A program made the position numbers and the translations under genes. The notes under the pieces were generated by a model. That model ran no database searches, had not been told where the DNA came from, and saw nothing but the letters and a program-made list of their open reading frames with translations. Below are positions 1 to 64,000 of a stretch of 64,000 bases of DNA, one piece after another (position 1 is the first letter of the stretch; each line of letters opens with the position of its first letter). The DNA is from an uncultured delta proteobacterium. Its GTDB lineage: Bacteria; Desulfobacterota; RBG-13-43-22. The stretch is taken from NCBI GenBank assembly GCA_963802945.1, contig CAWDKY010000030.1, positions 64,001 to 128,000 on the forward strand, given 5' to 3'.

Positions 1-684
1 ATCCAGGGCCACGGCATTGTCGGAAGCCAAAATCAGGCCGATGTCCCTGAGGTCCGGTGAGGCCGGACCGTTGCCTTCCATGCCGATCACTGCATCGACC
101 AGAAACAGGTCAGGAACCCTGAGCCGGAACACATCAACCAAAAGTTCATGGAATCTTTCTGGGCTGCCGGCCGCCTTGTGCAATTTGGCCTTCTGGGCTC
201 CTGGCAGAATCCCATAACTGTTTTTGATCGCACCTGTAACTACGGTTAAACCATGCGTCTTGAATTTAGGAACACTAATCATGATGTCGGCTTCTTCCAC
301 GGCCCGGGAAAGACTCACTTTGGTCATGAATTCGGCATTGAAGTCTCTTGTCACGGAATCATTTCCGATGTTGCGATAATGCCCTTTTGAGGCTTCCATC
401 AAGCCGGATTTCTGAAAAGAAAGCTCATTTTGCCCATAGCTGAACATTCCCGGATTATCTCCCACGACAAGGGAAGCGGGATTCAAACTCTCCACCTTTT
501 CCACTATGGCCCTTAGCACCGCCGGATGGGTGGTGATGTTTTCCTGAGGCTCGGAGCTTCGAAGTACGTTGGGTTTGATCAAGACCTTTTTCCCGGCAAT
601 TTCCAAAGAAAAAAGATTAAAGGCCTGGTCTACGGCCTGACGACAATTCTCATAAGTGGCTGGATGTATCATGACTCTGAACAT
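1..684 (-). CDS. DUF362 domain protein (5' part; runs off window edge)
   Basis: Manual translation from ATG 684 (GGAGG RBS): MFRVMIHPATYENCRQAV..VLIKPNVL..ITTHP..VPKFKTHGLTVVTGAIKNSYG..VDAVIGMEGNGP..ASDNAVALD, typical DUF362 motifs; absent from ORF track. Confidence 0.85.
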   Translation of the reverse strand, partial: MFRVMIHPATYENCRQAVDQAFNLFSLEIAGKKVLIKPNVLRSSEPQENITTHPAVLRAIVEKVESLNPASLVVGDNPGMFSYGQNELSFQKSGLMEASKGHYRNIGNDSVTRDFNAEFMTKVSLSRAVEEADIMISVPKFKTHGLTVVTGAIKNSYGILPGAQKAKLHKAAGSPERFHELLVDVFRLRVPDLFLVDAVIGMEGNGPASPDLRDIGLILASDNAVALD

Positions 685-731
685 AGATGTTCCTCCATTT
701 TTTTAGGGTGCCATAAAACTTTTTGGGCAGT

Positions 732-2097
732 CTATTTATGTATCTCACTTAGGACCTCTTGTTTCAACGACTGCAAATAAATCCGCGTAAAAGCGCCGGC
801 GGAACGCATCTGTTTTTCTATAATGCGGTTATATTTCCGGACATCTTTTTCCGGGGCATTGGCAATGATTTTATGGGCATCGTAATCCCCTTCCTCACTG
901 ATCTTTTCAATGTCCGTGTAGAGCTTCCGATCGGTAATGATAGCTTTTAAAAGCGAAGGGAAGCTCTTGGCCGCGGCATGTGATTCTTTGGCCGCCACCC
1001 GGCTCAGGAAATGATCAAAATAAGCGGGATAAGTTTTGTCGATGGAAGTATCCGCCAGAGTCTTGAACAAGACGTTACCTTCATCGTGCTTCAGGAAGGC
1101 ATCGCGGAGCTCCTCGTTAAGGAGTTTTTCAATCAGGATATGGGCTCTGGACACCTCACTGACAGCCGATGATTTTGGTCCATGGATGCCAATCAGATCC
1201 AGTACAGCCAATGAGAGCATGGTCACGGCCCTTCGGCCGGGCGTCATGGTGGTATGATAGGGCATGGTCATGTCCTGCAAATAATGCAAGCCCCAGCCGG
1301 CAAACCGGTATCCCCAATAGGGATGGCCGGTCTGAAAAGCCAGTTTGGCCAGGGAACGATACTAGATGCACCCTTTGTTCCGTAAAAGTCTTTTGAAAAC
1401 TCGGGTCAGCCTTATAGATAATCTTGGATTCATAATAAAAGCCCATATGAAAAGGCGCCTGTGTCCCATAGGAAAGCTTCGGATTTCCGAAAGGCTGCTT
1501 CCCGTAACCGTATTCTTTGCCGAAAGGTGTGTTATTATCCTCCCAGAGGCCAATGTCCAATCCGTTATCCGGTTCGTCGGAAGCGGAAGAAACCACATCC
1601 AGGGCGTTTATTTTTTCTCCTGGTGTCAGAGGAATATAGATCATATTCTGAAAGTCATTGGCCAGAACGCTTATAGCAGACCAGGGCAGCGGTTTTTTGG
1701 AAGGGGCCGGGGTGCCGGCGGGGGTGCCGGGAAGGACCATGACGAATAAAGGGATTTTCATGTCCGGATTTAGCCGCATCGCCTTTAGAAACCGGAGGCG
1801 AAGGTTGGTTTCTTTACTGTTGATAAAATTCAGCGACTGAGGCATGGGCGGATAGGCTTTGACGTTAGAGATAGCCCAGATTTCTTCTGATTTCAGTAAT
1901 GCACCGATTTTATCTTTTTCTTTGGATAAGAACGATTCCAGCGGTTCGGCGGCCACCTTTACCTGATAATCCGTTTGACCCTTAAGGGCAGAATAAGTCA
2001 AATAGACATGATTGCTCCAGGCATAGGAGGAAAGCGGCAACATCGTTAGAAAATACACCATCATTCCCGGAATTTTTAAATAGTTTTTAATAAGCAT
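732..2097 (-). CDS. Secreted zinc-dependent phospholipase C / S1-P1 nuclease-fold protein, one frameshift near 1362
   Basis: Signal peptide then mature N-terminus WSNH; DEPD; GWGLHYLQDMTMPYH; ORFs 1156..2097 and 732..1289 join by removing one base. Confidence 0.7.
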
Positions 2098-2324
2098 GGC
2101 CTTTCTTCCTGTAAAGATTGGATAGGCTTATTCTACAAATCAGAAAGGAAAAAGCAAGGGTTCTTTTTGTTCCAAGACGTTGCCTGCCTTTGTCTCAGGT
2201 TAAAATATTGTTCGATTATTGACATCCTTCAGGAGCTGTCTTAGTATATTTCTATAGGTTGACAGAAAGAGGAATTGTGGGCATTATTTCCAACAACATG
2301 AGGATATAAAAAAGGACGGCTGAT

Positions 2325-2891
2325 ATGGCAGATAAAGATAACGGAAAAATTAAAATACTCGGTTTTGCCGGAAGTCTCAGGAAAGGGTCCTTTAACAAAA
2401 TGCTTTTGCGGGCTGCTGTTGAGGTTGCCCCGGAAGAAGTGGAGCTGGAAGTATTCGACCTTGAAGGTATTCCCTTGTTCAATCAAGACCTGGAGAAAAG
2501 GCCTCATGAGAAATTAAAGGAATTTAAAGTAAAAATAAAAGCAGCGGATGGGCTCCTTATTGTGACGCCGGAATATAATTATTCTGTTCCCGGTGTTCTG
2601 AAAAATGCCATCGACGCCGCCTCAAGACCTTATGGTACAAGCCCTTTTGAAGAAAAACCCGTTGCCATCATGGGCGCTTCAATCGGAATGCTTGGTACGG
2701 CCAGGGCCCAGTATCACCTGAGGCAGACCATGGTCATCCTTAATGCCTTCCCTCTGAACCGCCCGGAGATTATGGTGACTTTCGCCGAAAAGAAATTTGA
2801 TGCCACGGGCAGGCTTATCGATGAAATGACAAGGGAGAAAGTAAAGGAACTTCTTGTTGGGCTGGTAAGGTGGATTAAAAGGCTGGCCTGA
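2325..2891 (+). CDS. NAD(P)H-dependent FMN reductase (ChrR/SsuE-like)
   Basis: GSLRKGSFN and TPEYNYSVPGVLKNAID motifs. Confidence 0.92.
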   Translation: MADKDNGKIKILGFAGSLRKGSFNKMLLRAAVEVAPEEVELEVFDLEGIPLFNQDLEKRPHEKLKEFKVKIKAADGLLIVTPEYNYSVPGVLKNAIDAASRPYGTSPFEEKPVAIMGASIGMLGTARAQYHLRQTMVILNAFPLNRPEIMVTFAEKKFDATGRLIDEMTREKVKELLVGLVRWIKRLA

Positions 2892-2896
2892 TCAGA

Positions 2897-3080
2897 TTTG
2901 ACGGCTTCGTAAAAAATCGGAAGAACCGTCACCCTCGCCCCGCATCAAGTGCGGGATAGACTCCAGCGGGGGTCCAGACACCGTCCCTGCGAAGGTAGGG
3001 AACCAAACAAAATTCCCTGGATTCCCGTTTTCACGGGAATGACAAAAATGGATCATTGATGATTTTTTGCGAGTTCATTA
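2897..3080. repeat. REP-like composite palindromic element, copy 1
   Basis: Outer imperfect IR plus inner hairpins; 30-bp core GCCCCGCATCAAGTGCGGGATAGACTCCAG (2937-2966) recurs exactly, inverted, at 31254-31283. Confidence 0.75.
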
Positions 3081-3127
3081 GGTTTGGTTTTCCTTTTTTT
3101 CGATCAATTTTTATTCATCTTCGAAGA

Positions 3128-3925
3128 TCAATCACCGTGTAGGTAATCCCCGATTTTTCTCATACGCTCCATCTCTGATTGGCTTAACGGACCCATTTCC
3201 AGGGTCTTCAAGGCCTCTTTCATTTGGGCCTCATCTTTCGGCCCGCAGAGGCAGACATCGACGGCCTGATTGGAAAGGGAAAACCGATAACATGCGCTGG
3301 CCGATGGAGGGACCTCCCCCGGCGGCATCTTCTTGGGGTTCAGAAGCCGTCCCCAGCGTGTGGCCGTGTAGGTAACAATGCCTGGCCTCCCAACCAACGG
3401 TAAAAAAGGAAAGGTTTCCTGTTCAGCCCCCCGGTGGGCCGCGTTGTAACGGACATGGAAAAGGTCGAAAAGACCTTCCTTGGCCAATTCCGGAAAAAGC
3501 TTCCGGTTATGACCGGAAACGGCCAGAAAGCGAAAGAGGCCCTTTTCTTTCATAGCCATGGCTTTGTCTAAAAGTTTCTCTCCAGGCCGTTGGTTGTGCC
3601 ATCCCATAAGCAGAATATCCACATGATCCAAGCCCAAGGTCCGGAGAGCTTTCTCGAAGAACGACTCCATGAGATGGGCTGAACGGGAGTAGCTTTGGAC
3701 GAGGATGACCAGTTCGTCTCTCTTTCCTTGGGCACAAATATTCTTGATGGCCTCTCTCATGTTTGACTTGCGCCTCGAACCCCAGTAAAAATAATTGCAC
3801 CCCTTATCAAAAGCCTCTTCAAAAGCCATGGCTGGGGCACCATAGCTGGCCGCCACACCGAGACGACCTACCTTTAAGCCGGTTCGGCCGAGAATGGTTG
3901 CTTGTATGAAATCCATGGTCTCCAT
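3128..3925 (-). CDS. Aldo/keto reductase family protein
   Basis: LGRTGLKVGRLG start, LRTLGLDHVDILL, RFLAVSGH, RYNAAHR; start placed at ATG 3925. Confidence 0.8.
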   Translation of the reverse strand: METMDFIQATILGRTGLKVGRLGVAASYGAPAMAFEEAFDKGCNYFYWGSRRKSNMREAIKNICAQGKRDELVILVQSYSRSAHLMESFFEKALRTLGLDHVDILLMGWHNQRPGEKLLDKAMAMKEKGLFRFLAVSGHNRKLFPELAKEGLFDLFHVRYNAAHRGAEQETFPFLPLVGRPGIVTYTATRWGRLLNPKKMPPGEVPPSASACYRFSLSNQAVDVCLCGPKDEAQMKEALKTLEMGPLSQSEMERMRKIGDYLHGD

Positions 3926-4288
3926 GATGAAATATTCCTTTCTTGGCAAACCTTCATGCCCGCGTCTTTTCTGCCCTGGTCAGGGCTTCCTTCACCCGCT
4001 CCCGGGTCATTGGCAGATCAAAGATTAGAAATATTTTGACACCAATGTGAGTCGAAAGCAAGGGCCTGCCCGACGACAGAGGATTGGATCACCGGAAGGT
4101 TCGACTAATCCTCTCTTCAGCTTGTCACTTTAAAAAATCTGCTCCACATTGCTTCCTGGAGGTATAATAAAACCTCATCACCTTGAGCGGTCACTTTTTG
4201 TTTCCGACCGAGAGACAGTTCAAAGGATTTAATCTTGGTATTCTGGCGTGAAAGTTCGATCACCTCGGCAGTTATTTTCGAAATTTGA

Positions 4289-6172
4289 TCATAAGCCGTC
4301 CTGGCTTTCTGTGCTGTTTGTTTTTACACCAGGATTAGCTTCTCTTTTAAAATATTGGATATCGAATTCAAAATTCGGAAAAAGCCGCGGAAGTCTCATC
4401 AGGTTAAAGACCATCACCCCAATAGACATCCGCTCAAACCATGAAGACAAGGGCCAACCCAAATGAACCACCACTTGGCGATCGGCCATTTCATATTCCA
4501 CTACCCGGAGTATGGACACCAGGCGATGAAACAGGCTGATTTTAGATAAAGGAAACCGAAATTGGTTGGGCACAACCTTTGAGGGAAGCCCTCCGATCCG
4601 AGGGGAATAAAAAGTAATATAAGCTTCATTATCTTTAGGCTGGGCCATATCGGTTTCCTCGGACCTCCTGAAAAAAAGATGAATCTCCCGTTCCTCGGAT
4701 TCGGCCAGATAAAGAATCATCTCCATTTCATTTTCCCCTTGTTCTATCTCTTTGATCTCCGGAGATCGCTTCTTGCCCACCCAAAATCCCAAAAGAAGCA
4801 TCACACCCGTTACCGTGCCCCAAAGCATGGTTGCATGGGGTTTAGCAATGGCCAAGGTAATAAAACAACTGACCAGAATAACCCAGAGGATAAGGGTGCC
4901 GAGACGGCTGGTGGAATAGGTGATCCCTTCCTCTTTGCCTCTAAAATATCGGTAAATGATCAGGGAACCCATGTTAATGCAAAAGGAGGCCAGAAGCCCC
5001 AAGGCATACATGTTGGCCAATTCCGCCTGACTCCCCATTGTAAAAAAGATGATAATAGAAAAAAAGGTGGCACTGGACAAATGAATACGGTACAGAGCTT
5101 GCCTTCGATTAGTGGCAATAAGCCAATGAAAGTCGTATCGGTGGGCCACCCGTTCCATCAACTCGCTGGAAGCCACAAAGGCGGTATTGACGGCCATGGT
5201 CAAAGTAAAACTGGCCAAGGCCCCAACGATAAAACCAAAAGGGACCCCGTTGAGCAGGGTGGCATAATAGGTGATCAGGTCCCCTTCATGGGCCTTAAAA
5301 TCGATCCGGGCGGATAAAGCCAGGGTAGCCACCAGAGGGGTCACCACCCCCACGGTCAAGGCCAAAAACCAATAGGCCTTGCGGATTTCTTTCCAGGTCC
5401 TCACAAATCCCGCGGTTTGGAGGACCGATTCCACCCCGGAGTAGGCCAAAATACAAAAAGCAATACTCGTAATGAAATGGCTGTAGTTTTCCGCAATCGA
5501 TCCTCTGGTGACATTATTTATCGCCTGGGTCGTCGCCAAATGCATTTGTCCTAAAGATTCATGGTTCAGGTTTAAGAGACCGGAGGCGATCAGGTTGAGC
5601 ATGACGAAAACAGCACCGACAAAAATCATGAAAGTAAAGCGGGCATTTTCCCTGATCCCCATAATATTTAAGCCGGCAACGGCCCAGATAATGGCCAACA
5701 CGGTGATTATGGAAGTCTGTTGAGACAGTGGGAAAAAAGAAGTGGCATTCGACACCGCACTGACTGCCGACATACAGGCGGTCAGGATGTAATCGACCAT
5801 AATCGAAGATACGGCCACGAAGGACATCATGGGGCCTAAGACCAAGTAAGAAAAGGAATAGACTCCGCCGCCGATGAGATGATGATGCTCGAGGACTTCA
5901 GCAATCTCTGTCAGCCGAGTACTGATAAAGCGGACCAGTAAACTGGTAAGGGCAATAAAGATAATGGCGCTCAAGCTGATAAAACGAAAGGCTTCAGCGG
6001 GGGCGTAAAAGATGGAGGTAAACTCATCCATTAAAGTGATGACGCCTACTGCTAAATAGGTCAGCCAAATCCGCCCCCCCTGGCTATAAGAGAGTAGATT
6101 CCGCTGCCGAAACAGATAAATAAAAAGTATAATCAAACCGCTATTGAGCACGAGAAGGATAAGGGGCTTCAT
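4289..6172 (-). CDS. APC-superfamily permease, KimA/YdaO-like K+ transporter
   Basis: 12+ TM helices; MDEFTSIFY (D-x6-Y), DYILT and SGVES match KimA K+/H+ site motifs; cytoplasmic C-terminal domain; sits under a c-di-AMP riboswitch. Confidence 0.75.
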   Translation of the reverse strand: MKPLILLVLNSGLIILFIYLFRQRNLLSYSQGGRIWLTYLAVGVITLMDEFTSIFYAPAEAFRFISLSAIIFIALTSLLVRFISTRLTEIAEVLEHHHLIGGGVYSFSYLVLGPMMSFVAVSSIMVDYILTACMSAVSAVSNATSFFPLSQQTSIITVLAIIWAVAGLNIMGIRENARFTFMIFVGAVFVMLNLIASGLLNLNHESLGQMHLATTQAINNVTRGSIAENYSHFITSIAFCILAYSGVESVLQTAGFVRTWKEIRKAYWFLALTVGVVTPLVATLALSARIDFKAHEGDLITYYATLLNGVPFGFIVGALASFTLTMAVNTAFVASSELMERVAHRYDFHWLIATNRRQALYRIHLSSATFFSIIIFFTMGSQAELANMYALGLLASFCINMGSLIIYRYFRGKEEGITYSTSRLGTLILWVILVSCFITLAIAKPHATMLWGTVTGVMLLLGFWVGKKRSPEIKEIEQGENEMEMILYLAESEEREIHLFFRRSEETDMAQPKDNEAYITFYSPRIGGLPSKVVPNQFRFPLSKISLFHRLVSILRVVEYEMADRQVVVHLGWPLSSWFERMSIGVMVFNLMRLPRLFPNFEFDIQYFKREANPGVKTNSTESQDGL

Positions 6173-6348
6173 TTTATTGCCTTAAATAACAGCCAAGGGA
6201 ATATTAAAGATGGAAGAAGTTTTGAATGGTTTGAAAAAAGAACTGGAGCAGACCAATGGACTTCCTGAAGTTCACTCAAGTATTCCACGCCCTTTTCGGC
6301 CCACTGAAGGTTGTCGTCCACAGACGACCAAAAGCAGACGTTCGACAT
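6169..6348 (-). CDS. Putative 59-aa leader ORF overlapping the permease start (ATGA)
   Basis: AAGGGGG RBS, ATG 6348, open for 59 codons (MSNVCFWSSVDDNLQWAEKG..LLFKAIK), TGA overlaps the ATG of the permease. Confidence 0.45.
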   Translation of the reverse strand: MSNVCFWSSVDDNLQWAEKGVEYLSELQEVHWSAPVLFSNHSKLLPSLIFPWLLFKAIK

Positions 6349-6349
6349 A

Positions 6350-6480
6350 TCCCCCTTTACGCTACGAGGTTAGCTGACGGGCTCGGGCAGGAGGCAACTT
6401 GCCCTACCGCACAACGGATTCGCCCCGAATGATCGGGTCCCCCGCTTCTCTGGTTTAATACCTGAGAACTCGCTGGTCGG
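6350..6480 (-). ncRNA. c-di-AMP riboswitch (ydaO/yuaA class)
   Basis: Minus strand reads AGCGGGGGACCC..GGGGCGAATC..TAGGG..CCCGAGCCCGTCAGCTAACCTCGTAGCG, the conserved blocks of this class in order. Confidence 0.92.
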
Positions 6481-6671
6481 CCTTATACCCAGCCGATGCG
6501 GGGTAATTTAAACCTTTCTTAAGGGAAGTCAATAAAAAAAATAGTGTAATCTATATGAGTTGGGCTTTAAAATTTTGATCGGTCTACCCCTGGAAATTTG
6601 CACTCCGAGCTAACCTGTGTTACTATTAAACAAATAGGGAAATCAATTCGTTAGTTCAAAAGGATTTATCA

Positions 6672-7991
6672 ATGGGATTTTTAGTAGCCATAGTCGGTGC
6701 GCCTAATGTGGGCAAGTCAACGCTTTTCAACCGCCTGATTGGAAGGCGCAAAGCCATTGTGGACGATCAGCCGGGAGTCACCCGGGACCGGAATTACCAG
6801 GAAGTGATCTGGGAAGGGAAAAAATTTTCTCTGGTGGATACCGGCGGATTTGAGTGGGATAAAAAAAGCCTGATGGATAAAGGCTTAAGAGAGCAAATCG
6901 AAATGGCCCTGGAAGAGGCCGACCTGATTGTCTTTTTGGGAGACGGACAAAAAGGTCTGGCCCCGGCCGACGAACAGGTCATCCGGCGTCTAAGAAAGAC
7001 TTCCAGGCCGGTCCTCTATGCAGTGAATAAAATAGATAATCCCAAATTAAAGGAAGACCTGGTCGAATATTATCGTCTTGGCCTCGAGGCCGTCCTTCCT
7101 GTCTCGGCCCTGCATGGAATGGGCATCCAGGCCTTGAAAGAAGCCATCATCGCCCATTTGCCTGCTATGGTTGAATTCGCCGAAGAAGATCGTCGTGTCC
7201 GTCTGGCCGTTATCGGTCGGCCGAATGTGGGCAAGTCTTCTCTGATCAATTCCATCCTGGGTTTTGAACGGGTTCTGGTCGGTTCCGAACCGGGGACGAC
7301 CCGGGATGCCATTGATACCCCCTTTGACTACAAAGGCCAGGGATATCTTCTGATCGATACGGCCGGGATCCGGCGGAAGGCCCGGATTGCCCAGCGGCTG
7401 GAAAAATTTTCCGTTCTCGAGGCCATCAAAGGGATCGATCAATGCGATCTGGCCGTCATACTTTTGGATGCCGTCCAGGGGGTGACCGATCAGGATGCCC
7501 GGATAGCCGGGCTGGCCTTTGAAAAGGGCAAGGGTTGTATTATCGGAGTGAACAAATGGGACCTGATTGAAAAGAACATTAAAAACAAAAAACAATTTCT
7601 GGAAGACATCCGTTACCACCTCAAATATCTTTCCTTTGCCCCGATCCTCCCCATCTCAGCTCAAACCGGGTTGGGACGAGAAAAACTTTTGAATACCATC
7701 CATCAGGTTTATCGGCAATACACCCGGCGCATTGACACCGGCCCCTTGAACCAGGCCTTGAAAACTATATTGTCCGGGCACTCCCTGCCTTTACGAGGTG
7801 GTCAGCGGGTCAAGATTTACTTTGCCACCCAGGTGGAAATCAAACCGCCCACTTTTATCTTTTTTGCCAATTATCCGGAAAACATCCATTTCTCCTACCA
7901 GCGCTATATGACCAATAAGCTTCGGGAGGTTTTTAAATTTAACAACTGCCCAATCAAGATTATTTTTCGAAAGAGGGAAAAGAGGGCTTAA
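6672..7991 (+). CDS. der: Ribosome biogenesis GTPase Der (EngA)
   Basis: Two tandem GTPase domains (GAPNVGKS/DTGG/NKID; GRPNVGKS/DTAG/NKWD) plus KH-like C-terminus. Confidence 0.97.
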   Translation: MGFLVAIVGAPNVGKSTLFNRLIGRRKAIVDDQPGVTRDRNYQEVIWEGKKFSLVDTGGFEWDKKSLMDKGLREQIEMALEEADLIVFLGDGQKGLAPADEQVIRRLRKTSRPVLYAVNKIDNPKLKEDLVEYYRLGLEAVLPVSALHGMGIQALKEAIIAHLPAMVEFAEEDRRVRLAVIGRPNVGKSSLINSILGFERVLVGSEPGTTRDAIDTPFDYKGQGYLLIDTAGIRRKARIAQRLEKFSVLEAIKGIDQCDLAVILLDAVQGVTDQDARIAGLAFEKGKGCIIGVNKWDLIEKNIKNKKQFLEDIRYHLKYLSFAPILPISAQTGLGREKLLNTIHQVYRQYTRRIDTGPLNQALKTILSGHSLPLRGGQRVKIYFATQVEIKPPTFIFFANYPENIHFSYQRYMTNKLREVFKFNNCPIKIIFRKREKRA

Positions 7992-9329
7992 TGCAATCTT
8001 TACAAATTCTGGTTGTGGATGATGAGGTCAATATCCGTAAGACTTTATCGGTTTGCTTGGAGACCGAAGGCCACAAGGTTTTCGGTGTAAGCAATTTTCA
8101 GGATGCCCTGATTGAAGCCTCACACCGGTCTTTTGATCTGGCCTTTGTGGATTTGCGTCTCGGCACGGAGGACGGCCTCGATCTGATTCCGTCGTTACTG
8201 GCTGCATCGCCCTGGATCAAAATCATCGTCATCACAGCCTATGCCTCCATTGATACGGCCGTGGAGGCCATGCGACGCGGCGCTACGGACTATATTCCAA
8301 AACCTTTCACGCCCACCCAGGTAAAGCTGGCCGTCCAAAAAATGTTCCAAATACGCACCCTGGAACAGAAAGTGGCCGCCTTGCAGGAAGACCTGGGACG
8401 CTCCAACCCCGAGATAAAATTAGATAGTACCAGCCCGGTGATGCAGCGGGCGGTCAATCTGGCCCGGCAGGCTGCCCCTTCCGAGGCCACGATTCTTCTG
8501 CGTGGAGAAAGTGGAACCGGCAAGACCGTTCTGGCCAAGGCCATTCATGCCTGGAGCAACCGGGCGGCAAAACCCCTCGGCATCATTTCCTGCCCATCTT
8601 TTTCCTCGGAGTTGCTCGAAAGCGAGCTTATTCGGGCATGTCAAAGGGGCCTTCACCGGAGCCGTCCGTGACAACCCAGGTCGTATTGCCGCTTGCCAGG
8701 GCGGGACACTTCTTCTGGACGAGATCGGTGATTTGCCCTTGTCCCTTCAACCCAAGTTGCTGCGTTTTATCCAGGAAAGGGAATATGAACGGGTTGGGGA
8801 CTCTACCACTCGAAAAGCCGACGTGCGTCTTATTACAGCCACCAATTGGGATTTGGAAAAAGCGGTCAAGGAGGGCCGTTTTCGAGAAGATCTCTTTTTT
8901 CGACTCAATGTGATTCAGATCGAAATCCCTCCCTTGCGGGATCGTCCGGATGATGTGATTGCCATTGCCGAACAATTACTGATTTTCTATGGCCGGAGCA
9001 ATCATCGCTCTTTTTTAGGTTTTACTCCGGAAGCACTTCTTGCACTCAGGCAATACCCCTGGCCGGGCAATGTCCGGGAATTAAGCAATGTTATTGAGCG
9101 GGCGGCTATTTTTTGCCGAACCGAGCGTGTCGGTATCGAATGCCTTCCCGGAAACCTACTCCCGAACGAATCCCTGCCGACTATCGGTGATCCGTTTCCC
9201 CTGGAAAAAATCGAGGAACAACATATCCGAAGAATTCTGGCCTCCACCAAATCACTTCAGGAAGCCGCCGACATCCTGGGTATCGATCAAGCCACCCTCT
9301 GGCGTCGCCGTAAAAAATACGGAATCTGA
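7991..9329 (+). CDS. Sigma54-dependent response regulator (NtrC/AlgB-like), one frameshift near 8630
   Basis: REC domain, GESGTGKT, ESEL-FGHVKGAFTGA across the frameshift, LLLDEIG, WPGNVREL, Fis-type HTH. Confidence 0.9.
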
Positions 9330-9419
9330 AAACCTGAGTCCCTTATTCTTGTAGGTTTGTCCAACCTATCGTAATATAGAGTGCCGTCGATACTTTCTTC
9401 TGGGTTTCATTCATGTTCT

Positions 9420-9549
9420 CAATAGCTGCTGAGGCTACTTTGGCTTTAAATTCGGGTGAGTGTTGTCGCTTTTTCTTGCTTATAGCTAGTTTCTTCCTTT
9501 GGTCTAACTCAAGGCTTATCAAATTGTCCAATTTTTGGAGATCACCTCA
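9420..9549 (-). mobile_element. IS3-family remnant (left end plus start of orfA)
   Basis: Minus strand starts TGAGGTGATCTCCAAAAATTGGACA (IS3-type IR), followed by KKRQHSPEFKAKVASAA, then breaks off. Confidence 0.6.
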
Positions 9550-9630
9550 ATTTAAATCTTTTAAAGTTAAAAGAAAAATATAAAAAAACCTTCCACCTTT
9601 ATATCTCAGCCCTCTTTATCCGACCCCCTT

Positions 9631-9699
9631 GAGATCATCCTGGTTGGAAACCCCAATGTGGGAAAAAGTGCGATCTTCAATTATCTGACCGGGGCCTAG
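9631..9699 (+). pseudogene. Fragment of a second FeoB-type GTPase N-terminus
   Basis: Translates EIILVGNPNVGKSAIFNYLTGA then TAG. Confidence 0.6.
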
Positions 9700-9753
9700 T
9701 AGAATCGGAATTGAATAAAAAAGGGGCGCTGGTTTCGCTGGATTGGAGATAAT

Positions 9754-11751
9754 TCATACTATGCGTGCGATCTGGAATACGAGTATCGCCATTGAGAAAG
9801 AAAGTAGGAGTTGATAAGCTATCGTGATGATTGGCCATCGCCATGTCTTGGTTTCATGTCGGATTGCCGCTACTGTGGCAATGCAAGGAATAAAAAGAAC
9901 CTGGACTACCAAAAAAGCTAATGCAGAGGCGGGTGTAAGCACAGTTCTTAACTGCTGTGCCAATCCAGTTCCTTGTCCACTGAGGAGTGTCCCTAGAGTA
10001 GCTATTGTGTTTTCCTTGGCTATAAAACTCGATAAGAGAGCTACCATCATTTGCCAGTTCAACCCCATCAGGCGTCCCACAGGCTCTATTAGCTTTCCAA
10101 TTTGAGATAGGATACTGGTATTGATATCTCCATGGGGAACAACCGATAATATCCAGACAATTATTGAAACAGCCAAGATTATTGTCCCGGCGCGTTTGAT
10201 AAACGCCATCGTATTTTGCCATGTCACCAATCCTATGATTCGCGGATTGGGCAAATGGTACAACGGCAACTCCATTAGCAACGCGCTGTCTTCACCACCA
10301 ACGACAAATCGGTTCATAATGAGCCCTGTGATGATGAGCATAATCAGGCTAAATATCACTAGCCCTATTGATACAAATATTGCCTGATGACCAAAGAAGG
10401 CGGCTGCAATCAGAGTAACGACTGCCATCCTGGCTGTGCAGGGAAGCAGTGGAACGAGAATAATTGTCAGAAGGCGAGACCTCGGCGAATCTATAATGCG
10501 TGTTCCCAGGATCGCTGGGACATTACAACCAAATCCTAAAGCCATCGGTAAGACTGATTTGCCATGAAGACCGAGCAGGTGCATGAATCTATCGGTTACA
10601 AAGGCAGCTCGTGCCATGTAGCCTACATCCTCCATAAATGCCCATGCTGCGAAAAATAGCATCAGTATGGGGATGAAAGTCATAACAGTGCCCACACCAC
10701 TCAATATACCGTTCGCTAATAGACTTCTAACCCAGGTTGGAATACTAAGGAGGGTCGTATTCACAAACTCGCGGCCACTCTCTATCAAATGTACCTCAAG
10801 GAAATTCTGTATTGGAATGCCGATGCTGTAAACAAACCCAAATATGAGACCCAATACCATCAAGAGAATGAATAAACCCGTTATCGGGTGAGTTGCGGCA
10901 CGATCAATTTTTTCTGTCAAGGAAACCCTGCCCAGCGGAGGTCTTTCCTGTGTCACGGTCATCATTTTCCCCACCCACTCAAAGCGAAGAGTGGCAATGG
11001 TCACGGCAGCAGATTCGTTCTCTCTAAGATAAGAAACGAGTGAAGACGATTGCCCTGGTGGTAAACGTCCCATAATCAGTTTGTTAATCTGTGTGTCGCC
11101 TTCGAGCAGCTTCATCGCTGTCCAGTGTTTCGGATAAGGTGCGGTAAGTGAGTCATCCAGTAGCTGCTCTACGTGATCTATCACTTTCTTTATGTCGCTG
11201 CCGTACTCAATATGTTTCATTTCACGTGAGCCCGGGAGTTGGCTATACTCTTGTTCGATGGTAGCTAACAGTTCATCGAGTCCCTGGTTCTTCCTTGCGG
11301 TAATCGGAATTACAGGTATGTTTAATCCTTCTGCCAGCGCTTTGGCGTCAATCTTCATACCCTGTTGTTGGGCAACGTCCATCATATTAAGGGCAATGAT
11401 CAGGCGTGGTGACAACTCAATAAGTTCGGCGACAAGATACAAATTCCGCTCCAAACTGGCGGCATTGAGTATAGCAACCACAACATCCGGTTTTTCCTTT
11501 ACCAGATAGTCCCTGGCAATTTGCTCTTCAGCGGAGTTAGCCGTTAAACTATATGTGCCTGGCAAATCAACAATATTCATTGTCAAATTGCCGCGGCGCA
11601 GCACGCCAGTTTTTTGCTCAACTGTTTTCCCCGGCCAGTTACCAACATGCTGTGAAAGTCCGGTCAACAGATTGAATACTGTGCTTTTACCTGTGTTGGG
11701 GGCTCCAGCGAGAGCCACCACAATTCTCTTTTCATTTATTTTTTCTATCAT
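9754..11751 (-). CDS. feoB: Ferrous iron transporter FeoB
   Basis: GAPNTGKS, GNWPGKTVE, DLPGTYSL, NMMD, EDVGYMARAA, GFGCNVPA, MELPLY. Confidence 0.95.
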   Translation of the reverse strand: MIEKINEKRIVVALAGAPNTGKSTVFNLLTGLSQHVGNWPGKTVEQKTGVLRRGNLTMNIVDLPGTYSLTANSAEEQIARDYLVKEKPDVVVAILNAASLERNLYLVAELIELSPRLIIALNMMDVAQQQGMKIDAKALAEGLNIPVIPITARKNQGLDELLATIEQEYSQLPGSREMKHIEYGSDIKKVIDHVEQLLDDSLTAPYPKHWTAMKLLEGDTQINKLIMGRLPPGQSSSLVSYLRENESAAVTIATLRFEWVGKMMTVTQERPPLGRVSLTEKIDRAATHPITGLFILLMVLGLIFGFVYSIGIPIQNFLEVHLIESGREFVNTTLLSIPTWVRSLLANGILSGVGTVMTFIPILMLFFAAWAFMEDVGYMARAAFVTDRFMHLLGLHGKSVLPMALGFGCNVPAILGTRIIDSPRSRLLTIILVPLLPCTARMAVVTLIAAAFFGHQAIFVSIGLVIFSLIMLIITGLIMNRFVVGGEDSALLMELPLYHLPNPRIIGLVTWQNTMAFIKRAGTIILAVSIIVWILSVVPHGDINTSILSQIGKLIEPVGRLMGLNWQMMVALLSSFIAKENTIATLGTLLSGQGTGLAQQLRTVLTPASALAFLVVQVLFIPCIATVAAIRHETKTWRWPIITIAYQLLLSFSMAILVFQIARIV

Positions 11752-12659
11752 GCTTTTTCGTTCCGGGTAACAGTAATGTGCTCAGCCAGATCTCGCCCCA
11801 AAGCTATTTCCGTATCATGCACCTTGACCAAAACCGGACCACTATTGAAGTTCTCTAGCATCTTAACCACACTGCCGGGCGTAAAACCCAGAGAAAGACA
11901 GCGCCCCAGCAGACTACGTTCACCCGTATATTCTTTTAAGATTCCCGAATGTCCGGGAATAAGTTTGCTTAGAGGTGTTTCCTCTTTAACGGCCTCTGTT
12001 CGACGGATGGTGACTGGTTTTGCCTGAAGAACTGCGGCCAGCTTCGCGCTTAGTCGGATTCTTTTCTTGCCAGCTTCCAATTCAAGTGAACCATCTTCAT
12101 TCTTCTTTAATATTGTTACCACAACTTGTGGCTTTAACCCTTTTTTTTCTACATCCCTGAGTAATACGGAATCACCCTCGTCAATGGCAAGAATATTCAC
12201 CCGTTGAAGTGCCTGGAAACTTGTAAGAGGTAAGGCTTTTTCCTCCTTAACGTTGCCTTTTTTATCAGGAATAGAGTGCCCATGAGGACAGGTATCGGTG
12301 TCGCCTAGAATGACGGCTAATCTTTCTTCAACTTCTGGAACATCGACGTGTTCCAACTTACAGGCTGCCTCATGTACCTTATCCCATTTCATGCCAAGGA
12401 CATCTGTTAGAAATCTCTCCCACAACCGATGCCGGCGTATTACTCCAAGCGCTTTCTCCACGCCAAGATCGGTTAGCGTAGCGCCTTTACTTGATTGATA
12501 GTCAATCAATCCTTTGCTTTCAAGATTTTTCAGCATATCCGAAACTGCAGGTTGGGATACTCCCAAATCTCTGGCCAAAAAAGAGGTAGAGGCCGGCTCT
12601 CCCTTGCTTTGCTCCTTGTATATAGCCTCCAGATATTCTTCGGTTCTTTCACTATCCAT
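11748..12659 (-). CDS. DtxR/MntR-family metalloregulator with two C-terminal FeoA (SH3-like) domains
   Basis: EEYLEAIY, HTH, RRHRLWERFL, HEAACKLEH, CPHGHSIP; last domain SLGFTPGSVV..GPVLVKV..IALG is FeoA; ATG 12659 follows GGAGG. Confidence 0.88.
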   Translation of the reverse strand: MDSERTEEYLEAIYKEQSKGEPASTSFLARDLGVSQPAVSDMLKNLESKGLIDYQSSKGATLTDLGVEKALGVIRRHRLWERFLTDVLGMKWDKVHEAACKLEHVDVPEVEERLAVILGDTDTCPHGHSIPDKKGNVKEEKALPLTSFQALQRVNILAIDEGDSVLLRDVEKKGLKPQVVVTILKKNEDGSLELEAGKKRIRLSAKLAAVLQAKPVTIRRTEAVKEETPLSKLIPGHSGILKEYTGERSLLGRCLSLGFTPGSVVKMLENFNSGPVLVKVHDTEIALGRDLAEHITVTRNEKA

Positions 12660-12670
12660 TGAAGCCTCCA

Positions 12671-12692
12671 ATAATTAAGTTGGCTTAATTAT
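12671..12692. promoter_or_regulatory. Probable DtxR-family operator
   Basis: Perfect 9-4-9 palindrome ATAATTAAG-TTGG-CTTAATTAT between the minus-strand TTGCTT..GATAAT promoter and the RBS. Confidence 0.7.
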
Positions 12693-13239
12693 CGCATAGT
12701 TGTTATTTTTAAGCAAGAAGTATTTTTAATCACCTTTCAATGTTTTTCTCAAAAGTGCTGGGCAACACATTGAATATCGCTAACTTATGGACTAGAATTT
12801 AAGGTATGAGTGAGGCAAGCCACAAAGTTGACTATGGGAACTGGGTATCTGGGTATCAAAGAAGCTCTTTTATGTTTCCGCCTTATTGGCGATCATATTC
12901 TTAGGTTTATCTTTTTGTCGTTGTTATTCTTAGTCGGTACATTCCTCTTTTTAATACCCACAGCCTATTTTATCTATGATTATTTCCAGTTCTCACCCAG
13001 AGGTGACAATCTCCAGGACAATATAAGGGATTTGGCATTTAATCGGCTGGGTTGGCAAGGAAAGAAAAATACAGGGTCAAGGTAAAAGCAAGGCATTAGG
13101 TTTGGGTGGGGGCATCTGCTAGATCAAATCGCAGTCGGTACAGGTTATTTCATTCGCGGAAAATCTGACGAAAAAGGACTTGACACAGACACACCGGAGG
13201 TTGTATTAAGAAAATGCTGCTATAGAGGAAACGCAGAAA

Positions 13240-13396
13240 CACTAAGAAGGTGCTCGTAGCACTGTGTAGCTTTTTTAACTTGAACCTATTGTTTTTTGGG
13301 GTTCAAGGGTCCCGTTTTTCTGTTTTATAAAGTCAATGAGGCCATGAAGGCCCTCAAGCCGCATGAATGCGGAGTGGGCGTTCGTGGTTTTTTTTT
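13240..13396 (+). promoter_or_regulatory. Structured leader/attenuator A (ANGAA hairpins plus intrinsic terminator)
   Basis: CACT-AAGAA-GGTG (13240-52), GGCC-ATGAA-GGCC (13340-52), terminator GCCATGAA..TTCGTGGT plus T-run; TTGACA at 13180 upstream. Confidence 0.7.
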
Positions 13397-13505
13397 GCGC
13401 AAAGCCGTACCGAAACTACCCGCCCCTTCTGTTTTAATTTATTACGAAAGTCGCAAAATCAAATTTCATATCTTACTTCATTAATTTCAATAGGAAGGAG
13501 ATTAT

Positions 13506-15656
13506 ATGGTGAAGATTGCCCTCTTAATTTGCGCCTGGGTCATTCTGACGTTCTTCTCTGTTTGCGTGTGGGCGGCGGACACGGACAGCAGTGCGCCACC
13601 AGCGGAAATATCCTCACCTGCTACAGGTGAGATTCCAAAGGGCGCTGTTCAATCGTTAGTGTTGCCCGAGATAGTAGTTGAGGGGCGAAGCGACAACATG
13701 CTCGGCATCAGTGATACTTCTACTCAGGGCACGATTGGCGCCCAACAACTGGAAGAGCGGCCCATCTCCCGTCCCGGAGAAGTGCTCGAGACCATGCCCG
13801 GAGTCATCGTCACTCAGCATAGCGGCGACGGAAAGGCTAACCAGTATTTTCTCCGCGGCTTCAATCTCGACCACGGCACGGACCTGGCCAGCTTTTTCAA
13901 CGGCATTCCGATCAACTTGCCTTCGAACGCTCATGGCGAGGGCTACACGGACCTCAATTTTCTCATTCCCGAACTGATCAAGAAGATAGACTACGGAAAA
14001 GGGCCAAACTTCGCCAACGTGGGGGACTTCGGCTCTGCCGGCTGGGAAAATATTCAAACCTTTCAGACCCTTCCTGCCGGCCTGGCAAAGATTGAATGGG
14101 GCAGTTGGAATTATGAGCGCGGCCTGTTGGCCGATTCGACCAAGGTCGGCCAGGGCAATCTCCTCGGCGCCCTTGAATGGATGCACACCGACGGACCTTG
14201 GGACGTGCCTGAGAATTATGTGAAATTAAATGGAATAGTAACCTACAGCCAGGGGGACACAAGTCAGGGCTTCAGCGCAACGCTAATGGGCTATCACGGC
14301 ACATGGAATGCGACCAACCAAATCCCGGAGCGAGCGGTCGCCGAGGGGCTCATCGATCGTTTCGGAAACCTGAACCCGACTGATGGAGGTCTAACTGACC
14401 GCTACACCCTGTCAGCCGAATATCATCAAGCCGACGATCACTCGGCTACCAAGATCCTGGGATATGTGTATTACTATAACATGGGGCTCTGGAATGACTT
14501 CACCTTCTTCCTGGATGATCCCGTCCATGGGGACCAGTTTGAGCAAAAGGATACACGATGGGTGCAGGGAGTGAGAGCAAGCCGGACATGGTTCGGCAAC
14601 TGGTGCGGCCTGACAATGCAAAACACTATCGGATTCGACATTCGAAACGACGTGATTCACGACAGCCTGTTGCACACCGAGAACCGGATAGTGCTGTCCA
14701 CAACTCGTGCGGATGATATCGTGGAAACGGACCTGGCCCCCTACTTTGAGAACAAGATTAATTGGCTGCCATGGTTTCGCACCGTTGCGGGCTTTCGCCT
14801 AGATTTCATTAATTTCAACAACAAGAACCTTTTCACCTATTATACCAATGGCCCCAACCCCGCTGACAGCGGAAACCAGTTCGCCTACACTCCCGAACCT
14901 AAGCTGTCTTTGATCTTCGGCCCATGGGCCAAGACGGAGTTCTACCTGAACGGTGCCATGGGCTTCCACACCGACGACGCGCGGGGTATAAATACTACTC
15001 AAGATCCGACCACCGGCGCGCCGGTGCAAAGGGCCTTACCGATAGCGCAAACGTTGGGTGCAGAGGTTGGCGTGCGCACTCTGGCTATCCCAAACCTCCA
15101 AAGCACATTGACGCTCTGGGTGCTGAGGCTGCAATCCGAACTAATCTTTGACGGGGATACAGGTACGACCGAAGCCAGTCCTTACCCCGATCTTCGCAAA
15201 GGGGTGGAATGGGCAAACTACTACACCCCGACCAAATGGCTGACGATCGACGCCGATTTTGCCGACTCCTCAGCGCATTACTTAGGCAATCCGGTGGGGG
15301 GCGATTATGTCCCCGAAGCGGCCAGCCTAATTATTTCCTCCGCCATCACGGTGCATGACCTAAAAGGCTGGACTGCCAGCCTGCGGTGGCGATATTTTGG
15401 ACCTCGCGCCTTGACCCAGGACAATAGCGAACGCTCCCCCAGCACCAGCCTGCTATATTTCCACCTTGGCTACAAAATCAACAAAAACTGGTTGATTGAG
15501 GGAGATATCTTCAATCTCCTCGATGCGAAAGCCGACGATATAACCTACTATTACACCTCCCGGCTGCCAGGAGAGCCGGCTGCTGGTGTAAATGACTTCA
15601 TGTTCCACGCGGCCGAGCCGCGCACCTTCCGCGTTGCACTGACGTACCATTTTTAG
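13506..15656 (+). CDS. TonB-dependent receptor (probably Ni/Co-type family)
   Basis: Signal peptide, TonB box LPEIVVEG, plug motif GKANQYFLRGFNLDHGTD, C-terminal YHF; substrate inferred. Confidence 0.88.
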   Translation: MVKIALLICAWVILTFFSVCVWAADTDSSAPPAEISSPATGEIPKGAVQSLVLPEIVVEGRSDNMLGISDTSTQGTIGAQQLEERPISRPGEVLETMPGVIVTQHSGDGKANQYFLRGFNLDHGTDLASFFNGIPINLPSNAHGEGYTDLNFLIPELIKKIDYGKGPNFANVGDFGSAGWENIQTFQTLPAGLAKIEWGSWNYERGLLADSTKVGQGNLLGALEWMHTDGPWDVPENYVKLNGIVTYSQGDTSQGFSATLMGYHGTWNATNQIPERAVAEGLIDRFGNLNPTDGGLTDRYTLSAEYHQADDHSATKILGYVYYYNMGLWNDFTFFLDDPVHGDQFEQKDTRWVQGVRASRTWFGNWCGLTMQNTIGFDIRNDVIHDSLLHTENRIVLSTTRADDIVETDLAPYFENKINWLPWFRTVAGFRLDFINFNNKNLFTYYTNGPNPADSGNQFAYTPEPKLSLIFGPWAKTEFYLNGAMGFHTDDARGINTTQDPTTGAPVQRALPIAQTLGAEVGVRTLAIPNLQSTLTLWVLRLQSELIFDGDTGTTEASPYPDLRKGVEWANYYTPTKWLTIDADFADSSAHYLGNPVGGDYVPEAASLIISSAITVHDLKGWTASLRWRYFGPRALTQDNSERSPSTSLLYFHLGYKINKNWLIEGDIFNLLDAKADDITYYYTSRLPGEPAAGVNDFMFHAAEPRTFRVALTYHF

Positions 15657-15746
15657 TAACTTTAGGCATGATGGAACGGTATCCTTTCCCGTCCACTCTT
15701 AGTCAGTGGTATGCTGATGAAGCTTTAATAAGAATTTGGTAAGGGA

Positions 15747-16493
15747 CTATGACTCCAAGCGATAAATGATGGGAATAACCAGCCGAGCCTCACCAGGCGG
15801 CTTTGGGAAGGGGGCGGTGTCCTTAACGGTCTCTATGGCACTCTTATCCAGTATGGTAAAACCTGAACTTTGAATGATCTTGAATTCTCTGACGGATCCG
15901 TCTGCCGTAATGATAAAGGAAAGAAGGACTTTCCCTTGCCAGCCCATGCGCCGTGCCATGTCAGGGTAGTTGATGTTCCTGAGAATTTTATCTCGAATAT
16001 AGGCAAAGTGACTTTTTAAATATTTTGCCTTAGCCGATTCGTTCCCACCATCCGAATTTCCCAGGCCTGAGCCTGTTCCCGACCCCTCTTTTGACCCTCC
16101 GGGGGTTCCAGGGGATCCCTCTTTGATAGACTTTGAACCGGTCACCATTCCAAGGCCAAGAGAACTGCCTCCTGGGTCTTGGGCTTCCGGGAGTTTCACC
16201 ACTGCTGGAATTTCCGGGGAGGGTGATAGATTGGGCCTTTCTTCCGGCAATCTGGGAGGTTCTTTTTCCTTTAAGGCCTGACGGGCCTTGGGCTTAATCG
16301 GTTTTGTTTTTATAGCAGGCGTTGGAGCCTGCGGTTCGACCTTTTTGGCATGGAATTCCGGTTTACGCAAATTGAAATCCAATACCGTCAACTTTTTAGA
16401 TTGACCGATGAAGATGCTTAGAATGATGACAACGACAAGAATCAGGCTGTGAAGCAGAAAGGATATTTGGAAGGCCCTGGTCTGGTAATTCAC
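15747..16493 (-). CDS. tonB: Energy transducer TonB
   Basis: N-terminal TM with SFLLH, Pro/Lys-rich linker, YPDMARRMGWQGKV..SSGFTILDKSA. Confidence 0.92.
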   Translation of the reverse strand: MNYQTRAFQISFLLHSLILVVVIILSIFIGQSKKLTVLDFNLRKPEFHAKKVEPQAPTPAIKTKPIKPKARQALKEKEPPRLPEERPNLSPSPEIPAVVKLPEAQDPGGSSLGLGMVTGSKSIKEGSPGTPGGSKEGSGTGSGLGNSDGGNESAKAKYLKSHFAYIRDKILRNINYPDMARRMGWQGKVLLSFIITADGSVREFKIIQSSGFTILDKSAIETVKDTAPFPKPPGEARLVIPIIYRLES

Positions 16494-16870
16494 GGTCCTT
16501 CCTCGGTCTGGAGACTGATGCGGGAAAAATCCAAGCCCTTGAGGACATCCAGGACACTGACGAAGTTCTGCAGGATGATGCTGCGGTCGGCCCTAATCAA
16601 AACAGGGACTTTCTTGTTCAGGGAACTCAGGTCGGTTTTCAACTCTTCCAAAGATACGGGTTTGGAATTCAAATAGATCTTTCCGGCCCGGTCGATTTCA
16701 ATGGTCTGGGTTTTCAGGATTTCCCCTGCGCTTCGATGGGCTTTGGGCAGATCCATGGGAATCATACCGCTGGCGATAAAGGAAGAGGTGGTGAGCACAA
16801 TGGTCAGGAGGACCAGCATGACATCCACTAGGGGAATGACATTGATATAATCAAACTCCTTTTCTTCCAC
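16490..16870 (-). CDS. exbD: Biopolymer transport protein ExbD
   Basis: INVIPLVDVMLVLL, VLIRAD. Confidence 0.93.
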   Translation of the reverse strand: MEEKEFDYINVIPLVDVMLVLLTIVLTTSSFIASGMIPMDLPKAHRSAGEILKTQTIEIDRAGKIYLNSKPVSLEELKTDLSSLNKKVPVLIRADRSIILQNFVSVLDVLKGLDFSRISLQTEEGP

Positions 16871-17285
16871 GTTCGATCTCCCAGTTCATAAGCAGGACTT
16901 TAACTTTTCTAAGCAGAAAATTGTATAACGAGACGGAGGGAATGGCCACCAGAAGGCCGATGGCCGTGGCCTTCAAGGCCAGGGCCAGACCGACCATGAT
17001 CTTGCCCGTGTCCATAAAACCCTCTTGCCCGATCATATAAAAAGTCAGCATGATACCCAGGACCGTTCCCAACAGACCGATATAGGGGGCATTGCTGCCT
17101 ATGGTGGCGATGAGATGGATTTTTTTGGTGAGTTCCAACTCCAGGCTCTTTTGGTCCGGGAAGGCCTCCAGTTTTATATGTTTATAGACATGAAACCTTT
17201 CGATGGCAATCCCTACGGCCATCATACTTAAGAGGATCAAAAATCCTATGATCCCATAATCGACAACAACTTTAAGCCATTCCAT
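16851..17285 (-). CDS. exbB: Short-type ExbB
   Basis: ATIGSNAPYIGLLGTVLGIM, ALKATAIGLLVAIP. Confidence 0.93.
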   Translation of the reverse strand: MEWLKVVVDYGIIGFLILLSMMAVGIAIERFHVYKHIKLEAFPDQKSLELELTKKIHLIATIGSNAPYIGLLGTVLGIMLTFYMIGQEGFMDTGKIMVGLALALKATAIGLLVAIPSVSLYNFLLRKVKVLLMNWEIERGRKGV

Positions 17286-17379
17286 TTTTTCTCCTACTCG
17301 ATTTCAGCAAGACTCTGAGACCGAAAATGGCCAGAGTGAAGCTTATTCTACGGAAGTCTTTGTATATTTGGCCAACGAT

Positions 17380-18141
17380 TTACCTTTCTATTGAGAGCGG
17401 TACAATAAGAAGAACACCATTGATCTCGGTTACCATCACCTCCATGTTAAAGGCCTGTTTGATGATCTCGGGGGTGATCACCGATCGGTCACCGTGAGCG
17501 TAAACTCGTCCTTCTTTGAGGATGAAAAAACCATCGGAAAACCTCAGGGCCGTATTCAAATCGTGCATTACAGAAATGGTGATGAGACCGAGTCTCTTAG
17601 TAATGTCCTTTAGGAGATTCATGATTTCAAACTGATTTTTCATGTCGAGATGGTTGATGGGCTCATCCAGAAGCAAAACCTTCGGTTCTTGGGCGAGAGC
17701 CCTGGCAATAATCACTTTCTGAAGTTCCCCGCCGCTCAGTTCTGTAGTAAATCGCATGGCGTACCCCTCAAGCCCTGTAAGTCTGAGCATATTGCGGGTT
17801 ACTTCCAAATCAAGCTCATTGATATCCCAATCAATGTGAGGTCTTCGGCCAAGAAGGACGGCATCGAAAACGGTACAATGAACGCCGTTGGACTTCTGAG
17901 GCATATAGCCCATGGTCTTGGCGATTTGTTTCCGACTCATGGCCTCAACGTTTTGTTGGTCTATAAAAATGGTCCCTCGATGGGGAACGAGGATCCTGTT
18001 CATGGTCTTAAGTAGGGTTGTTTTCCCTGAGCCGTTGACACCAAGCACCGAAACCAGGTCCCCAGCCTTAAGCTGAAAGGTAATATCTCTCAGGACTTCC
18101 CTGGAACCATAGGAAAAGGCAATGCCATCCAAGACCAGCAT
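17380..18141 (-). CDS. Metal-chelate ABC transporter ATPase (FecE/BtuD type)
   Basis: GVNGSGKT, LSGGELQK, LLLDEP, MHDLN. Confidence 0.92.
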   Translation of the reverse strand: MLVLDGIAFSYGSREVLRDITFQLKAGDLVSVLGVNGSGKTTLLKTMNRILVPHRGTIFIDQQNVEAMSRKQIAKTMGYMPQKSNGVHCTVFDAVLLGRRPHIDWDINELDLEVTRNMLRLTGLEGYAMRFTTELSGGELQKVIIARALAQEPKVLLLDEPINHLDMKNQFEIMNLLKDITKRLGLITISVMHDLNTALRFSDGFFILKEGRVYAHGDRSVITPEIIKQAFNMEVMVTEINGVLLIVPLSIER

Positions 18142-18142
18142 G

Positions 18143-19198
18143 TTAAATGGTTCTCCCTTTAATTAAAAGATAAAGAAAAATAGGAGCGCCGGCAAAAGAG
18201 GTGATGATTCCTACCGGCAGTATAATCGGCTCCATAACCGTACGGGCAATAATGTCCGAGAGCAGGAGGATGAGTCCGCCGGAGATTGCTGATAAGGGTA
18301 TTAGGAAGCGATAATCGTTGCCTACCATTCGTCTCATGAGGTGGGGGGCCATGAGGCCAATGAAACCTATGATGCCCAGGAAGGCAGTGGTCACCGAAAC
18401 CATCAGTGCGGAAAGAAGCAGGCTCATCAGACGCAGGCGTCGAACCGAGACGCCAAGCCCCTTAGCTGCATCATCTCCCCACTGAAAGGCGTTGTAGTCC
18501 CATCCCTTACGTAAGAAGATGACAAATATCGGGCATAAAATCAGGCTCATGATAAGATTCTCTCCCCAACCGGCCTTACCCAGATCGCCGAAAGTCCAGA
18601 AAATAGTGGCCGCCACCTGCATGTCTGTGGCAAAATATTGAAGGAACATGGTTCCTGCAAGGAAGAAGGCACTCAGGGCAACACCGGCCAGGATAACACC
18701 TTCACTGCTGATTTGCCTTAAGGTGGAAATTAAGAGTATCAGTCCTACGGTCAGCAGGGAACCGACAAAAGCCGCCGGCACGACAACCGATGGCAGGCTG
18801 GTGGTAACGGCCTCAATCCCTTCTGTGTGGACCTTTCCCGCCCCTAAAACGATAATGGCGAAAGCTGCACCAAAGGCCGCCCCGTGGGACACCCCGATGG
18901 TGAAAGGTTCAGCCAAAGGATTTCTGAAGACATTTTGTAAAACCACACCAGCCAGCCCCAGCCCGGCCCCGGCGATTACAGCCCCGATAATTCGGGGAAG
19001 TCTAATATTCCACAGCACATGATGATCAAGCCCATTAGCGTTCCAAGAAAACAGGGTGAAGAGAATCTCTCTCAGCGAAAGATGGATGGATCCTACTTTT
19101 AGAGAATAAAGGCCTGCTCCAAGAAGGAGCAATAGGAGGACCACCCCCGTCCAAATTTTTTTCTTTGTCAGCTCCCGGTAGCCATCTTCCGGTTGCAT
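18143..19198 (-). CDS. FecCD/BtuC-family ABC permease
   Basis: IRLPRI, FRNPLAEP, GIIGFIGLMAPH, LPVGIITS; start placed at ATG 19198. Confidence 0.92.
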   Translation of the reverse strand: MQPEDGYRELTKKKIWTGVVLLLLLLGAGLYSLKVGSIHLSLREILFTLFSWNANGLDHHVLWNIRLPRIIGAVIAGAGLGLAGVVLQNVFRNPLAEPFTIGVSHGAAFGAAFAIIVLGAGKVHTEGIEAVTTSLPSVVVPAAFVGSLLTVGLILLISTLRQISSEGVILAGVALSAFFLAGTMFLQYFATDMQVAATIFWTFGDLGKAGWGENLIMSLILCPIFVIFLRKGWDYNAFQWGDDAAKGLGVSVRRLRLMSLLLSALMVSVTTAFLGIIGFIGLMAPHLMRRMVGNDYRFLIPLSAISGGLILLLSDIIARTVMEPIILPVGIITSFAGAPIFLYLLIKGRTI

Positions 19199-19199
19199 C

Positions 19200-20327
19200 C
19201 TACTGGATACGAAGACCCTCTTTTTCAAAAAGCACCTTTCCAAACCCGTAGAGTTCCTTCTTGATCCGATTATATACGGGTAACCCTATAAAGAAGTTAA
19301 AGATCTCATCCGTTTTCTTTGCCGGTTCAATATCCGCAAAATGCGTAGGATAGAGTATTCTCCCTATAAAATAAGCGTCGGCAATCATGATTTCTATGTT
19401 GGTATGATAATAATTATAGGGCAGGGTGAGAAATACCCTATTTTTCTGTACAGCGGAAAGGCGTCTATAAAACCCTGCATTCCGGCGATAATCGGATTGG
19501 ACCATCTCCAGGCCCCCGGCATCGATGAATATGAACTCTGGGTTCCAGAGAAGAAGCTTTTCAGGATCAATGTAATTATGGCCGGTCCGGCCGATTTCAT
19601 TAGCCACGTTTCGGGCTTGGACCCATTCAAGAGGCAGGTAAAAAGCCTCGGTACTGGTTAGACCATGCACCCCCTTGAAGCCGATGGCCCCCACATAGGC
19701 CCGGGGACGTAAGCCATCCGGGATATCGGAGGTTCTGTCTCTGAGATCCTTTTCAGACTTCTTGATAAAGGCGATAACTTCTTCGGCCCGAGCACTTTTA
19801 TCCAGAAACTTTCCGGCCAGCCGCAGGGATCCGAAGATATTTTCCTTGTCCAAACCTCCTCCGGGAGAGCCATAGCTCAGCACCACCACAGGAATTCCAG
19901 TCTTTTGCTGAATGGTTTCGACCTGGGCAAGGTCTACTCCCATGGCCAGGATCAGATCAGGTCTGACAGCGATGATCTTTTCAAAATCCGGCAGTTTCCC
20001 AGGTCCTCCCTCCCCGATGTCCGGTAAGGATTGAGCAATTTTTTCAACGGCCAGGCTGTACACCCGGGTGGTAGGTAATGGTTTCTGTTTTTCCAATCTT
20101 TCCACACCGGCAACTTTATCAAGGGCCTGAAGGTAGACTACAAAACGCAAGGCCCCACCTAAGGGTACGATCCGGCTGACTCTTTGAGGGATGCGCACTG
20201 ACCTTCCCGCCATGTCCTTTATGGTGAGATTTTCCTTTGCGGCCAGGACCTGAACATTGGAATAAATCAAGCAACCAAGTATGATCCCTAACATTAAGAT
20301 ATTCGAACGCCTCAAATAACCCGCCAT
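19200..20327 (-). CDS. Metal-chelate ABC substrate-binding protein (FecB/BtuF type)
   Basis: IKDMAGRSVRIP..VSRIV, DFEKIIAVRPDLI, EKLLLWNPEFIF, LSAVQKNRV. Confidence 0.9.
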   Translation of the reverse strand: MAGYLRRSNILMLGIILGCLIYSNVQVLAAKENLTIKDMAGRSVRIPQRVSRIVPLGGALRFVVYLQALDKVAGVERLEKQKPLPTTRVYSLAVEKIAQSLPDIGEGGPGKLPDFEKIIAVRPDLILAMGVDLAQVETIQQKTGIPVVVLSYGSPGGGLDKENIFGSLRLAGKFLDKSARAEEVIAFIKKSEKDLRDRTSDIPDGLRPRAYVGAIGFKGVHGLTSTEAFYLPLEWVQARNVANEIGRTGHNYIDPEKLLLWNPEFIFIDAGGLEMVQSDYRRNAGFYRRLSAVQKNRVFLTLPYNYYHTNIEIMIADAYFIGRILYPTHFADIEPAKKTDEIFNFFIGLPVYNRIKKELYGFGKVLFEKEGLRIQ

Positions 20328-21103
20328 ACAATAACCCCCTCTTCTACATAGGTGCGATGACGCACCCTGCCGTTTACCTCCATTTGGGAAACCACATCCC
20401 GTATGAGCTTTCTTTGGGCAGGGTGTCCGGTAAGCTCGATATGACCGGCCAGATCTTCAAGGGTTTCATCGACCGTGCCTTCCCAGTCCCAGAAGGTGTT
20501 TATGAAATCAAGGCTCGAAGACCAGCCTGTTTTTTTCAGCAGATTGTAAATGATCAAAGCTCCCGGCGGTGGTCCGAAAGGCAGACTGTGTATTCGGAAG
20601 ACCTCTTCCATTAAGGTGTTTTTCCGTTTATTGCCCCAACCTACATAGACGCACCACTGTTTGGAACAAAGCATCATCTTTTTAACATCTTCTTCGTCAC
20701 AGACCGCCATGGACATGGACGTCCAAACGATATCGAAACTCCTGAGGAATCCCTGCAAGGAGACGTCAAGGGAGTCCCAGGATGCCTGGAGATGATCCCA
20801 ATTATGGATGCCGTGCCTTTGGGCTTCCTCCTCAAACAGGCCCAGCATCTTTTCTGAGATATCGACCCCGGTAACCTTCAAGGCCTTGCGGGCCAGCGGC
20901 AAGGTATAGATACCCGTACCGCAACCGATGTCGAGAATGTCGGCCCCTGCGGTTTCAACCCCCTTACTTGTAACCAGGGATATAACCTCTTCGGTTTTTT
21001 TGAGATTTTCAGGGTCAAAAGGTAAGGGATACTTCTTGGCCTTCATCTCCCAAAAATTTCTGAAACGGTCCTCCCGGAACCTGGCTTCCCTTTCAGTATC
21101 CAT
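20312..21103 (-). CDS. Class I SAM-dependent methyltransferase
   Basis: ILDIGCGTG, VTGVDISEKML, FDIV. Confidence 0.9.
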   Translation of the reverse strand: MDTEREARFREDRFRNFWEMKAKKYPLPFDPENLKKTEEVISLVTSKGVETAGADILDIGCGTGIYTLPLARKALKVTGVDISEKMLGLFEEEAQRHGIHNWDHLQASWDSLDVSLQGFLRSFDIVWTSMSMAVCDEEDVKKMMLCSKQWCVYVGWGNKRKNTLMEEVFRIHSLPFGPPPGALIIYNLLKKTGWSSSLDFINTFWDWEGTVDETLEDLAGHIELTGHPAQRKLIRDVVSQMEVNGRVRHRTYVEEGVIVWRVI

Positions 21104-21113
21104 ACCATTTCCT

Positions 21114-23210
21114 CTAAAAAGTGAGTTTTATAGCTGTACCAATTACCCTGCCCAGCGAAGGGTACCCCAGGACCTCTTGGTATTGTTTGTCAAAGAGATT
21201 TTCAACATACAAGCTTAGTTCGACGTGTTTCATCAGTGGTATTTTGAGTTCCACATCAGCGGTAATAAACGAATCCAGGGTCATGAGTTTGTAGTTTGTC
21301 GTTTGCGGCCATCCCCAGCCGGTGCTGTAAGTATAAATGGTCTTCTGTTCCCCCACGTAACGGGCAGTCGTGTTTAACAGCATCTTATAAGGAAGCTTCC
21401 AGTCCAGCCCTAGACTTCCCTTCCATTCAGGCAAGTAATCAAGTTCATCCGTAAGGTGGGCCGTATCGAAAGGATCTCCTTCTTTTTTGCTTTTCTGGTA
21501 GGTTAGGTTGGCCTTGGCAGAAAGCCAACCGGTAATATCTGTTCGGCCCTCAACAGAACCGCCCCATAAGGTGACCTTGTCAATATTATAGGTCCCTTGC
21601 CAATTTGGGTCGAATCGCATATATATAAAATTATCTATGTTGTAATAGTAGGTGGAGAGACGCACGGAACTCTTTTTCCCAAAATTATGCTGATAGATAA
21701 GCTCCCCGGCGGTGTTTTTCTCAGGTTGAAGAACGGGGTTTCCGTGGGTCTGCCCGGTAGCCCACCAATACATCTCCGGTAGGTTAGGGGTTCTTAGGGC
21801 CTGGTATACTGACGCCGTCAGTGTGTCAGAAGGAGTTATTTTGAAGGTACCGGTCAGCTTCGGAGAAAATCCATCATCATTCAGTTCAGGAATTGTACTG
21901 CCGTTTATGGGAATCAGATGGTAGATATCATATCTTAATCCCAAGGTTGCTGTGAACCAGTCGGACATTTTCCAGGTGTCCTGAGCATAATATCCCCAAT
22001 TTTTGCCTTCCTGCGACGGAGCATAGCCGCTATAAGGCTGCCCGTTATATGTGGTATCGACATAATTTACAATAGTATTACCGAAGGCCAAGACCTTATA
22101 GTCCACACCCATAATCAGCTCATGCTTCCCAAGCGGTATCGTCCCCTTTAAATTTCCTCCATAGGACCGGTCGGATTCAACGGTCCTGTCGAGCACGAGG
22201 ATCCCATCGGGATAACCGCTTACTACGGAACTCGACGAGTAGTTTTTTTCCCTTCTGTCCTCTATGTTCTTATAAACCTTGAACTCCACCAGCGCATCGC
22301 CAATGGGCTGCTTATAGCCCAAATCAAGATAATATTTTGTCTTGTCCCATTGGGCATCAGGTCCGGGGGTGGAGACATTTCCCATATAGGGGGATAGGGT
22401 TTCTCCAAAGGCGAGGGGATAGTTCGGATTTTTTTTTACGAAAAAATTGGGATTGGTCGGGTCGTCTGATAACCTGTTCTCCCGAATAAAACCCCGCACG
22501 GTATTGTTGTATTGGAGTCCCAGGGACAGCTCCCCCCGAAGCGGCATATCCAGATATAGCGATCCGGCAAAATTTTTGGCCTCAAAATCATTGTTCCATA
22601 GAAAAGGGTCTCCCTTCTGGTAACTGGCGGCCAGGGAATACCCCAGAGGTCCGATTTTGTAAGTATGGGTCAGACGGTAGTTCTGGATGCCTTCGCCGTC
22701 TTGCCCAATCCCGTAGTTCCCGTAAAAAGTCAGTGTGGGGGTTTCCGTGGGTCTTTGGGTTACCACATTGATTACACCTCCAAGAGCATTGTTGCCATAA
22801 ATGGCCGAACTTCCCCCCTTGATTATTTCAATCCGTTCAATGTTGTCGAGAGGGATGGTGCCCCAGTCAATGAAGTAACCGCCCACTACCCCTGCTGCAT
22901 TTACCGGTCTGCCGTCGATGTTCAACAAGATTCTGTCCCCAGACAAACCCCGGATCGATAAAATATCAGCCGTATCGCCGATGCTGGCCCTTCTGTGCAA
23001 ATCAATATCGGGTTCGTTTTTTAATACATCGGGGATGTTAACGTTCTTTCCCCGTTCAATGGTCTCCTTCCCGACCACGGTCGCTGCGGGTTCGGAGGAA
23101 ATAGAATCCGTTACCACGATCTCCTCCAGCGTAAGATGATCAACCTCCGTAGCCCATCCGAAGCTGGCAAACAAAGAAAACAATATGGTGAATAAAATAA
23201 TAACAGGCAT
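21114..23210 (-). CDS. TonB-dependent receptor
   Basis: TonB box LEEIVVT, IERIEIIKGGSSAIYGNNALGGVINVVT, NPVLQPEK, VENLFDKQY, terminal F. Confidence 0.93.
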   Translation of the reverse strand: MPVIILFTILFSLFASFGWATEVDHLTLEEIVVTDSISSEPAATVVGKETIERGKNVNIPDVLKNEPDIDLHRRASIGDTADILSIRGLSGDRILLNIDGRPVNAAGVVGGYFIDWGTIPLDNIERIEIIKGGSSAIYGNNALGGVINVVTQRPTETPTLTFYGNYGIGQDGEGIQNYRLTHTYKIGPLGYSLAASYQKGDPFLWNNDFEAKNFAGSLYLDMPLRGELSLGLQYNNTVRGFIRENRLSDDPTNPNFFVKKNPNYPLAFGETLSPYMGNVSTPGPDAQWDKTKYYLDLGYKQPIGDALVEFKVYKNIEDRREKNYSSSSVVSGYPDGILVLDRTVESDRSYGGNLKGTIPLGKHELIMGVDYKVLAFGNTIVNYVDTTYNGQPYSGYAPSQEGKNWGYYAQDTWKMSDWFTATLGLRYDIYHLIPINGSTIPELNDDGFSPKLTGTFKITPSDTLTASVYQALRTPNLPEMYWWATGQTHGNPVLQPEKNTAGELIYQHNFGKKSSVRLSTYYYNIDNFIYMRFDPNWQGTYNIDKVTLWGGSVEGRTDITGWLSAKANLTYQKSKKEGDPFDTAHLTDELDYLPEWKGSLGLDWKLPYKMLLNTTARYVGEQKTIYTYSTGWGWPQTTNYKLMTLDSFITADVELKIPLMKHVELSLYVENLFDKQYQEVLGYPSLGRVIGTAIKLTF

Positions 23211-23531
23211 TAGGCATCTCCTTTTTTGTTTTAATTTTCACCCCCTTTCTGATATATTTTTATAAGGGAGCGAAGTGTTTTGTAGCGTTTCCCTGCAGAC
23301 AGGGCGCTACCGGCTAAAGGTTCCCGCCCTGTCTGCCTTCTCTTAACTTTTTAGGGTATTAACCCTGTCTCAATAAGCATCATTTCCTTCTTCTTCCCAA
23401 AAAAAACTTAGGCATCAGGTTATTCCTCCCATCCAGGTGTATATTCCCACCGCTTTTTCCCCCCGGTGGCTTAAGTTAATATGGGGATACCGTTTTTGGG
23501 TTAAACCAGAAGTGGTCTTCTTAAAACCCTT

Positions 23532-24146
23532 TTAATACCGTCTTTCCATATCTTCAAAACAAGGGATACACAGTACCTTTTCCTGAAAACGCCGTGTTCG
23601 TGTCTCCATGACTGCCTCACCACACGAGTCACAGATCAAACTGGACAGGATCCGGGCTTTCCTGGGAGCAGGTTCGGATGGGGTCTTGATTTCAAAGAGT
23701 TTGTTAAAATCAGCTTCCATAATATGCCGGGAGATTCGCTCCTGGCTTTCCTGCCAAGTCTTCTCTTCCTCTTCAGTCAAGCCCTCTTGCTGCATCTTTC
23801 GAAAAAACTCTTTGAGGATCGGTCCGGATTCTCCAAAAATATCTGGACGGGCTATCAGCCGGGCTGATTTACCGTCCCGTCTCCGGTAGAAGGTAAAGGC
23901 GTTTTTCCCGAAGTCCTTGTGAATCAAGTTGCCCTTGCCAAAGGTGCAGCCGGTTAAAAATTGTATGGCGTCTACGCCACACATGTCGGTTTCCACTACG
24001 GCCACAATTTCTTCGTCCGAGGCCTTGCCCATTTCCTCAACGGCCCACTGGGCAGCCCGGATTCCAACGGCCAGTCCAGGACACCAATGGCCGTGAAAAG
24101 AGATTGTTTGTTCGATGCGTTGGGGATTTATTGGTGCAGCGCTCAT
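23532..24146 (-). CDS. FmdE-family protein with C-terminal zinc finger
   Basis: FHGHWCPGLAVG, ETDMCGVDAIQFLTGCTFGKGNL, CDSCGE..CIPC; ATG 24146 after AAGGAG. Confidence 0.92.
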   Translation of the reverse strand: MSAAPINPQRIEQTISFHGHWCPGLAVGIRAAQWAVEEMGKASDEEIVAVVETDMCGVDAIQFLTGCTFGKGNLIHKDFGKNAFTFYRRRDGKSARLIARPDIFGESGPILKEFFRKMQQEGLTEEEEKTWQESQERISRHIMEADFNKLFEIKTPSEPAPRKARILSSLICDSCGEAVMETRTRRFQEKVLCIPCFEDMERRY

Positions 24147-24169
24147 AAATTTCTCCTTAATAAAGTCCA

Positions 24170-24357
24170 TTATTCTTCAAAATAAATTTTGTGATTGACC
24201 AGGTTCATCATTTTGATTCGAGCCTTTATGGTTTTCTGATCTCCAAAGATGTCTAACAGACGAAACTTATCAGATCCTTCAGGCTCGATCACATCCACAG
24301 ATTCCATAAGAAGCTCCTCCTCCCCCCTTTAACCAAATACGCATTGGATTCACACAT
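24170..24357 (-). CDS. cooT: CooT-family nickel-binding protein (one base missing in a G6 run at 24322-24327)
   Basis: With one G restored: MCESNAYLVKGGEEELLMESVDVIEPEGSDKFRLLDIFGDQKTIKARIKMMNLVNHKIYFEE (62 aa); Cys2, DIFG and the late His; strong AAGGAGG RBS; not in ORF track. Confidence 0.88.
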
Positions 24358-24419
24358 CTTTCAATTCCTCCTTCCCCGCCAATCACATACACGCTTGGTC
24401 GGCATAACTATTTATATCG

Positions 24420-24526
24420 AAAAAAAAAGCCACGAAAACCGAGCTGCTTCTTGCAGCTTTGGCCTTCGTGGCCCTGTTTAAAACAACTTCTTATAATTTA
24501 AATTACCAGTAGTGTGCCTTCTTGGC
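24420..24526 (-). promoter_or_regulatory. Structured leader/attenuator B (ANGAA hairpins plus intrinsic terminator)
   Basis: Minus strand: GCC-AAGAA-GGC (24526-16), GGCC-ACGAA-GGCC (24473-61), terminator GCCACGAA..AGCTGC-AAGAA-GCAGCT..TTCGTGGC plus T9; TTGACA..TAACCT upstream. Confidence 0.75.
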
Positions 24527-24833
24527 GTTCCTTGTTATAAAAGAGGTTACCTTAATCACTTGGTGAATGTCAATAAAAAATTCCCCGATTATTCCCTTTG
24601 ATCTCCTTTCCTTACTTCTTTTATAATCCGGCCATTTCAAAAATAATTTGATAGAAGTGTCTTTTTGATAAGAAGAGCATAACATAAGAAAAAAAAGCGA
24701 AAGGTAATTGGATGAAAAAATTTTCTTGACAATTGCGCAATTTCCATTAAGTTGTCCCTTAATATAGTAGGCTTGTTAAAAAAAATGGTTCACAGTTTGC
24801 TTTTCTTTACCTGAGAGTTATCATTTTAAGCTA

Positions 24834-25121
24834 ATGAATAGAAAATTTGCGTTATTCCTGCTCCTCTGTTTTTCTCTCTCCATTCTGGGGCTCGCCTTTC
24901 ATCACCATCAGGATGGAGTCCCCCATGACGACTGTTCCATCTGTTTTAATGTCGCCCACCAGGCAAATTTGGCTTTTGTTGATGTTCCTCAAATCGCACT
25001 ACCAACTTTCTATATTTCCCTTATCTCTTTAGAAAACACGACCAACTTATCCTATCTTTTTTGCTCTCCATACTCAAAACGAGCTCCCCCGCGTAGTTTC
25101 CAAACGCCAAAACGACTTTGA
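24834..25121 (+). CDS. DUF2946-like leader protein (signal/TM, His-rich CxxC, RAPP)
   Basis: Hydrophobic N-terminus, HHHQDGVPHDDCSICFNVAH, C-terminal KRAPP. Confidence 0.75.
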   Translation: MNRKFALFLLLCFSLSILGLAFHHHQDGVPHDDCSICFNVAHQANLAFVDVPQIALPTFYISLISLENTTNLSYLFCSPYSKRAPPRSFQTPKRL

Positions 25122-25176
25122 TCTAAGAAACCAAGAGACATTTCATCAGAAAAACTGAATAAGGAGAGGTGCCATC

Positions 25177-26688
25177 ATGAAAACCATGATTACACTCGTC
25201 ATAGTGCTATTTTTATCATTTTCGACAAGCTTGTCTGCTCAGACCTTGGAAGACCGACTAAAAACCCTTGAGGAGACTCTCAAAAAACAGGAACAAACCC
25301 TCTCTGAGCAACGAAAGTTGTTTGAAGAATTAAAAGCAGAACAGCCACAGTCTCCTGCTTCCCCTGGTCAGACTTGGGAAGATCGACTAAAAACCCTTGA
25401 GGAGACTCTCAAAAAACAGGAACAAACCCTCTCTGAGCAACGAAAGTTGTTTGAAGGATTAAAAGCAGAACAGCCACGGCCCCCTGTTTCCTCCGCTGGC
25501 GCCACGACGAATCAGACCGTGGCGCCGGTGCAGTTACAGCAGCAAGTACAGGAGTTGACGGAGAAGGTGGATCAAGTGGTCGAAGCGCAGAAGAAGACCC
25601 TTCCCAGTGAGTTCAATCCTTCCATCGGGCTCGTGGGTGAAACAGTTTTCTCTTACAACAATAAGGGAATGAATGAAACAGGCAGCGCCCGGCCCGGCGG
25701 GTTCGATGTATTCCAACGTTCGGTGGAACTGAACCTGGCTGCCTCGGTCGATCCCTTTGCCCGCGGTTATGCGGTGATCAATGCTTCCGCCGACCCGATT
25801 ACCGGCGAATCAACCGCGACAGTGGAGGAGGCCGCCCTCGTCACGACCTCACTGCCCTGGAACCTGACGGTTCAGGCGGGACGATTCTTCGCTGAATTCG
25901 GTCGGTTGGCCTACATCCACGATCATGAACTGCCCGTTGTGAACCGTCCGTTGGTGCTCGATCAATACATCGGCGGCGAATCAAAAACAGACGGGGTACA
26001 GATCAACTACCTGCTGCCGATCCCGCATTACGTGAGCCTGACCGTAGGCGCGGGCGATCAGTTTGGCGACACACCCAATAATGTCGGCGATTTTCGTGAT
26101 TTCAGCGGGTTGAATTTTTGGGGCCGCGCCTCCACCTATTTCAACCTGACCCCCGATATCTCCTTCGAACCCGGCCTTTCAGGGCTGTGGAATCCGAGTG
26201 CCAATGACCGTGGCGGCGCGCTTCTCCAACCCGATGGCAGCACGTTTTACGAACGTGAGCGCCGCTTGTACGGAGCAGACTTCGTGCTGAGCTGGCGGCC
26301 GCTGCGCAACAATCAGTTCCAGAGCATCACCTGGGGAACCGAAGTGCTTTACAGCGACAACCGCTATGACGTTACTTCAGCAGGCAGCGACCTGGTCAGC
26401 CGCTCCGTGGGCTCCTTGGGCCTGTATTCATATCTGGCTTACAAGTTCCATCGGCAATGGACAGCCGGGTTCGCCTTTGACTGGGTGGAGAACGCGCAGA
26501 ATAATGATGCAAAAACCTCAGCCTACTCGGCCTACCTCACCTGGTCCTTGAGCCACTGGAATCAACTGCGCCTTCAATACACCCACACCGACAACAATGC
26601 CGCAACCGGCCTGCAAACCAATGATGCCGTTTATCTGCAATGGACCTGGATCATCGGCTCACATTCACATGGGTGGCAGCAACGCTGA
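25177..26688 (+). CDS. Outer-membrane beta-barrel protein linked to a Zn/Mn-type ABC transporter
   Basis: Signal peptide, coiled coil, FNPSIGL..VELNLAASVDPF..VEEA..GRFFAEFGRL..HDHE, amphipathic strands, C-terminal IGSHSHGW. Confidence 0.75.
   Translation: MKTMITLVIVLFLSFSTSLSAQTLEDRLKTLEETLKKQEQTLSEQRKLFEELKAEQPQSPASPGQTWEDRLKTLEETLKKQEQTLSEQRKLFEGLKAEQPRPPVSSAGATTNQTVAPVQLQQQVQELTEKVDQVVEAQKKTLPSEFNPSIGLVGETVFSYNNKGMNETGSARPGGFDVFQRSVELNLAASVDPFARGYAVINASADPITGESTATVEEAALVTTSLPWNLTVQAGRFFAEFGRLAYIHDHELPVVNRPLVLDQYIGGESKTDGVQINYLLPIPHYVSLTVGAGDQFGDTPNNVGDFRDFSGLNFWGRASTYFNLTPDISFEPGLSGLWNPSANDRGGALLQPDGSTFYERERRLYGADFVLSWRPLRNNQFQSITWGTEVLYSDNRYDVTSAGSDLVSRSVGSLGLYSYLAYKFHRQWTAGFAFDWVENAQNNDAKTSAYSAYLTWSLSHWNQLRLQYTHTDNNAATGLQTNDAVYLQWTWIIGSHSHGWQQR
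25239..25496 (+). repeat. In-frame 129-bp tandem duplication (2 copies)
   Basis: QT(L/W)EDRLKTLEETLKKQEQTLSEQRKLFE(E/G)LKAEQP repeated; DNA units start at 25239 and 25368. Confidence 0.95.
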
Positions 26689-26710
26689 CCCTGAAAAGGA
26701 GGAACTCAAC

Positions 26711-27643
26711 ATGAAATCTAAATTATTCAGTTTCATAGCGATCATCGCGCTCACCGGGGTATTGTCCGGGTGGGCAATGCCTGCTCAGGCGGCTAAAATC
26801 CGCATTGTCACGACGCTGACTGACTTAGCGGACTTTGCCCGCGCCGTCGGCGGCGACCTGGTCGAAGTCCGCAGCTTGGCCACGGGCGTCGAAGATACCC
26901 ACGGGGTCCCGATGAAACCAAGCTTCGTGCCGATAATGAACCGGGCGGACCTTTTGGTCCTGGTGGGGTTCGATTGCGAGCACGCCTTCCTGCCCGCACT
27001 GCTGGAAGCCAGCAAGAATCCGCGTATCCAAATCGGCACCTCCGGCTACGTGGACTGCTCGAGGGGCATCATCCCCCGCGATGTGCCCAAGTCGACCGAT
27101 CACTACCAGGGCGACGTACATCCTTACGGCAACCCACACTACGTGCTCGACCCGGTATTGGCCAAGACCGCTATCGAGAACATCTACAACGCCCTGGTAA
27201 CCTTCGCCCCAGAGTATAAAGGAGAATTCACGCGCAACCGCGATGCCTACCTCGCCAGGCTCAACGCCAAGATTACCGAGTGGGAGAAGGAAGTCAAACC
27301 GCTTAAAGGCGTGAAGTTCGTATCCTATCACGAGCATTGGCCCTACTTCGCAGAGCGCTTTGGCCTGGATTATTTCGGTACGATAGAACTGAAGCCGGGC
27401 ATTGATCCGACTGCACGTCATATTGAGGAATTGATCACTGAGATGAAAGCCAAGCATGTTCCTATTGTCGTGCGCGAGCCGCAGTTTCCCGAAAAGGTGC
27501 CGAAACGCATCGCCGAACAGACCGGTGCGACCATGATTACGCTGCCCATCATGCCGGGCGCCGTACCCCAAACAGAGACGTACATTAAGATGATGGACTA
27601 TATCGTTCACACCATGGTCACCGCTGCGCAAGGCAGGACATAA
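26711..27643 (+). CDS. ZnuA/TroA-family metal-binding protein
   Basis: EDTHGV, GDVHPYGNPHYVLDP, SYHEHWPYF; ATG 26711 after AAGGAGG. Confidence 0.92.
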   Translation: MKSKLFSFIAIIALTGVLSGWAMPAQAAKIRIVTTLTDLADFARAVGGDLVEVRSLATGVEDTHGVPMKPSFVPIMNRADLLVLVGFDCEHAFLPALLEASKNPRIQIGTSGYVDCSRGIIPRDVPKSTDHYQGDVHPYGNPHYVLDPVLAKTAIENIYNALVTFAPEYKGEFTRNRDAYLARLNAKITEWEKEVKPLKGVKFVSYHEHWPYFAERFGLDYFGTIELKPGIDPTARHIEELITEMKAKHVPIVVREPQFPEKVPKRIAEQTGATMITLPIMPGAVPQTETYIKMMDYIVHTMVTAAQGRT

Positions 27644-27697
27644 ACCTAAAAGGAGCGGGCTCCATCCATGCCTTGTCCTGGTGGAGCCCATTAGCAC

Positions 27698-28399
27698 ATG
27701 AAAGAAACACTCATCACACTTGACAACCTGAGTATAGGGTACAACGGCCAGTCTGTTCTGTCTGGAATCTCGCTCTCTCTCGTCCGGGCCAGCTTCACTG
27801 CCATTCTGGGTATCAACGGTTCGGGCAAATCGACTCTGCTCAAGACAATAATTGGACTGCTTCCCCCAACCGCAGGCCGCATTGACTCCGGACCGCTCAT
27901 GTTCGGTTACGTCCCCCAATCCATTCAGCTCGATCCGGTTTATCTGCTGACGGGGTTTGAAGTTGCCCTGATGGGTGCCTACGGACGAATCCGACCTGGG
28001 CATTTTGTCCCGCCGACCGAACGGGCCTTCACGCGGGAATGCCTAGGCGCGGCAGGTGCTGAAGAGTTTGCCGTGAAGCGGTTTGCCGAGCTCTCCGGCG
28101 GTCAGAAGCAACGGGTGCTCATCGCCCGAGCCCTGACGACGCGTCCTGACGTCCTGGTGCTCGACGAACCTACCGCGGGTGTAGACCAAGCAGCGACGCA
28201 AGCGGTGCTGGAGTTTCTTGAACAAATACGTAAGGAAAAGAAGATCACGATCTTGCTTGTCACGCACGACTTTGCGATGGTGCGCCATCACGCCGAGCAA
28301 GTCATCTGGCTTCACGAAGGCAAGGTGCTCCACGGTACCACGGACGAACTGCTCACCCGGGAGAAAATGGCGGAAATTTTTGAAATGGAGGTCGGCTGA
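27698..28399 (+). CDS. ZnuC-type ABC ATPase
   Basis: GINGSGKS, GYVPQ, LSGGQKQRV, LVLDEP, VTHD. Confidence 0.92.
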   Translation: MKETLITLDNLSIGYNGQSVLSGISLSLVRASFTAILGINGSGKSTLLKTIIGLLPPTAGRIDSGPLMFGYVPQSIQLDPVYLLTGFEVALMGAYGRIRPGHFVPPTERAFTRECLGAAGAEEFAVKRFAELSGGQKQRVLIARALTTRPDVLVLDEPTAGVDQAATQAVLEFLEQIRKEKKITILLVTHDFAMVRHHAEQVIWLHEGKVLHGTTDELLTREKMAEIFEMEVG

Positions 28400-28400
28400 T

Positions 28401-29292
28401 ATGGAAACGTTATATCAGATTCTCACACCCGATTTTCTCCTACGTAACTCAGTTTATGCCAGCGTGCTCATCGGCTTTGCTTGCCCGCTCGTCGGTGTGT
28501 TTCTGGTGATGCGCCGGCTGGTGTTCATGGGCGTGGCCCTGCCGCAGATTTCCTCTACGGGCATCGCTATCGCCCTCTCGCTTCCCTTGTGGCTCGGATT
28601 CAAACTGGCCGATCATGGCTCACAAAGCGCCCACGCGCTTGCATTTGTGGGCTCGACGATCTTTTCGTTGACCGCAATCCTGGTGCTGGCCTTTCTGGAA
28701 CGGCGCGGGCAGGGCCTGCCCGAAGGTCGACTTGGATCAGCTTACGTCGTGGCCTCCGCATTGAGTATCCTGTTGCTGTCAAAAAACCCCTACGGCGAAA
28801 TCGGTTGGCTGGACCTGCTGAAGGGGGAGGTCATTACCATCTCCAATTTCGATCTCATACTGACGGTAGCCACCCTTACACTCGTTCTTGCAGTGCTTGG
28901 GCTGTTCCACAAGGAGTTGCTTCTCGTCTCGTTCGACCGCGTGATGGCCATTACACTTCGCAAAAATGTCGTTTTCTGGGACGTATTGCTTTATTTACTG
29001 ATTGGCCTGACCGTTTCCATGGCAGTACTCAGTGTCGGTCCGCTGATTGCCTTCGGATTTTTGCTGATTCCCGCGCTGACGGCACACCTGTTCGCACGGA
29101 AATATGCGCAACTTCACGGCGCTGGCCTCTTTGATCGGCGGCACAGCCGCCTTCCTCGGCTTCTGGACCGCCTATCAATGGGATTTACCGGTCGGCCCGA
29201 CCGATGTCGTTCTCCTGGGTGTACTCTATGCAACAGCCGGAGTTATCGCCAAGCTGCTCTCCGGCGGTCCACGACAGTCTCAAAAAGCTTAG
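28401..29292 (+). CDS. ZnuB-type ABC permease, frameshift near 29100
   Basis: GVFLVMRRLVFMGVAL, KELLLVSFD, GPLIAFGFLLIPA; C-terminus continues in ORF 29104..29292 (DLPVGP). Confidence 0.88.
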
Positions 29293-29420
29293 ACTGCACA
29301 GTTCATAGATGGGCCAGCAGTTTTGAAGGAACCGGCAGCACTTTTCAGAGAAAAAGGCTTCCATTCGGCTTTTAAGGATTTTTCTACAAACTCGTTAGGC
29401 TGAAACAGGGGGATACCAAG

Positions 29421-30032
29421 ATGCGAAATGCTTTGCGATTCTCGCTTATATTCATTGCTTTCCTATCACCGTTTCTTGGCCAACAGCCTATGGCTGCACC
29501 GGCAGAACAAAAGGAGATTCGAGCCGAAGGGGGAATCGAAAACTACGAGGCTGTCAGACACACTCTCGAGTTGAACGCCGCCGAAGACCCTGTCCGCCTA
29601 CTGTCCCTGCACAAGTCGTCCATTGTTGTCGCAGAGGCAAGGTTCATGTATAACGGGAACGGTACGTTCACGGACATGAAGCGGAAAATAATGTGGCAAC
29701 AAGGTGATAATGGGAAAGAGGTCACCTTCCAGGAGGCTCAGCAGTACTGCAAGACTCTACGGCTGGGTGGCTATACTGATTGGCGTCTGCCCGGACCGGA
29801 CGAACAAGAGACCGCAGTGGTTTTCGAATTGATGAGGCCCAGACATGCTCGCGATGTCTATGCCCATTTTGATCTCTATTGGTCATCAGACCCCACGGTC
29901 TTGCTCCCTTTCAATTATCGACCCGCTCATGGGACGCAGGTCTCGAGGACATACCCTGCAAAAGGCGACGACAGAGCCTTCGTAAGGGCTGTCCGTTCGT
30001 TAGGGTCTGCTAAACCCGACAGCGATAGCTAA
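29421..30032 (+). CDS. Secreted DUF1566 (Lcl C-terminal-like) protein
   Basis: NGNGTFTD..IMWQQ..AQQYCKTLRLGGYTDWRLP..YWSS..VRAVR. Confidence 0.82.
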   Translation: MRNALRFSLIFIAFLSPFLGQQPMAAPAEQKEIRAEGGIENYEAVRHTLELNAAEDPVRLLSLHKSSIVVAEARFMYNGNGTFTDMKRKIMWQQGDNGKEVTFQEAQQYCKTLRLGGYTDWRLPGPDEQETAVVFELMRPRHARDVYAHFDLYWSSDPTVLLPFNYRPAHGTQVSRTYPAKGDDRAFVRAVRSLGSAKPDSDS

Positions 30033-30448
30033 GGGAATTTTCCGAATGGGAAATAAATATCGTCATGATTTTAGAGTAAAGGAAAAATAGAAATCAAATA
30101 AGAATGACCAAACCACAAGATCAAGCGGTGGTAGATCGAAAAGACTTTCGCTTAGGCGGGATTAAAGTTAATATAGTTTATAAGATCGCTTTTAACGATA
30201 AAGCTGATTTCTATTATTGAACCCCTGACACGGTCTTTGTAAGTGAAAAGTTGTCTCTTTCTATAGAAGTTGAAAGAATCGCCCTGGAGGGATAAAGGGG
30301 GAAACCTGATTTTGAAGATTCAAATTTCCCCCAAATCATATATCTCTATTCTCAAAGATAAATTCTCCACCTACCAACCGCCAGATCATCCCCAACCATA
30401 TTATCTGGCTACGCAGGGCACCCCCCAAACCGTTTTAACCGATTACGG

Positions 30449-30922
30449 CTATCTCATGCTATACCCGCGTGCATCCAGGCAGGCACCCATCGCCCTTAGA
30501 TAGTTCGCACTCATTTGAGTTATCTGATTTCCAAGCATATTATCAGGCGGCGGCTTACTCGGGTCGTATCCGGTTTGGCCCACAGCCCAACTGTGGCACT
30601 CGTTACGATCAGTCATCTGTTTCTCTTGGCTCTGGCCCTGGTGGGGATAGATGAACAACTGGCCCCCTGAGGGTGTTGCCTGATTGCCTTCGTCTGGAGG
30701 TGGATTGTAATAGGCCGGTGGCGGCGGATAATAATAGGTTGGAGGAGGATAATAATAGGCCGGAGGGTAGTAATACCGTGGAGCCAGGCTCCAGCCTATG
30801 ACACTTCCGACAATCAATCCGGGAAGGAGCCAGCCTTCGCCGCGAAAAGCATTGGCCTGTTTGGCCGGTATTAATAGAGTTAACATCAAAAGGATACTTA
30901 GCAAACAAATGAGTTTTTTCAT
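30449..30922 (-). CDS. Secreted Tyr/Pro-rich hypothetical protein
   Basis: Signal peptide, YYYPPP repeats, IYPHQGQSQEKQ..ECHSWA..CLDARGYS domain; AAGGAGG RBS. Confidence 0.75.
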   Translation of the reverse strand: MKKLICLLSILLMLTLLIPAKQANAFRGEGWLLPGLIVGSVIGWSLAPRYYYPPAYYYPPPTYYYPPPPAYYNPPPDEGNQATPSGGQLFIYPHQGQSQEKQMTDRNECHSWAVGQTGYDPSKPPPDNMLGNQITQMSANYLRAMGACLDARGYSMR

Positions 30923-31173
30923 TGTTTTCTTGACCTCCTTAGAACTGGTTTATCTAATAACAAGTTAACTGAATTTTTATTTCGACCACCATTATAACTT
31001 AAATAAAAAATTCTTATTTTATCGAAGTTTGTTTATAACATTATTCGGCTCAATCTCTTTTTCTATTTTCTGACCTGATGGATAGTCCCATTAACATCTG
31101 CTCCTTATTGTTCTTAGATACCAAAGTCTAATACCAGGTTAAATTTATGTTAAAAATTTTTCTTCTATTTATT

Positions 31174-31317
31174 GAGGTTCTTGCAAATTTCTCAAATTTC
31201 GTCACACTGGCGTAAGCGAGTGTCTAGAATGCAATGAAAAGACTGGATTCCGGCTGGAGTCTATCCCGCACTTGATGCGGGGCCGGAATGACATCACTGG
31301 ACTTTTGCAAGAGGCTC
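31174..31317. repeat. REP-like composite palindromic element, copy 2
   Basis: Outer IR GAGGTTCTTGCAAA..TTTGCAAGAGGCTC; shares the exact 30-bp core with 2937-2966. Confidence 0.75.
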
Positions 31318-31413
31318 TATTATTACATGATTTTTAACCGAACCCCGATAGGTTATTTATAAAAACAGGGGAGGAAATGTTTTTTCCTAAGATCATATCC
31401 TCTTTGCTCTTCC

Positions 31414-31458
31414 TTGCAATTTTCAATAAACTTTTCTTTCGTTTCTTGAGAAACGCAA
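31414..31458. promoter_or_regulatory. Putative tandem enhancer (UAS) sites for a sigma54 activator
   Basis: TTGCAATTTTCAA (31414-26) and TTGAGAAACGCAA (31446-58), TTG-N7-CAA, 32 bp apart, upstream of a -24/-12 box. Confidence 0.55.
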
Positions 31459-31521
31459 GACCTCAATTCAACCCAATAACCAAACTTACTAATTTTTCAC
31501 TAAGTTATGGGTAAAAATTTA

Positions 31522-31537
31522 TGGCATGTCCTTTGCT
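31522..31537 (+). promoter_or_regulatory. Sigma54 (-24/-12) promoter of the kdp operon
   Basis: TGGCATG-TCCT-TTGCT with GG-N10-GC spacing. Confidence 0.8.
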
Positions 31538-31601
31538 TATTTTTAATTGAGATAAATTTATATCCGATCAATTCTTAACTAAAGACTGGAGGATTTTCGA
31601 A

Positions 31602-31697
31602 ATGACTCTTTTAATCTGGTTGCTGGTCTTGTTTCTCTTGGGCCTGGGGATGATGGGACTGTGTTACCTTTTCATGATGGGTTGCGACAGGGTATAA
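31602..31697 (+). CDS. 31-aa membrane peptide upstream of kdpF
   Basis: GGAGG RBS; MTLLIWLLVLFLLGLGMMGLCYLFMMGCDRV. Confidence 0.75.
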   Translation: MTLLIWLLVLFLLGLGMMGLCYLFMMGCDRV

Positions 31698-31718
31698 AAC
31701 AGACAGGAGGTGATAGCG

Positions 31719-31799
31719 ATGATCTATCTGACAGTGGTTGTAGCGGTCTTCTTGTTTGTTTATTTGGTAGTGGCCCTGATACGGCCGGAATGGTTTTAA
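31719..31799 (+). CDS. kdpF: K+-transporting ATPase subunit F
   Basis: AGGAGG RBS; MIYLTVVVAVFLFVYLVVALIRPEWF (YL..AL.RPE.F signature). Confidence 0.9.
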   Translation: MIYLTVVVAVFLFVYLVVALIRPEWF

Positions 31800-31845
31800 A
31801 AAAAGGCCGCAATGGATATTTGGGATACTGAAAGGAGTTAAAACA

Positions 31846-33675
31846 ATGTTTACCCAAACCTGGTTCCTTCCTTTTGCGCTTCTGGCAACAGCGACTCTTA
31901 TTGCATTCCCGTTAAGTCGCTACATGGCCTGGATCATGGATGGAAAATACCGGCCCTGGCCCATCCTGGGCTGGTTCGAAAAACGCCTGGACAGCGGCCC
32001 CCAGAACTGGAAACAATACGCCGGATCCTTGCTGGTCTTTAATGCCGTCCTTTTCTCCTACGGCTATGTAGTCCTGGCCCTACAGCCCTGGATGCCATTG
32101 AACCCCGACGGCAAGGGGATGATATCCCCCAGCACCATTTTTCAGGCCGTCACTTCGTTCATGACCAATACGGACCTCCAACACTATTCCGGAGAGCAAG
32201 TTTTATCCAACTTCAGTCAGATTTTTTTCGGCATCTCCATGCTCTTCATATCGGCCGCGGTCGGCCTCAGTGCTCTGACTGCCATCATCCGGGCCTTACG
32301 CAGTGACGCCAAGCTCGGCAATTATTTCCTGGATATGTGGCGAGCGGTGGTTTACATGTTCGTCCCCATCTGCATTGTCATAAGCTTCATGTTTATCTAC
32401 CAAGGCAGCCCCATGACCTTCAAAAGCTCTTATCAGGTCTCCACCCTCGAGCCTGCGGCCCTGGGAACCACAGACAAAGGCGAGGTCAAGCAGCAGACCA
32501 TCGTGGTCGGGCCGGTGGCGGCCTGGGAATCCATCAAGATGATCGGGACCAATGGGGGGGGGTTCCACGGTATGAACGCCGCACACCCCTTTGAAAATCC
32601 CACCGGTTTGACGAATTTTGTAAACTGTCTGTCCATGATGATCTTCCCTTTTGCCCTGGTGTTTATGTACGGCCGGATGCTCAATCGCCAGCGACATGCC
32701 TATATTATTTTTTCGGTCATGATGGTCTTAATGATCGGCACCATTGTCTGGTCAATCGCCTTTGACACCCTAAAACCCAACCCAGGGCTGACTGGTCATC
32801 CCATGGCCAGAACCTTTGAGATCCCCAGCGCTACGGCACCAGGGGGAAAGCGGGTCGTATCCCTGCCGGCAGTCGCCGGCTTGCCGGTGGACCAGCACCT
32901 GGGCAATCTTGAAGGCAAAGAAATGCGCTTCGGCACCTCGGCCGGAGCTACCTATGCCGCGGTGACGGTAGACGTGACTTGTGGATCTGTGAACGCCGAA
33001 GCCGATAGTCTCAACCCAGTTGCCGCCTTGTCGCCCATGGTCGGCATGTGGCTCAACTGCATTTACGGCGGCAAAGGGGTTGGAATGATCAACATGTTGA
33101 TCTACATCATCATCGGTATCTTCGTGGCCGGTATGATGGTGGGCAGGACGCCCGAGTATCTGGGCAAAAAAATCGGTGCCCGGGAGGTAAAGCTGGCCAT
33201 CGTCACCCTGCTGGTCCATCCGTTTTTGATTCTCCTCCCTACCGGACTCTTCGCGGCCACGACCTGGGGACTTCAAGCGGTCAGCAATCCCGGTGCCCAT
33301 GGTCTTTCACAAATGCTCTACCAGTTCTCTTCGGCTTCGGCCAATAACGGCTCGGCCTTTGATGGATTGGGGGTGGCCTATGGTTTGGCCAACAATCCGA
33401 ACCCGGCGCCGACAGCCATCCCCTGGAATATCGCCGCCGGTCTGGTGATGATTATCGGCCGCTATCTCCCGATTATTGCCCCGATGGCCATGGCGGCCTT
33501 TCTCGGAGCCAAAAAATCGAGTCCTTTTGGTCTGGGAACCCTGCGCACCGATACCGGTACCTTTGGCATCCTCTTGCTCGGAACGATTCTGATCATCGGG
33601 GCCTTGCTCTTCCTGCCGGTGGCCGTACTGGGCCCGATAGCCGAGCATTTCGGGCCTATCCCTTTCGGTGGCTAA
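31846..33675 (+). CDS. kdpA: K+-transporting ATPase subunit A
   Basis: SFMTNTDLQHYSGE, GTNGGG, HPFENPT, NLEGKEMRFG, GRTPEYLGKKI, ANNGSAF. Confidence 0.96.
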   Translation: MFTQTWFLPFALLATATLIAFPLSRYMAWIMDGKYRPWPILGWFEKRLDSGPQNWKQYAGSLLVFNAVLFSYGYVVLALQPWMPLNPDGKGMISPSTIFQAVTSFMTNTDLQHYSGEQVLSNFSQIFFGISMLFISAAVGLSALTAIIRALRSDAKLGNYFLDMWRAVVYMFVPICIVISFMFIYQGSPMTFKSSYQVSTLEPAALGTTDKGEVKQQTIVVGPVAAWESIKMIGTNGGGFHGMNAAHPFENPTGLTNFVNCLSMMIFPFALVFMYGRMLNRQRHAYIIFSVMMVLMIGTIVWSIAFDTLKPNPGLTGHPMARTFEIPSATAPGGKRVVSLPAVAGLPVDQHLGNLEGKEMRFGTSAGATYAAVTVDVTCGSVNAEADSLNPVAALSPMVGMWLNCIYGGKGVGMINMLIYIIIGIFVAGMMVGRTPEYLGKKIGAREVKLAIVTLLVHPFLILLPTGLFAATTWGLQAVSNPGAHGLSQMLYQFSSASANNGSAFDGLGVAYGLANNPNPAPTAIPWNIAAGLVMIIGRYLPIIAPMAMAAFLGAKKSSPFGLGTLRTDTGTFGILLLGTILIIGALLFLPVAVLGPIAEHFGPIPFGG

Positions 33676-33758
33676 TTGGAGGATTGGAGTATTGGAGTAC
33701 TGGAATTTCGGAATGATGGTCTGAAAAAATCAATACTCCATCATGCCAGTACTCCATT
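33676..33758. repeat. Degenerate 8-mer (TTGGAGTA-like) repeat forming an intergenic hairpin
   Basis: TTGGAGGA TTGGAGTA TTGGAGTA CTGGAATT.. mirrored by ..TACTCCA TCATGCCA GTACTCCA. Confidence 0.6.
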
Positions 33759-33784
33759 AACTCATTTTAAAAAAGGAGTTTGAC

Positions 33785-35947
33785 ATGAATAACGAACCAA
33801 ATACATCTGAAGCCGTTTTGGAGAATCCTTTGGCTCCAGAGCAACCCCGCCCGTCTCGTCGTATAAAACGAAGAGGACTGTTGGAGAAGGGACCGGCCAT
33901 AGCGGCCTTGAAGCAGGCCGTTGTCATGTTGCGACCGGATATTCAGTGGAAAAATCCCGTCATGTTCGTGGTCGAGGTCGGAGCCGTGCTGACCCTTTTT
34001 TTCATTGTCCAGAAGGCCTGGGGCGGAGCGGCCAGCCAGATACCGATAAACTATTTTATTGCTCTTGATGCCTGGTTGTTTCTGACCGTGCTCTTTGCCA
34101 ACTTTGCTACGGCCCTGGCCGAGGCTCGGGGTAAGGCCCAGGCCCAATCACTCAGGCAGGCCCGTCACGACACGATAGCCTATCGCCTGAATCCGGCGGG
34201 CGGCATCGAGGAAGTTTCTTCAACGGCTTTGCAACCGGGCGATCGAGTGGTGGTGGAAGCCGGACAAACGATTCCCGGCGATGGGGAAATTATTGAAGGG
34301 GTCGCTACCGTCAACGAGTCGGCCATCACCGGCGAGTCGGCGCCGGTCATTCGCGCCGCAGGCAGCGATCGGTCCGGCGTGACCGGTGGCACCGTGGTCC
34401 TCTCCGATCGGATCGTTGTTCAGATCACCAGCGGCGCCGGCGATTCGTTCCTCGACAAGATGATCGTCCTAGTCGAGGGAGCCATCCGTCAGCGAAGTCC
34501 AAATGAAATCGCCTTGACCCTTTTGCTCTCGGCCTTTACCCTGGTTTTCTTGATTGTGGTCATTCCGATTTGGCCCATGGCCTGGAACGCCGAACAATAT
34601 ATGAAGGGCTACCTGGGTATCCAGGAACCCCTGAAAAGTCTCGGCACGGATATTCCTACCCTGATTGCCCTCTTGGTCTGTCTGATTCCCACCACTATTG
34701 GGGCCTTGCTGGCCGCCATCGGAATCGCCGGCATGGATCGCGCCCTGCAGGCCAACATCATCGCCAAAAGCGGTAAGGCCGTGGAAATGGCCGGGGACAT
34801 CGATATAGTGATGTTGGATAAGACCGGCACCATCACCGTAGGGAACCGGAATGCCACCACCTTCTTGCCGGTCGGTAAGTATTCGGCGGCCGATGTCGGG
34901 AAACTGGCTGCCCTGGCCTCGGCCGCTGATGAGACGCCCGAGGGGAAAAGCATCGTGGCCTTATTCGAAAAACAAACCGACTTCCCAACCATTGTGCCGC
35001 CTGAGGCACGGTTCGTGCCTTTTACCGCCCAAACCCGCATGAGCGGCATCGATCTTCCGGAAGGGCAGCAAATACGGAAAGGGGCCTCTGATGCCGTCAT
35101 CGAATTCGTCAAGAGCAACCACGGCAGCGTACCGGATGATCTCAGGGGATTGGTGGATTCAGTGGCCTCTAAAGGCGCTACTCCTCTGGTTGTGGCTGAT
35201 GGCCCTCAAATCGCCGGCTTAGTCGTTCTTGAGGATATTTTGAAACCCAACATACACGAGCGCTTTGAGCGTCTAAGAAAAATGGGGCTGCGGACCGTTA
35301 TGATCACCGGAGACAACCCGCTAACGGCGGCAACCATCGCTAAAGAGGCTGGCGTGGATGACTTTCTGGCCCAAGCCACACCGGAAACCAAGCTGGCTTA
35401 CATCCGGAAGGAGCAGGCTGCTGGAAAGCTGGTGGCCATGATGGGGGATGGCACGAACGATGCCCCGGCCTTGGCCCAGGCCGATGTGGCCCTGGCTATG
35501 AATGCCGGCACCCAGGCGGCCAAAGAAGCGGCCAATATGGTTGATCTGGACAGTGATCCCACCAAGTTAATTGAAGTAGTGGAAGTCGGAAAACAACTCC
35601 TGGTGACCAGAGGCTCCCTGACGACCTTCTCCATCGCCAACGACGTCGCTAAATACTTTGCCATCATTCCATCTCTGTTTGCGGGCACCTTACCCTGGTT
35701 GAAGATGATCGATATCATGCATCTCCATTCGGCCACCTCGGCCATCCTTTCGGCCGTAATCTTTAATGCCATCATCATCCCCTTACTCATTCCGGTGGCG
35801 CTCAAAGGAGTCAAATTCCGGCCCCTCGGCGCTGACGCTTTATTGCGCCGTAATATGTTGATCTGGGGACTGGGGGGGGTGATTTTACCTTTTATTGGCA
35901 TTAAGCTGATCGACCTCATTATGGCCGGTCTGCATTTGATCAGTTGA
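33785..35947 (+). CDS. kdpB: K+-transporting ATPase subunit B
   Basis: [49 protein letters not shown]. Confidence 0.97.
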
Positions 35948-35988
35948 CCCTACTGTGAATTAACAGGATGCGGAAAAACTCATTTTTT

Positions 35989-36148
35989 ACAGGTTGCTCA
36001 AAAAGGTCCAGATACAAGGCGCCCGAAACTCCGAGGAATGAGGCGTACATAGAAGTACGTCGCAATAAGCCTGCCCCGCTGAAAGGCGGGGAGGGATGAG
36101 GGCAATCCCGCCGTTGGCGGGATAGATGGGCCTTTTTCAGCAACCTGT
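35989..36148. mobile_element. MITE-like element with ~22-bp terminal inverted repeats, copy 1
   Basis: ACAGGTTGCTCAAAAAGGTCCA..TGGGCCTTTTTCAGCAACCTGT; internal CAAGGCGCCCGAAA..GAGGAATGAG.CGTACATAGAAGTACGT shared with 63153-63279. Confidence 0.8.
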
Positions 36149-36163
36149 TAAGGAGACAAAAAC

Positions 36164-37178
36164 ATGTTACGATATCTTTCAAAAAGCCTTTGGTTGTTGT
36201 TAATCCTGGTAGTCATTTGCTGTGGTCTTTATCCAATGGTCTTGTGGACGATCGGACAGTCGCTCTTTCCCTTCCAGGCCAATGGCAGCCTGGTGCGAGG
36301 TCCCGACGGCAAGCCGGTGGGGTCACGACTCATTGCCCAGCCTTTTACCAAGGATGAATACTTCCAACCTCGTCCATCCGCAGCATCCTACGATGCCAGC
36401 GGCCTCAAATTCCTCGGCCTTGGCGCCTTCCAACTACGCCTTGCGCGACCGGGTCGCCCGCACCCTCGGGCCGATTGTCAAATATCGAAGCGGTTCCAAA
36501 GCCGGACAACTCGTAGCACCGGACATCGAAAGCTGGTTTCAAAAGGATAAGTTTCAGGGCAGCCCGCACATCGTGGCCCAGTGGGCCGACCTGCACAACG
36601 CCCTGGCCCAGGCCTGGGTCAAGGCCGATCCAAAAAACAGCGCCTATGTGGATGCCTGGGCCAAGGCCCATCCCGCCTTAGTGACCCAATGGATCAAGGG
36701 GAATCCAACCACTCCCCAACCGAAGGCTCCCGACCTGGCGGTTTTGTTTTTCGAAAACTTTTCCAAAGGAAACCCCAGCAAGTTTCCTTCAGCCGTCACC
36801 CATAAAGGGGTCGATGGAAAAGAAGTAGCCACCATCGAGCCGATCCAGGAGGGCTCGGACATTCAGTCGATCTTCTTTGATATGTGGCGTCAGGAACATC
36901 CCGAGGCCGACCTCCAGGATGTACCCGGCGATCTGGTTACCGCTTCCGCTTCAGGGCTCGATCCTCATATCACCCTTCAGAATGCCGAATTTCAGCTCGA
37001 ACGCGTTGCCTCAAAATGGGCGGCTAACCTAAAACGCGACCCAAGTCTTGTTCGTAAAGAGATCGAGCAGATATTGCGGAAAAACTCCTCAGCGCCCTTT
37101 GGAGGTCTTGCCGGCGAGAAATTCATTAATGTGCTTGAAGTCAATCTTGAACTAATTAAACGATTCGGAAGGCCATGA
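36164..37178 (+). CDS. kdpC: K+-transporting ATPase subunit C, extended form, frameshift near 36400
   Basis: TM plus FQANGSL..GSRLIAQPF..YFQPRPSA; second frame carries SNYAL, DLVTASASGLDPHI, INVLEVNLEL. Confidence 0.9.
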
Positions 37179-37335
37179 CCGCACAGGTGTAATAAAGGGA
37201 TTGATCATCCGGCCCGAATAAGAAGGAAAATCTTTCTTGCAAATAAAAATCGATCTCTTACAATAATTAGATTAAGAAATAACTTGGCCTGGTACTGGCG
37301 ATAGTTAAAGGTCATTAACTAAGAAAAGGATAGTC

Positions 37336-39165
37336 ATGTTAGGTCTTCGCCAAAAATTATCCCTCGGGTTTGCAGGCCTTCTGGTCATTATCCTGGTTAT
37401 CGGAATCCAGAGCATTGTTCATCTCAGTAATCTGGGAGAATCCATCGATGTCATACTGAGGGAAAACTATCAAAGTGTCATCGCCTGCCAGGAAATGAAA
37501 GAAGCCCTGGAACGCATAGACAGCGGAGTACTATTTACCCTTCAAGGATACACCCAGAAGGGAAATGAACTGATCGGTAAAAATAAGCAAGCCTTTGAAA
37601 AGGCCCTTCGGATTGAGCTGAATACTATTACCCTTGCCGGAGAAGGGGAAAAAGCAAATCTTCTAAAACAACAATTTGGCCGGTACGAAATGATGCTCAA
37701 AGAGATAGAGGATGGAAGCCTTTCCATAGCTGTTCGCCGCCAAAACTATTTCAGCCGACTACTTCCTTTATTCTATTCCATTAAAAACACGGCTGATGAA
37801 ATCCTTCAAATGAATCAGCAAAATATGAGTGAAGCCAATGATCGGGCGCGCCGCCATGCCGCCGCCGCCAAAAGAGGGATGTATATTCTTTTATTGGTGG
37901 GGACGCTCATCGCCGTGGGGTTTATATTTTTTATCGGTAAATGGGTCCTCCGTCCCATCAATCGTCTCATTGTTTCGGCCAATGAAATCAAGAAGGGAAA
38001 TCTGGATTTATGGGTTCAAAGCAGTTCCCGCGACGAAATCGGCCGTCTCTCCGAAGCCTTCAATGAAATGGCGGCCGGCATTCGAGAGTTCCGTCGGTCC
38101 AACCGATCCAAACTATTTCGTATCCAGCAGGCCACCCAACAGGCCTTTAGCAGCCTACCGGAAGCCGTAGCGGTTATTGACCCGGAAGGCAAGGTGGAGG
38201 TAGCCACGGAAGCGGCCAAGAATTTTTTTGGCTTGCAGCCCAACACCCCCATCAAAGATTTGCCTCTTGAATGGCTAAACGGTTTGATCCAGGAAGCCCT
38301 TAAGCTGGGCCGCATATCAGAGCCCAAAGGCAATCAAACGGTCATCCAACATTTTATCCAAGGAGAAGAGCGCTACTTTCGCCCCGAGGCGGTGCCCATC
38401 CTGGATAGTGAAAGACAACCCACCGGGGTCGTCCTGGTCCTTAAGGACGTCACCCAGCTCAGACAGCAGGATGAAATAAAAAGAGGCATGATCTCCACCG
38501 TGTCCCATCAGCTCAAAACGCCTCTCACTTCCATTCGTATGGCCATCCATCTGCTGTTGGAAGAAAAAGTAGGTTCCCTCACGGAACAACAAGTCGATCT
38601 TCTTTTAACAGCCCGGGAAGACAGCGACCGGCTGCATAATATCCTCAACAACCTGCTGGATATCAGCCGCATCGAATCCGGAAAGACCAAAATGGAATTT
38701 CAGGCGGCTTCCCCGAATTCCATTCAACTGGAAGCCCTGGAGCCCTTTTGGAGGGCAGCCCACGACCAAGGAGTGACTCTTAGCGTCGAGATACCGGGAG
38801 ATTTGCCTGAAGTTTGGGCCGACTCGACCAGAATCTACTATGTCATCGGCAATCTCCTTTCCAATGCCCTCAGATACACTCCACACGGCGGTAAGATCAC
38901 CTTTTCGGCCCAGGCGGAAGAAAAGGAGGTCCGTTTTTTTATCGCTGATACGGGAAAAGGGATTCCCAGGCAGTATCTCCCCAGAATTTTTGAACAATTT
39001 TTTCGGGTCCCCGGCCAGGAAAAGGAATCAGGGGCCGGTCTTGGACTGGCCATTGTTAAAGAGATCATCGAAGCCCATGGCGGGACAGTGAGTGTTGAAA
39101 GTCAGGAAGGCCAGGGAAGCACCTTCGCCTTCACTCTAAGAAGGGTGGAACAGGCATCTGATTAG
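37336..39165 (+). CDS. Membrane sensor histidine kinase (four-helix sensor, HAMP, PAS, HisKA, HATPase; KinB-like)
   Basis: 2 TM, RDEIGRLSEAFNEM, VSHQLKTPLTSI, NLLSNALRYT, DTGKGI, GAGLGLAI. Confidence 0.93.
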   Translation: MLGLRQKLSLGFAGLLVIILVIGIQSIVHLSNLGESIDVILRENYQSVIACQEMKEALERIDSGVLFTLQGYTQKGNELIGKNKQAFEKALRIELNTITLAGEGEKANLLKQQFGRYEMMLKEIEDGSLSIAVRRQNYFSRLLPLFYSIKNTADEILQMNQQNMSEANDRARRHAAAAKRGMYILLLVGTLIAVGFIFFIGKWVLRPINRLIVSANEIKKGNLDLWVQSSSRDEIGRLSEAFNEMAAGIREFRRSNRSKLFRIQQATQQAFSSLPEAVAVIDPEGKVEVATEAAKNFFGLQPNTPIKDLPLEWLNGLIQEALKLGRISEPKGNQTVIQHFIQGEERYFRPEAVPILDSERQPTGVVLVLKDVTQLRQQDEIKRGMISTVSHQLKTPLTSIRMAIHLLLEEKVGSLTEQQVDLLLTAREDSDRLHNILNNLLDISRIESGKTKMEFQAASPNSIQLEALEPFWRAAHDQGVTLSVEIPGDLPEVWADSTRIYYVIGNLLSNALRYTPHGGKITFSAQAEEKEVRFFIADTGKGIPRQYLPRIFEQFFRVPGQEKESGAGLGLAIVKEIIEAHGGTVSVESQEGQGSTFAFTLRRVEQASD

Positions 39166-39288
39166 ATGCTTAACGGCGACTTGAGGAGAAATTGGAAATC
39201 GGATTTCGATATTCGAACTGGGTGGCGGCCAGAATCCGGCCCTGGTCCCTGGATCGGATTACGAAATAAGAACACATAGGAGAAGGCT

Positions 39289-40137
39289 ATGAATGGTGAC
39301 ATTTTAAAACCAGATGAATTTCAACCCCGAAAGGTCCGTTTGTCCGATTATGAAACGGGCTTCCTGCTTTTTGTTTTGGCTACCCTACTCTGTTTTTTAA
39401 TGTACCCCTACTTTCACCTCAGTAATCTCATCATGATCTATTTATTGGAGGTGATGATAACGGCCGTCAGCTGTGGGCGAGGCCCGGCTGTCCTAAATTC
39501 TCTTCTAAACGTTCTGGCCTTTGATTTCTTCTTTGTCCCGCCCCGTTTTTCATTCACCGTGGAAGAGGCCCAGTACATTGTTACCTTCATCGTGATGTTT
39601 CTGGTTGCCTTGGTCATCAGTCACCTGACGAACCGTTTAAGGCAACAGGCCCTACTTGCCCGAATACAAGAGCGGCAGGCAACCGCCCTGCATGGTCTCA
39701 GTCGCCAACTCGCCAGTACCCGAGGGATGAAAGAGATTTTCCAGGTGGCCGTGAAGTATCTTTCCGAGATTTTTGATTGCCCAGTTATGGCTTTACGACT
39801 GAACGAACAGGATAAGTTTGAGGTAGCTGCCGGGGACCTCTCTTCAATTCTTCATCAGGATATCATGAAAGAAATAAATATCGCCCGCCAGGCTTATAAT
39901 ACCGGACAAATAACCGGGGTGGGAACACAATCCTCTTTGACAACCGAAAATCTATATATACCCATTCGAGCGACTGATTATATCTCTGGTATTTTAGTCC
40001 TCCGCCCCTCAGATCGGGAACAATTTCAATATCCCCGGCAATTGACACTTTTGGAATCATTAGTCAAACAAATTGCTCTGACTTTGGAAGTAGAACACAT
40101 CAACGAAAGCAAAAAATTCAGAGAGATGGAAGCTTAA
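39289..40137 (+). CDS. Stand-alone KdpD membrane module (DUF4118 four-TM plus GAF), no kinase core
   Basis: SNLIMIYLL..GRGPA..AFDFFFVPPRFSF..YIVTFIVM, then LHGLSRQLA GAF region; stops before any H-box. Confidence 0.88.
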   Translation: MNGDILKPDEFQPRKVRLSDYETGFLLFVLATLLCFLMYPYFHLSNLIMIYLLEVMITAVSCGRGPAVLNSLLNVLAFDFFFVPPRFSFTVEEAQYIVTFIVMFLVALVISHLTNRLRQQALLARIQERQATALHGLSRQLASTRGMKEIFQVAVKYLSEIFDCPVMALRLNEQDKFEVAAGDLSSILHQDIMKEINIARQAYNTGQITGVGTQSSLTTENLYIPIRATDYISGILVLRPSDREQFQYPRQLTLLESLVKQIALTLEVEHINESKKFREMEA

Positions 40138-40154
40138 GAAAAATTCTGTATCTT

Positions 40155-41357
40155 ATGAGTGACGACAGAGCCAATGCCTTTCTGAGAATGATCCGTCACG
40201 CCCAGCGCGGCCGGTTGAAGGTCTATCTGGGCTATTGTCCGGGGGTAGGGAAAACCTATCAAATGTTACAAGAAGGTCACCGGCTTAAAAAAGATGGGAT
40301 CGACGTCGTTATCGGACTTATTGAAACCCATGGCCGGGTCGATATCGCCAAACTGGCCGAAGGGCTGGAGGTCGTCCCCAGGCGTCGGCAGGAATACCGC
40401 GGCGTTCCCGTGGAAGAAATGGATGTTGATGCGATCCTGGCGCGCAAACCCCAATTGGCCCTGATCGATGAATTGGCCCATACCAATGTTCCCGGGAGCC
40501 CGAATCCAAAACGCTATCAGGATGTTCAGGATATCTTGGCCGCTGGGATCCATGTCATCACCACCTTGAACGTACAACATTTGGAAAGCCTTTATAACCT
40601 GGTGGAAAAGGCCGTGGGGGTCAAGGTCCGGGAGCGTCTTCCCGATTCGGTTCTGGCTGAAGCGGACCAGATCGTCGACGTAGATTTGTCCACCGAAGAT
40701 CTGCAAAAACGACTGGAAGAAGGGAAGATCTATTCTCAAGAGCGTATCCCGATGGCGATGAGTAATTTTTTTAGGACTTCGAATCTGGAAAAGCTCCGGG
40801 AATTGACCCTTCGAGAACTTGCCTCCCAGATCGATTTGAGAAGGCGGGAAACGGAATCCAAAGAGATGGATGCCACACCTGCCTCAGACCAGGTGATGGT
40901 CTGTCTGAGCTCACGCGGCCCCAATAGCGACAAGTTGTTGCGTTATGCCTCCCGCCTGGCCGGAAAATTGAACCAAAACTGGTATGCCGTCTATGTTCAA
41001 ACCCCTTCCGAGGAAGCCACGGTCATCGAGGCCCGCACCCAGCGTCTGCTTTCCGACACCCTGACCTTGGCCAAACAATTAGGTGCCCTGGTTTTTACGT
41101 ATAAGGGAGAAGACATTGCGGATACCATCCTTAGGTTTGCCAAGGAATACCGGGTTGGGCACATTGTGATCGGGAAACCGGGACCAAAACCTTTCTTTAA
41201 AAAATTCGGAAAGAATAAAAACATTGTGGGAAATCTTGTCAAAAATGCCCGGGGGGTCACAATGGTCGTACTGGATACCCGCGAAGAGCAATTAAGCCCG
41301 GTCATGGATCGTCAAGGCATCCCGGAAACGACCTTGCCGGCCTCACCCTCAGCCTGA
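40155..41357 (+). CDS. kdpD: Stand-alone KdpD N-terminal ATP-binding domain plus USP domain
   Basis: RGRLKVYLGYCPGVGKTYQML, ETHGR, DELAHTN, KRYQDV, TTLNVQHLESL, LRELTLR; USP VMVCLSS..HIVIGK. Confidence 0.9.
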   Translation: MSDDRANAFLRMIRHAQRGRLKVYLGYCPGVGKTYQMLQEGHRLKKDGIDVVIGLIETHGRVDIAKLAEGLEVVPRRRQEYRGVPVEEMDVDAILARKPQLALIDELAHTNVPGSPNPKRYQDVQDILAAGIHVITTLNVQHLESLYNLVEKAVGVKVRERLPDSVLAEADQIVDVDLSTEDLQKRLEEGKIYSQERIPMAMSNFFRTSNLEKLRELTLRELASQIDLRRRETESKEMDATPASDQVMVCLSSRGPNSDKLLRYASRLAGKLNQNWYAVYVQTPSEEATVIEARTQRLLSDTLTLAKQLGALVFTYKGEDIADTILRFAKEYRVGHIVIGKPGPKPFFKKFGKNKNIVGNLVKNARGVTMVVLDTREEQLSPVMDRQGIPETTLPASPSA

Positions 41358-41401
41358 AATCAAACCTATACCCCAGAAGCCGTTGATGTTGCATCAATTC
41401 C

Positions 41402-41839
41402 TTGACTCCGCAACGTATTCTCATTTGGGATCAGCCGGTCCCCAAAGAGATGATACTTCAACAACTCGTGGAAGCCGCGGCTAAACAGAAAGAGATCGGC
41501 GATCCGGAGATCGTATTGAAAGAGGTTTTGAAGCGGGAAGAACAGGGATCGACCTTTTTTAACGAAGGCGCGGCCTTCCCCCATGCCAGGATAAAGGGTC
41601 TCTCTTCTCCGATAGTCGCCCTGGGATTCCCCAGAAAAGGCGTCTCGGATATAGCTACCGATAAACCTATTGAAATCGTGTTTTTAATCCTTTCTCCCGC
41701 CGATGCTCCAGATACCCAGGTTAAAGTTTTAGGTCTGGCCAGCCGCGCCGCTTTAAACAGATCCCTACTGCAAAATTTCAAATCTGCCCAATCCCCGGAA
41801 GAAGTGTTATCCGCAATCCGCAATTGGGAAATCGAGTAA
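41402..41839 (+). CDS. PTS EIIA (Ntr/Fru-type) domain, possibly the frameshifted C-terminus of the preceding gene
   Basis: REEQGSTFFNEGAAFPHAR with the phospho-His; TTG start without a clear RBS. Confidence 0.85.
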   Translation: MTPQRILIWDQPVPKEMILQQLVEAAAKQKEIGDPEIVLKEVLKREEQGSTFFNEGAAFPHARIKGLSSPIVALGFPRKGVSDIATDKPIEIVFLILSPADAPDTQVKVLGLASRAALNRSLLQNFKSAQSPEEVLSAIRNWEIE

Positions 41840-41849
41840 AAATCCACAT

Positions 41850-42079
41850 AGTTTTCAGATCACTGTGCCGGAGTGGGGTCTGTTTTTTCCCCGTTACTTA
41901 TCGATTAATAAACGCACCTGGTCAGGCTTGGTTTTCGGGACAGGATATTTTGAGCAGAAATCCAGAAAATATCTAAGCCATTTTTTAAAGTCCGCGCGCA
42001 GTGTCGGTGCAACGGTTCTTTTTTCAAGAACAGCGTCAAACCTCGACAGAACGGTATCCGGGATGGGCAGCATCGGCAT
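41850..42079 (-). pseudogene. intI: Truncated integron integrase (N-terminal extension only)
   Basis: MLPIPDTVLSRFDAVLEKR..RADFKKWLRYFLDFCSKY resembles the N-terminus of long deltaproteobacterial IntI; divergent from attI and cassettes; no catalytic domain. Confidence 0.7.
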
Positions 42080-42176
42080 TGAACAGTTAACCTCCTAAGA
42101 AGTTAAATACAATATTGAACAACCTAAGTAAAATAATAATATCAGATAGATTTATCAATAACATTTAAATTAAATA

Positions 42177-42235
42177 TTGACAATCACAGAACTTGTTGAT
42201 ATTATGAAAGGAAACTATTCAATATATTGTTATGG
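42177..42235 (+). promoter_or_regulatory. Cassette promoter Pc and attI crossover site
   Basis: TTGACA-17bp-TATTAT (42177-42205); GTTATGG (42229-35) is the exact complement of the first attC R'' box CCATAAC (42830-36). Confidence 0.75.
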
Positions 42236-42258
42236 TTTATCGAGAAGGGAGTAAAAAA

Positions 42259-42835
42259 ATGGCTGAATACAAACTAAGCTGGCCAAATGTTACAAACCCC
42301 GCGACACTTTCCTATTTGTGCCATTTTTGCGGAAACAAGGTTGCCTCAGAAAAAGGATGGATTGCTAATACTCACGTTTCAAACGTTCATGCATATGTCT
42401 TCGTATGCCCAAGCTGTACTAAGCCGACATTCTTTGACACGGATCGCAGGCAAATTCCAGCGCCGCGTCTTGGAAATTCGGTAAACGGCATTACTGATAA
42501 GGGGGTCGAAGGTTTGTATAATGAGGCACGTGATTGCTCAATGGTTGGAGCAAATACCCGCTGCCGTGCTTCTCGCTAGAAAGCTACTTATGAATATTGC
42601 GGTTCAGCATGGGGCACAAGCTGGAAAAACATTTATAGATTACATTGACTATCTCTCTGACAATGGTTTCGTTCCTCCAAATGGCCGAACTTGGGTAGAC
42701 CAGATACGCAAGAAAGGTAATGAAGCGACTCATGAAATTCCACAGACCACAGAACAGGATGCACGGCAAATTCTGACATTCACAGAAATGTTGTTGAAAT
42801 TTGTTTATGAATTTCCATCGATGGTTAACCCATAA
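42259..42835 (+). CDS. Cassette 1: zinc-ribbon plus DUF4145 protein, frameshift near 42556
   Basis: CHFC..CPSC; LYNEARDC; LARKLLMNIA..IDYL..IRKKGNEATHE. Confidence 0.8.
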
Positions 42836-42895
42836 CAATCGGCTGCAGCCAATCGCCGATAAATCCGGCTCTGGCTGAGCCGCATTCAATGGAGG
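42830..42895 (+). other. attC site, R' end degenerate
   Basis: CCATAAC..CGGCTGCAGCCA..TGGCTGAGCCG hairpin with extrahelical base; no GTT box at the 3' end. Confidence 0.65.
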
Positions 42896-42902
42896 TGTAC
42901 TA

Positions 42903-43583
42903 ATGACTTGGTGGCAGACAGCTTTAGAATTTGCAAAAGCCAATACCTCCAGCATAATTGTGTCACTAATTATTGGTTTCCTTTTCTTTGTGCTTGGCCC
43001 CATTGGTCTTTGGTTTTCTGGAAGAAGAATTCGGAGAGAGAGGTTACGCAAGGCTAAGGATTCGATGGTCGACCTTTTGGAAGGCATGCTTGTCAATCAG
43101 GAAGATGTAACGCCCGAGAAACTTGATCTACTGTTTAATGCTGTGGGCCGCGAAATCGATGTGAGCCTTCATGGAGTATATGACGGCGATCTATTGATCG
43201 AGGACATGATGCTGCGTTTTCAAAAGAGCAGACACTTAGATGCACAACAGAAGCAGGACTACTTTGCAAAATTGAGGAATGTGAGATTGGCACTCCATGA
43301 AAAACCAGAGAGCATAATCAAACGTCCGTTGCCAAGGCGAGATCAAGAGATTATTGACGACATTCGGGTTAAAGTTAGTGAACAAAAGGAAGTTAATGAA
43401 CTTCTCAATGAGCTTCAAAGCCGACTAGAAAGAAAAGCAGATGTGTCTGATCCCATTCTGGGTCCGTTCATTTTGGTTAGCCGAATGATGAGAAGGGATC
43501 CGAAAAGATTTGTACTTATTTGTTCCGTAGCTGCCTTATTTTATTTGGGTGTTGTACTGACTTTCCTCCGTTTCTTCAAATAA
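42903..43583 (+). CDS. Cassette 2: hypothetical protein with N- and C-terminal TM helices
   Basis: 226-aa ORF with GGAGG RBS filling the space between two attC sites. Confidence 0.8.
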   Translation: MTWWQTALEFAKANTSSIIVSLIIGFLFFVLGPIGLWFSGRRIRRERLRKAKDSMVDLLEGMLVNQEDVTPEKLDLLFNAVGREIDVSLHGVYDGDLLIEDMMLRFQKSRHLDAQQKQDYFAKLRNVRLALHEKPESIIKRPLPRRDQEIIDDIRVKVSEQKEVNELLNELQSRLERKADVSDPILGPFILVSRMMRRDPKRFVLICSVAALFYLGVVLTFLRFFK

Positions 43584-43592
43584 CTGTAAGAT

Positions 43593-43655
43593 ACCCAACT
43601 AAGGGCTGGAGAAGGATGCTCGTTACACGCGGACCTCTCAGCCCAATCGTTGGCG
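43593..43655 (+). other. attC site
   Basis: ACCCAAC..GGGCTGGAGA..TCTCAGCCC..GTTGGCG. Confidence 0.75.
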
Positions 43656-43862
43656 CCGCCTAACGGCGTCGCCAATATGGCGTTGCCCCTATCGGGTCCA
43701 TGTCCCGGCCGGCTCCGCCGCAGGCGATCGCCAACCAGGCCATTGGACACCGATGTCACTTGCTTGCATGGGCCTTCGGCCCCCGCAACCTGCGTGCCAT
43801 GGAAATAAAGGGTCAGGTCTATTTTCTTGACATTGAAGATGTAGTAATGATATAGGATATTC

Positions 43863-44713
43863 ATGGCACGTCCTCTACGCATAGTATTTCCCGGGGCTGT
43901 TTATCATGTTACCAGTCGAGGAAATAACAAAAATGAGATTTTTAAGGATGCTCAAGACCGTGAGGATTTTCTCAAAATCCTTCACCAGGTTAACAGGCGC
44001 TATAACTGGCTCTGCCATGCCTATTGTCTGACGAATAATCATTATCATTTGCTCATCGAAACACCGGATGGAAAACTTTCCATTGGGATGAGACAATTAA
44101 ATGGGGTATTTACCCAGTTGTTCAACAAGCGACATGGAACCGTTGGCATTTATTCCAGGGCAGATTCAAGGGTATTCTGGTGCAAAAGGATAGCCATCTT
44201 CTAGAAGTTTCCCGTTATATCGTACTGAATCCGGTAAGGGCGAAAGTCATAAAAAACCCGAACCAGTGGAAATGGAGCAGCTATGCGGCCACAGCAGGGC
44301 AGCGAAGTAAGCCCTCTTGCCTTTCAGTTGATGGGATCTTGGGGCAACTTTCACCCGAAAAGATTAAAGCAGAAGGAATCTATCGCCAGTTTGTTAGGGC
44401 TGGAATAAGATCGGAATCCATTTGGAAGGATTTGAGAGTCAGAGCATCCTGGGGGAGGATTCTTTTGTGGAACGTTTAAAAGATCATCTGAAGGGGAAAG
44501 AGGCCATTCCTGAAATTTCAAAAAGCCAACGTTTTATTAACAGACCCTGTTGGAAAAAATATTACCCCCCGAATTGATCCGAAAAAAGGAAGCAAGAAAT
44601 AAACGGATATTGAAGGCAGTGGAGAGATACGGTTACACCCAAAAGCAAGTTTCTGAGTATTTAATTACATTTTTCCTTCAATAAGCCGTATTATACGGAC
44701 ACAGGTAAAATAA
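43863..44713 (+). pseudogene. REP-associated tyrosine transposase with C-terminal HTH, several frameshifts
   Basis: MARPLRIVFPGAVYHVTSRGN, AYCLTNNHYHLL (HUH), RYIVLNPVRA, WKWSSY, later YGYTQKQVSEY. Confidence 0.85.
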
Positions 44714-44730
44714 ATAATGTTAAAAAAATA

Positions 44731-46356
44731 GGGTCTGTTGCCCAAAATATAATTTATAAATCATAAGAGTAAATAAAAGCTGGCTTGGGAAGATAGCCGA
44801 AAGGGAATCCTCTCCAAAAACGATTGGCCAGACGGATTAATAGCCTTTTCGGATGTCCTTTCTGATTCTTATTGGCCGCTGCCGGCCTTTGCTCTTTGAC
44901 ATGACGTATCAGGATTAGGATGTTCTGTAAGGAAGCCGTCAGGTATTCCTGAATCTGGACTCTCCAGAGATTTCTCCACCTGGCCCGTTTAAATCCATAA
45001 CGGGTAGCTTGGGCAAAACTTCGTTCCATCAGATGCTGGCGCAGATGAAGATCCTTCTTAGAATCGGAGGACCCAGCCTTGGCTCTCATCTGGCTGAGAT
45101 CTTCATGCCGTAGATGCCGATTGATGGATCGGCTGGTTCGGGAACGGGTACATTGGTCTTTAAGCGGACAAGACCGAAAAACCTTTCGGGCACAGACATA
45201 ATCCACGGACCGGCGTTGGGTATGATAGCGTCGAAGCGCTAAACACTGCCCGGCAGGACATTGGTAGGTGTCGGTCTGGGGGTCATAAACAAAAGCCTCC
45301 TCAGGAAAGATACCGCTCGACTGCCGGATTTTTCCTGTTGTCCTTTAAGATCGGGAATATGGGCGGCTATTTGAAGATCGTGGCAGTGCAGGAAGTTTTC
45401 CACCGTCCCATACTTGCTGTCGGCTACCACCGTCTCGACGGCCTTTTCCGTGTTCTCCTGATGCTCCTCTATCAAGGTTGGTAAGCGATGAGCTTCATTG
45501 ACCTGTCCCGGAGTGACTTCGGTAGCTGTAATCATTTCCGCTTGGCCATCCACGGCTCGATGCACCTTGTAGCTCAACTTGGGATTTCCTCTTCCTTGAC
45601 GGATCACTGAGGCTTCCGGATCGGTCGTAGAAATATAGCGCCGGTTGACTTCTCCCGACAGGGGTTTCTCGGACGGTTGCTCTTTAAGCCGGGCTTCCAA
45701 CTCTTGATAACTCTGGTTCAGATAGCGTTTCAAGGACTCCCGATTCACCACCGAATCATTGGCCGCATCGGCCTGAACCAGACTGGAATCCATAAAAAGT
45801 TTGGCACCATCCACCAATCCCGCCTCCACACATTGCCAAACGATTCGTTCAAAAAAATATTTGAAGGCCTCTACTCCCCAACGGCTCCGGGCCTTACTCA
45901 AAACACTGTGATTCGGAATCTCATCGTCCAGGTCATAGCCCAAAAACCACAGCCAGTCTAAACGCTCAGGAATAGTAGTCATGAGTTCCCGTTCCGATCT
46001 CACATTATACAGAATCAACAACAGCATCAGTTTGAGAATAACCGGTGGAGGCACAGAAACATTACCCTTCATCCCATAGCTTTCTTTAACTTCATTATAA
46101 ATAAAATCAAAGTCTATGAGTTCGGCAATCTTTCTAAGGGGATGATCTGGTCGTACTCTTTGTTCAAGGTGTAAGCCATAGTAAAATAACTTTCCCTGAT
46201 TCTCTTTGGATTCATAACCCATCATGATGGAAAACCTCTTGATTAAAGATGAGGCTATGATATCATAATAATTAAATATATCATACAGTTATTTTAATTT
46301 TATCGCAATTTTTTTAACTTAAATCGTGGCTAACTGAGGATTTGGGCAACAGACCC
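44731..46356 (-). mobile_element. IS1182-family insertion sequence
   Basis: Perfect 16-bp terminal IR GGGTCTGTTGCCCAAA / TTTGGGCAACAGACCC; 4-bp AATA direct repeats at 44727-30 and 46357-60. Confidence 0.92.
44754..46225 (-). CDS. IS1182-family DDE transposase, frameshift near 45300
   Basis: VRPDHPLRKI, RSERELM, PNHSVLSKAR, MDSS, STTDPEA, ADSKYG, CPLKDQCT, MERSFA. Confidence 0.9.
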
Positions 46357-46427
46357 AATAGACCTGACCCCGAAATCCGGCAACACCATTGGTAAGCGGC
46401 TGTTGATATATTTGAACGGGAATGGAA

Positions 46428-46595
46428 ATGACAAGGAACATGTCTGTCGTGCTTTACATTGTGGGGTTGATTGCCGTTGTCGTTAGTGTAGATTTACTGT
46501 TCTTTAAGAATCGATTCTGGGAACGGCTGATAGTGAACATCGGCATTGTCTTGGTGTTTGCCGCCTTCTATTTGAGATTCCTAAAGAACCCGTAG
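46428..46595 (+). CDS. Cassette: 55-aa two-TM protein
   Basis: MTRNMSVVLYIVGLIAVVVSVDLLFFKNRFWERLIVNIGIVLVFAAFYLRFLKNP followed by attC; below ORF-track cutoff. Confidence 0.7.
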   Translation: MTRNMSVVLYIVGLIAVVVSVDLLFFKNRFWERLIVNIGIVLVFAAFYLRFLKNP

Positions 46596-46621
46596 GCTAT
46601 TCGCCGCGGCACCAGCTGGTT

Positions 46622-46701
46622 GCCTAACACCCACATCGAGTCCGACAGGCTTACCCTTCCGCTACGCTCCGGCAACCCCAGGCTCATTTGCTACGTTAAA
46701 C
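46622..46701 (+). other. attC site
   Basis: GCCTAAC..CCGCTACGCTCCGG..GCTCAT..GTTAAAC. Confidence 0.7.
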
Positions 46702-46727
46702 TGCAGGTCAAAAGGAACGGGCAAGCC

Positions 46728-47306
46728 ATGAACCAAAAGATCGTCACACCAACACCCTATGGTTCGATATGCATTTTTCTTCACCCATGCCAATCAAGGG
46801 CCAAAGGTGGTCCGGGTCCTTCTCTCCAAGCCCGGTTTACCGGCTGAGCGCCAAGCCTCAGAATTGTATCCGACTGTAAGCGTAGCTTCTTGTTCGGAGA
46901 TTGACGCCGTAGGTGCAGGTATGAAAAGGCTACTTGCCGGCGAGCCATAGAGTTTTCCCTTCTCTCGCGGACCTCGATCAGTGTAGTGAATTCCAGAAGC
47001 GAGTTCTTCGGGCTGAGCATGCGATTCCGAGGGGAAGGGTAAGCACGTATCGACTCATTGCGGCGTATTTGGGGAAGCCGAACGGCGCCCGGGCTGTCGG
47101 AACGCATTGGCCAATAATCCAGTCCCACTCATCGTGCCGTGTCACCGTGCCATTCGCTCTGACTGGCAGCTCGAGGCTACCAAGGCGGCCTCGAAATGAA
47201 GCAAGCACTTCTGGAGAAGGAAGGCTTTGCATTCGATAGCTCTGGAAAAGTAATTTCCTCACATTTTTACTATGATAGAGCCGGTCGAACAACCGGCTCC
47301 AGCTGA
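46728..47306 (+). pseudogene. Cassette: O6-methylguanine-DNA methyltransferase (Ogt/MGMT family), several frameshifts
   Basis: SEFQKRVL..IPRGRVSTY..GARAVG, then IVPCHRAI..YQGGLEMKQALLEKEG in another frame. Confidence 0.82.
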
Positions 47307-47334
47307 CCTTCGGCAGCTGAGCCGAGCGTTACCC
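47284..47334 (+). other. Short attC site
   Basis: GTCGAAC..CGGCTCCAGCTG-ACCTTCGG-CAGCTGAGCCG..GTTACCC. Confidence 0.75.
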
Positions 47335-47362
47335 ATGGAACAAAAATGGTGATTGCTTTTAT

Positions 47363-47396
47363 GGTTGACGGTATGATATAATGTCATACTATAACC
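47363..47396 (+). promoter_or_regulatory. Toxin-antitoxin promoter/operator
   Basis: TTGACG followed by inverted repeat GTATGA-N7-TCATAC, flanked by GGTT..AACC. Confidence 0.6.
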
Positions 47397-47410
47397 AGGA
47401 GGGTAACGAG

Positions 47411-47653
47411 ATGGGTAAAGAAAAAATAGCCATTACACTTGATGAGGAATTCATTAGCGAATTGGATCGACTGGTCAAGAGGCACGTTTTTCAAAACCGC
47501 AGCCAGGCCATCCGAGAAGCGGTTAGCGAGAAATTACTGCGACTCAAACGAAGCCGACTGTCGATTGAATGTTCCAAACTCGACCGGTTAGCTGAAAAGG
47601 CCATGGCTGAGGAAGGAATGACCGAGGATGTGAACCAATGGCCGGAATTTTAA
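47411..47653 (+). CDS. RHH/CopG-family antitoxin
   Basis: KIAITLDEEFISELDRLV..NRSQAIREAV; overlaps the toxin gene. Confidence 0.88.
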   Translation: MGKEKIAITLDEEFISELDRLVKRHVFQNRSQAIREAVSEKLLRLKRSRLSIECSKLDRLAEKAMAEEGMTEDVNQWPEF

Positions 47654-47973
47654 GAGGCGAGATTCGATGGGCGGACCTAAACCCCACCCGAGGTCGAGAG
47701 CAGGCTGGTCTCCGCCCAGTATTGATCCTCAGTCACGACATCTTTAACGAGCGATCTGGAACTGTCATAGCCGTCGCTATCACGAGCCAGTCACAGAAAG
47801 CCGGATTCCCTCTGACACTTGAACTGAAATCGGGCACCCTACCAAAACAATCATGGGCTAAGATCAGTCAAATCCGAACTCTCTCCATCGAAAGAATCGG
47901 AAAGCTTATTGGCAAGACTTCTCAGGAAGAATTGATTCAGGTCATTGAAGGACTGAACGAGATCATTGCGTAA
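47638..47973 (+). CDS. PemK/MazF-family toxin
   Basis: RGEIRWADLNPTRGREQAGLRPVLILS..QIRTLS..RI. Confidence 0.93.
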   Translation: MAGILRGEIRWADLNPTRGREQAGLRPVLILSHDIFNERSGTVIAVAITSQSQKAGFPLTLELKSGTLPKQSWAKISQIRTLSIERIGKLIGKTSQEELIQVIEGLNEIIA

Positions 47974-48026
47974 CCATGCAGCGAATCGGCCAGAACTACG
48001 GCCTCTCGCTGATCCCGGCGTTACCC
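47968..48026 (+). other. attC site (last in array)
   Basis: GCGTAAC..CAGCGA..GGCC..GGCC..TCGCTG..GTTACCC. Confidence 0.7.
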
Positions 48027-48074
48027 GGCATGTTGCCCATTGACAACATTGACAATGATTTTTTGAAGACTTCT

Positions 48075-48467
48075 TCACCGATCAGGCTTTTTAGGCGGGA
48101 TGAAAATAAACGATAGGCATATTGCAATAAAAAAAGCAATGTTAAGATCCGTAAACATCCGGTCAGGCCAGTCGTAATACAAAAACTTGTGTACCCAATG
48201 GGAAATAAAACCCTGGGGATAAAGAAATGACTGACCGGCCCCTCGACGTAGATTAGTCTCCCATTCTGTTAAGGGACAGAAAATGCCAAAAAAAGTCTCC
48301 AAAATCACAATCCCCATAGCCGCCAAATGGGTCCACCGAAAGAGCGGATTATAAATCGATTTCCACTTAAGAAAAAAGCCCAGCCAGATATAGACCAATC
48401 CCAAGATAATGTAGAATACGTAAGCGAAATGAAAAAGCATGACCAGATTTGCAAAAATGGCATTCAT
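48075..48467 (-). CDS. DUF2784-like membrane protein
   Basis: HFAYV, FRWTHL, CPLTEWE..LR, GFISHWV..LYYD. Confidence 0.8.
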   Translation of the reverse strand: MNAIFANLVMLFHFAYVFYIILGLVYIWLGFFLKWKSIYNPLFRWTHLAAMGIVILETFFGIFCPLTEWETNLRRGAGQSFLYPQGFISHWVHKFLYYDWPDRMFTDLNIAFFIAICLSFIFIPPKKPDR

Positions 48468-48499
48468 TACAGCCAGGTTTTGCCGATCAACCCCAAGAC

Positions 48500-49270
48500 G
48501 ACCTGTTCCAGTCCATCCTGGAATTATTAAATTAACAGCTCAATAAGAAAGCGGGCAAAAGCTCTTAGTCCCGTTCTTTCCTGGTCGGTGAGCCAGGAAT
48601 AGGCCGCCTCCCATTTCTCCCCTAAGGGACCGCCTCCGACCCACCCGATTCGGCCATGGTTTCAATCGGCAGAACAATTTTTAAAAAGGCCGCTATCCCG
48701 AGTCTGCGCAGGGCGGAATCGTCCCGGATCATCTCCCAGGTTTGCCGTTCCTCCTCAGTACTCTCTGATGAATACTCCAATAGACGGGTTTGGTAAAGTC
48801 CACTACCCCGTTCGATGAGCAGACGGACCACATCTGCATCTTTAATGGCTACGGAGAGCAGGAAAACCAGTTGTTGAAGCCTGGGCATATCCAGGCCTGC
48901 TTGCCTTCCAGCCTCTTGTAGCTGTGTGGAAAATCGGAACTGGTAAAATTCAGGGGTCCCATGCAGCAGGCGCGTGGCCGATTTCGTGTTGGACTATACC
49001 CTTGACTAAAGGTTCTGGAACGTCTTTGATCTTTTCAATGGGGATGTGAATCCTGGGGTAACCCCTCCAAGCTTCATGGGTAGCTAAAAAATTTGATTCT
49101 CCGTTGGTGGTAACACCTAATTCGGCTTTTTCTCTGGCGTCGAATTCCTGAAAATCCAAGGTTTTCTCCCATAAAAATATGGAAATCCGGGACGGTACTT
49201 TATTCCGATCTGCCGGACCGACTTTCCCTGGGCCATAAATCGACTTTCGCTAAAATGCTATCATCCCCAG
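48500..49270 (-). pseudogene. Fragmented hypothetical gene with an HExxH motif
   Basis: Colinear ORF pieces 48950..49159 (FLATHEAW..IVQHEIGHA) and 48622..48888; boundaries approximate. Confidence 0.45.
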
Positions 49271-49316
49271 TACCACAGGGAATAATTTCTAAGAACATTT
49301 CCAAAAAAAAACTGTC

Positions 49317-50258
49317 TTAGCTTTTCTTCTCTTTAGGCGGCTCCGGGGGTCTGGGGTTTTTATAACCCATCAATAGCGTCTTGGGTACAAGTTTTAGTAA
49401 TTGGTCCAGGGTCCAGATCTTCCCGTCATTGAATATTTGTATAATCTCTGTTGGCTCGGAGTAGATGCCTATCTTGTCTCCTGCAGCAGAAAACACCTTA
49501 CCATTGACATTCCAGGCATCATCGGTGCATAGATAGACCACAATAGGAGGAACCCATTCAGGTCCCGGCATATTGATAAGGGCTTCATAGGCCTCTTTGG
49601 TTATTACCCCGGCCTCCAGCCGCTTCTTGAAGCCGGCTTTCACCTCCTCAGTCACAGTCATCCTGGTGGCTGCCCCCGGCGCCAGGCAATTACAGGTTAT
49701 CCCATACCCGCCCAACTCGCGGGCCGCCGATCTCATAAAACTGACTATGGCCCCTTTGGCAGCGGCATAGTTGATTTGACCCATATTGCCCAGCCAGGCG
49801 CTGGAAGTCGTCAGTATGATCCTCCCCCGCCTCTGCTCTCTCATGATCCCTGCCGCCCATCTGATCGTATTAAAATTAGTATAGAGATGAACCTTAAGCA
49901 CCATATCCCAATCTTGATCCGTCATGTTCCAAAGCATCTTCTCTCGGTTAATGCCGGCGGCGTTGACCAGAATATCAAGGCGACCAAAATTGTCCAGACA
50001 ATTGGTAACAATTTCCCTGGCGGCGTTATAATCAATTGCCGAGGCGTAATTAGCAACGGCGATACCACCGATCTTCTTGATCCTGGCCACCGTCTTATCC
50101 GCCATTGACGTATCAGAACCTGTTCCATCTCTGGCTCCTCCTGGATCATTAACAATCACCTTAGCTCCTTCGACGGCTAAGGCCAAAGCGATTTCCCCAC
50201 CTATGCCTCCACCGCCACCAACCACTACGGCACCTTTGTCTTTTAATCTTTCACCCAT
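49317..50258 (-). CDS. SDR oxidoreductase (3-hydroxyacyl-CoA dehydrogenase-like)
   Basis: GGGGGIG, VNAAGI, GQINYAAAKG. Confidence 0.92.
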   Translation of the reverse strand: MGERLKDKGAVVVGGGGGIGGEIALALAVEGAKVIVNDPGGARDGTGSDTSMADKTVARIKKIGGIAVANYASAIDYNAAREIVTNCLDNFGRLDILVNAAGINREKMLWNMTDQDWDMVLKVHLYTNFNTIRWAAGIMREQRRGRIILTTSSAWLGNMGQINYAAAKGAIVSFMRSAARELGGYGITCNCLAPGAATRMTVTEEVKAGFKKRLEAGVITKEAYEALINMPGPEWVPPIVVYLCTDDAWNVNGKVFSAAGDKIGIYSEPTEIIQIFNDGKIWTLDQLLKLVPKTLLMGYKNPRPPEPPKEKKS

Positions 50259-50336
50259 CTTTTAGCCCCCTATTCTTGATAAAATAGTCACGTTTTTAAG
50301 ATCAGCCACGTTTCGACTATTCCCCTGCCCCACTTT

Positions 50337-52109
50337 TTAAGACCTGAAATAACCTTTAGGGTCAAGGGCTCTCAGTACAACCAGCTCACCATGATCCGGG
50401 ATGGGTATGGCCTTAACAGCAGACGACACTTTAAGAGACCAACCGCATTTTTCTTTGATAAGCTTAATCTTATCAGCCAGAGCGGGCCTTTCTGAATTAT
50501 TAAGGCAACCGGTTAGAGTTAACTCGTCATCTCCTCCTAACTTCTCAAAGATTCCAAAATCGGACACCAGCGTTTTTACTCTATAGCCGGGGCAGGTAAT
50601 ATAAGGCACTTTTTCCACAAACCGGGTTGCTGATTGATTCATTACCGCTATCACTTCGGCGGCATTGACGGCATCATTACTGCCACCTGCTCCAGTGAGG
50701 TAAAGCCTGCCTGGTATCTTGGTAGAGTTAACGTTGCCATGTTTATCGATCTCACCCCCACCGATGACAGCCAGACATTTGCTGTTATTACTGCCGACAA
50801 AGACACCGTAAGAGTCCACGATGTTAGTCATCATCTGGCAAGTGGCCATAGTAGGAATGTTCAATACGCTTGGATCGCCCGGCCGGGGTGAATAGCCCCA
50901 GAAGCCGGAGCCTAATAACAAATTGGCATCGCGGCCTTGTTCTTTTAGTTGATAGCAGGCTGTCCAGGCGGCCAGCCCTGCCGTTCCCGCCCCGGCCAAA
51001 ATGGTCTCGTATCCATATTGAATGGATTTTTCTCTTATCTTCTGAGCGGCTGCCAAGACCATCAATTCCCTTGGGTTGACCTCCTCATCCATAAAAGGTG
51101 ATCCTAAAACTACACTTAATTCGTCTTTCCAAGAATCTTTGAGCGCTCGTCTTTTAAGATAGGCAGTCCTCCCCCGTCCCAATTTACGCAAATAATCATC
51201 GTGAGATGGACAATCCAGTACCCATTGCCTTATCCAGTCATCAAACTTTCTCCGGTTCTCACCTGCCTTTCGCTCTTCAGCCTGGAATTCGTAGTCTTCT
51301 CCGTAGACCTCAACCCCTTTCAAGCCGGGGTTAACCAAGCACCCTGGATGGGCTCCCATAGGACAGACCGAAACTGAATTTACCAGGTAGCCGGGGATAT
51401 CAACCAAAAAGGCGTGGCGTCTTATAAAATCGGTCGATACCAATCGTTCTACCGTTACCAAGGCTCCATTCAGGCTGGCCTTTGGCCCCCAAGCGTCCTC
51501 TCCAGCACCCCTTGCCGGACCGGTGATCGTGTTTCCATAGCGATCAGCGACCCAGCCGTGAACCAAGGAGATGTCAGGATTCAAGGCCTTGACCAGCCCC
51601 AGCTTCTTTCCACTTCCAAAGGGGTCTTCGATCACCTGAAAAGAGTCTTCATTTTCTTCAGCCATACTGCTGGCCATGATAGATTTAGTCGGCATAAAAC
51701 CAACGCCAAAGGCCCCGGCCATTAACCTCTGGACAAATGAATAGAGGGACCAATTTTCAATCTCTATCCCCCCCTCGGTGTAGGCCCGCTGAACCACACG
51801 GACCGGCCTCATGGCCGGATGTCCTTCAGCGCAGAGGGTCGTAATAACCTTTCTTGCCAGACCACCATGTATCATGCCTATCCCATAACTGGAGAGCAAA
51901 CTCGTAATCAAAGTGAACCCTGGGGCCTTACTCCAGAACTGCCTCAGAACCTCTCGGGTAGCTGCGCCGGCACCCTCACGAATATGCAGCTTCATCCCTG
52001 CCTCGATACTATTCCTTATGGCCTCCTCAAGGCTTGTGACCTTGTCGCTACCTTCATTTCTCCTCAGTTTAAAAGTGGTTCTGAGGATAGACTCGACGCT
52101 TTTCTTCAT
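50337..52109 (-). CDS. Fused two-subunit CoA-transferase (glutaconate CoA-transferase-like)
   Basis: KVTSLEEAI, ALNPDISLVH..ADRYGN, PMGAHP, EIDKHGNVNST, GAGGSND, YITCPG; start placed at ATG 52109. Confidence 0.85.
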   Translation of the reverse strand: MKKSVESILRTTFKLRRNEGSDKVTSLEEAIRNSIEAGMKLHIREGAGAATREVLRQFWSKAPGFTLITSLLSSYGIGMIHGGLARKVITTLCAEGHPAMRPVRVVQRAYTEGGIEIENWSLYSFVQRLMAGAFGVGFMPTKSIMASSMAEENEDSFQVIEDPFGSGKKLGLVKALNPDISLVHGWVADRYGNTITGPARGAGEDAWGPKASLNGALVTVERLVSTDFIRRHAFLVDIPGYLVNSVSVCPMGAHPGCLVNPGLKGVEVYGEDYEFQAEERKAGENRRKFDDWIRQWVLDCPSHDDYLRKLGRGRTAYLKRRALKDSWKDELSVVLGSPFMDEEVNPRELMVLAAAQKIREKSIQYGYETILAGAGTAGLAAWTACYQLKEQGRDANLLLGSGFWGYSPRPGDPSVLNIPTMATCQMMTNIVDSYGVFVGSNNSKCLAVIGGGEIDKHGNVNSTKIPGRLYLTGAGGSNDAVNAAEVIAVMNQSATRFVEKVPYITCPGYRVKTLVSDFGIFEKLGGDDELTLTGCLNNSERPALADKIKLIKEKCGWSLKVSSAVKAIPIPDHGELVVLRALDPKGYFRS

Positions 52110-52454
52110 TTCATCCCCTTGATCTGATTTTGAGCTTAGCCATCTTCCCGGCCTAAGCCACCATCTCACTCAAGGCCTCCTATGATTTTCATTAACCTGG
52201 CTGAAGAAAATAAAAATCCCACCTCTCCCTTGGGAAAAATGGGTTTTATTATTTTTCCATTGGAACTCCTTTTAAAAAAGGGTGACCAACAAGACCATTT
52301 GGTTTTTTTAAATCCCTACCTGTTCACTGGCTAAAAGTCAATAATTTTTCCCATCTTGCTGATTTTGAAATCGATTTTAAATTTGACAATAGTTTAAGGC
52401 TGATTATCATATGAATAAAGAAACTAAGACCTAAAAGTCATTAGGTATAAGGGT

Positions 52455-54710
52455 ATGGAATCTGAAGCAGCCAATAAAGACTTGGAACAGACCTCCCTGT
52501 CCGTAGGCGGGATGAGCTGTGCCGCCTGTGTGTTGCGGGTGGAAAAGGCCCTGGGTGATTTGGAAGGGGTGGAAAAAGCAGCCGTTAACTTCGCCACCGA
52601 AAAGGCCCAGGTGACTTATGACCCGAAGAAAGTCGACCTGGAAAAATTTCGTCAGGCTATCGAGGAAGCTGGTTATCAGTTTCGCGGCCTGGCCCGGGCC
52701 GGACTTCGAGACAAAGAGCGGGAAGAACGTCAAAAGGAACTAAGCCTGCTTAAAAAGAAATTTATCTTCAGTGTTATTCTGGGTATCCTGATCATGATCC
52801 TATCTATGCCCCATTACATCCCTTATCTGAAGAATGTCCCGCATGACATTTTGTTCTATATCCTCTTTATCCTGACCACACCGGTGCAATTCTGGGCCGG
52901 CAAGCAGTTTCTGACCGGGGCCTGGATGGCAGCCCGCCACGGTATGGCCGATATGAACACCCTGATCGCCGTAGGGACGTTATCTGCCTATGGCTATTCT
53001 TCCCTGGCCACCTTTTTCCCTTCGTTCTTCCATCAAAGCGGCCTGAAGCCCGAAATCTATTTCGACAGTGCGGCCATGATCATCGCCTTGATCTTGTTGG
53101 GGCGGTTGCTCGAAGCCCGAGCCAAGGGGCAGACTTCCGAGGCCATTCGTAAGTTGATAGGACTGGCGCCGAAGACAGCCAGGGTCAGGCGGGACAATCA
53201 AGAAAAGGATATTCCCGTAGAGCAGGTACAAAAGGGAGATCTTGTTTTGGTTCGTCCGGGAGAAAAAATCCCGGTTGACGGTAAAATCCAGGAAGGCCAC
53301 TCGGCCGTGGATGAATCCATGCTGACTGGCGAGAGCCTGCCGGTGGATAAAAACCCAGGAGACGAAGTGATCGGAGCCACCCTGAACAAAAACGGCAGTT
53401 TTGTTTTTGAGGCCACCCGCATAGGAGAAGAAACGGCCCTGTCCCAGATCATCCGACTGGTGGAACAGGCCCAGGGCAGCAAAGCCCCGATCCAGCGACT
53501 GGCCGACCAGGTGGCCGGTATTTTTGTGCCCATCGTCATGGGGATTGCAGTGCTGACCTTTATCATCTGGTATTTTTGGGGCCCTCCCCCTACCCTGACC
53601 TACGCCTTACTTAATTTTGTGGCCGTGATGATCATTGCCTGTCCTTGTGCACTGGGTCTGGCCACACCGACAGCCATCATGGTGGGAACCGGCAAAGGGG
53701 CGGAAAACGGCATACTGATCAAAGGAGGAGAAACCCTGGAATCGATCCACAAATTGACTACCATAGTTTTTGATAAAACCGGAACGCTGACCAAAGGAGA
53801 GTTGGCTGTAACCGATATCATCCCCATGGAAGGATTCGAGACCAAGGCTATTCTGGCCTTAGCCGCCTCGGTGGAAAGAAATTCCGAACATCCCCTTGGA
53901 GAAGCTATTGTGCGAAAGGCCAGAGAAGAAGGATTGGCATTGATGAGTGTAAATCACTTCGAGGCCCTTTCCGGACAAGGCGTTACGGCAAAATGGGAAG
54001 GACAAGAAATTCTGATCGGCAACCAACGCCTGATGGAATCACGGGGTCTGGATTTGGCGCCCGTTCAGGTCTCGGCCGATGCCCTGGCTGAACAGGGAAA
54101 AACTCTGATGGTTGCCGCTAAGAACGGCAAAATAATAGGTCTAATCGCTTTGGCCGATACCCTTAAGGATCAGTCGACTGAGGCGCTGTCTGAACTCAAA
54201 AAAATGGGGCTGAACGTGGTTATGCTCACCGGTGACAATCAACAAACTGCCCAAGCTATCGGCCGGCAACTCCATCTCGACCGGGTCCTGGCCGAAGTCC
54301 TTCCTCAAGACAAGACCGAACAGATCAAAAAACTTCAAGAACAAGGGGAAAAGGTAGCCATGGTGGGAGACGGCATCAACGATGCCCCGGCCCTGGCCCA
54401 GGCCGATGTAGGCATTGCCATCGGTACGGGTACGGATGTAGCCATGGAAGCCTCGGACATTACCTTGATCCGAGATGATCTGCGGGCCATTGCCACGGCC
54501 GTCAAACTGTCCAAAAGGACCATCCTGACCATTCGTCAGAATCTCTTCTGGGCCTTTTTTTACAATGTCCTGGGTATTCCCATTGCCGCCGGAATCCTCT
54601 ATCCCTTCTGGGGGATATTGCTCAATCCGATTCTGGCTTCGGCGGCCATGGCCTTCAGTTCGGTTTCCGTGGTCAGCAATTCCTTACGTTTGCAGCGAGT
54701 TAAGATATGA
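52455..54710 (+). CDS. copA: Cu(I)-translocating P1B-1 ATPase
   Basis: [39 protein letters not shown]. Confidence 0.93.
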
Positions 54711-54772
54711 AACAGGTGGATAGACAGAAGACCTAAGGCTGAAGGAAGAAAGGTGATGAAAGAAGAATGTGA

Positions 54773-56872
54773 TTAGAATTCTATCCTCAATTGGGTGTTT
54801 TTCTTTTTCCCCTGTTTTTCCTCGTACATATTTTTATCGGCCTGGGATAAAAGGGTTGTAATGGAAATCGGGTGCTCTGGATCATATCCGGCAACACCCA
54901 TGCTCAAGGACAACTTATAAGGACGCCCTGATCCCTTATTATAAAAATTAAGGTTAGTTCGCAGCCTCTCCAGGAGCAACTCAGGCCCGCCTTCTGTGGC
55001 CCCCTCTATAGCCAGGGTCACAAACTCATCCCCCCCGATTCGGGCCAGGATATCCGGATCACGAAAGGACTCTTTTAAAATTCGGGCAATATCCTTCAAG
55101 GCCTGATCCCCTTCCAAATGTCCGAAGGTATCATTAATCCCCTTCAAATCGTCCAGGTCGGCGAAAAGTAAAAAGGTCTCCCTTTTCATTCGATTGGCGA
55201 TTTTTAATTCCTGCTCGGCCAGGGTTAAAAATCCTCTGCGGTTATAAATCCCGGTCAGGTCATCCACCAAGGACATGGCTTTTAACGCCTCTTCAGCCTG
55301 CTTCTGGCGGGTGACATCCCTTAGAATCCCTCGAAAGCCGATCTTTTGATGATCGGAATCCAGGATTAAGGAGACCGAGGTCTCTACATAAATTTTTGAT
55401 CCATCCTTTCTGATCAGCTCCCAGTCAAATCCTCTCTCAGGCAAACTGGTGCGGTAAACCCGGTTAAAAATCTCATAGACCTTCTTGGCAGTTTCCTCGT
55501 CCATATATTGCCGGTTATTTAATCCGATCAGCTCCTCCTCCGGATAGCCGAGCATCCGGCATTGAGCGGCATTGCAGAAGGTCGTATTGCCAGCCAAATC
55601 CACTTCATAATACCCGTCTTCGATGCTGGTCAAGATGGAGCGATAGCGCTCTTCGGAGCGACGGAGGGATTCTCCCGAAAGTTTGCGCTCATTAATTTCG
55701 GCTTCCAGTTTTTTATTGGCTTTGATCAGGTCTTTAGTCCTTTCCTTTACCTGCCCTTCCAACAGTTCTCGCCCCTTGATCAATTCCCTTACGGCTTCTT
55801 TACGAACAGCGATCTCCAGTTGTAAGGCCTTGGTCTGCCTCAAGTCACGACCGACCAACACCAACCCGATGGGATCTTTAAAATCATCACGGAGGATGGA
55901 TGCGGAAATAAAAACCGGAAGCGTTTCTCCGGCTCGAGTTTTCAATAGGGTCTCTCTATCCGGGCAGGTGGCTATTCTATTTTTCAAGGAATCTCTCATG
56001 TCGGCGACCAGGCCGCTGTCGGAAATAATCGTTTCCAATCTCTTTCCAGGGAGCTCTTCTTCCCCATAACCCAGCAGAGCCTCGGTCTGGGGATTGGTCT
56101 GGATGATTTCTCCGGATGTGTTTATCAAAAGCAGTAGGTCTTTCATTCGGGTAATGATTTCTTCAGCGGCAATCTTAGGAGAGGGGACCATCAAACGATA
56201 TTTTACCATGGATCTCCAGACGGCTATGGCCCATAAGAGAAGAATTATCGGAGCGATAGCAGGTAAATTTTTTACCTCAAATACCGGCAGGATCATATTG
56301 ACGGTAAAACCGATAATCACCAAGCCGGCACTGGTCAAAATGAGACGGGTCTGGGCCTTCTCACGGGCCAGACTGGAGGTCTTCCCCCTTTGCCAGAACA
56401 GGTAAAGGCCGATAATAATGCAAGCCCACAGATTGGAGACATGAAACCAATACCAAAAAGAATCAGGGGCAGGAATCTCGATCCAGCCCAAGGCCCCGGG
56501 AATAAAATCTTTGGCGATAACAATTCCGGTCCAGGCCTGATAGACCAGAATAAGACCGGGAAGATAGAGAAAAATATAAATCCAAGGTTTCTTCAGAACC
56601 CTTTCCTTTCCACAGAGAAGCATAAAAAAGTGCAGGCTGATTCCCCCTATGGTACACCACCCCAAGGAGGACATCTTGTACCAGAACCAAAGGGTTTCTT
56701 TGTTGGATGCTTGAAAAACCGGGGCATAAAAGAAGGCCCAAACGGCCAGGCTTAGGCACTGCAGAAAAAAGACTTGGGTCAGTCTTACTCCAGGTTCCTT
56801 CCTCCAGGCATATAGACCAAGGCAAAGATAGATCGCCGCGGATAGAAAGGAAAAAAGCGTAAACAAGTTCAT
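54773..56872 (-). CDS. Diguanylate cyclase (7TM sensor, two PAS, GGDEF)
   Basis: 7 TM N-terminus, PAS/PAC repeats, DDLTGIYNRR, RDPD I-site, RIGGDEF. Confidence 0.93.
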   Translation of the reverse strand: MNLFTLFSFLSAAIYLCLGLYAWRKEPGVRLTQVFFLQCLSLAVWAFFYAPVFQASNKETLWFWYKMSSLGWCTIGGISLHFFMLLCGKERVLKKPWIYIFLYLPGLILVYQAWTGIVIAKDFIPGALGWIEIPAPDSFWYWFHVSNLWACIIIGLYLFWQRGKTSSLAREKAQTRLILTSAGLVIIGFTVNMILPVFEVKNLPAIAPIILLLWAIAVWRSMVKYRLMVPSPKIAAEEIITRMKDLLLLINTSGEIIQTNPQTEALLGYGEEELPGKRLETIISDSGLVADMRDSLKNRIATCPDRETLLKTRAGETLPVFISASILRDDFKDPIGLVLVGRDLRQTKALQLEIAVRKEAVRELIKGRELLEGQVKERTKDLIKANKKLEAEINERKLSGESLRRSEERYRSILTSIEDGYYEVDLAGNTTFCNAAQCRMLGYPEEELIGLNNRQYMDEETAKKVYEIFNRVYRTSLPERGFDWELIRKDGSKIYVETSVSLILDSDHQKIGFRGILRDVTRQKQAEEALKAMSLVDDLTGIYNRRGFLTLAEQELKIANRMKRETFLLFADLDDLKGINDTFGHLEGDQALKDIARILKESFRDPDILARIGGDEFVTLAIEGATEGGPELLLERLRTNLNFYNKGSGRPYKLSLSMGVAGYDPEHPISITTLLSQADKNMYEEKQGKKKNTQLRIEF

Positions 56873-56988
56873 GATCCATTACCTCGAAAAAAATTGGATT
56901 TGAGGCATACTACTAAAAAAATGAAACTCTTTACCGAAGAACGATCCATTTATTATTTTCCACGGCGTTGAAAGGGATTCCAACTCCT

Positions 56989-57960
56989 TCAGGAGTATAA
57001 GTTCATATCGCTTTCAACCATTTCCTGGATCAACTCCTCAAAGGTGATGGTCGGCTTCCAGCCAAGGACTCTCTCTGCCTTGGAATAGTTCCCCTGCAGG
57101 ACCATGACTTCCGAGGGACGATAAAGAGTTTTGTCGATTTCCAAATAGTCCCGAAAATCCAATTTCAGCAAAGAGAAGGACTTTTTTAAAAAATCTTCTA
57201 CGCTGTGGCATTTCCCGGTGGCAATGACATAGTCATCCGGCTTTTTCTGTTGAAGCATCATCCACATGGCCCGGACATAATCCTGGGCATGTCCCCAATC
57301 TCGCTTGGCCTGAATATTCCCCAGTTTGATCTTTTTCTCTTTACCTAATTTAATTAAAGCGGCCTGAGAAGTTATTTTACGGGTAACAAATTCATGGCCC
57401 CGGCGGGGAGATTCATGATTAAATAAAATGCCGCAGGAAGCATGTAAGCCGTAAGCTTCCCGGTAATTCCGAGTCAGTTCAAAGCCGGCTACCTTGGAAA
57501 TCCCATAGGGGGAACGAGGATGGAAAGGCGTATTTTCATCCTGCGGGGTCTCTCTGACCTTTCCAAAGGTCTCGCTGGATGCGGCGAAATAAAAGTGGCA
57601 ATGGGGGGCCTTTCGTTTTATGGATGACAATAAATAATGAGTCCCGTTGATGTTGGTGCTGATGGTCGAAAATTCATCTTCAAAGGAATAACTGACGAAG
57701 CTCTGGGCCGCCAAATGATAACATTCGTCCGGCTCAATCGTTTCGATCACATTGAAGATGCTGGGGTAACTTTCCATGGAACCAGCATGGAGGGTAATTT
57801 TATCCAGGATATGACGGAGCCGCCAAAGACGATGGAGAGGGTCTTCTAAAGCCATTCTGCGGACAATGCCGTGGACCTCATATCCCTTGGAAAGTAAAAG
57901 TTCGGATAAATAACTTCCATCCTGACCGGTTATTCCGGTAATCAAGGCACGTTTCTTCAT
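56989..57960 (-). CDS. gmd: GDP-mannose 4,6-dehydratase
   Basis: ITGITGQDGSYL, LAAQSFV, PRSPYGISK, LFNHESPRRG, RDWGHA. Confidence 0.95.
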   Translation of the reverse strand: MKKRALITGITGQDGSYLSELLLSKGYEVHGIVRRMALEDPLHRLWRLRHILDKITLHAGSMESYPSIFNVIETIEPDECYHLAAQSFVSYSFEDEFSTISTNINGTHYLLSSIKRKAPHCHFYFAASSETFGKVRETPQDENTPFHPRSPYGISKVAGFELTRNYREAYGLHASCGILFNHESPRRGHEFVTRKITSQAALIKLGKEKKIKLGNIQAKRDWGHAQDYVRAMWMMLQQKKPDDYVIATGKCHSVEDFLKKSFSLLKLDFRDYLEIDKTLYRPSEVMVLQGNYSKAERVLGWKPTITFEELIQEMVESDMNLYS

Positions 57961-58021
57961 GGTCGAATTTCCGTTTAATTTTTACATTTTGGATTCTGGA
58001 AAACTTTTCTTTCCCTATGAT

Positions 58022-58110
58022 TGTTTCTGGTTGCGAGTTCCAGGTTGTGGGTTAAAAAAATGATGCCAAATAAACATAACCCGAAACCCGTAACGCCTAG
58101 CCCGGAACTA
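58022..58110. repeat. Degenerate 7-mer repeat forming an intergenic hairpin
   Basis: TTTCTGG TTGCGAG TTCCAGG TTGTGGG mirrored by CCCGAAA CCCGTAA..CCCGGAA. Confidence 0.5.
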
Positions 58111-58117
58111 ATTTATT

Positions 58118-59308
58118 TTAAGGCGTTTTAAATATTTTTTCACTGATGGTCCGAATGATACGATCCTTAAAAACTTCTCTATCAAACTGCAGGGCATGGT
58201 TGCGCATCTTCACCGGGTCCAAAAGATGGGCGTGCGCCTCTAACCTCTCCACGGCCTCCAGCAGAGCGGTTTCCGTCTGTTCCTGAAAAAAGATCCCGCT
58301 GAAAAAATCCCTCCGTCCTTCAAGATATTCCTCAAGGGGAACCACTGTTTCCAAAGCCCCTCCGCGGCCGAAAGCCACCACCGGTCGGCCGGAAGCCTGG
58401 GCCTCCAACGGCGTGATCCCGGCATCTTCTTCACCGGGGAAAATCAAGGCCCGGCATTCTCCATAAAGTTTTTTTAAATTTTCATTCGGCTGCCACCCTA
58501 ACCAGGTAATGTTTTTGCCGGATTCCTTTTTTAAAGAGTCCATCAATGGTCCGGTCCCGACAATGATTAAAGACTTCTGGCTTCGATTAAAAGCCCGGAC
58601 GGCCAGATCAACGCGTTTATAAGGTGCTAAAGCCGTAACCATCAAATAATAGCCCCGGGGTTGAAAAGACAAGTCAAAATGTTTCGTGTCCACCGGAACC
58701 GCAATGACTTCGGCCTCTCGATGGTAATATTTTAAAATTCGCCGGCGGACATTTTCAGAATCAGCCAAGAGATAATCCACCCTCTGACTGGAACCTACAT
58801 CCCAACGCCGGAGTATCGCGGCCACGAACGGCATCACCACCTTGACCAATATTCCCGCAGAGGAATCCTTACCAAAGTAGATGTCGTACATATCCCAGAT
58901 ATAACGGACGGGAGTGAAAATATAGGATATATGGATAGTGGGCGAAAACACGCGGACGCCCTTGGCCACACAATGACTGCCGGACAAAACCAAATCATAC
59001 CCTTTTAAATGGATACTCCTCAGGGCTAAGGGGAAAAGGGGAAGATAATGACGATATTTTTTTTCAACCCCGGGAAGGTGCTGGGCCCAGGTGGTCTGGA
59101 TCCGATGTTTTTCAATAATCGGAGAAACGGATCCCTTGACATGGAGGAGCGTATAAAGGTTAGCTTGAGGGAAAATCTCGCAAAAGATCTCCAGACACTT
59201 TTCTCCTCCTCGCATGCCGGTCAACCAGTCATGGACCAGAGCCACCTTAAGGGTAGACAAGGTTTTTCGGTTCGCCTCAACTTCTTCAGTCAAATTTGTT
59301 TTAAACAT
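58118..59308 (-). CDS. GT4 glycosyltransferase
   Basis: VHDWLTGMRGGEK, APYKRVD, EDAGITPLEAQASG. Confidence 0.92.
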   Translation of the reverse strand: MFKTNLTEEVEANRKTLSTLKVALVHDWLTGMRGGEKCLEIFCEIFPQANLYTLLHVKGSVSPIIEKHRIQTTWAQHLPGVEKKYRHYLPLFPLALRSIHLKGYDLVLSGSHCVAKGVRVFSPTIHISYIFTPVRYIWDMYDIYFGKDSSAGILVKVVMPFVAAILRRWDVGSSQRVDYLLADSENVRRRILKYYHREAEVIAVPVDTKHFDLSFQPRGYYLMVTALAPYKRVDLAVRAFNRSQKSLIIVGTGPLMDSLKKESGKNITWLGWQPNENLKKLYGECRALIFPGEEDAGITPLEAQASGRPVVAFGRGGALETVVPLEEYLEGRRDFFSGIFFQEQTETALLEAVERLEAHAHLLDPVKMRNHALQFDREVFKDRIIRTISEKIFKTP

Positions 59309-59322
59309 TTCGGATTCAAGGT

Positions 59323-60453
59323 TTAAGGTTTGTTAACTTTTATTCTGACTTCTGGATTCTGACTCCTGGATTCTGTTTTTTTTAAGGAGTCATAGGTTTC
59401 TAAAACGATTCGCGCTGTCTTCTCCCAAGAATATTGCTTGGCCTGTTTTAACCCTCGTTCCCTTAAGGCTTGTCTAAGATCTTGGTGAAGAAGGATTTCC
59501 CGAATCCCTTCCTTTATAGCATGGATATCATAAGGATTCACCTGAAAACCTGCCTCTCCGGCAATTTCCGGCAAGGCCCCCTGATCTCCAATCAGGATCG
59601 GGCAGCCACAGGCCATGGCTTCCAAAACCGGAAGACCGAATCCCTCATAAAGCGATGGGGCCACTAACAGTTCGGCCCCTGAGTAAAACAGGCTCAAATC
59701 CTGGTCGTTACATTGGGGCAGAAATAAAACCCGATTCTTTAAGCCGGTGGATAGGTTCCCGGGCGGGATTCCAATAGCGACTAGTTTTCCGGGATAAGAG
59801 TTATCTTTAATCAATAATTCAAAGGCAGAAAGTACCCGGGAGAAATTTTTGTGTGGTTTTGGATTGCCGACAAAAACAAGATAGCCCTGATCCAGCTGAT
59901 AACGACGAATAAATGACGGTTCCAAAGGTTTGGGAGCCCAATGGGAGTCCAAGCCATTGGGGGTAATCACCACCCGCTCTCCCCTTCCCTGGAGAAGGGT
60001 GATGATATCGTTCTTTGATCGTTCTGAAACGGTAAAAACCTTTTGACAACGGGCCACGGCCCTGCGCATAACTAACCGAAAAAAAAGACGATGACCGAGA
60101 CCGTAATCTTTTGGAAAAAGCATGGGAATCAGATCATGAATGGTCATGATCCCCTTAGGCGAAAAGAGCAAAGGAATGGTAAAGGTGGGTGAATGGAAAA
60201 GATCAAAGACTTCCTTTCGAAGATGAATTGGAAGCAGGATCTGTTCTTGCAAGCCGTATAGGGGAATCGAAGTCGAAAACCAGCGTACCGGAACCGCAGG
60301 GGTAAACCATTCTTGAATTTTGGATTGGCTGATCAGGATCAGGTATTCGTCGCCCCTGTCCTTGGCGAGCAGCTGGTGAAGCAGATTCAGACAATAGCGG
60401 GCAATCCCATGCATGTCCTTTCCCAGGACTCTGGCATCAAAAAGGATTCTCAT
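59323..60453 (-). CDS. GT4 glycosyltransferase (mannosyltransferase-like)
   Basis: TIHDLIP, KPHKN, PSLYEGFGLPVLEAMACG. Confidence 0.92.
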   Translation of the reverse strand: MRILFDARVLGKDMHGIARYCLNLLHQLLAKDRGDEYLILISQSKIQEWFTPAVPVRWFSTSIPLYGLQEQILLPIHLRKEVFDLFHSPTFTIPLLFSPKGIMTIHDLIPMLFPKDYGLGHRLFFRLVMRRAVARCQKVFTVSERSKNDIITLLQGRGERVVITPNGLDSHWAPKPLEPSFIRRYQLDQGYLVFVGNPKPHKNFSRVLSAFELLIKDNSYPGKLVAIGIPPGNLSTGLKNRVLFLPQCNDQDLSLFYSGAELLVAPSLYEGFGLPVLEAMACGCPILIGDQGALPEIAGEAGFQVNPYDIHAIKEGIREILLHQDLRQALRERGLKQAKQYSWEKTARIVLETYDSLKKTESRSQNPEVRIKVNKP

Positions 60454-61582
60454 GTCTGTTCACCGATCGATAAACGTCGAGGGTTTTCCGTGCGGCTTCA
60501 TACCAAGAAAATCGGGCGGACTGTTCTTTGCCCAACTGGCTCAATCGCATTTTTTCTTCCGGGTTTCTTAACAACCCGACGATACGATCAGCCAGTTCTT
60601 GGATATCGGTCGGATTAACCAGAATACCGGCTGAGCCCACAATTTCCGGGATAGAAGAGCGATCGGAAGAGATGACCGGCGTGCCGCAACTCATGGCCTC
60701 CAGGACCGGCAAACCGAATCCTTCATAAAGAGAAGGAAAAACAAAGAGCTCGGCGCTGTTCATAAACATGGGAATGTGTTCCATAGGGACATATCCGGTG
60801 AAAAGAACTTGATCCTGCGCAGGATAATTTTTTAAAAAATGGCTTAAAGAACGAGTCAACCATCCTTTTTGACCGCTCACCACTAATTGATATTCATTGC
60901 CCAGATCTTGACAGACCCGGGTGAAGGATTCTAATAAAACGATCAAATTTTTTCGAGGCTCAATATTACCCAGATGATAAATAAATTTTTTGGTGATTCC
61001 ATATTGTTGTTTAAGCCTGGCTTGAGCCTCCTCTTTGTTGTAAGGGAAAAAAATCGGAGAAGGAGCCTCATGAATAACCACAATTTTCTCTGAAGGCACT
61101 TTTAAGATTCGGATTAAATCCTTTTTGGTGTGATGAGATACGGCGATAATCTTATCGGCCTTCTTAACCGCCTGTCTCAGCAGGTAGCGCATATAGGCCC
61201 CATATTTCAGGGGAATGGTTTCCGGAAAGAGGAAAGCCACCAGATCATGGATAGTCACGACCAACCCGCAATGATCCTTCCTGAAAGGTATCAAGGAAGC
61301 AGGGCCATGAAACACATTGATCCCCATCATCTTCAACCGGATGGGCAGAATGAAATATTCCCAAAAGTCACTCAGGGGATGATTCTCATGAGAAAATATT
61401 GTCAGTAGTGGATTTTGTTCCCTGGCCAGATTCCCTAGCAGGAAAAGATTTTTTTTCTGGGCCAGGAAATAATAAATGGGTTCCGGGTCGACTTGCCTCA
61501 AATTTTGGACGAGGTTGAGGACATAATTCCCCACTCCTGAGCGGTTGGGCAGAACGGTTCGAACATCAATGGCGATTTTCAT
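60437..61582 (-). CDS. GT4 glycosyltransferase (mannosyltransferase-like)
   Basis: MKIAIDVR, TIHDL, EPRKN, PSLYEGFGLPVLEAMSCG; start placed at ATG 61582. Confidence 0.92.
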   Translation of the reverse strand: MKIAIDVRTVLPNRSGVGNYVLNLVQNLRQVDPEPIYYFLAQKKNLFLLGNLAREQNPLLTIFSHENHPLSDFWEYFILPIRLKMMGINVFHGPASLIPFRKDHCGLVVTIHDLVAFLFPETIPLKYGAYMRYLLRQAVKKADKIIAVSHHTKKDLIRILKVPSEKIVVIHEAPSPIFFPYNKEEAQARLKQQYGITKKFIYHLGNIEPRKNLIVLLESFTRVCQDLGNEYQLVVSGQKGWLTRSLSHFLKNYPAQDQVLFTGYVPMEHIPMFMNSAELFVFPSLYEGFGLPVLEAMSCGTPVISSDRSSIPEIVGSAGILVNPTDIQELADRIVGLLRNPEEKMRLSQLGKEQSARFSWYEAARKTLDVYRSVNRHENPF

Positions 61583-61637
61583 GACTAAGAACTCGTAGGT
61601 TCCTTTTTGAACTTCCCTATCTTTACTAAAAATTCCA

Positions 61638-63104
61638 TCAAGAATCAACCCCCGGTTCAGCCCCTGACTCGGCCAGGGGTTGAGTCAGGATTTGTTTTAA
61701 AAGCTGCCAATCCTCCCGAATAACTAGGCGAAAGAGGACAAGCCCTAATCCATAAGCCAAAAAAGCTGTGACCCAGATCACAGCCGACGGATAGCTCTTC
61801 AGCCCCCAAAGGGAAAGGCCCATCAATCCTCCGCTTACTCCCAGCTTCAGAGTAAACCTCAAAAGGGGAAGGTGCAGAAAGAAATGTTGTAGGAATTCCA
61901 AGAAGCAAATCGAGAGCAATATCTCAGTGGCTACTGTGGTCCAACTGGCCCCCAGATATCCATATCCGGGCAAAACGATGATATTGATGACGACGTTAAA
62001 AATTAGGGCCAATCCACTTCCCCAGGTAATTATCTTCCCCTGATTGAGGACAATCAAGGTGTTGATTAAAACATAATTAATAAAAATAAACGGTACGGCC
62101 AAAATCAGAATTTTCAAGGATGGGGTCGAATTGGCAAAGGTCGGGCCGAAGAAAAAAAGCACTAAGAAATCGGACAAGAAGAAGGTGGTCAGAACCAAAG
62201 GGATAGAGACCATAGTAAGATAAATCAGGGCTTTTTGATAACTCCTTTTAAAAGCTTCTCGATCTTTAAAAGTCAAAACAGAAAAAATGGGAAACAGACC
62301 CGCCATAATTAAAAAGGGAAATAAGGAAAATATTTCAACGATCTTTACCGGGATGGAATACCACCCTATTTCAGACGGAGAGAACCCGAACAAGGACAGC
62401 ATGACTATGTCGATTCTGGCATAAACCGTTATAAAGAGACTTGACAACCCGATAGGCCAGGCCGAACGAAGGATTTGTTTCCACAAATCTGTTTCATGAT
62501 AGAGTACCAGCGGAGTGATCTTTGTCCTGATAATCCATCCGGACAAAAAGCAACTGATGCCGTAAGCGCCGACCAGGGTCAACAGAAGCCCCCACAAACC
62601 ATACCCCAGCCAAAGAAAAATGATCGGGATGGCTACGACCAGGCACTTAGACAATCCTCTGATCAAAAGCTCATATTCCATCTTTTCCAGGCTGTTGGTC
62701 AGGGCAACGAAAAACTCTATCAGATAAATCATCTGCATATAAACCATACTGAGGAGAATCATTAAAATGATTTCTCTCGAGTATCCCAGAAGAAAGAGGA
62801 TGCCGGGAGCTATCAGGAGTAAACCGATGGAAAACATTATTTTGATAAAAAAGATATTGCCGGCATAGCGGCCCAGGAGATGATGATCTCGTGAAACGTC
62901 GCGGATCAGGACCGTGTTCAACCCTAAATCGGAAAAGATCGTCATCAATCCGGCGAAAAAAAAGGCCAGAGAGTATTGCCCGAAGTCCCGATCTCCCAAA
63001 AAACGAGCGGCCACGATGATAAAAAGAAAAGCCAAGGAACGAATCAAGGCTTCCGAGATGAATTTAATAACGATGTTCTTTCGAGCCCTTTGGAAGATAT
63101 TCAT
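61638..63104 (-). CDS. wzx: Wzx-type polysaccharide flippase
   Basis: About 14 TM; ARFLGDRDFGQYS, SDLGL, RIDIVML, GYLGASWTT. Confidence 0.88.
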   Translation of the reverse strand: MNIFQRARKNIVIKFISEALIRSLAFLFIIVAARFLGDRDFGQYSLAFFFAGLMTIFSDLGLNTVLIRDVSRDHHLLGRYAGNIFFIKIMFSIGLLLIAPGILFLLGYSREIILMILLSMVYMQMIYLIEFFVALTNSLEKMEYELLIRGLSKCLVVAIPIIFLWLGYGLWGLLLTLVGAYGISCFLSGWIIRTKITPLVLYHETDLWKQILRSAWPIGLSSLFITVYARIDIVMLSLFGFSPSEIGWYSIPVKIVEIFSLFPFLIMAGLFPIFSVLTFKDREAFKRSYQKALIYLTMVSIPLVLTTFFLSDFLVLFFFGPTFANSTPSLKILILAVPFIFINYVLINTLIVLNQGKIITWGSGLALIFNVVINIIVLPGYGYLGASWTTVATEILLSICFLEFLQHFFLHLPLLRFTLKLGVSGGLMGLSLWGLKSYPSAVIWVTAFLAYGLGLVLFRLVIREDWQLLKQILTQPLAESGAEPGVDS

Positions 63105-63152
63105 AATTGGAAATAATCATCAAGGGGATTTATTGAGCGGATCATTTTTTAC

Positions 63153-63279
63153 ACAGGCTGACCAAAAATGTCCAGATGCAAGGCGCCCGAAATTCCGAGG
63201 AATGAGACGTACATAGAAGTACGTTGAAATGATGAGGAATGAGGGCAACACCGCAGATGGGCATTTTTCATCAGCCTGT
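63153..63279. mobile_element. MITE-like element, copy 2
   Basis: ACAGGCTGACCAAAAATGTCCA..TGGGCATTTTTCATCAGCCTGT; internal sequence homologous to 35989-36148. Confidence 0.8.
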
Positions 63280-64000
63280 TTACAAAAGATCCTGGTTAAT
63301 GCTTACCTTGGCCTTATCCCGCAGCCAGCGGCTCCATTGTTCGAAGATGGCCGCTTTTTTTTGTTGTTGGAGGGCTTGGGAAAAACGTTCCTCATCTTTT
63401 TTAAAATCTTCCATAGAGGCCGGACGGGATTCTTTAAAAACAACGACCACATAATCAGCCCCTAATTTAAAAGGTTTTTCAATGACCGGACTGGAAGGCC
63501 CGATGGAAAACAATATCTCTTGTACTTCGGGAGTATCCGCCCAGGAAGGATGATTCTTTGCCCGGGAGAAAAAACCCGTCTCTTCCAGCTTTCGATTCCT
63601 TTCCTTGGCTATCAACTGAATGTCCTTCTTCTGGCGGAGTTCTTTTAAAAAGGTCTCGGCCTCTGACAGGGCCTTTTGGGCGGCTTTTTCGTTTAATAAA
63701 TCCTCTTTGACTCGGGATTCAGCCTGGCTTAAAGTCATCAGTTGAGATTCCTTGCGATCCGTCACTTGAAGGATGACAAAGCCCCACTCGTCACTTAAGT
63801 CCACAACCGGAGCCAATTCCCCTTTTTTTAAAGAGAAGGCCTTTTGATTAAATTCTTTGACGCCCTCAATCCCGGATAGTTTTACTCCGTAGGTCATCCA
63901 ATCTGTCTCCTTGATCGGAACCTTGAATTCCCTCCCGAAAACTTTCAGGTTGCCTTTAGTAAGGACTTGATCGTAAACCTCTTCGGCCTTTTGGCGGGCC
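63280..64000 (-). CDS. PpiD/SurA-like periplasmic folding chaperone, C-terminal part
   Basis: AFSLKKGELAPVV..GFVILQV, ETGFFSR, WLRDKAKVSIN; open to the window edge. Confidence 0.75.
   Translation of the reverse strand, partial: ARQKAEEVYDQVLTKGNLKVFGREFKVPIKETDWMTYGVKLSGIEGVKEFNQKAFSLKKGELAPVVDLSDEWGFVILQVTDRKESQLMTLSQAESRVKEDLLNEKAAQKALSEAETFLKELRQKKDIQLIAKERNRKLEETGFFSRAKNHPSWADTPEVQEILFSIGPSSPVIEKPFKLGADYVVVVFKESRPASMEDFKKDEERFSQALQQQKKAAIFEQWSRWLRDKAKVSINQDLL

What the first reader, a model, noticed from the sequence alone, without database searches (positions are those of the whole stretch)
13240..24526. Candidate new system: ANGAA-pentaloop RNA antitermination of nickel-uptake genes, with CooT as possible sensor
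Seen: two otherwise unrelated 5' leaders (13240-13396 +, 24526-24420 -) share one architecture. Each has a sigma70-like promoter, hairpin 1 with an AAGAA loop (stem CACU/GGUG versus GCC/GGC, i.e. covarying), a spacer, hairpin 2 GGCC-A(U/C)GAA-GGCC, and an intrinsic terminator whose 5' arm (GCCAYGAA) is taken from hairpin 2, with a third ANGAA-like loop at the terminator tip. Hairpin 2 and the terminator cannot coexist. Established: this is the logic of protein-mediated dual-hairpin antitermination (ANTAR), but ANTAR loops are 6 nt with A1/G4 and no ANTAR gene is in the window; CooT is a small dimeric Ni-binding protein whose family was long annotated as predicted RNA-binding. Inference: a dimeric protein, plausibly CooT (first gene behind leader B), binds both loops when Ni is scarce and lets transcription read into the uptake genes.
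Basis: partly seen in the sequence, partly recalled or inferred. Interest (0 to 1): 0.9.

Follow-up and report, generated by a model that had tools for sequence, protein, structure and literature searches.

The report
Hairpin-terminator switch before nickel-uptake genes
Two leaders in this window carry a conserved RNA switch, in which a small hairpin with a GAA loop competes with a transcription terminator; the same switch sits in front of nickel/cobalt uptake genes in many anaerobic bacteria and matches no catalogued RNA family, and what senses the metal is still unknown.

Summary
Both leaders have a strong intrinsic terminator whose 5' arm is GGCCAYGAAGGCC. That arm can instead fold into a 4-bp hairpin with an AYGAA loop.

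In 88 of 127, Ni/Co-uptake-type genes lie just downstream (CbiM/Q/O, TonB-dependent receptors, FecCD/PBP, NikA-like, DUF4198, ExbBD, FmdE, CooT). The antisense control gave 10 of 127.

A second GAA-loop hairpin with freely covarying stems lies upstream in 53 of 86 sites, against 2 of 86 on the reverse complement. The terminator tip is a third copy in 33 of 88, against 1 of 88. Rfam has no match, and eight literature searches found no description.

Best reading: the leader terminates by default, and a factor that holds the hairpins allows read-through when nickel is scarce.

CooT as sensor is neither shown nor excluded. DUF3842-cooT is linked to the motif by gene order and co-occurrence. But 7 of 50 carriers lack CooT, CooT is acidic, and the window's own copy is frameshifted. 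ANTAR membership fails on loop size and spacing.

The parts
13180..13209 (+). Leader A promoter-like site: exact -35 TTGACA (13180-13185), an 18-nt spacer, then TATTAA
   Evidence: Read. The tool's scan does not call it. The orthologous leader in G005 keeps it.
13241..13253 (+). Leader A hairpin 1: CACU-AAGAA-GGUG (weak, -2.3 kcal/mol)
   Evidence: It is kept in the G005 orthologue. It is not part of the minimum-free-energy fold.
13340..13352 (+). Leader A hairpin 2: GGCC-AUGAA-GGCC. This is the conserved core and also the 5' arm of the terminator.
   Evidence: -6.8 kcal/mol.
13340..13396 (+). Leader A intrinsic terminator: stem 13340-13387, tip hairpin 13359-13372 with a UGAA loop, and U9 at 13388-13396
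   Evidence: -31.0 kcal/mol. Covariance model R1 scores it 63.3 bits.
13506..15656 (+). TonB-dependent receptor gene behind leader A
   Evidence: Pfam Plug plus TonB_dep_Rec_b-barrel.
24568..24573 (-). Leader B exact -35 hexamer TTGACA. The -10 region is imperfect.
   Evidence: Not called by the scan. Orthologous leaders in relatives keep TTGACAT-N14-15-(T)CGTA.
24516..24526 (-). Leader B hairpin 1: GCC-AAGAA-GGC
   Evidence: -4.0 kcal/mol.
24461..24473 (-). Leader B hairpin 2: GGCC-ACGAA-GGCC. This is the conserved core and also the 5' arm of the terminator.
   Evidence: -7.2 kcal/mol.
24420..24473 (-). Leader B intrinsic terminator: stem 24473-24429, tip hairpin 24457-24443 with an AAGAA loop, and U9 at 24428-24420
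   Evidence: -32.8 kcal/mol. Covariance model R1 scores it 64.4 bits.
24170..24357 (-). cooT, frameshifted as assembled at the G6 run 24327-24322
   Evidence: A related contig in run X3 has one more base at this run.
15747..24170 (-). Operon behind leader B. Order: FmdE plus zinc finger (24170-23532), TonB-dependent receptor (23210-21114), SAM methyltransferase (21103-20312), periplasmic binding protein (20327-19200), FecCD permease (19243-18143), ABC ATPase (18141-17380), ExbB (17285-16851), ExbD (16870-16490), TonB (16493-15747).
   Evidence: Pfam scans. ORFs.

Best explanation
The two leaders are members of a widespread cis-regulatory RNA that Rfam does not hold and that I found in no paper. 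It gates transcription of nickel (possibly nickel/cobalt) uptake operons.

The anatomy is modular.
- The obligatory unit is an intrinsic terminator whose 5' arm, GGCC-AYGAA-GG(Y)(Y), can fold on its own into a short hairpin with a GAA loop (hp2).
- Most copies add one or two further hairpins with the same loop signature, a 4-5-nt loop ending in GAA that is usually closed by C-G. One lies 18-126 nt upstream (hp1). The other is the terminator tip (hp3).

Proposed mechanism.
- Left alone, the roughly -31 kcal/mol terminator outcompetes the roughly -7 kcal/mol hp2, so transcription stops in the leader.
- A trans-acting factor recognises the GAA-loop hairpins and holds hp2. The terminator then cannot form and RNA polymerase reads into the uptake genes.
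- The factor is most likely an oligomeric RNA-binding protein in its nickel-free state.
- Because the targets are importers, the factor should bind when nickel is scarce.
- The factor is not identified. The best genomic candidates are the DUF3842-CooT gene pair.

What is shown: the structures, their conservation, strand specificity and covariation, the gene association, and the absence from Rfam.

What is inferred: that it acts by antitermination, that the factor is a protein, that the signal is nickel, and the direction of the response.
For: Structure in the window.

Copies in the window's own family. Covariance model R1 found matches in 16 of 21 family genomes at E<=0.01. They lie before cbiM/nikM (G006, G007, G009, G013, G014, G018, G019), TonB-dependent receptor genes, exbB, fecCD-like genes and fmdE.

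Global scan. In 88 of 127 sites, one of the first four downstream ORFs belongs to a Ni/Co-uptake or associated cluster (Pfam labels). Looking in the antisense direction gave 10 of 127.

Leader position. TTGAC lies within 250 nt upstream on the sense strand in 66 of 88 sites and on the antisense strand in 13 of 88.

hp1. A stem of at least 4 bp with a 4-5-nt loop ending in GAA lies within 150 nt upstream in 53 of 86 sites. The reverse complement gave 2 of 86 and shuffles gave 3.9 of 86. The stems are all different.

hp3. The terminator tip loop ends in GAA in 33 of 88 sites. The mirror control (loop starting with TTC) gave 1 of 88. At least one extra hairpin is present in 64 of 86 sites.

Terminator pairing. 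The variable Y of the 5' arm against the R of the 3' arm reads UA 35, CG 45, UG 6 and CA 2 of 88.

hp2 pairing beyond the searched pattern. The two bases after GAAGG are pyrimidines, which can pair with the leading GG, in 87 of 88 and 74 of 88 sites. Covariance-model hits also include compensatory variants: AACC-ACGAA-GGUU (G004) and ACC-AUGAA-GGU (twice in Desulfofundulus australicus).

The signal is probably nickel.
- CbiM/NikM, NikA-like binding proteins, DUF4198 and CooT are among the regulated genes.
- The cobalamin riboswitches in the same loci are separate elements.
- NikR was found in only 1 of 50 motif-bearing genomes, against 11 of 41 in the own-phylum sample.
- In the window's own genome, cbiM lies 0.86 kb downstream of nikR on the same strand, after one intervening outer-membrane-channel-like ORF. 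nikR is preceded by a NikR-type palindrome, and no copy of the motif lies before cbiM.

Not catalogued. There is no Rfam match at E<=10 across 12000-26000 of the window, nor at gathering score at the motif positions in 18 other loci, where real cobalamin riboswitches and tRNAs were found.
Against: - No expression data. No RNA run holds the stretch, so termination and read-through have never been observed.
- No factor was identified. None of the tested families is present in all carriers: CooT 43 of 50, FmdE 42 of 50, DUF3842 47 of 50.
- 22 of 86 sites have hp2 only by my criteria. A dimer bridging two hairpins therefore cannot be the universal mode.
- The global set was selected with a pattern that fixes hp2 and the 3' arm. 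Conservation of those letters within that set is circular.
- ORF calling and clustering were crude. Each cluster was named from a single Pfam-scanned representative, and the cluster I first called FecCD also holds ABC ATPases.
- Many genomes are metagenome-assembled and related genomes are not independent, so the co-occurrence counts are indicative only.
- The metal could be cobalt, or a chelate, rather than the Ni2+ ion.
Confidence: 0.6

Rival explanations
1. Apo-CooT, a dimeric Ni-binding protein, binds the GAA-loop hairpins directly and antiterminates. Ni-CooT lets go.
For: - cooT with its partner gene DUF3842 lies on the same strand as the motif in every one of the 18 of 88 loci where either gene is present.
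- In 8 of those loci it ends 59-366 nt before hp2, followed by cbiM or a TonB-dependent receptor gene. This is the hutP-terminator-hutH kind of layout (layout described in PMC12591593, passages).
- In others it is the first gene behind the leader (L087, L140, L162; Desulfofundulus australicus; the window's leader B).
- CooT was found in 43 of 50 motif-bearing genomes.
- In the 41-genome sample, 17 of 19 motif-positive genomes have CooT, against 10 of 22 motif-negative genomes.
- CooT binds one Ni per dimer with a Kd of 9 nM through Cys2 (PMC6006190, passages).
Against: - 7 of 50 carriers have no detectable CooT. Four of these have DUF3842.
- G010 and G018 have the motif but no CooT.
- CooT is acidic: median pI 4.8 and net charge -3 to -6 in 7 of 7 sequences.
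- No RNA-binding evidence was found. The only solved relative is CooT itself.
- The window's own cooT is frameshifted.
- Linkage is equally expected for a nickel chaperone that is simply co-regulated with uptake.
Confidence: 0.17
2. DUF3842, alone or with CooT as its nickel-sensing partner, is the RNA-binding antiterminator.
For: - DUF3842 is the best-correlated family tested. It is in 47 of 50 carriers, including 4 that lack CooT.
- 17 of 19 motif-positive relatives have it, against 9 of 22 motif-negative relatives.
- In the Anaerolineae locus L112, DUF3842 alone lies 217 nt before the motif.
- NikR-positive relatives mostly lack it (8 of 11).
- Its charge is near neutral to basic, with a median pI of 7.75.
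- From recall, not tested here: PyrR is a precedent for an alpha/beta nucleotide-binding fold that acts as an attenuation protein.
Against: - The AlphaFold model (pLDDT 89) is a generic Rossmann-like fold. Its Foldseek matches are weak (UbiX-like decarboxylase, FtsZ N-domain; TM about 0.5) and none is a known RNA-binding regulator.
- 3 of 50 carriers lack it.
- In the window's own genome the copy on C14 is truncated, and the C22/C23 variants are broken or frameshifted. Yet leaders A and B are kept.
- The only paper that mentions DUF3842 is unrelated, judged from its search listing.
Confidence: 0.15
3. A protein-free riboswitch. The GAA-loop hairpins bind Ni2+/Co2+ or a small metabolite directly and shift the balance between hairpin and terminator.
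For: - No candidate protein is universal.
- From recall: very small aptamers hidden in terminator stems have a precedent in the HMP-PP (thiS) riboswitch.
- The purine run GAAGG offers N7 ligands of the kind the NiCo riboswitch uses (PMC11672702, passages).
- The motif occurs in Bacillota, Nitrospirota, Chloroflexota and Spirochaetota as well as Desulfobacterota, by record titles.
Against: - The number of hairpins (1-3) and the hp1-hp2 spacing (18-126 nt) vary freely, and nothing between them is conserved. That fits an array of binding sites, not a folded ligand pocket.
- A ligand that stabilises the hairpins would switch importers on when the metal is high, which is the wrong logic.
- The conserved information is only about 5-7 nt per hairpin.
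Confidence: 0.12
4. An ANTAR-type system: an ANTAR-domain regulator binds the two hairpins.
For: The logic is the same. Small hairpins with conserved loop letters compete with a terminator (PMC3369931, passages).
Against: - The loops are 4-5 nt ending in GAA, not hexaloops with A1 and G4.
- The hp1-hp2 linkers are 42 and 87 nt in the window (median 54 overall). In eut leaders the linker is 5-12 nt, and changing it to 3 or 14 nt abolished induction.
- Single-hairpin copies exist.
- No ANTAR match was found in the genome, but the control was silent too, so that test is void.
Confidence: 0.04
5. A DNA operator for a repressor, or ordinary terminators that look alike by descent or chance.
For: - GGCC-N5-GGCC is also a DNA palindrome.
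- hp1, or hp2 in single-unit leaders, lies close to the predicted transcription start.
Against: - The loop letters are strand-specific: 53 of 86 against 2 of 86, and 33 of 88 against 1 of 88.
- The stems vary freely and include G-U pairs, so there is no fixed DNA sequence for a repressor to read.
- The motif is always in the sense orientation before the genes: 88 of 127 against 10 of 127.
- The reversed pattern gave 0 matches in 41 genomes.
- The core is conserved across phyla in leaders that otherwise do not align.
Confidence: 0.03

Closest known systems
ANTAR antitermination (EutV, NasR, AmiR and their dual-hairpin leader RNAs)
   Same: Short hairpins recognised by their loop letters and closing pair. 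One hairpin shares sequence with an intrinsic terminator, so a bound factor prevents termination (PMC3369931, passages).
   Different: - The loops here are 4-5 nt ending in GAA, not hexaloops with A1 and G4.
- There are 1 to 3 hairpins, with 18-126 nt between hp1 and hp2.
- The hairpin that overlaps the terminator is followed, not preceded, by its closest partner (hp3, the terminator tip).
- No ANTAR protein could be tied to it.
HutP, PyrR, TRAP and LicT/GlcT-type protein-mediated attenuation
   Same: A ligand-controlled RNA-binding protein decides between a terminator and an alternative fold. In hut, the regulator gene lies just before the terminator (PMC12591593, passages). This is like DUF3842-cooT before the motif in 8-10 of 88 loci.
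   Different: The binding sites are different: NAG or GAG repeats, RAT elements, or the PyrR box. None of those proteins was sought or found here. No metal-sensing member is mentioned in that review, which has 0 occurrences of 'nickel'.
NikR repression of nik/cbi uptake operons (DNA level)
   Same: The regulon is the same: nikMNQO/cbiM and outer-membrane receptors. Repression at high nickel is presumably the same too (PMC545781, passages).
   Different: NikR binds a DNA palindrome (GTGTTAC-N13/14-GTAACAC). Here the signal is in the RNA. NikR was found in 1 of 50 motif-bearing genomes. In the window's genome both systems exist but on different operons.
NiCo (czcD) riboswitch
   Same: It is the only RNA-level Ni/Co sensor named in the 2024 review passages I read (PMC11672702).
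   Different: It is a four-way-junction aptamer that switches efflux genes on. It did not match here, and its gene context is opposite: export, not import.
Lambda N / boxB (recalled, not tested)
   Same: A pentaloop hairpin in nascent RNA is recognised by an antitermination protein.
   Different: boxB loops are GNRA-like (GAAAA or GAAGA) and act through processive modification of RNA polymerase, not by competing with a particular terminator.

Membership tests
Intrinsic (Rho-independent) terminator | A stable GC-rich stem-loop directly followed by a U tract | tested here: met
   A: -31.0 kcal/mol plus U9. B: -32.8 kcal/mol plus U9. The Y/R position of the two arms is pairable in 86 of 88 global sites.
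ANTAR target RNA | A hairpin that excludes the terminator | tested here: met
   hp2 is the 5' arm of the terminator in both leaders.
ANTAR target RNA | Hexanucleotide loops with A at position 1 and G at position 4 (PMC3369931) | tested here: not met
   The window's loops are AAGAA, AUGAA, ACGAA and UGAA. Globally the loops are 4-5 nt ending in GAA.
ANTAR target RNA | Two tandem hairpins with a short linker. In eut leaders the linker is 5-12 nt, and 3 or 14 nt abolished induction. | tested here: not met
   The hp1-hp2 linker is 87 nt (A) and 42 nt (B). Globally the median is 54 and the range 18-126. 22 of 86 sites have hp2 only.
ANTAR target RNA | A protein with the ANTAR domain (PF03861) in the genome | tested here: inconclusive
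   No match in G000, but the same search found nothing in any of the 14 control genomes, so it proves nothing.
NiCo (czcD) riboswitch and every other Rfam 15 family | A match to the family's covariance model | tested here: not met
   No match overlaps either leader at E<=10 across 12000-26000. No family matches at the motif in 18 other loci at gathering score.
Cobalamin riboswitch | A match to RF00174 before the cbiM or transport genes | tested here: not met
   No match at any motif. RF00174 was found elsewhere in L102, L125 and L169, which shows that the search works.
NikR operator (DNA) | A 27-28-bp inverted repeat of the type GTGTTAC-N13/14-GTAACAC (PMC545781) | tested here: not met
   Not present in leaders A or B. 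A palindrome of this type, GTAGCAC-N13-GTGCTAC, lies before nikR on C15 of the same genome.
CooT (PF10133) for the ORF behind leader B | A full-length domain of about 60 aa that includes the N-terminal Met-Cys2 nickel ligand | tested here: inconclusive
   Pfam matches only profile positions 18-59, in ORF 24307-24170. MCESNAYLVKGG is in another frame. One more G in the run, as in a related contig, would join the two frames. This may be an assembly error or a real frameshift.
hutP-like layout (regulator gene, then terminator, then structural genes) | The candidate regulator is encoded directly upstream of the controlled terminator on the same strand | tested here: inconclusive
   Met for DUF3842-cooT in L101, L124, L127, L141, L144, L164, L184 and L186, and for DUF3842 alone in L112. 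Not met in the window, where cooT lies behind the terminator.

The most novel reading that the evidence does not exclude
In many anaerobes that lack NikR, nickel uptake is controlled at the RNA level by a new kind of metalloregulator. A nickel metallochaperone module (DUF3842 with CooT) would also act as an antiterminator. In its nickel-free state it would bind GAA-loop hairpins in nascent leaders and block the terminator. This would be the first metal-sensing RNA-binding antiterminator. It would also give a function to DUF3842 and to the old 'predicted RNA-binding' label of the CooT family (that label is recalled, not seen in any call).
Probability: 0.25. Interest if true: 0.92.

Novelty: new variant of a known kind. 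Interest (0 to 1): 0.8.

Why it matters
The nickel-uptake regulators named in the texts I read are DNA-binding proteins: NikR in PMC545781 and PMC11672702, and Nur in the abstract of PMC2691836. The one RNA sensor for Ni/Co named there controls efflux (PMC11672702).

A conserved attenuator before importers would fill a gap. Of 50 motif-bearing genomes from at least five phyla, 49 had no NikR.

The motif is also a practical marker for annotation. It ties poorly understood genes to nickel acquisition: FmdE-like zinc-finger proteins, class I methyltransferases, DUF4198, DUF3842, DUF6802/MORN proteins, CobN-like chelatases and particular TonB-dependent receptors.

Three cultured carriers make the question testable at the bench. 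The element is short, about 60 nt, so it could serve as a compact nickel-responsive part once the factor is known.

Tried and rejected
- Known families. The Rfam scans found nothing at the motif. Sub-threshold hits in the window (snR75, MIR530, Fluoride at 16.6 bits, and others) lie elsewhere, and I take them as chance.
- Expression. No listed holder of the stretch is on record as RNA, so nothing can be said about transcripts. The single read-laying run was used on DNA contigs around cooT and leader B.
- Complex of DUF3842 with CooT. The prediction returned 'no answer'. It is not evidence either way.
- Fold of DUF3842. The matches were generic Rossmann-like folds with TM about 0.5. They gave no functional lead.
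- ANTAR protein search. Void, because the control rang nowhere.
- Leader peptide. ATG-AGG-CCA-TGA overlaps hp2 in leader A and in the C50 copies, but leader B has ACGAA and no ATG there. I rejected it.
- An upstream antiterminator complementary to the 5' arm. I saw none in either leader.
- Other cooT loci of the genome (C14, C22, C23). They have no motif.
- False positives of model R1. G012:C49 and G005:C17 (GCCATGGGGAG...) lack the GAAGG core and were dropped. G012 was therefore counted as motif-negative.
- The 39 of 127 global sites without Ni-type context were left out of the hairpin counts. They include matches that look like coding sequence (for example L071, L088, L097, L111, L137, L147, L173, L176, L179, L185), the reverse strands of two-way terminators (L133-, L163-, L168-, L175+), and sites at locus ends (L099, L108, L149, L160, L165). 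Some are probably real: L098 is the TBDR-A orthologue, and L099 is followed by MHIPDG.
I chose them by hand before seeing results, skipping second loci of the same assembly and some near-duplicates. They are not a random sample.
- Literature. Eight full-text searches found no description of this motif. The first was swamped by the crystallography program Coot. I read passages only, not whole papers.

Full report
**What is in the window.**

- Leader A (+) has an exact TTGACA at 13180-13185. It has a weak hairpin, CACU-AAGAA-GGUG, at 13241-13253, and the hairpin GGCC-AUGAA-GGCC at 13340-13352. The terminator runs from 13340 to 13387, with a UGAA-tipped inner hairpin, and is followed by nine U.
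- Leader B (-) has TTGACA at 24573-24568, GCC-AAGAA-GGC at 24526-24516, and GGCC-ACGAA-GGCC at 24473-24461. Its terminator ends at 24429, has an AAGAA-tipped inner hairpin at 24457-24443, and is followed by nine U.

The minimum-free-energy folds contain the full terminators. Leader A has z = -2.66 and leader B has z = -4.48 against dinucleotide shuffles. The small hairpin is worth about -7 kcal/mol and the terminator about -31 to -33 kcal/mol. They share the same 13 nt, so they cannot coexist. Apart from these blocks the two leaders do not resemble each other. The consensus promoter scan calls neither promoter, because the -10 boxes are imperfect.

Behind A lies a TonB-dependent receptor gene. 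Behind B lie, in order:
- cooT,
- an FmdE-like protein with a DksA/TraR zinc finger,
- a second TonB-dependent receptor,
- a class I methyltransferase,
- a binding protein, a FecCD permease and an ABC ATPase,
- ExbB, ExbD and TonB.

**It is not a local coincidence.** The window's genome (4.37 Mb, 72 contigs, 47.4% GC) holds two more units on the short contig C50, in tandem before a paralogue of the leader-A receptor.

A strict pattern for '5' arm ... 3' arm ... U run' matched in 7 of 41 genomes (own plus 40 relatives). The backwards control gave 0 matches in all 41.

I built covariance model R1 from 12 units. It found matches in 16 of 21 genomes of the family at E<=0.01. Read in context, they fall into three groups:
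- Single units directly after a promoter and before cbiM/nikM (MHIPDG...), in seven genomes.
- Units with an upstream hairpin before TonB-dependent receptor, exbB, fecCD-like and fmdE genes. The hairpin stems vary: GGCC/GGCC, GGCU/GGCC, GCC/GGC, GGGC/GCCC, GGC/GCC. The loops are ACGAA or AUGAA.
- The terminator of a histidine-rich ORF.

**It is widespread and tied to Ni/Co uptake.** I scanned one genome per species with GGCCAYGAAGG-N15-45-TTCRTGG-N0-2-TTTT.

I called ORFs crudely, clustered them by BLASTP, and named each cluster from one Pfam-scanned representative. The clusters found among the first four downstream ORFs were:
- CbiM, CbiQ and ABC ATPase,
- TonB-dependent receptor, ExbB, ExbD and DUF3450,
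- FecCD and Peripla_BP_2,
- SBP_bac_5 and BPD_transp_1,
- DUF4198 and PDGLE,
- a methyltransferase, FmdE and CooT,
- two outer-membrane channel families, and DUF6802/MORN.

At least one of these is present in 88 of 127 sites, and a transporter component is among the first two ORFs in 72 of 127. Looking the other way from the same sites gives 10 of 127. TTGAC lies within 250 nt upstream on the sense strand in 66 of 88 sites, against 13 of 88 on the antisense strand.

By record title, the 88 loci divide as follows (my count):

| Group | Loci |
|---|---|
| Desulfobacterota in the old 'delta' sense | 66 |
| Nitrospirota / Thermodesulfovibrionales | 11 |
| Bacillota | 6 |
| Spirochaete-like | 2 |
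| Anaerolineae | 1 |
| Unplaced | 2 |

**The anatomy that emerges.** Besides hp2, which the search itself fixed, there are two further hairpins with the same loop signature.

- hp1 lies upstream. A stem of at least 4 bp with a 4-5-nt loop ending in GAA is found within 150 nt upstream in 53 of 86 evaluable sites. The reverse complement gives 2 of 86 and shuffles give 3.9 of 86. All the stems differ. The loops are UGAA 15, AGAA 7, AUGAA 6, ACGAA 5, UCGAA 5, AAGAA 5 and others. The gap to hp2 is 18-126 nt, with a median of 54.
- hp3 is the terminator tip. Its loop ends in GAA in 33 of 88 sites. The mirror-image control gives 1 of 88.

Sixty-four of 86 sites have at least one extra hairpin, and 22 have hp2 only.

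The terminator arms pair. The variable position reads UA 35, CG 45, UG 6 and CA 2 of 88.

hp2 itself is supported beyond the pattern in two ways:
- The two bases after GAAGG are pyrimidines in 87 of 88 and 74 of 88 sites.
- Covariance-model hits include compensated stems: AACC...GGUU in G004, and ACC...GGU twice in Desulfofundulus australicus.

The loop rule is 'ends in GAA, usually closed by C-G', rather than strictly ANGAA.

**What it most likely does.** The terminator is about 24 kcal/mol more stable than hp2, so a bare leader should terminate. The array has 1-3 similar hairpins, free spacing and nothing conserved in between. That looks like a set of protein binding sites, not a ligand pocket. 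The targets are importers, so read-through should be needed when the metal is scarce. The simplest model is therefore a factor, active in its metal-free state, that binds the GAA-loop hairpins and holds hp2. All of this is inference, because no RNA data exist for the stretch.

Several points favour nickel as the signal:
- The regulated genes include CbiM/NikM, NikA-like binding proteins, DUF4198 and CooT.
- Cobalamin riboswitches in the same loci are separate elements.
- NikR was found in 1 of 50 motif-bearing genomes, against 11 of 41 in the own-phylum sample.
- In the window's own genome, cbiM lies 0.86 kb downstream of nikR on the same strand, after an outer-membrane-channel-like ORF. nikR is preceded by a NikR-type palindrome, and no copy of the motif lies before cbiM.

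Within the 41-genome sample the contrast between motif and NikR is weak: 4 of 19 against 7 of 22.

The first column is found in X of 50 motif-bearing genomes.

| Family | Motif-bearing genomes (of 50) |
|---|---|
| CooT | 43 |
| FmdE | 42 |
| DUF3842 | 47 |
| NikR | 1 |

In the 41-genome sample, after dropping one false hit, 19 genomes are motif-positive and 22 are motif-negative. DUF3842 is in 17 of 19 motif-positive and 9 of 22 motif-negative genomes. CooT is in 17 of 19 and 10 of 22.

Profile searches of the 88 loci found DUF3842 and/or cooT in 18 of them, always on the motif's strand:
- In eight loci the pair ends 59-366 nt before hp2. This is the hutP-like layout.
- In L112, DUF3842 alone lies 217 nt before hp2.
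- In L087, L140 and L162, and in Desulfofundulus australicus, the pair is the first thing behind the leader.

These links are real, but they are also what one would expect of nickel chaperones that are co-regulated with uptake.

Points against CooT specifically:
- 7 of 50 carriers have none.
- It is acidic, with a median pI of 4.8.
- The window's copy is frameshifted at a G6 run. A related contig has one more base there.

DUF3842 models as a Rossmann-like fold with no informative structural neighbour. I therefore leave the factor open. I give about 0.25 to 'DUF3842 and/or CooT', of which CooT acting alone is the smaller part.

**Comparison with known systems.** The logic is that of ANTAR and other protein-mediated attenuators. 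Membership in ANTAR fails on the two defining RNA features that I could test, hexaloops with A1/G4 and a short fixed linker. The protein test was void.

No Rfam 15 family matches. Eight full-text searches and passages of two recent reviews gave no description of it:
- the metallostasis review, which names only NikR-type proteins for uptake and the NiCo riboswitch for efflux;
- the antiterminator review, which has no occurrence of 'nickel'.

Supplements could not be read.

**Verdict.** It is unproven about CooT.

This is a new RNA family of a known regulatory kind, transcription attenuation by competing hairpins. Its sensor is unknown and may itself be new.

Caveats:
- Gene calling and cluster naming were crude.
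- Many genomes are incomplete, and related genomes are not independent.
- There are no expression data.

Noticed in passing
window 24322-24327 (- strand G run inside cooT): cooT behind leader B is split between two frames at a run of six G. A related contig in DNA run X3 carries one extra base at that run, which would join the frames. This could be a homopolymer assembly error, a real pseudogene or a variable tract.
   Followed up: partly
G000 contigs C50 (4.9 kb), C22 and C23 (5.7 kb each): These short contigs are diverged second versions of loci found elsewhere in the assembly: fmdE-leader-TBDR on C50, and DUF3842-cooT on C22 and C23. Several carry frameshifts or stop codons. Together with the 6.7% contamination figure, this suggests a strain mixture in the assembly.
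   Followed up: partly
G000:C15:290500-292460: nikR is preceded by the palindrome GTAGCAC-N13-GTGCTAC. It is followed by an outer-membrane-channel-like ORF and then cbiM (MHIPDGYL). So in this genome the ECF nickel transporter is under NikR, while the TonB-dependent systems carry the RNA motif.
   Followed up: partly
G000:C14:200671-200950; many other genomes: DUF3842 and cooT form a conserved adjacent gene pair across phyla. In the window's genome the C14 copy of DUF3842 is reduced to its first ~31 residues, directly before an intact cooT.
   Followed up: partly
L047:13258-13500, L050, L051:1-247, L055 (relatives G007, G006, G013, G002): A histidine-rich ORF ending ...HDHQHQCCH lies upstream of leader-A-type units. 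Its own terminator carries the GCCACGAAGGC arm, with an inner C-AGAA-G loop. The window has no such ORF before leader A.
   Followed up: no
L171 (two sites) and G091:C20:30168 (Desulfofundulus australicus): A CobN-like large chelatase subunit (MxKITAxxWxSHxTTMRRA..., 1284 aa in L171) is the first gene behind the motif. This hints at an ATP-dependent chelatase in the same regulon. I assigned it from its N-terminal sequence by recall; it was not scanned against Pfam.
   Followed up: no
L079, L118, L132, L142 (Nitrospirota): The first ORF after the motif is a small protein of about 65-76 aa with LxHWxEHNxEHxxxYxxWA. It has no Pfam match (L142 tested).
   Followed up: partly
window 24405-24362 (-); L048 and L051 after their terminators: Just after the terminator, orthologous B-type leaders share UAUGCCGAYCAAGCG. 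This could start a mini-ORF: MPTKRVCDWRGRRN in the window and MPIKRVC... in G009.
   Followed up: no
L110, L133, L157, L174: A TrmO_N-domain protein (PF01980, about 180 aa) lies just upstream of the motif in four loci, on the same strand in three of them.
   Followed up: no
window 9754-12671 (-): A DtxR-family repressor fused to two FeoA domains lies next to feoB, directly upstream of leader A on the other strand. This is a separate metal (Fe/Mn) module.
   Followed up: no
L102:2068-2277, L125:2337-2455, L169:2558-2744: Genuine cobalamin riboswitches lie within a few kb of motif-regulated operons. The two RNA controls therefore coexist as neighbours on different genes.
   Followed up: no
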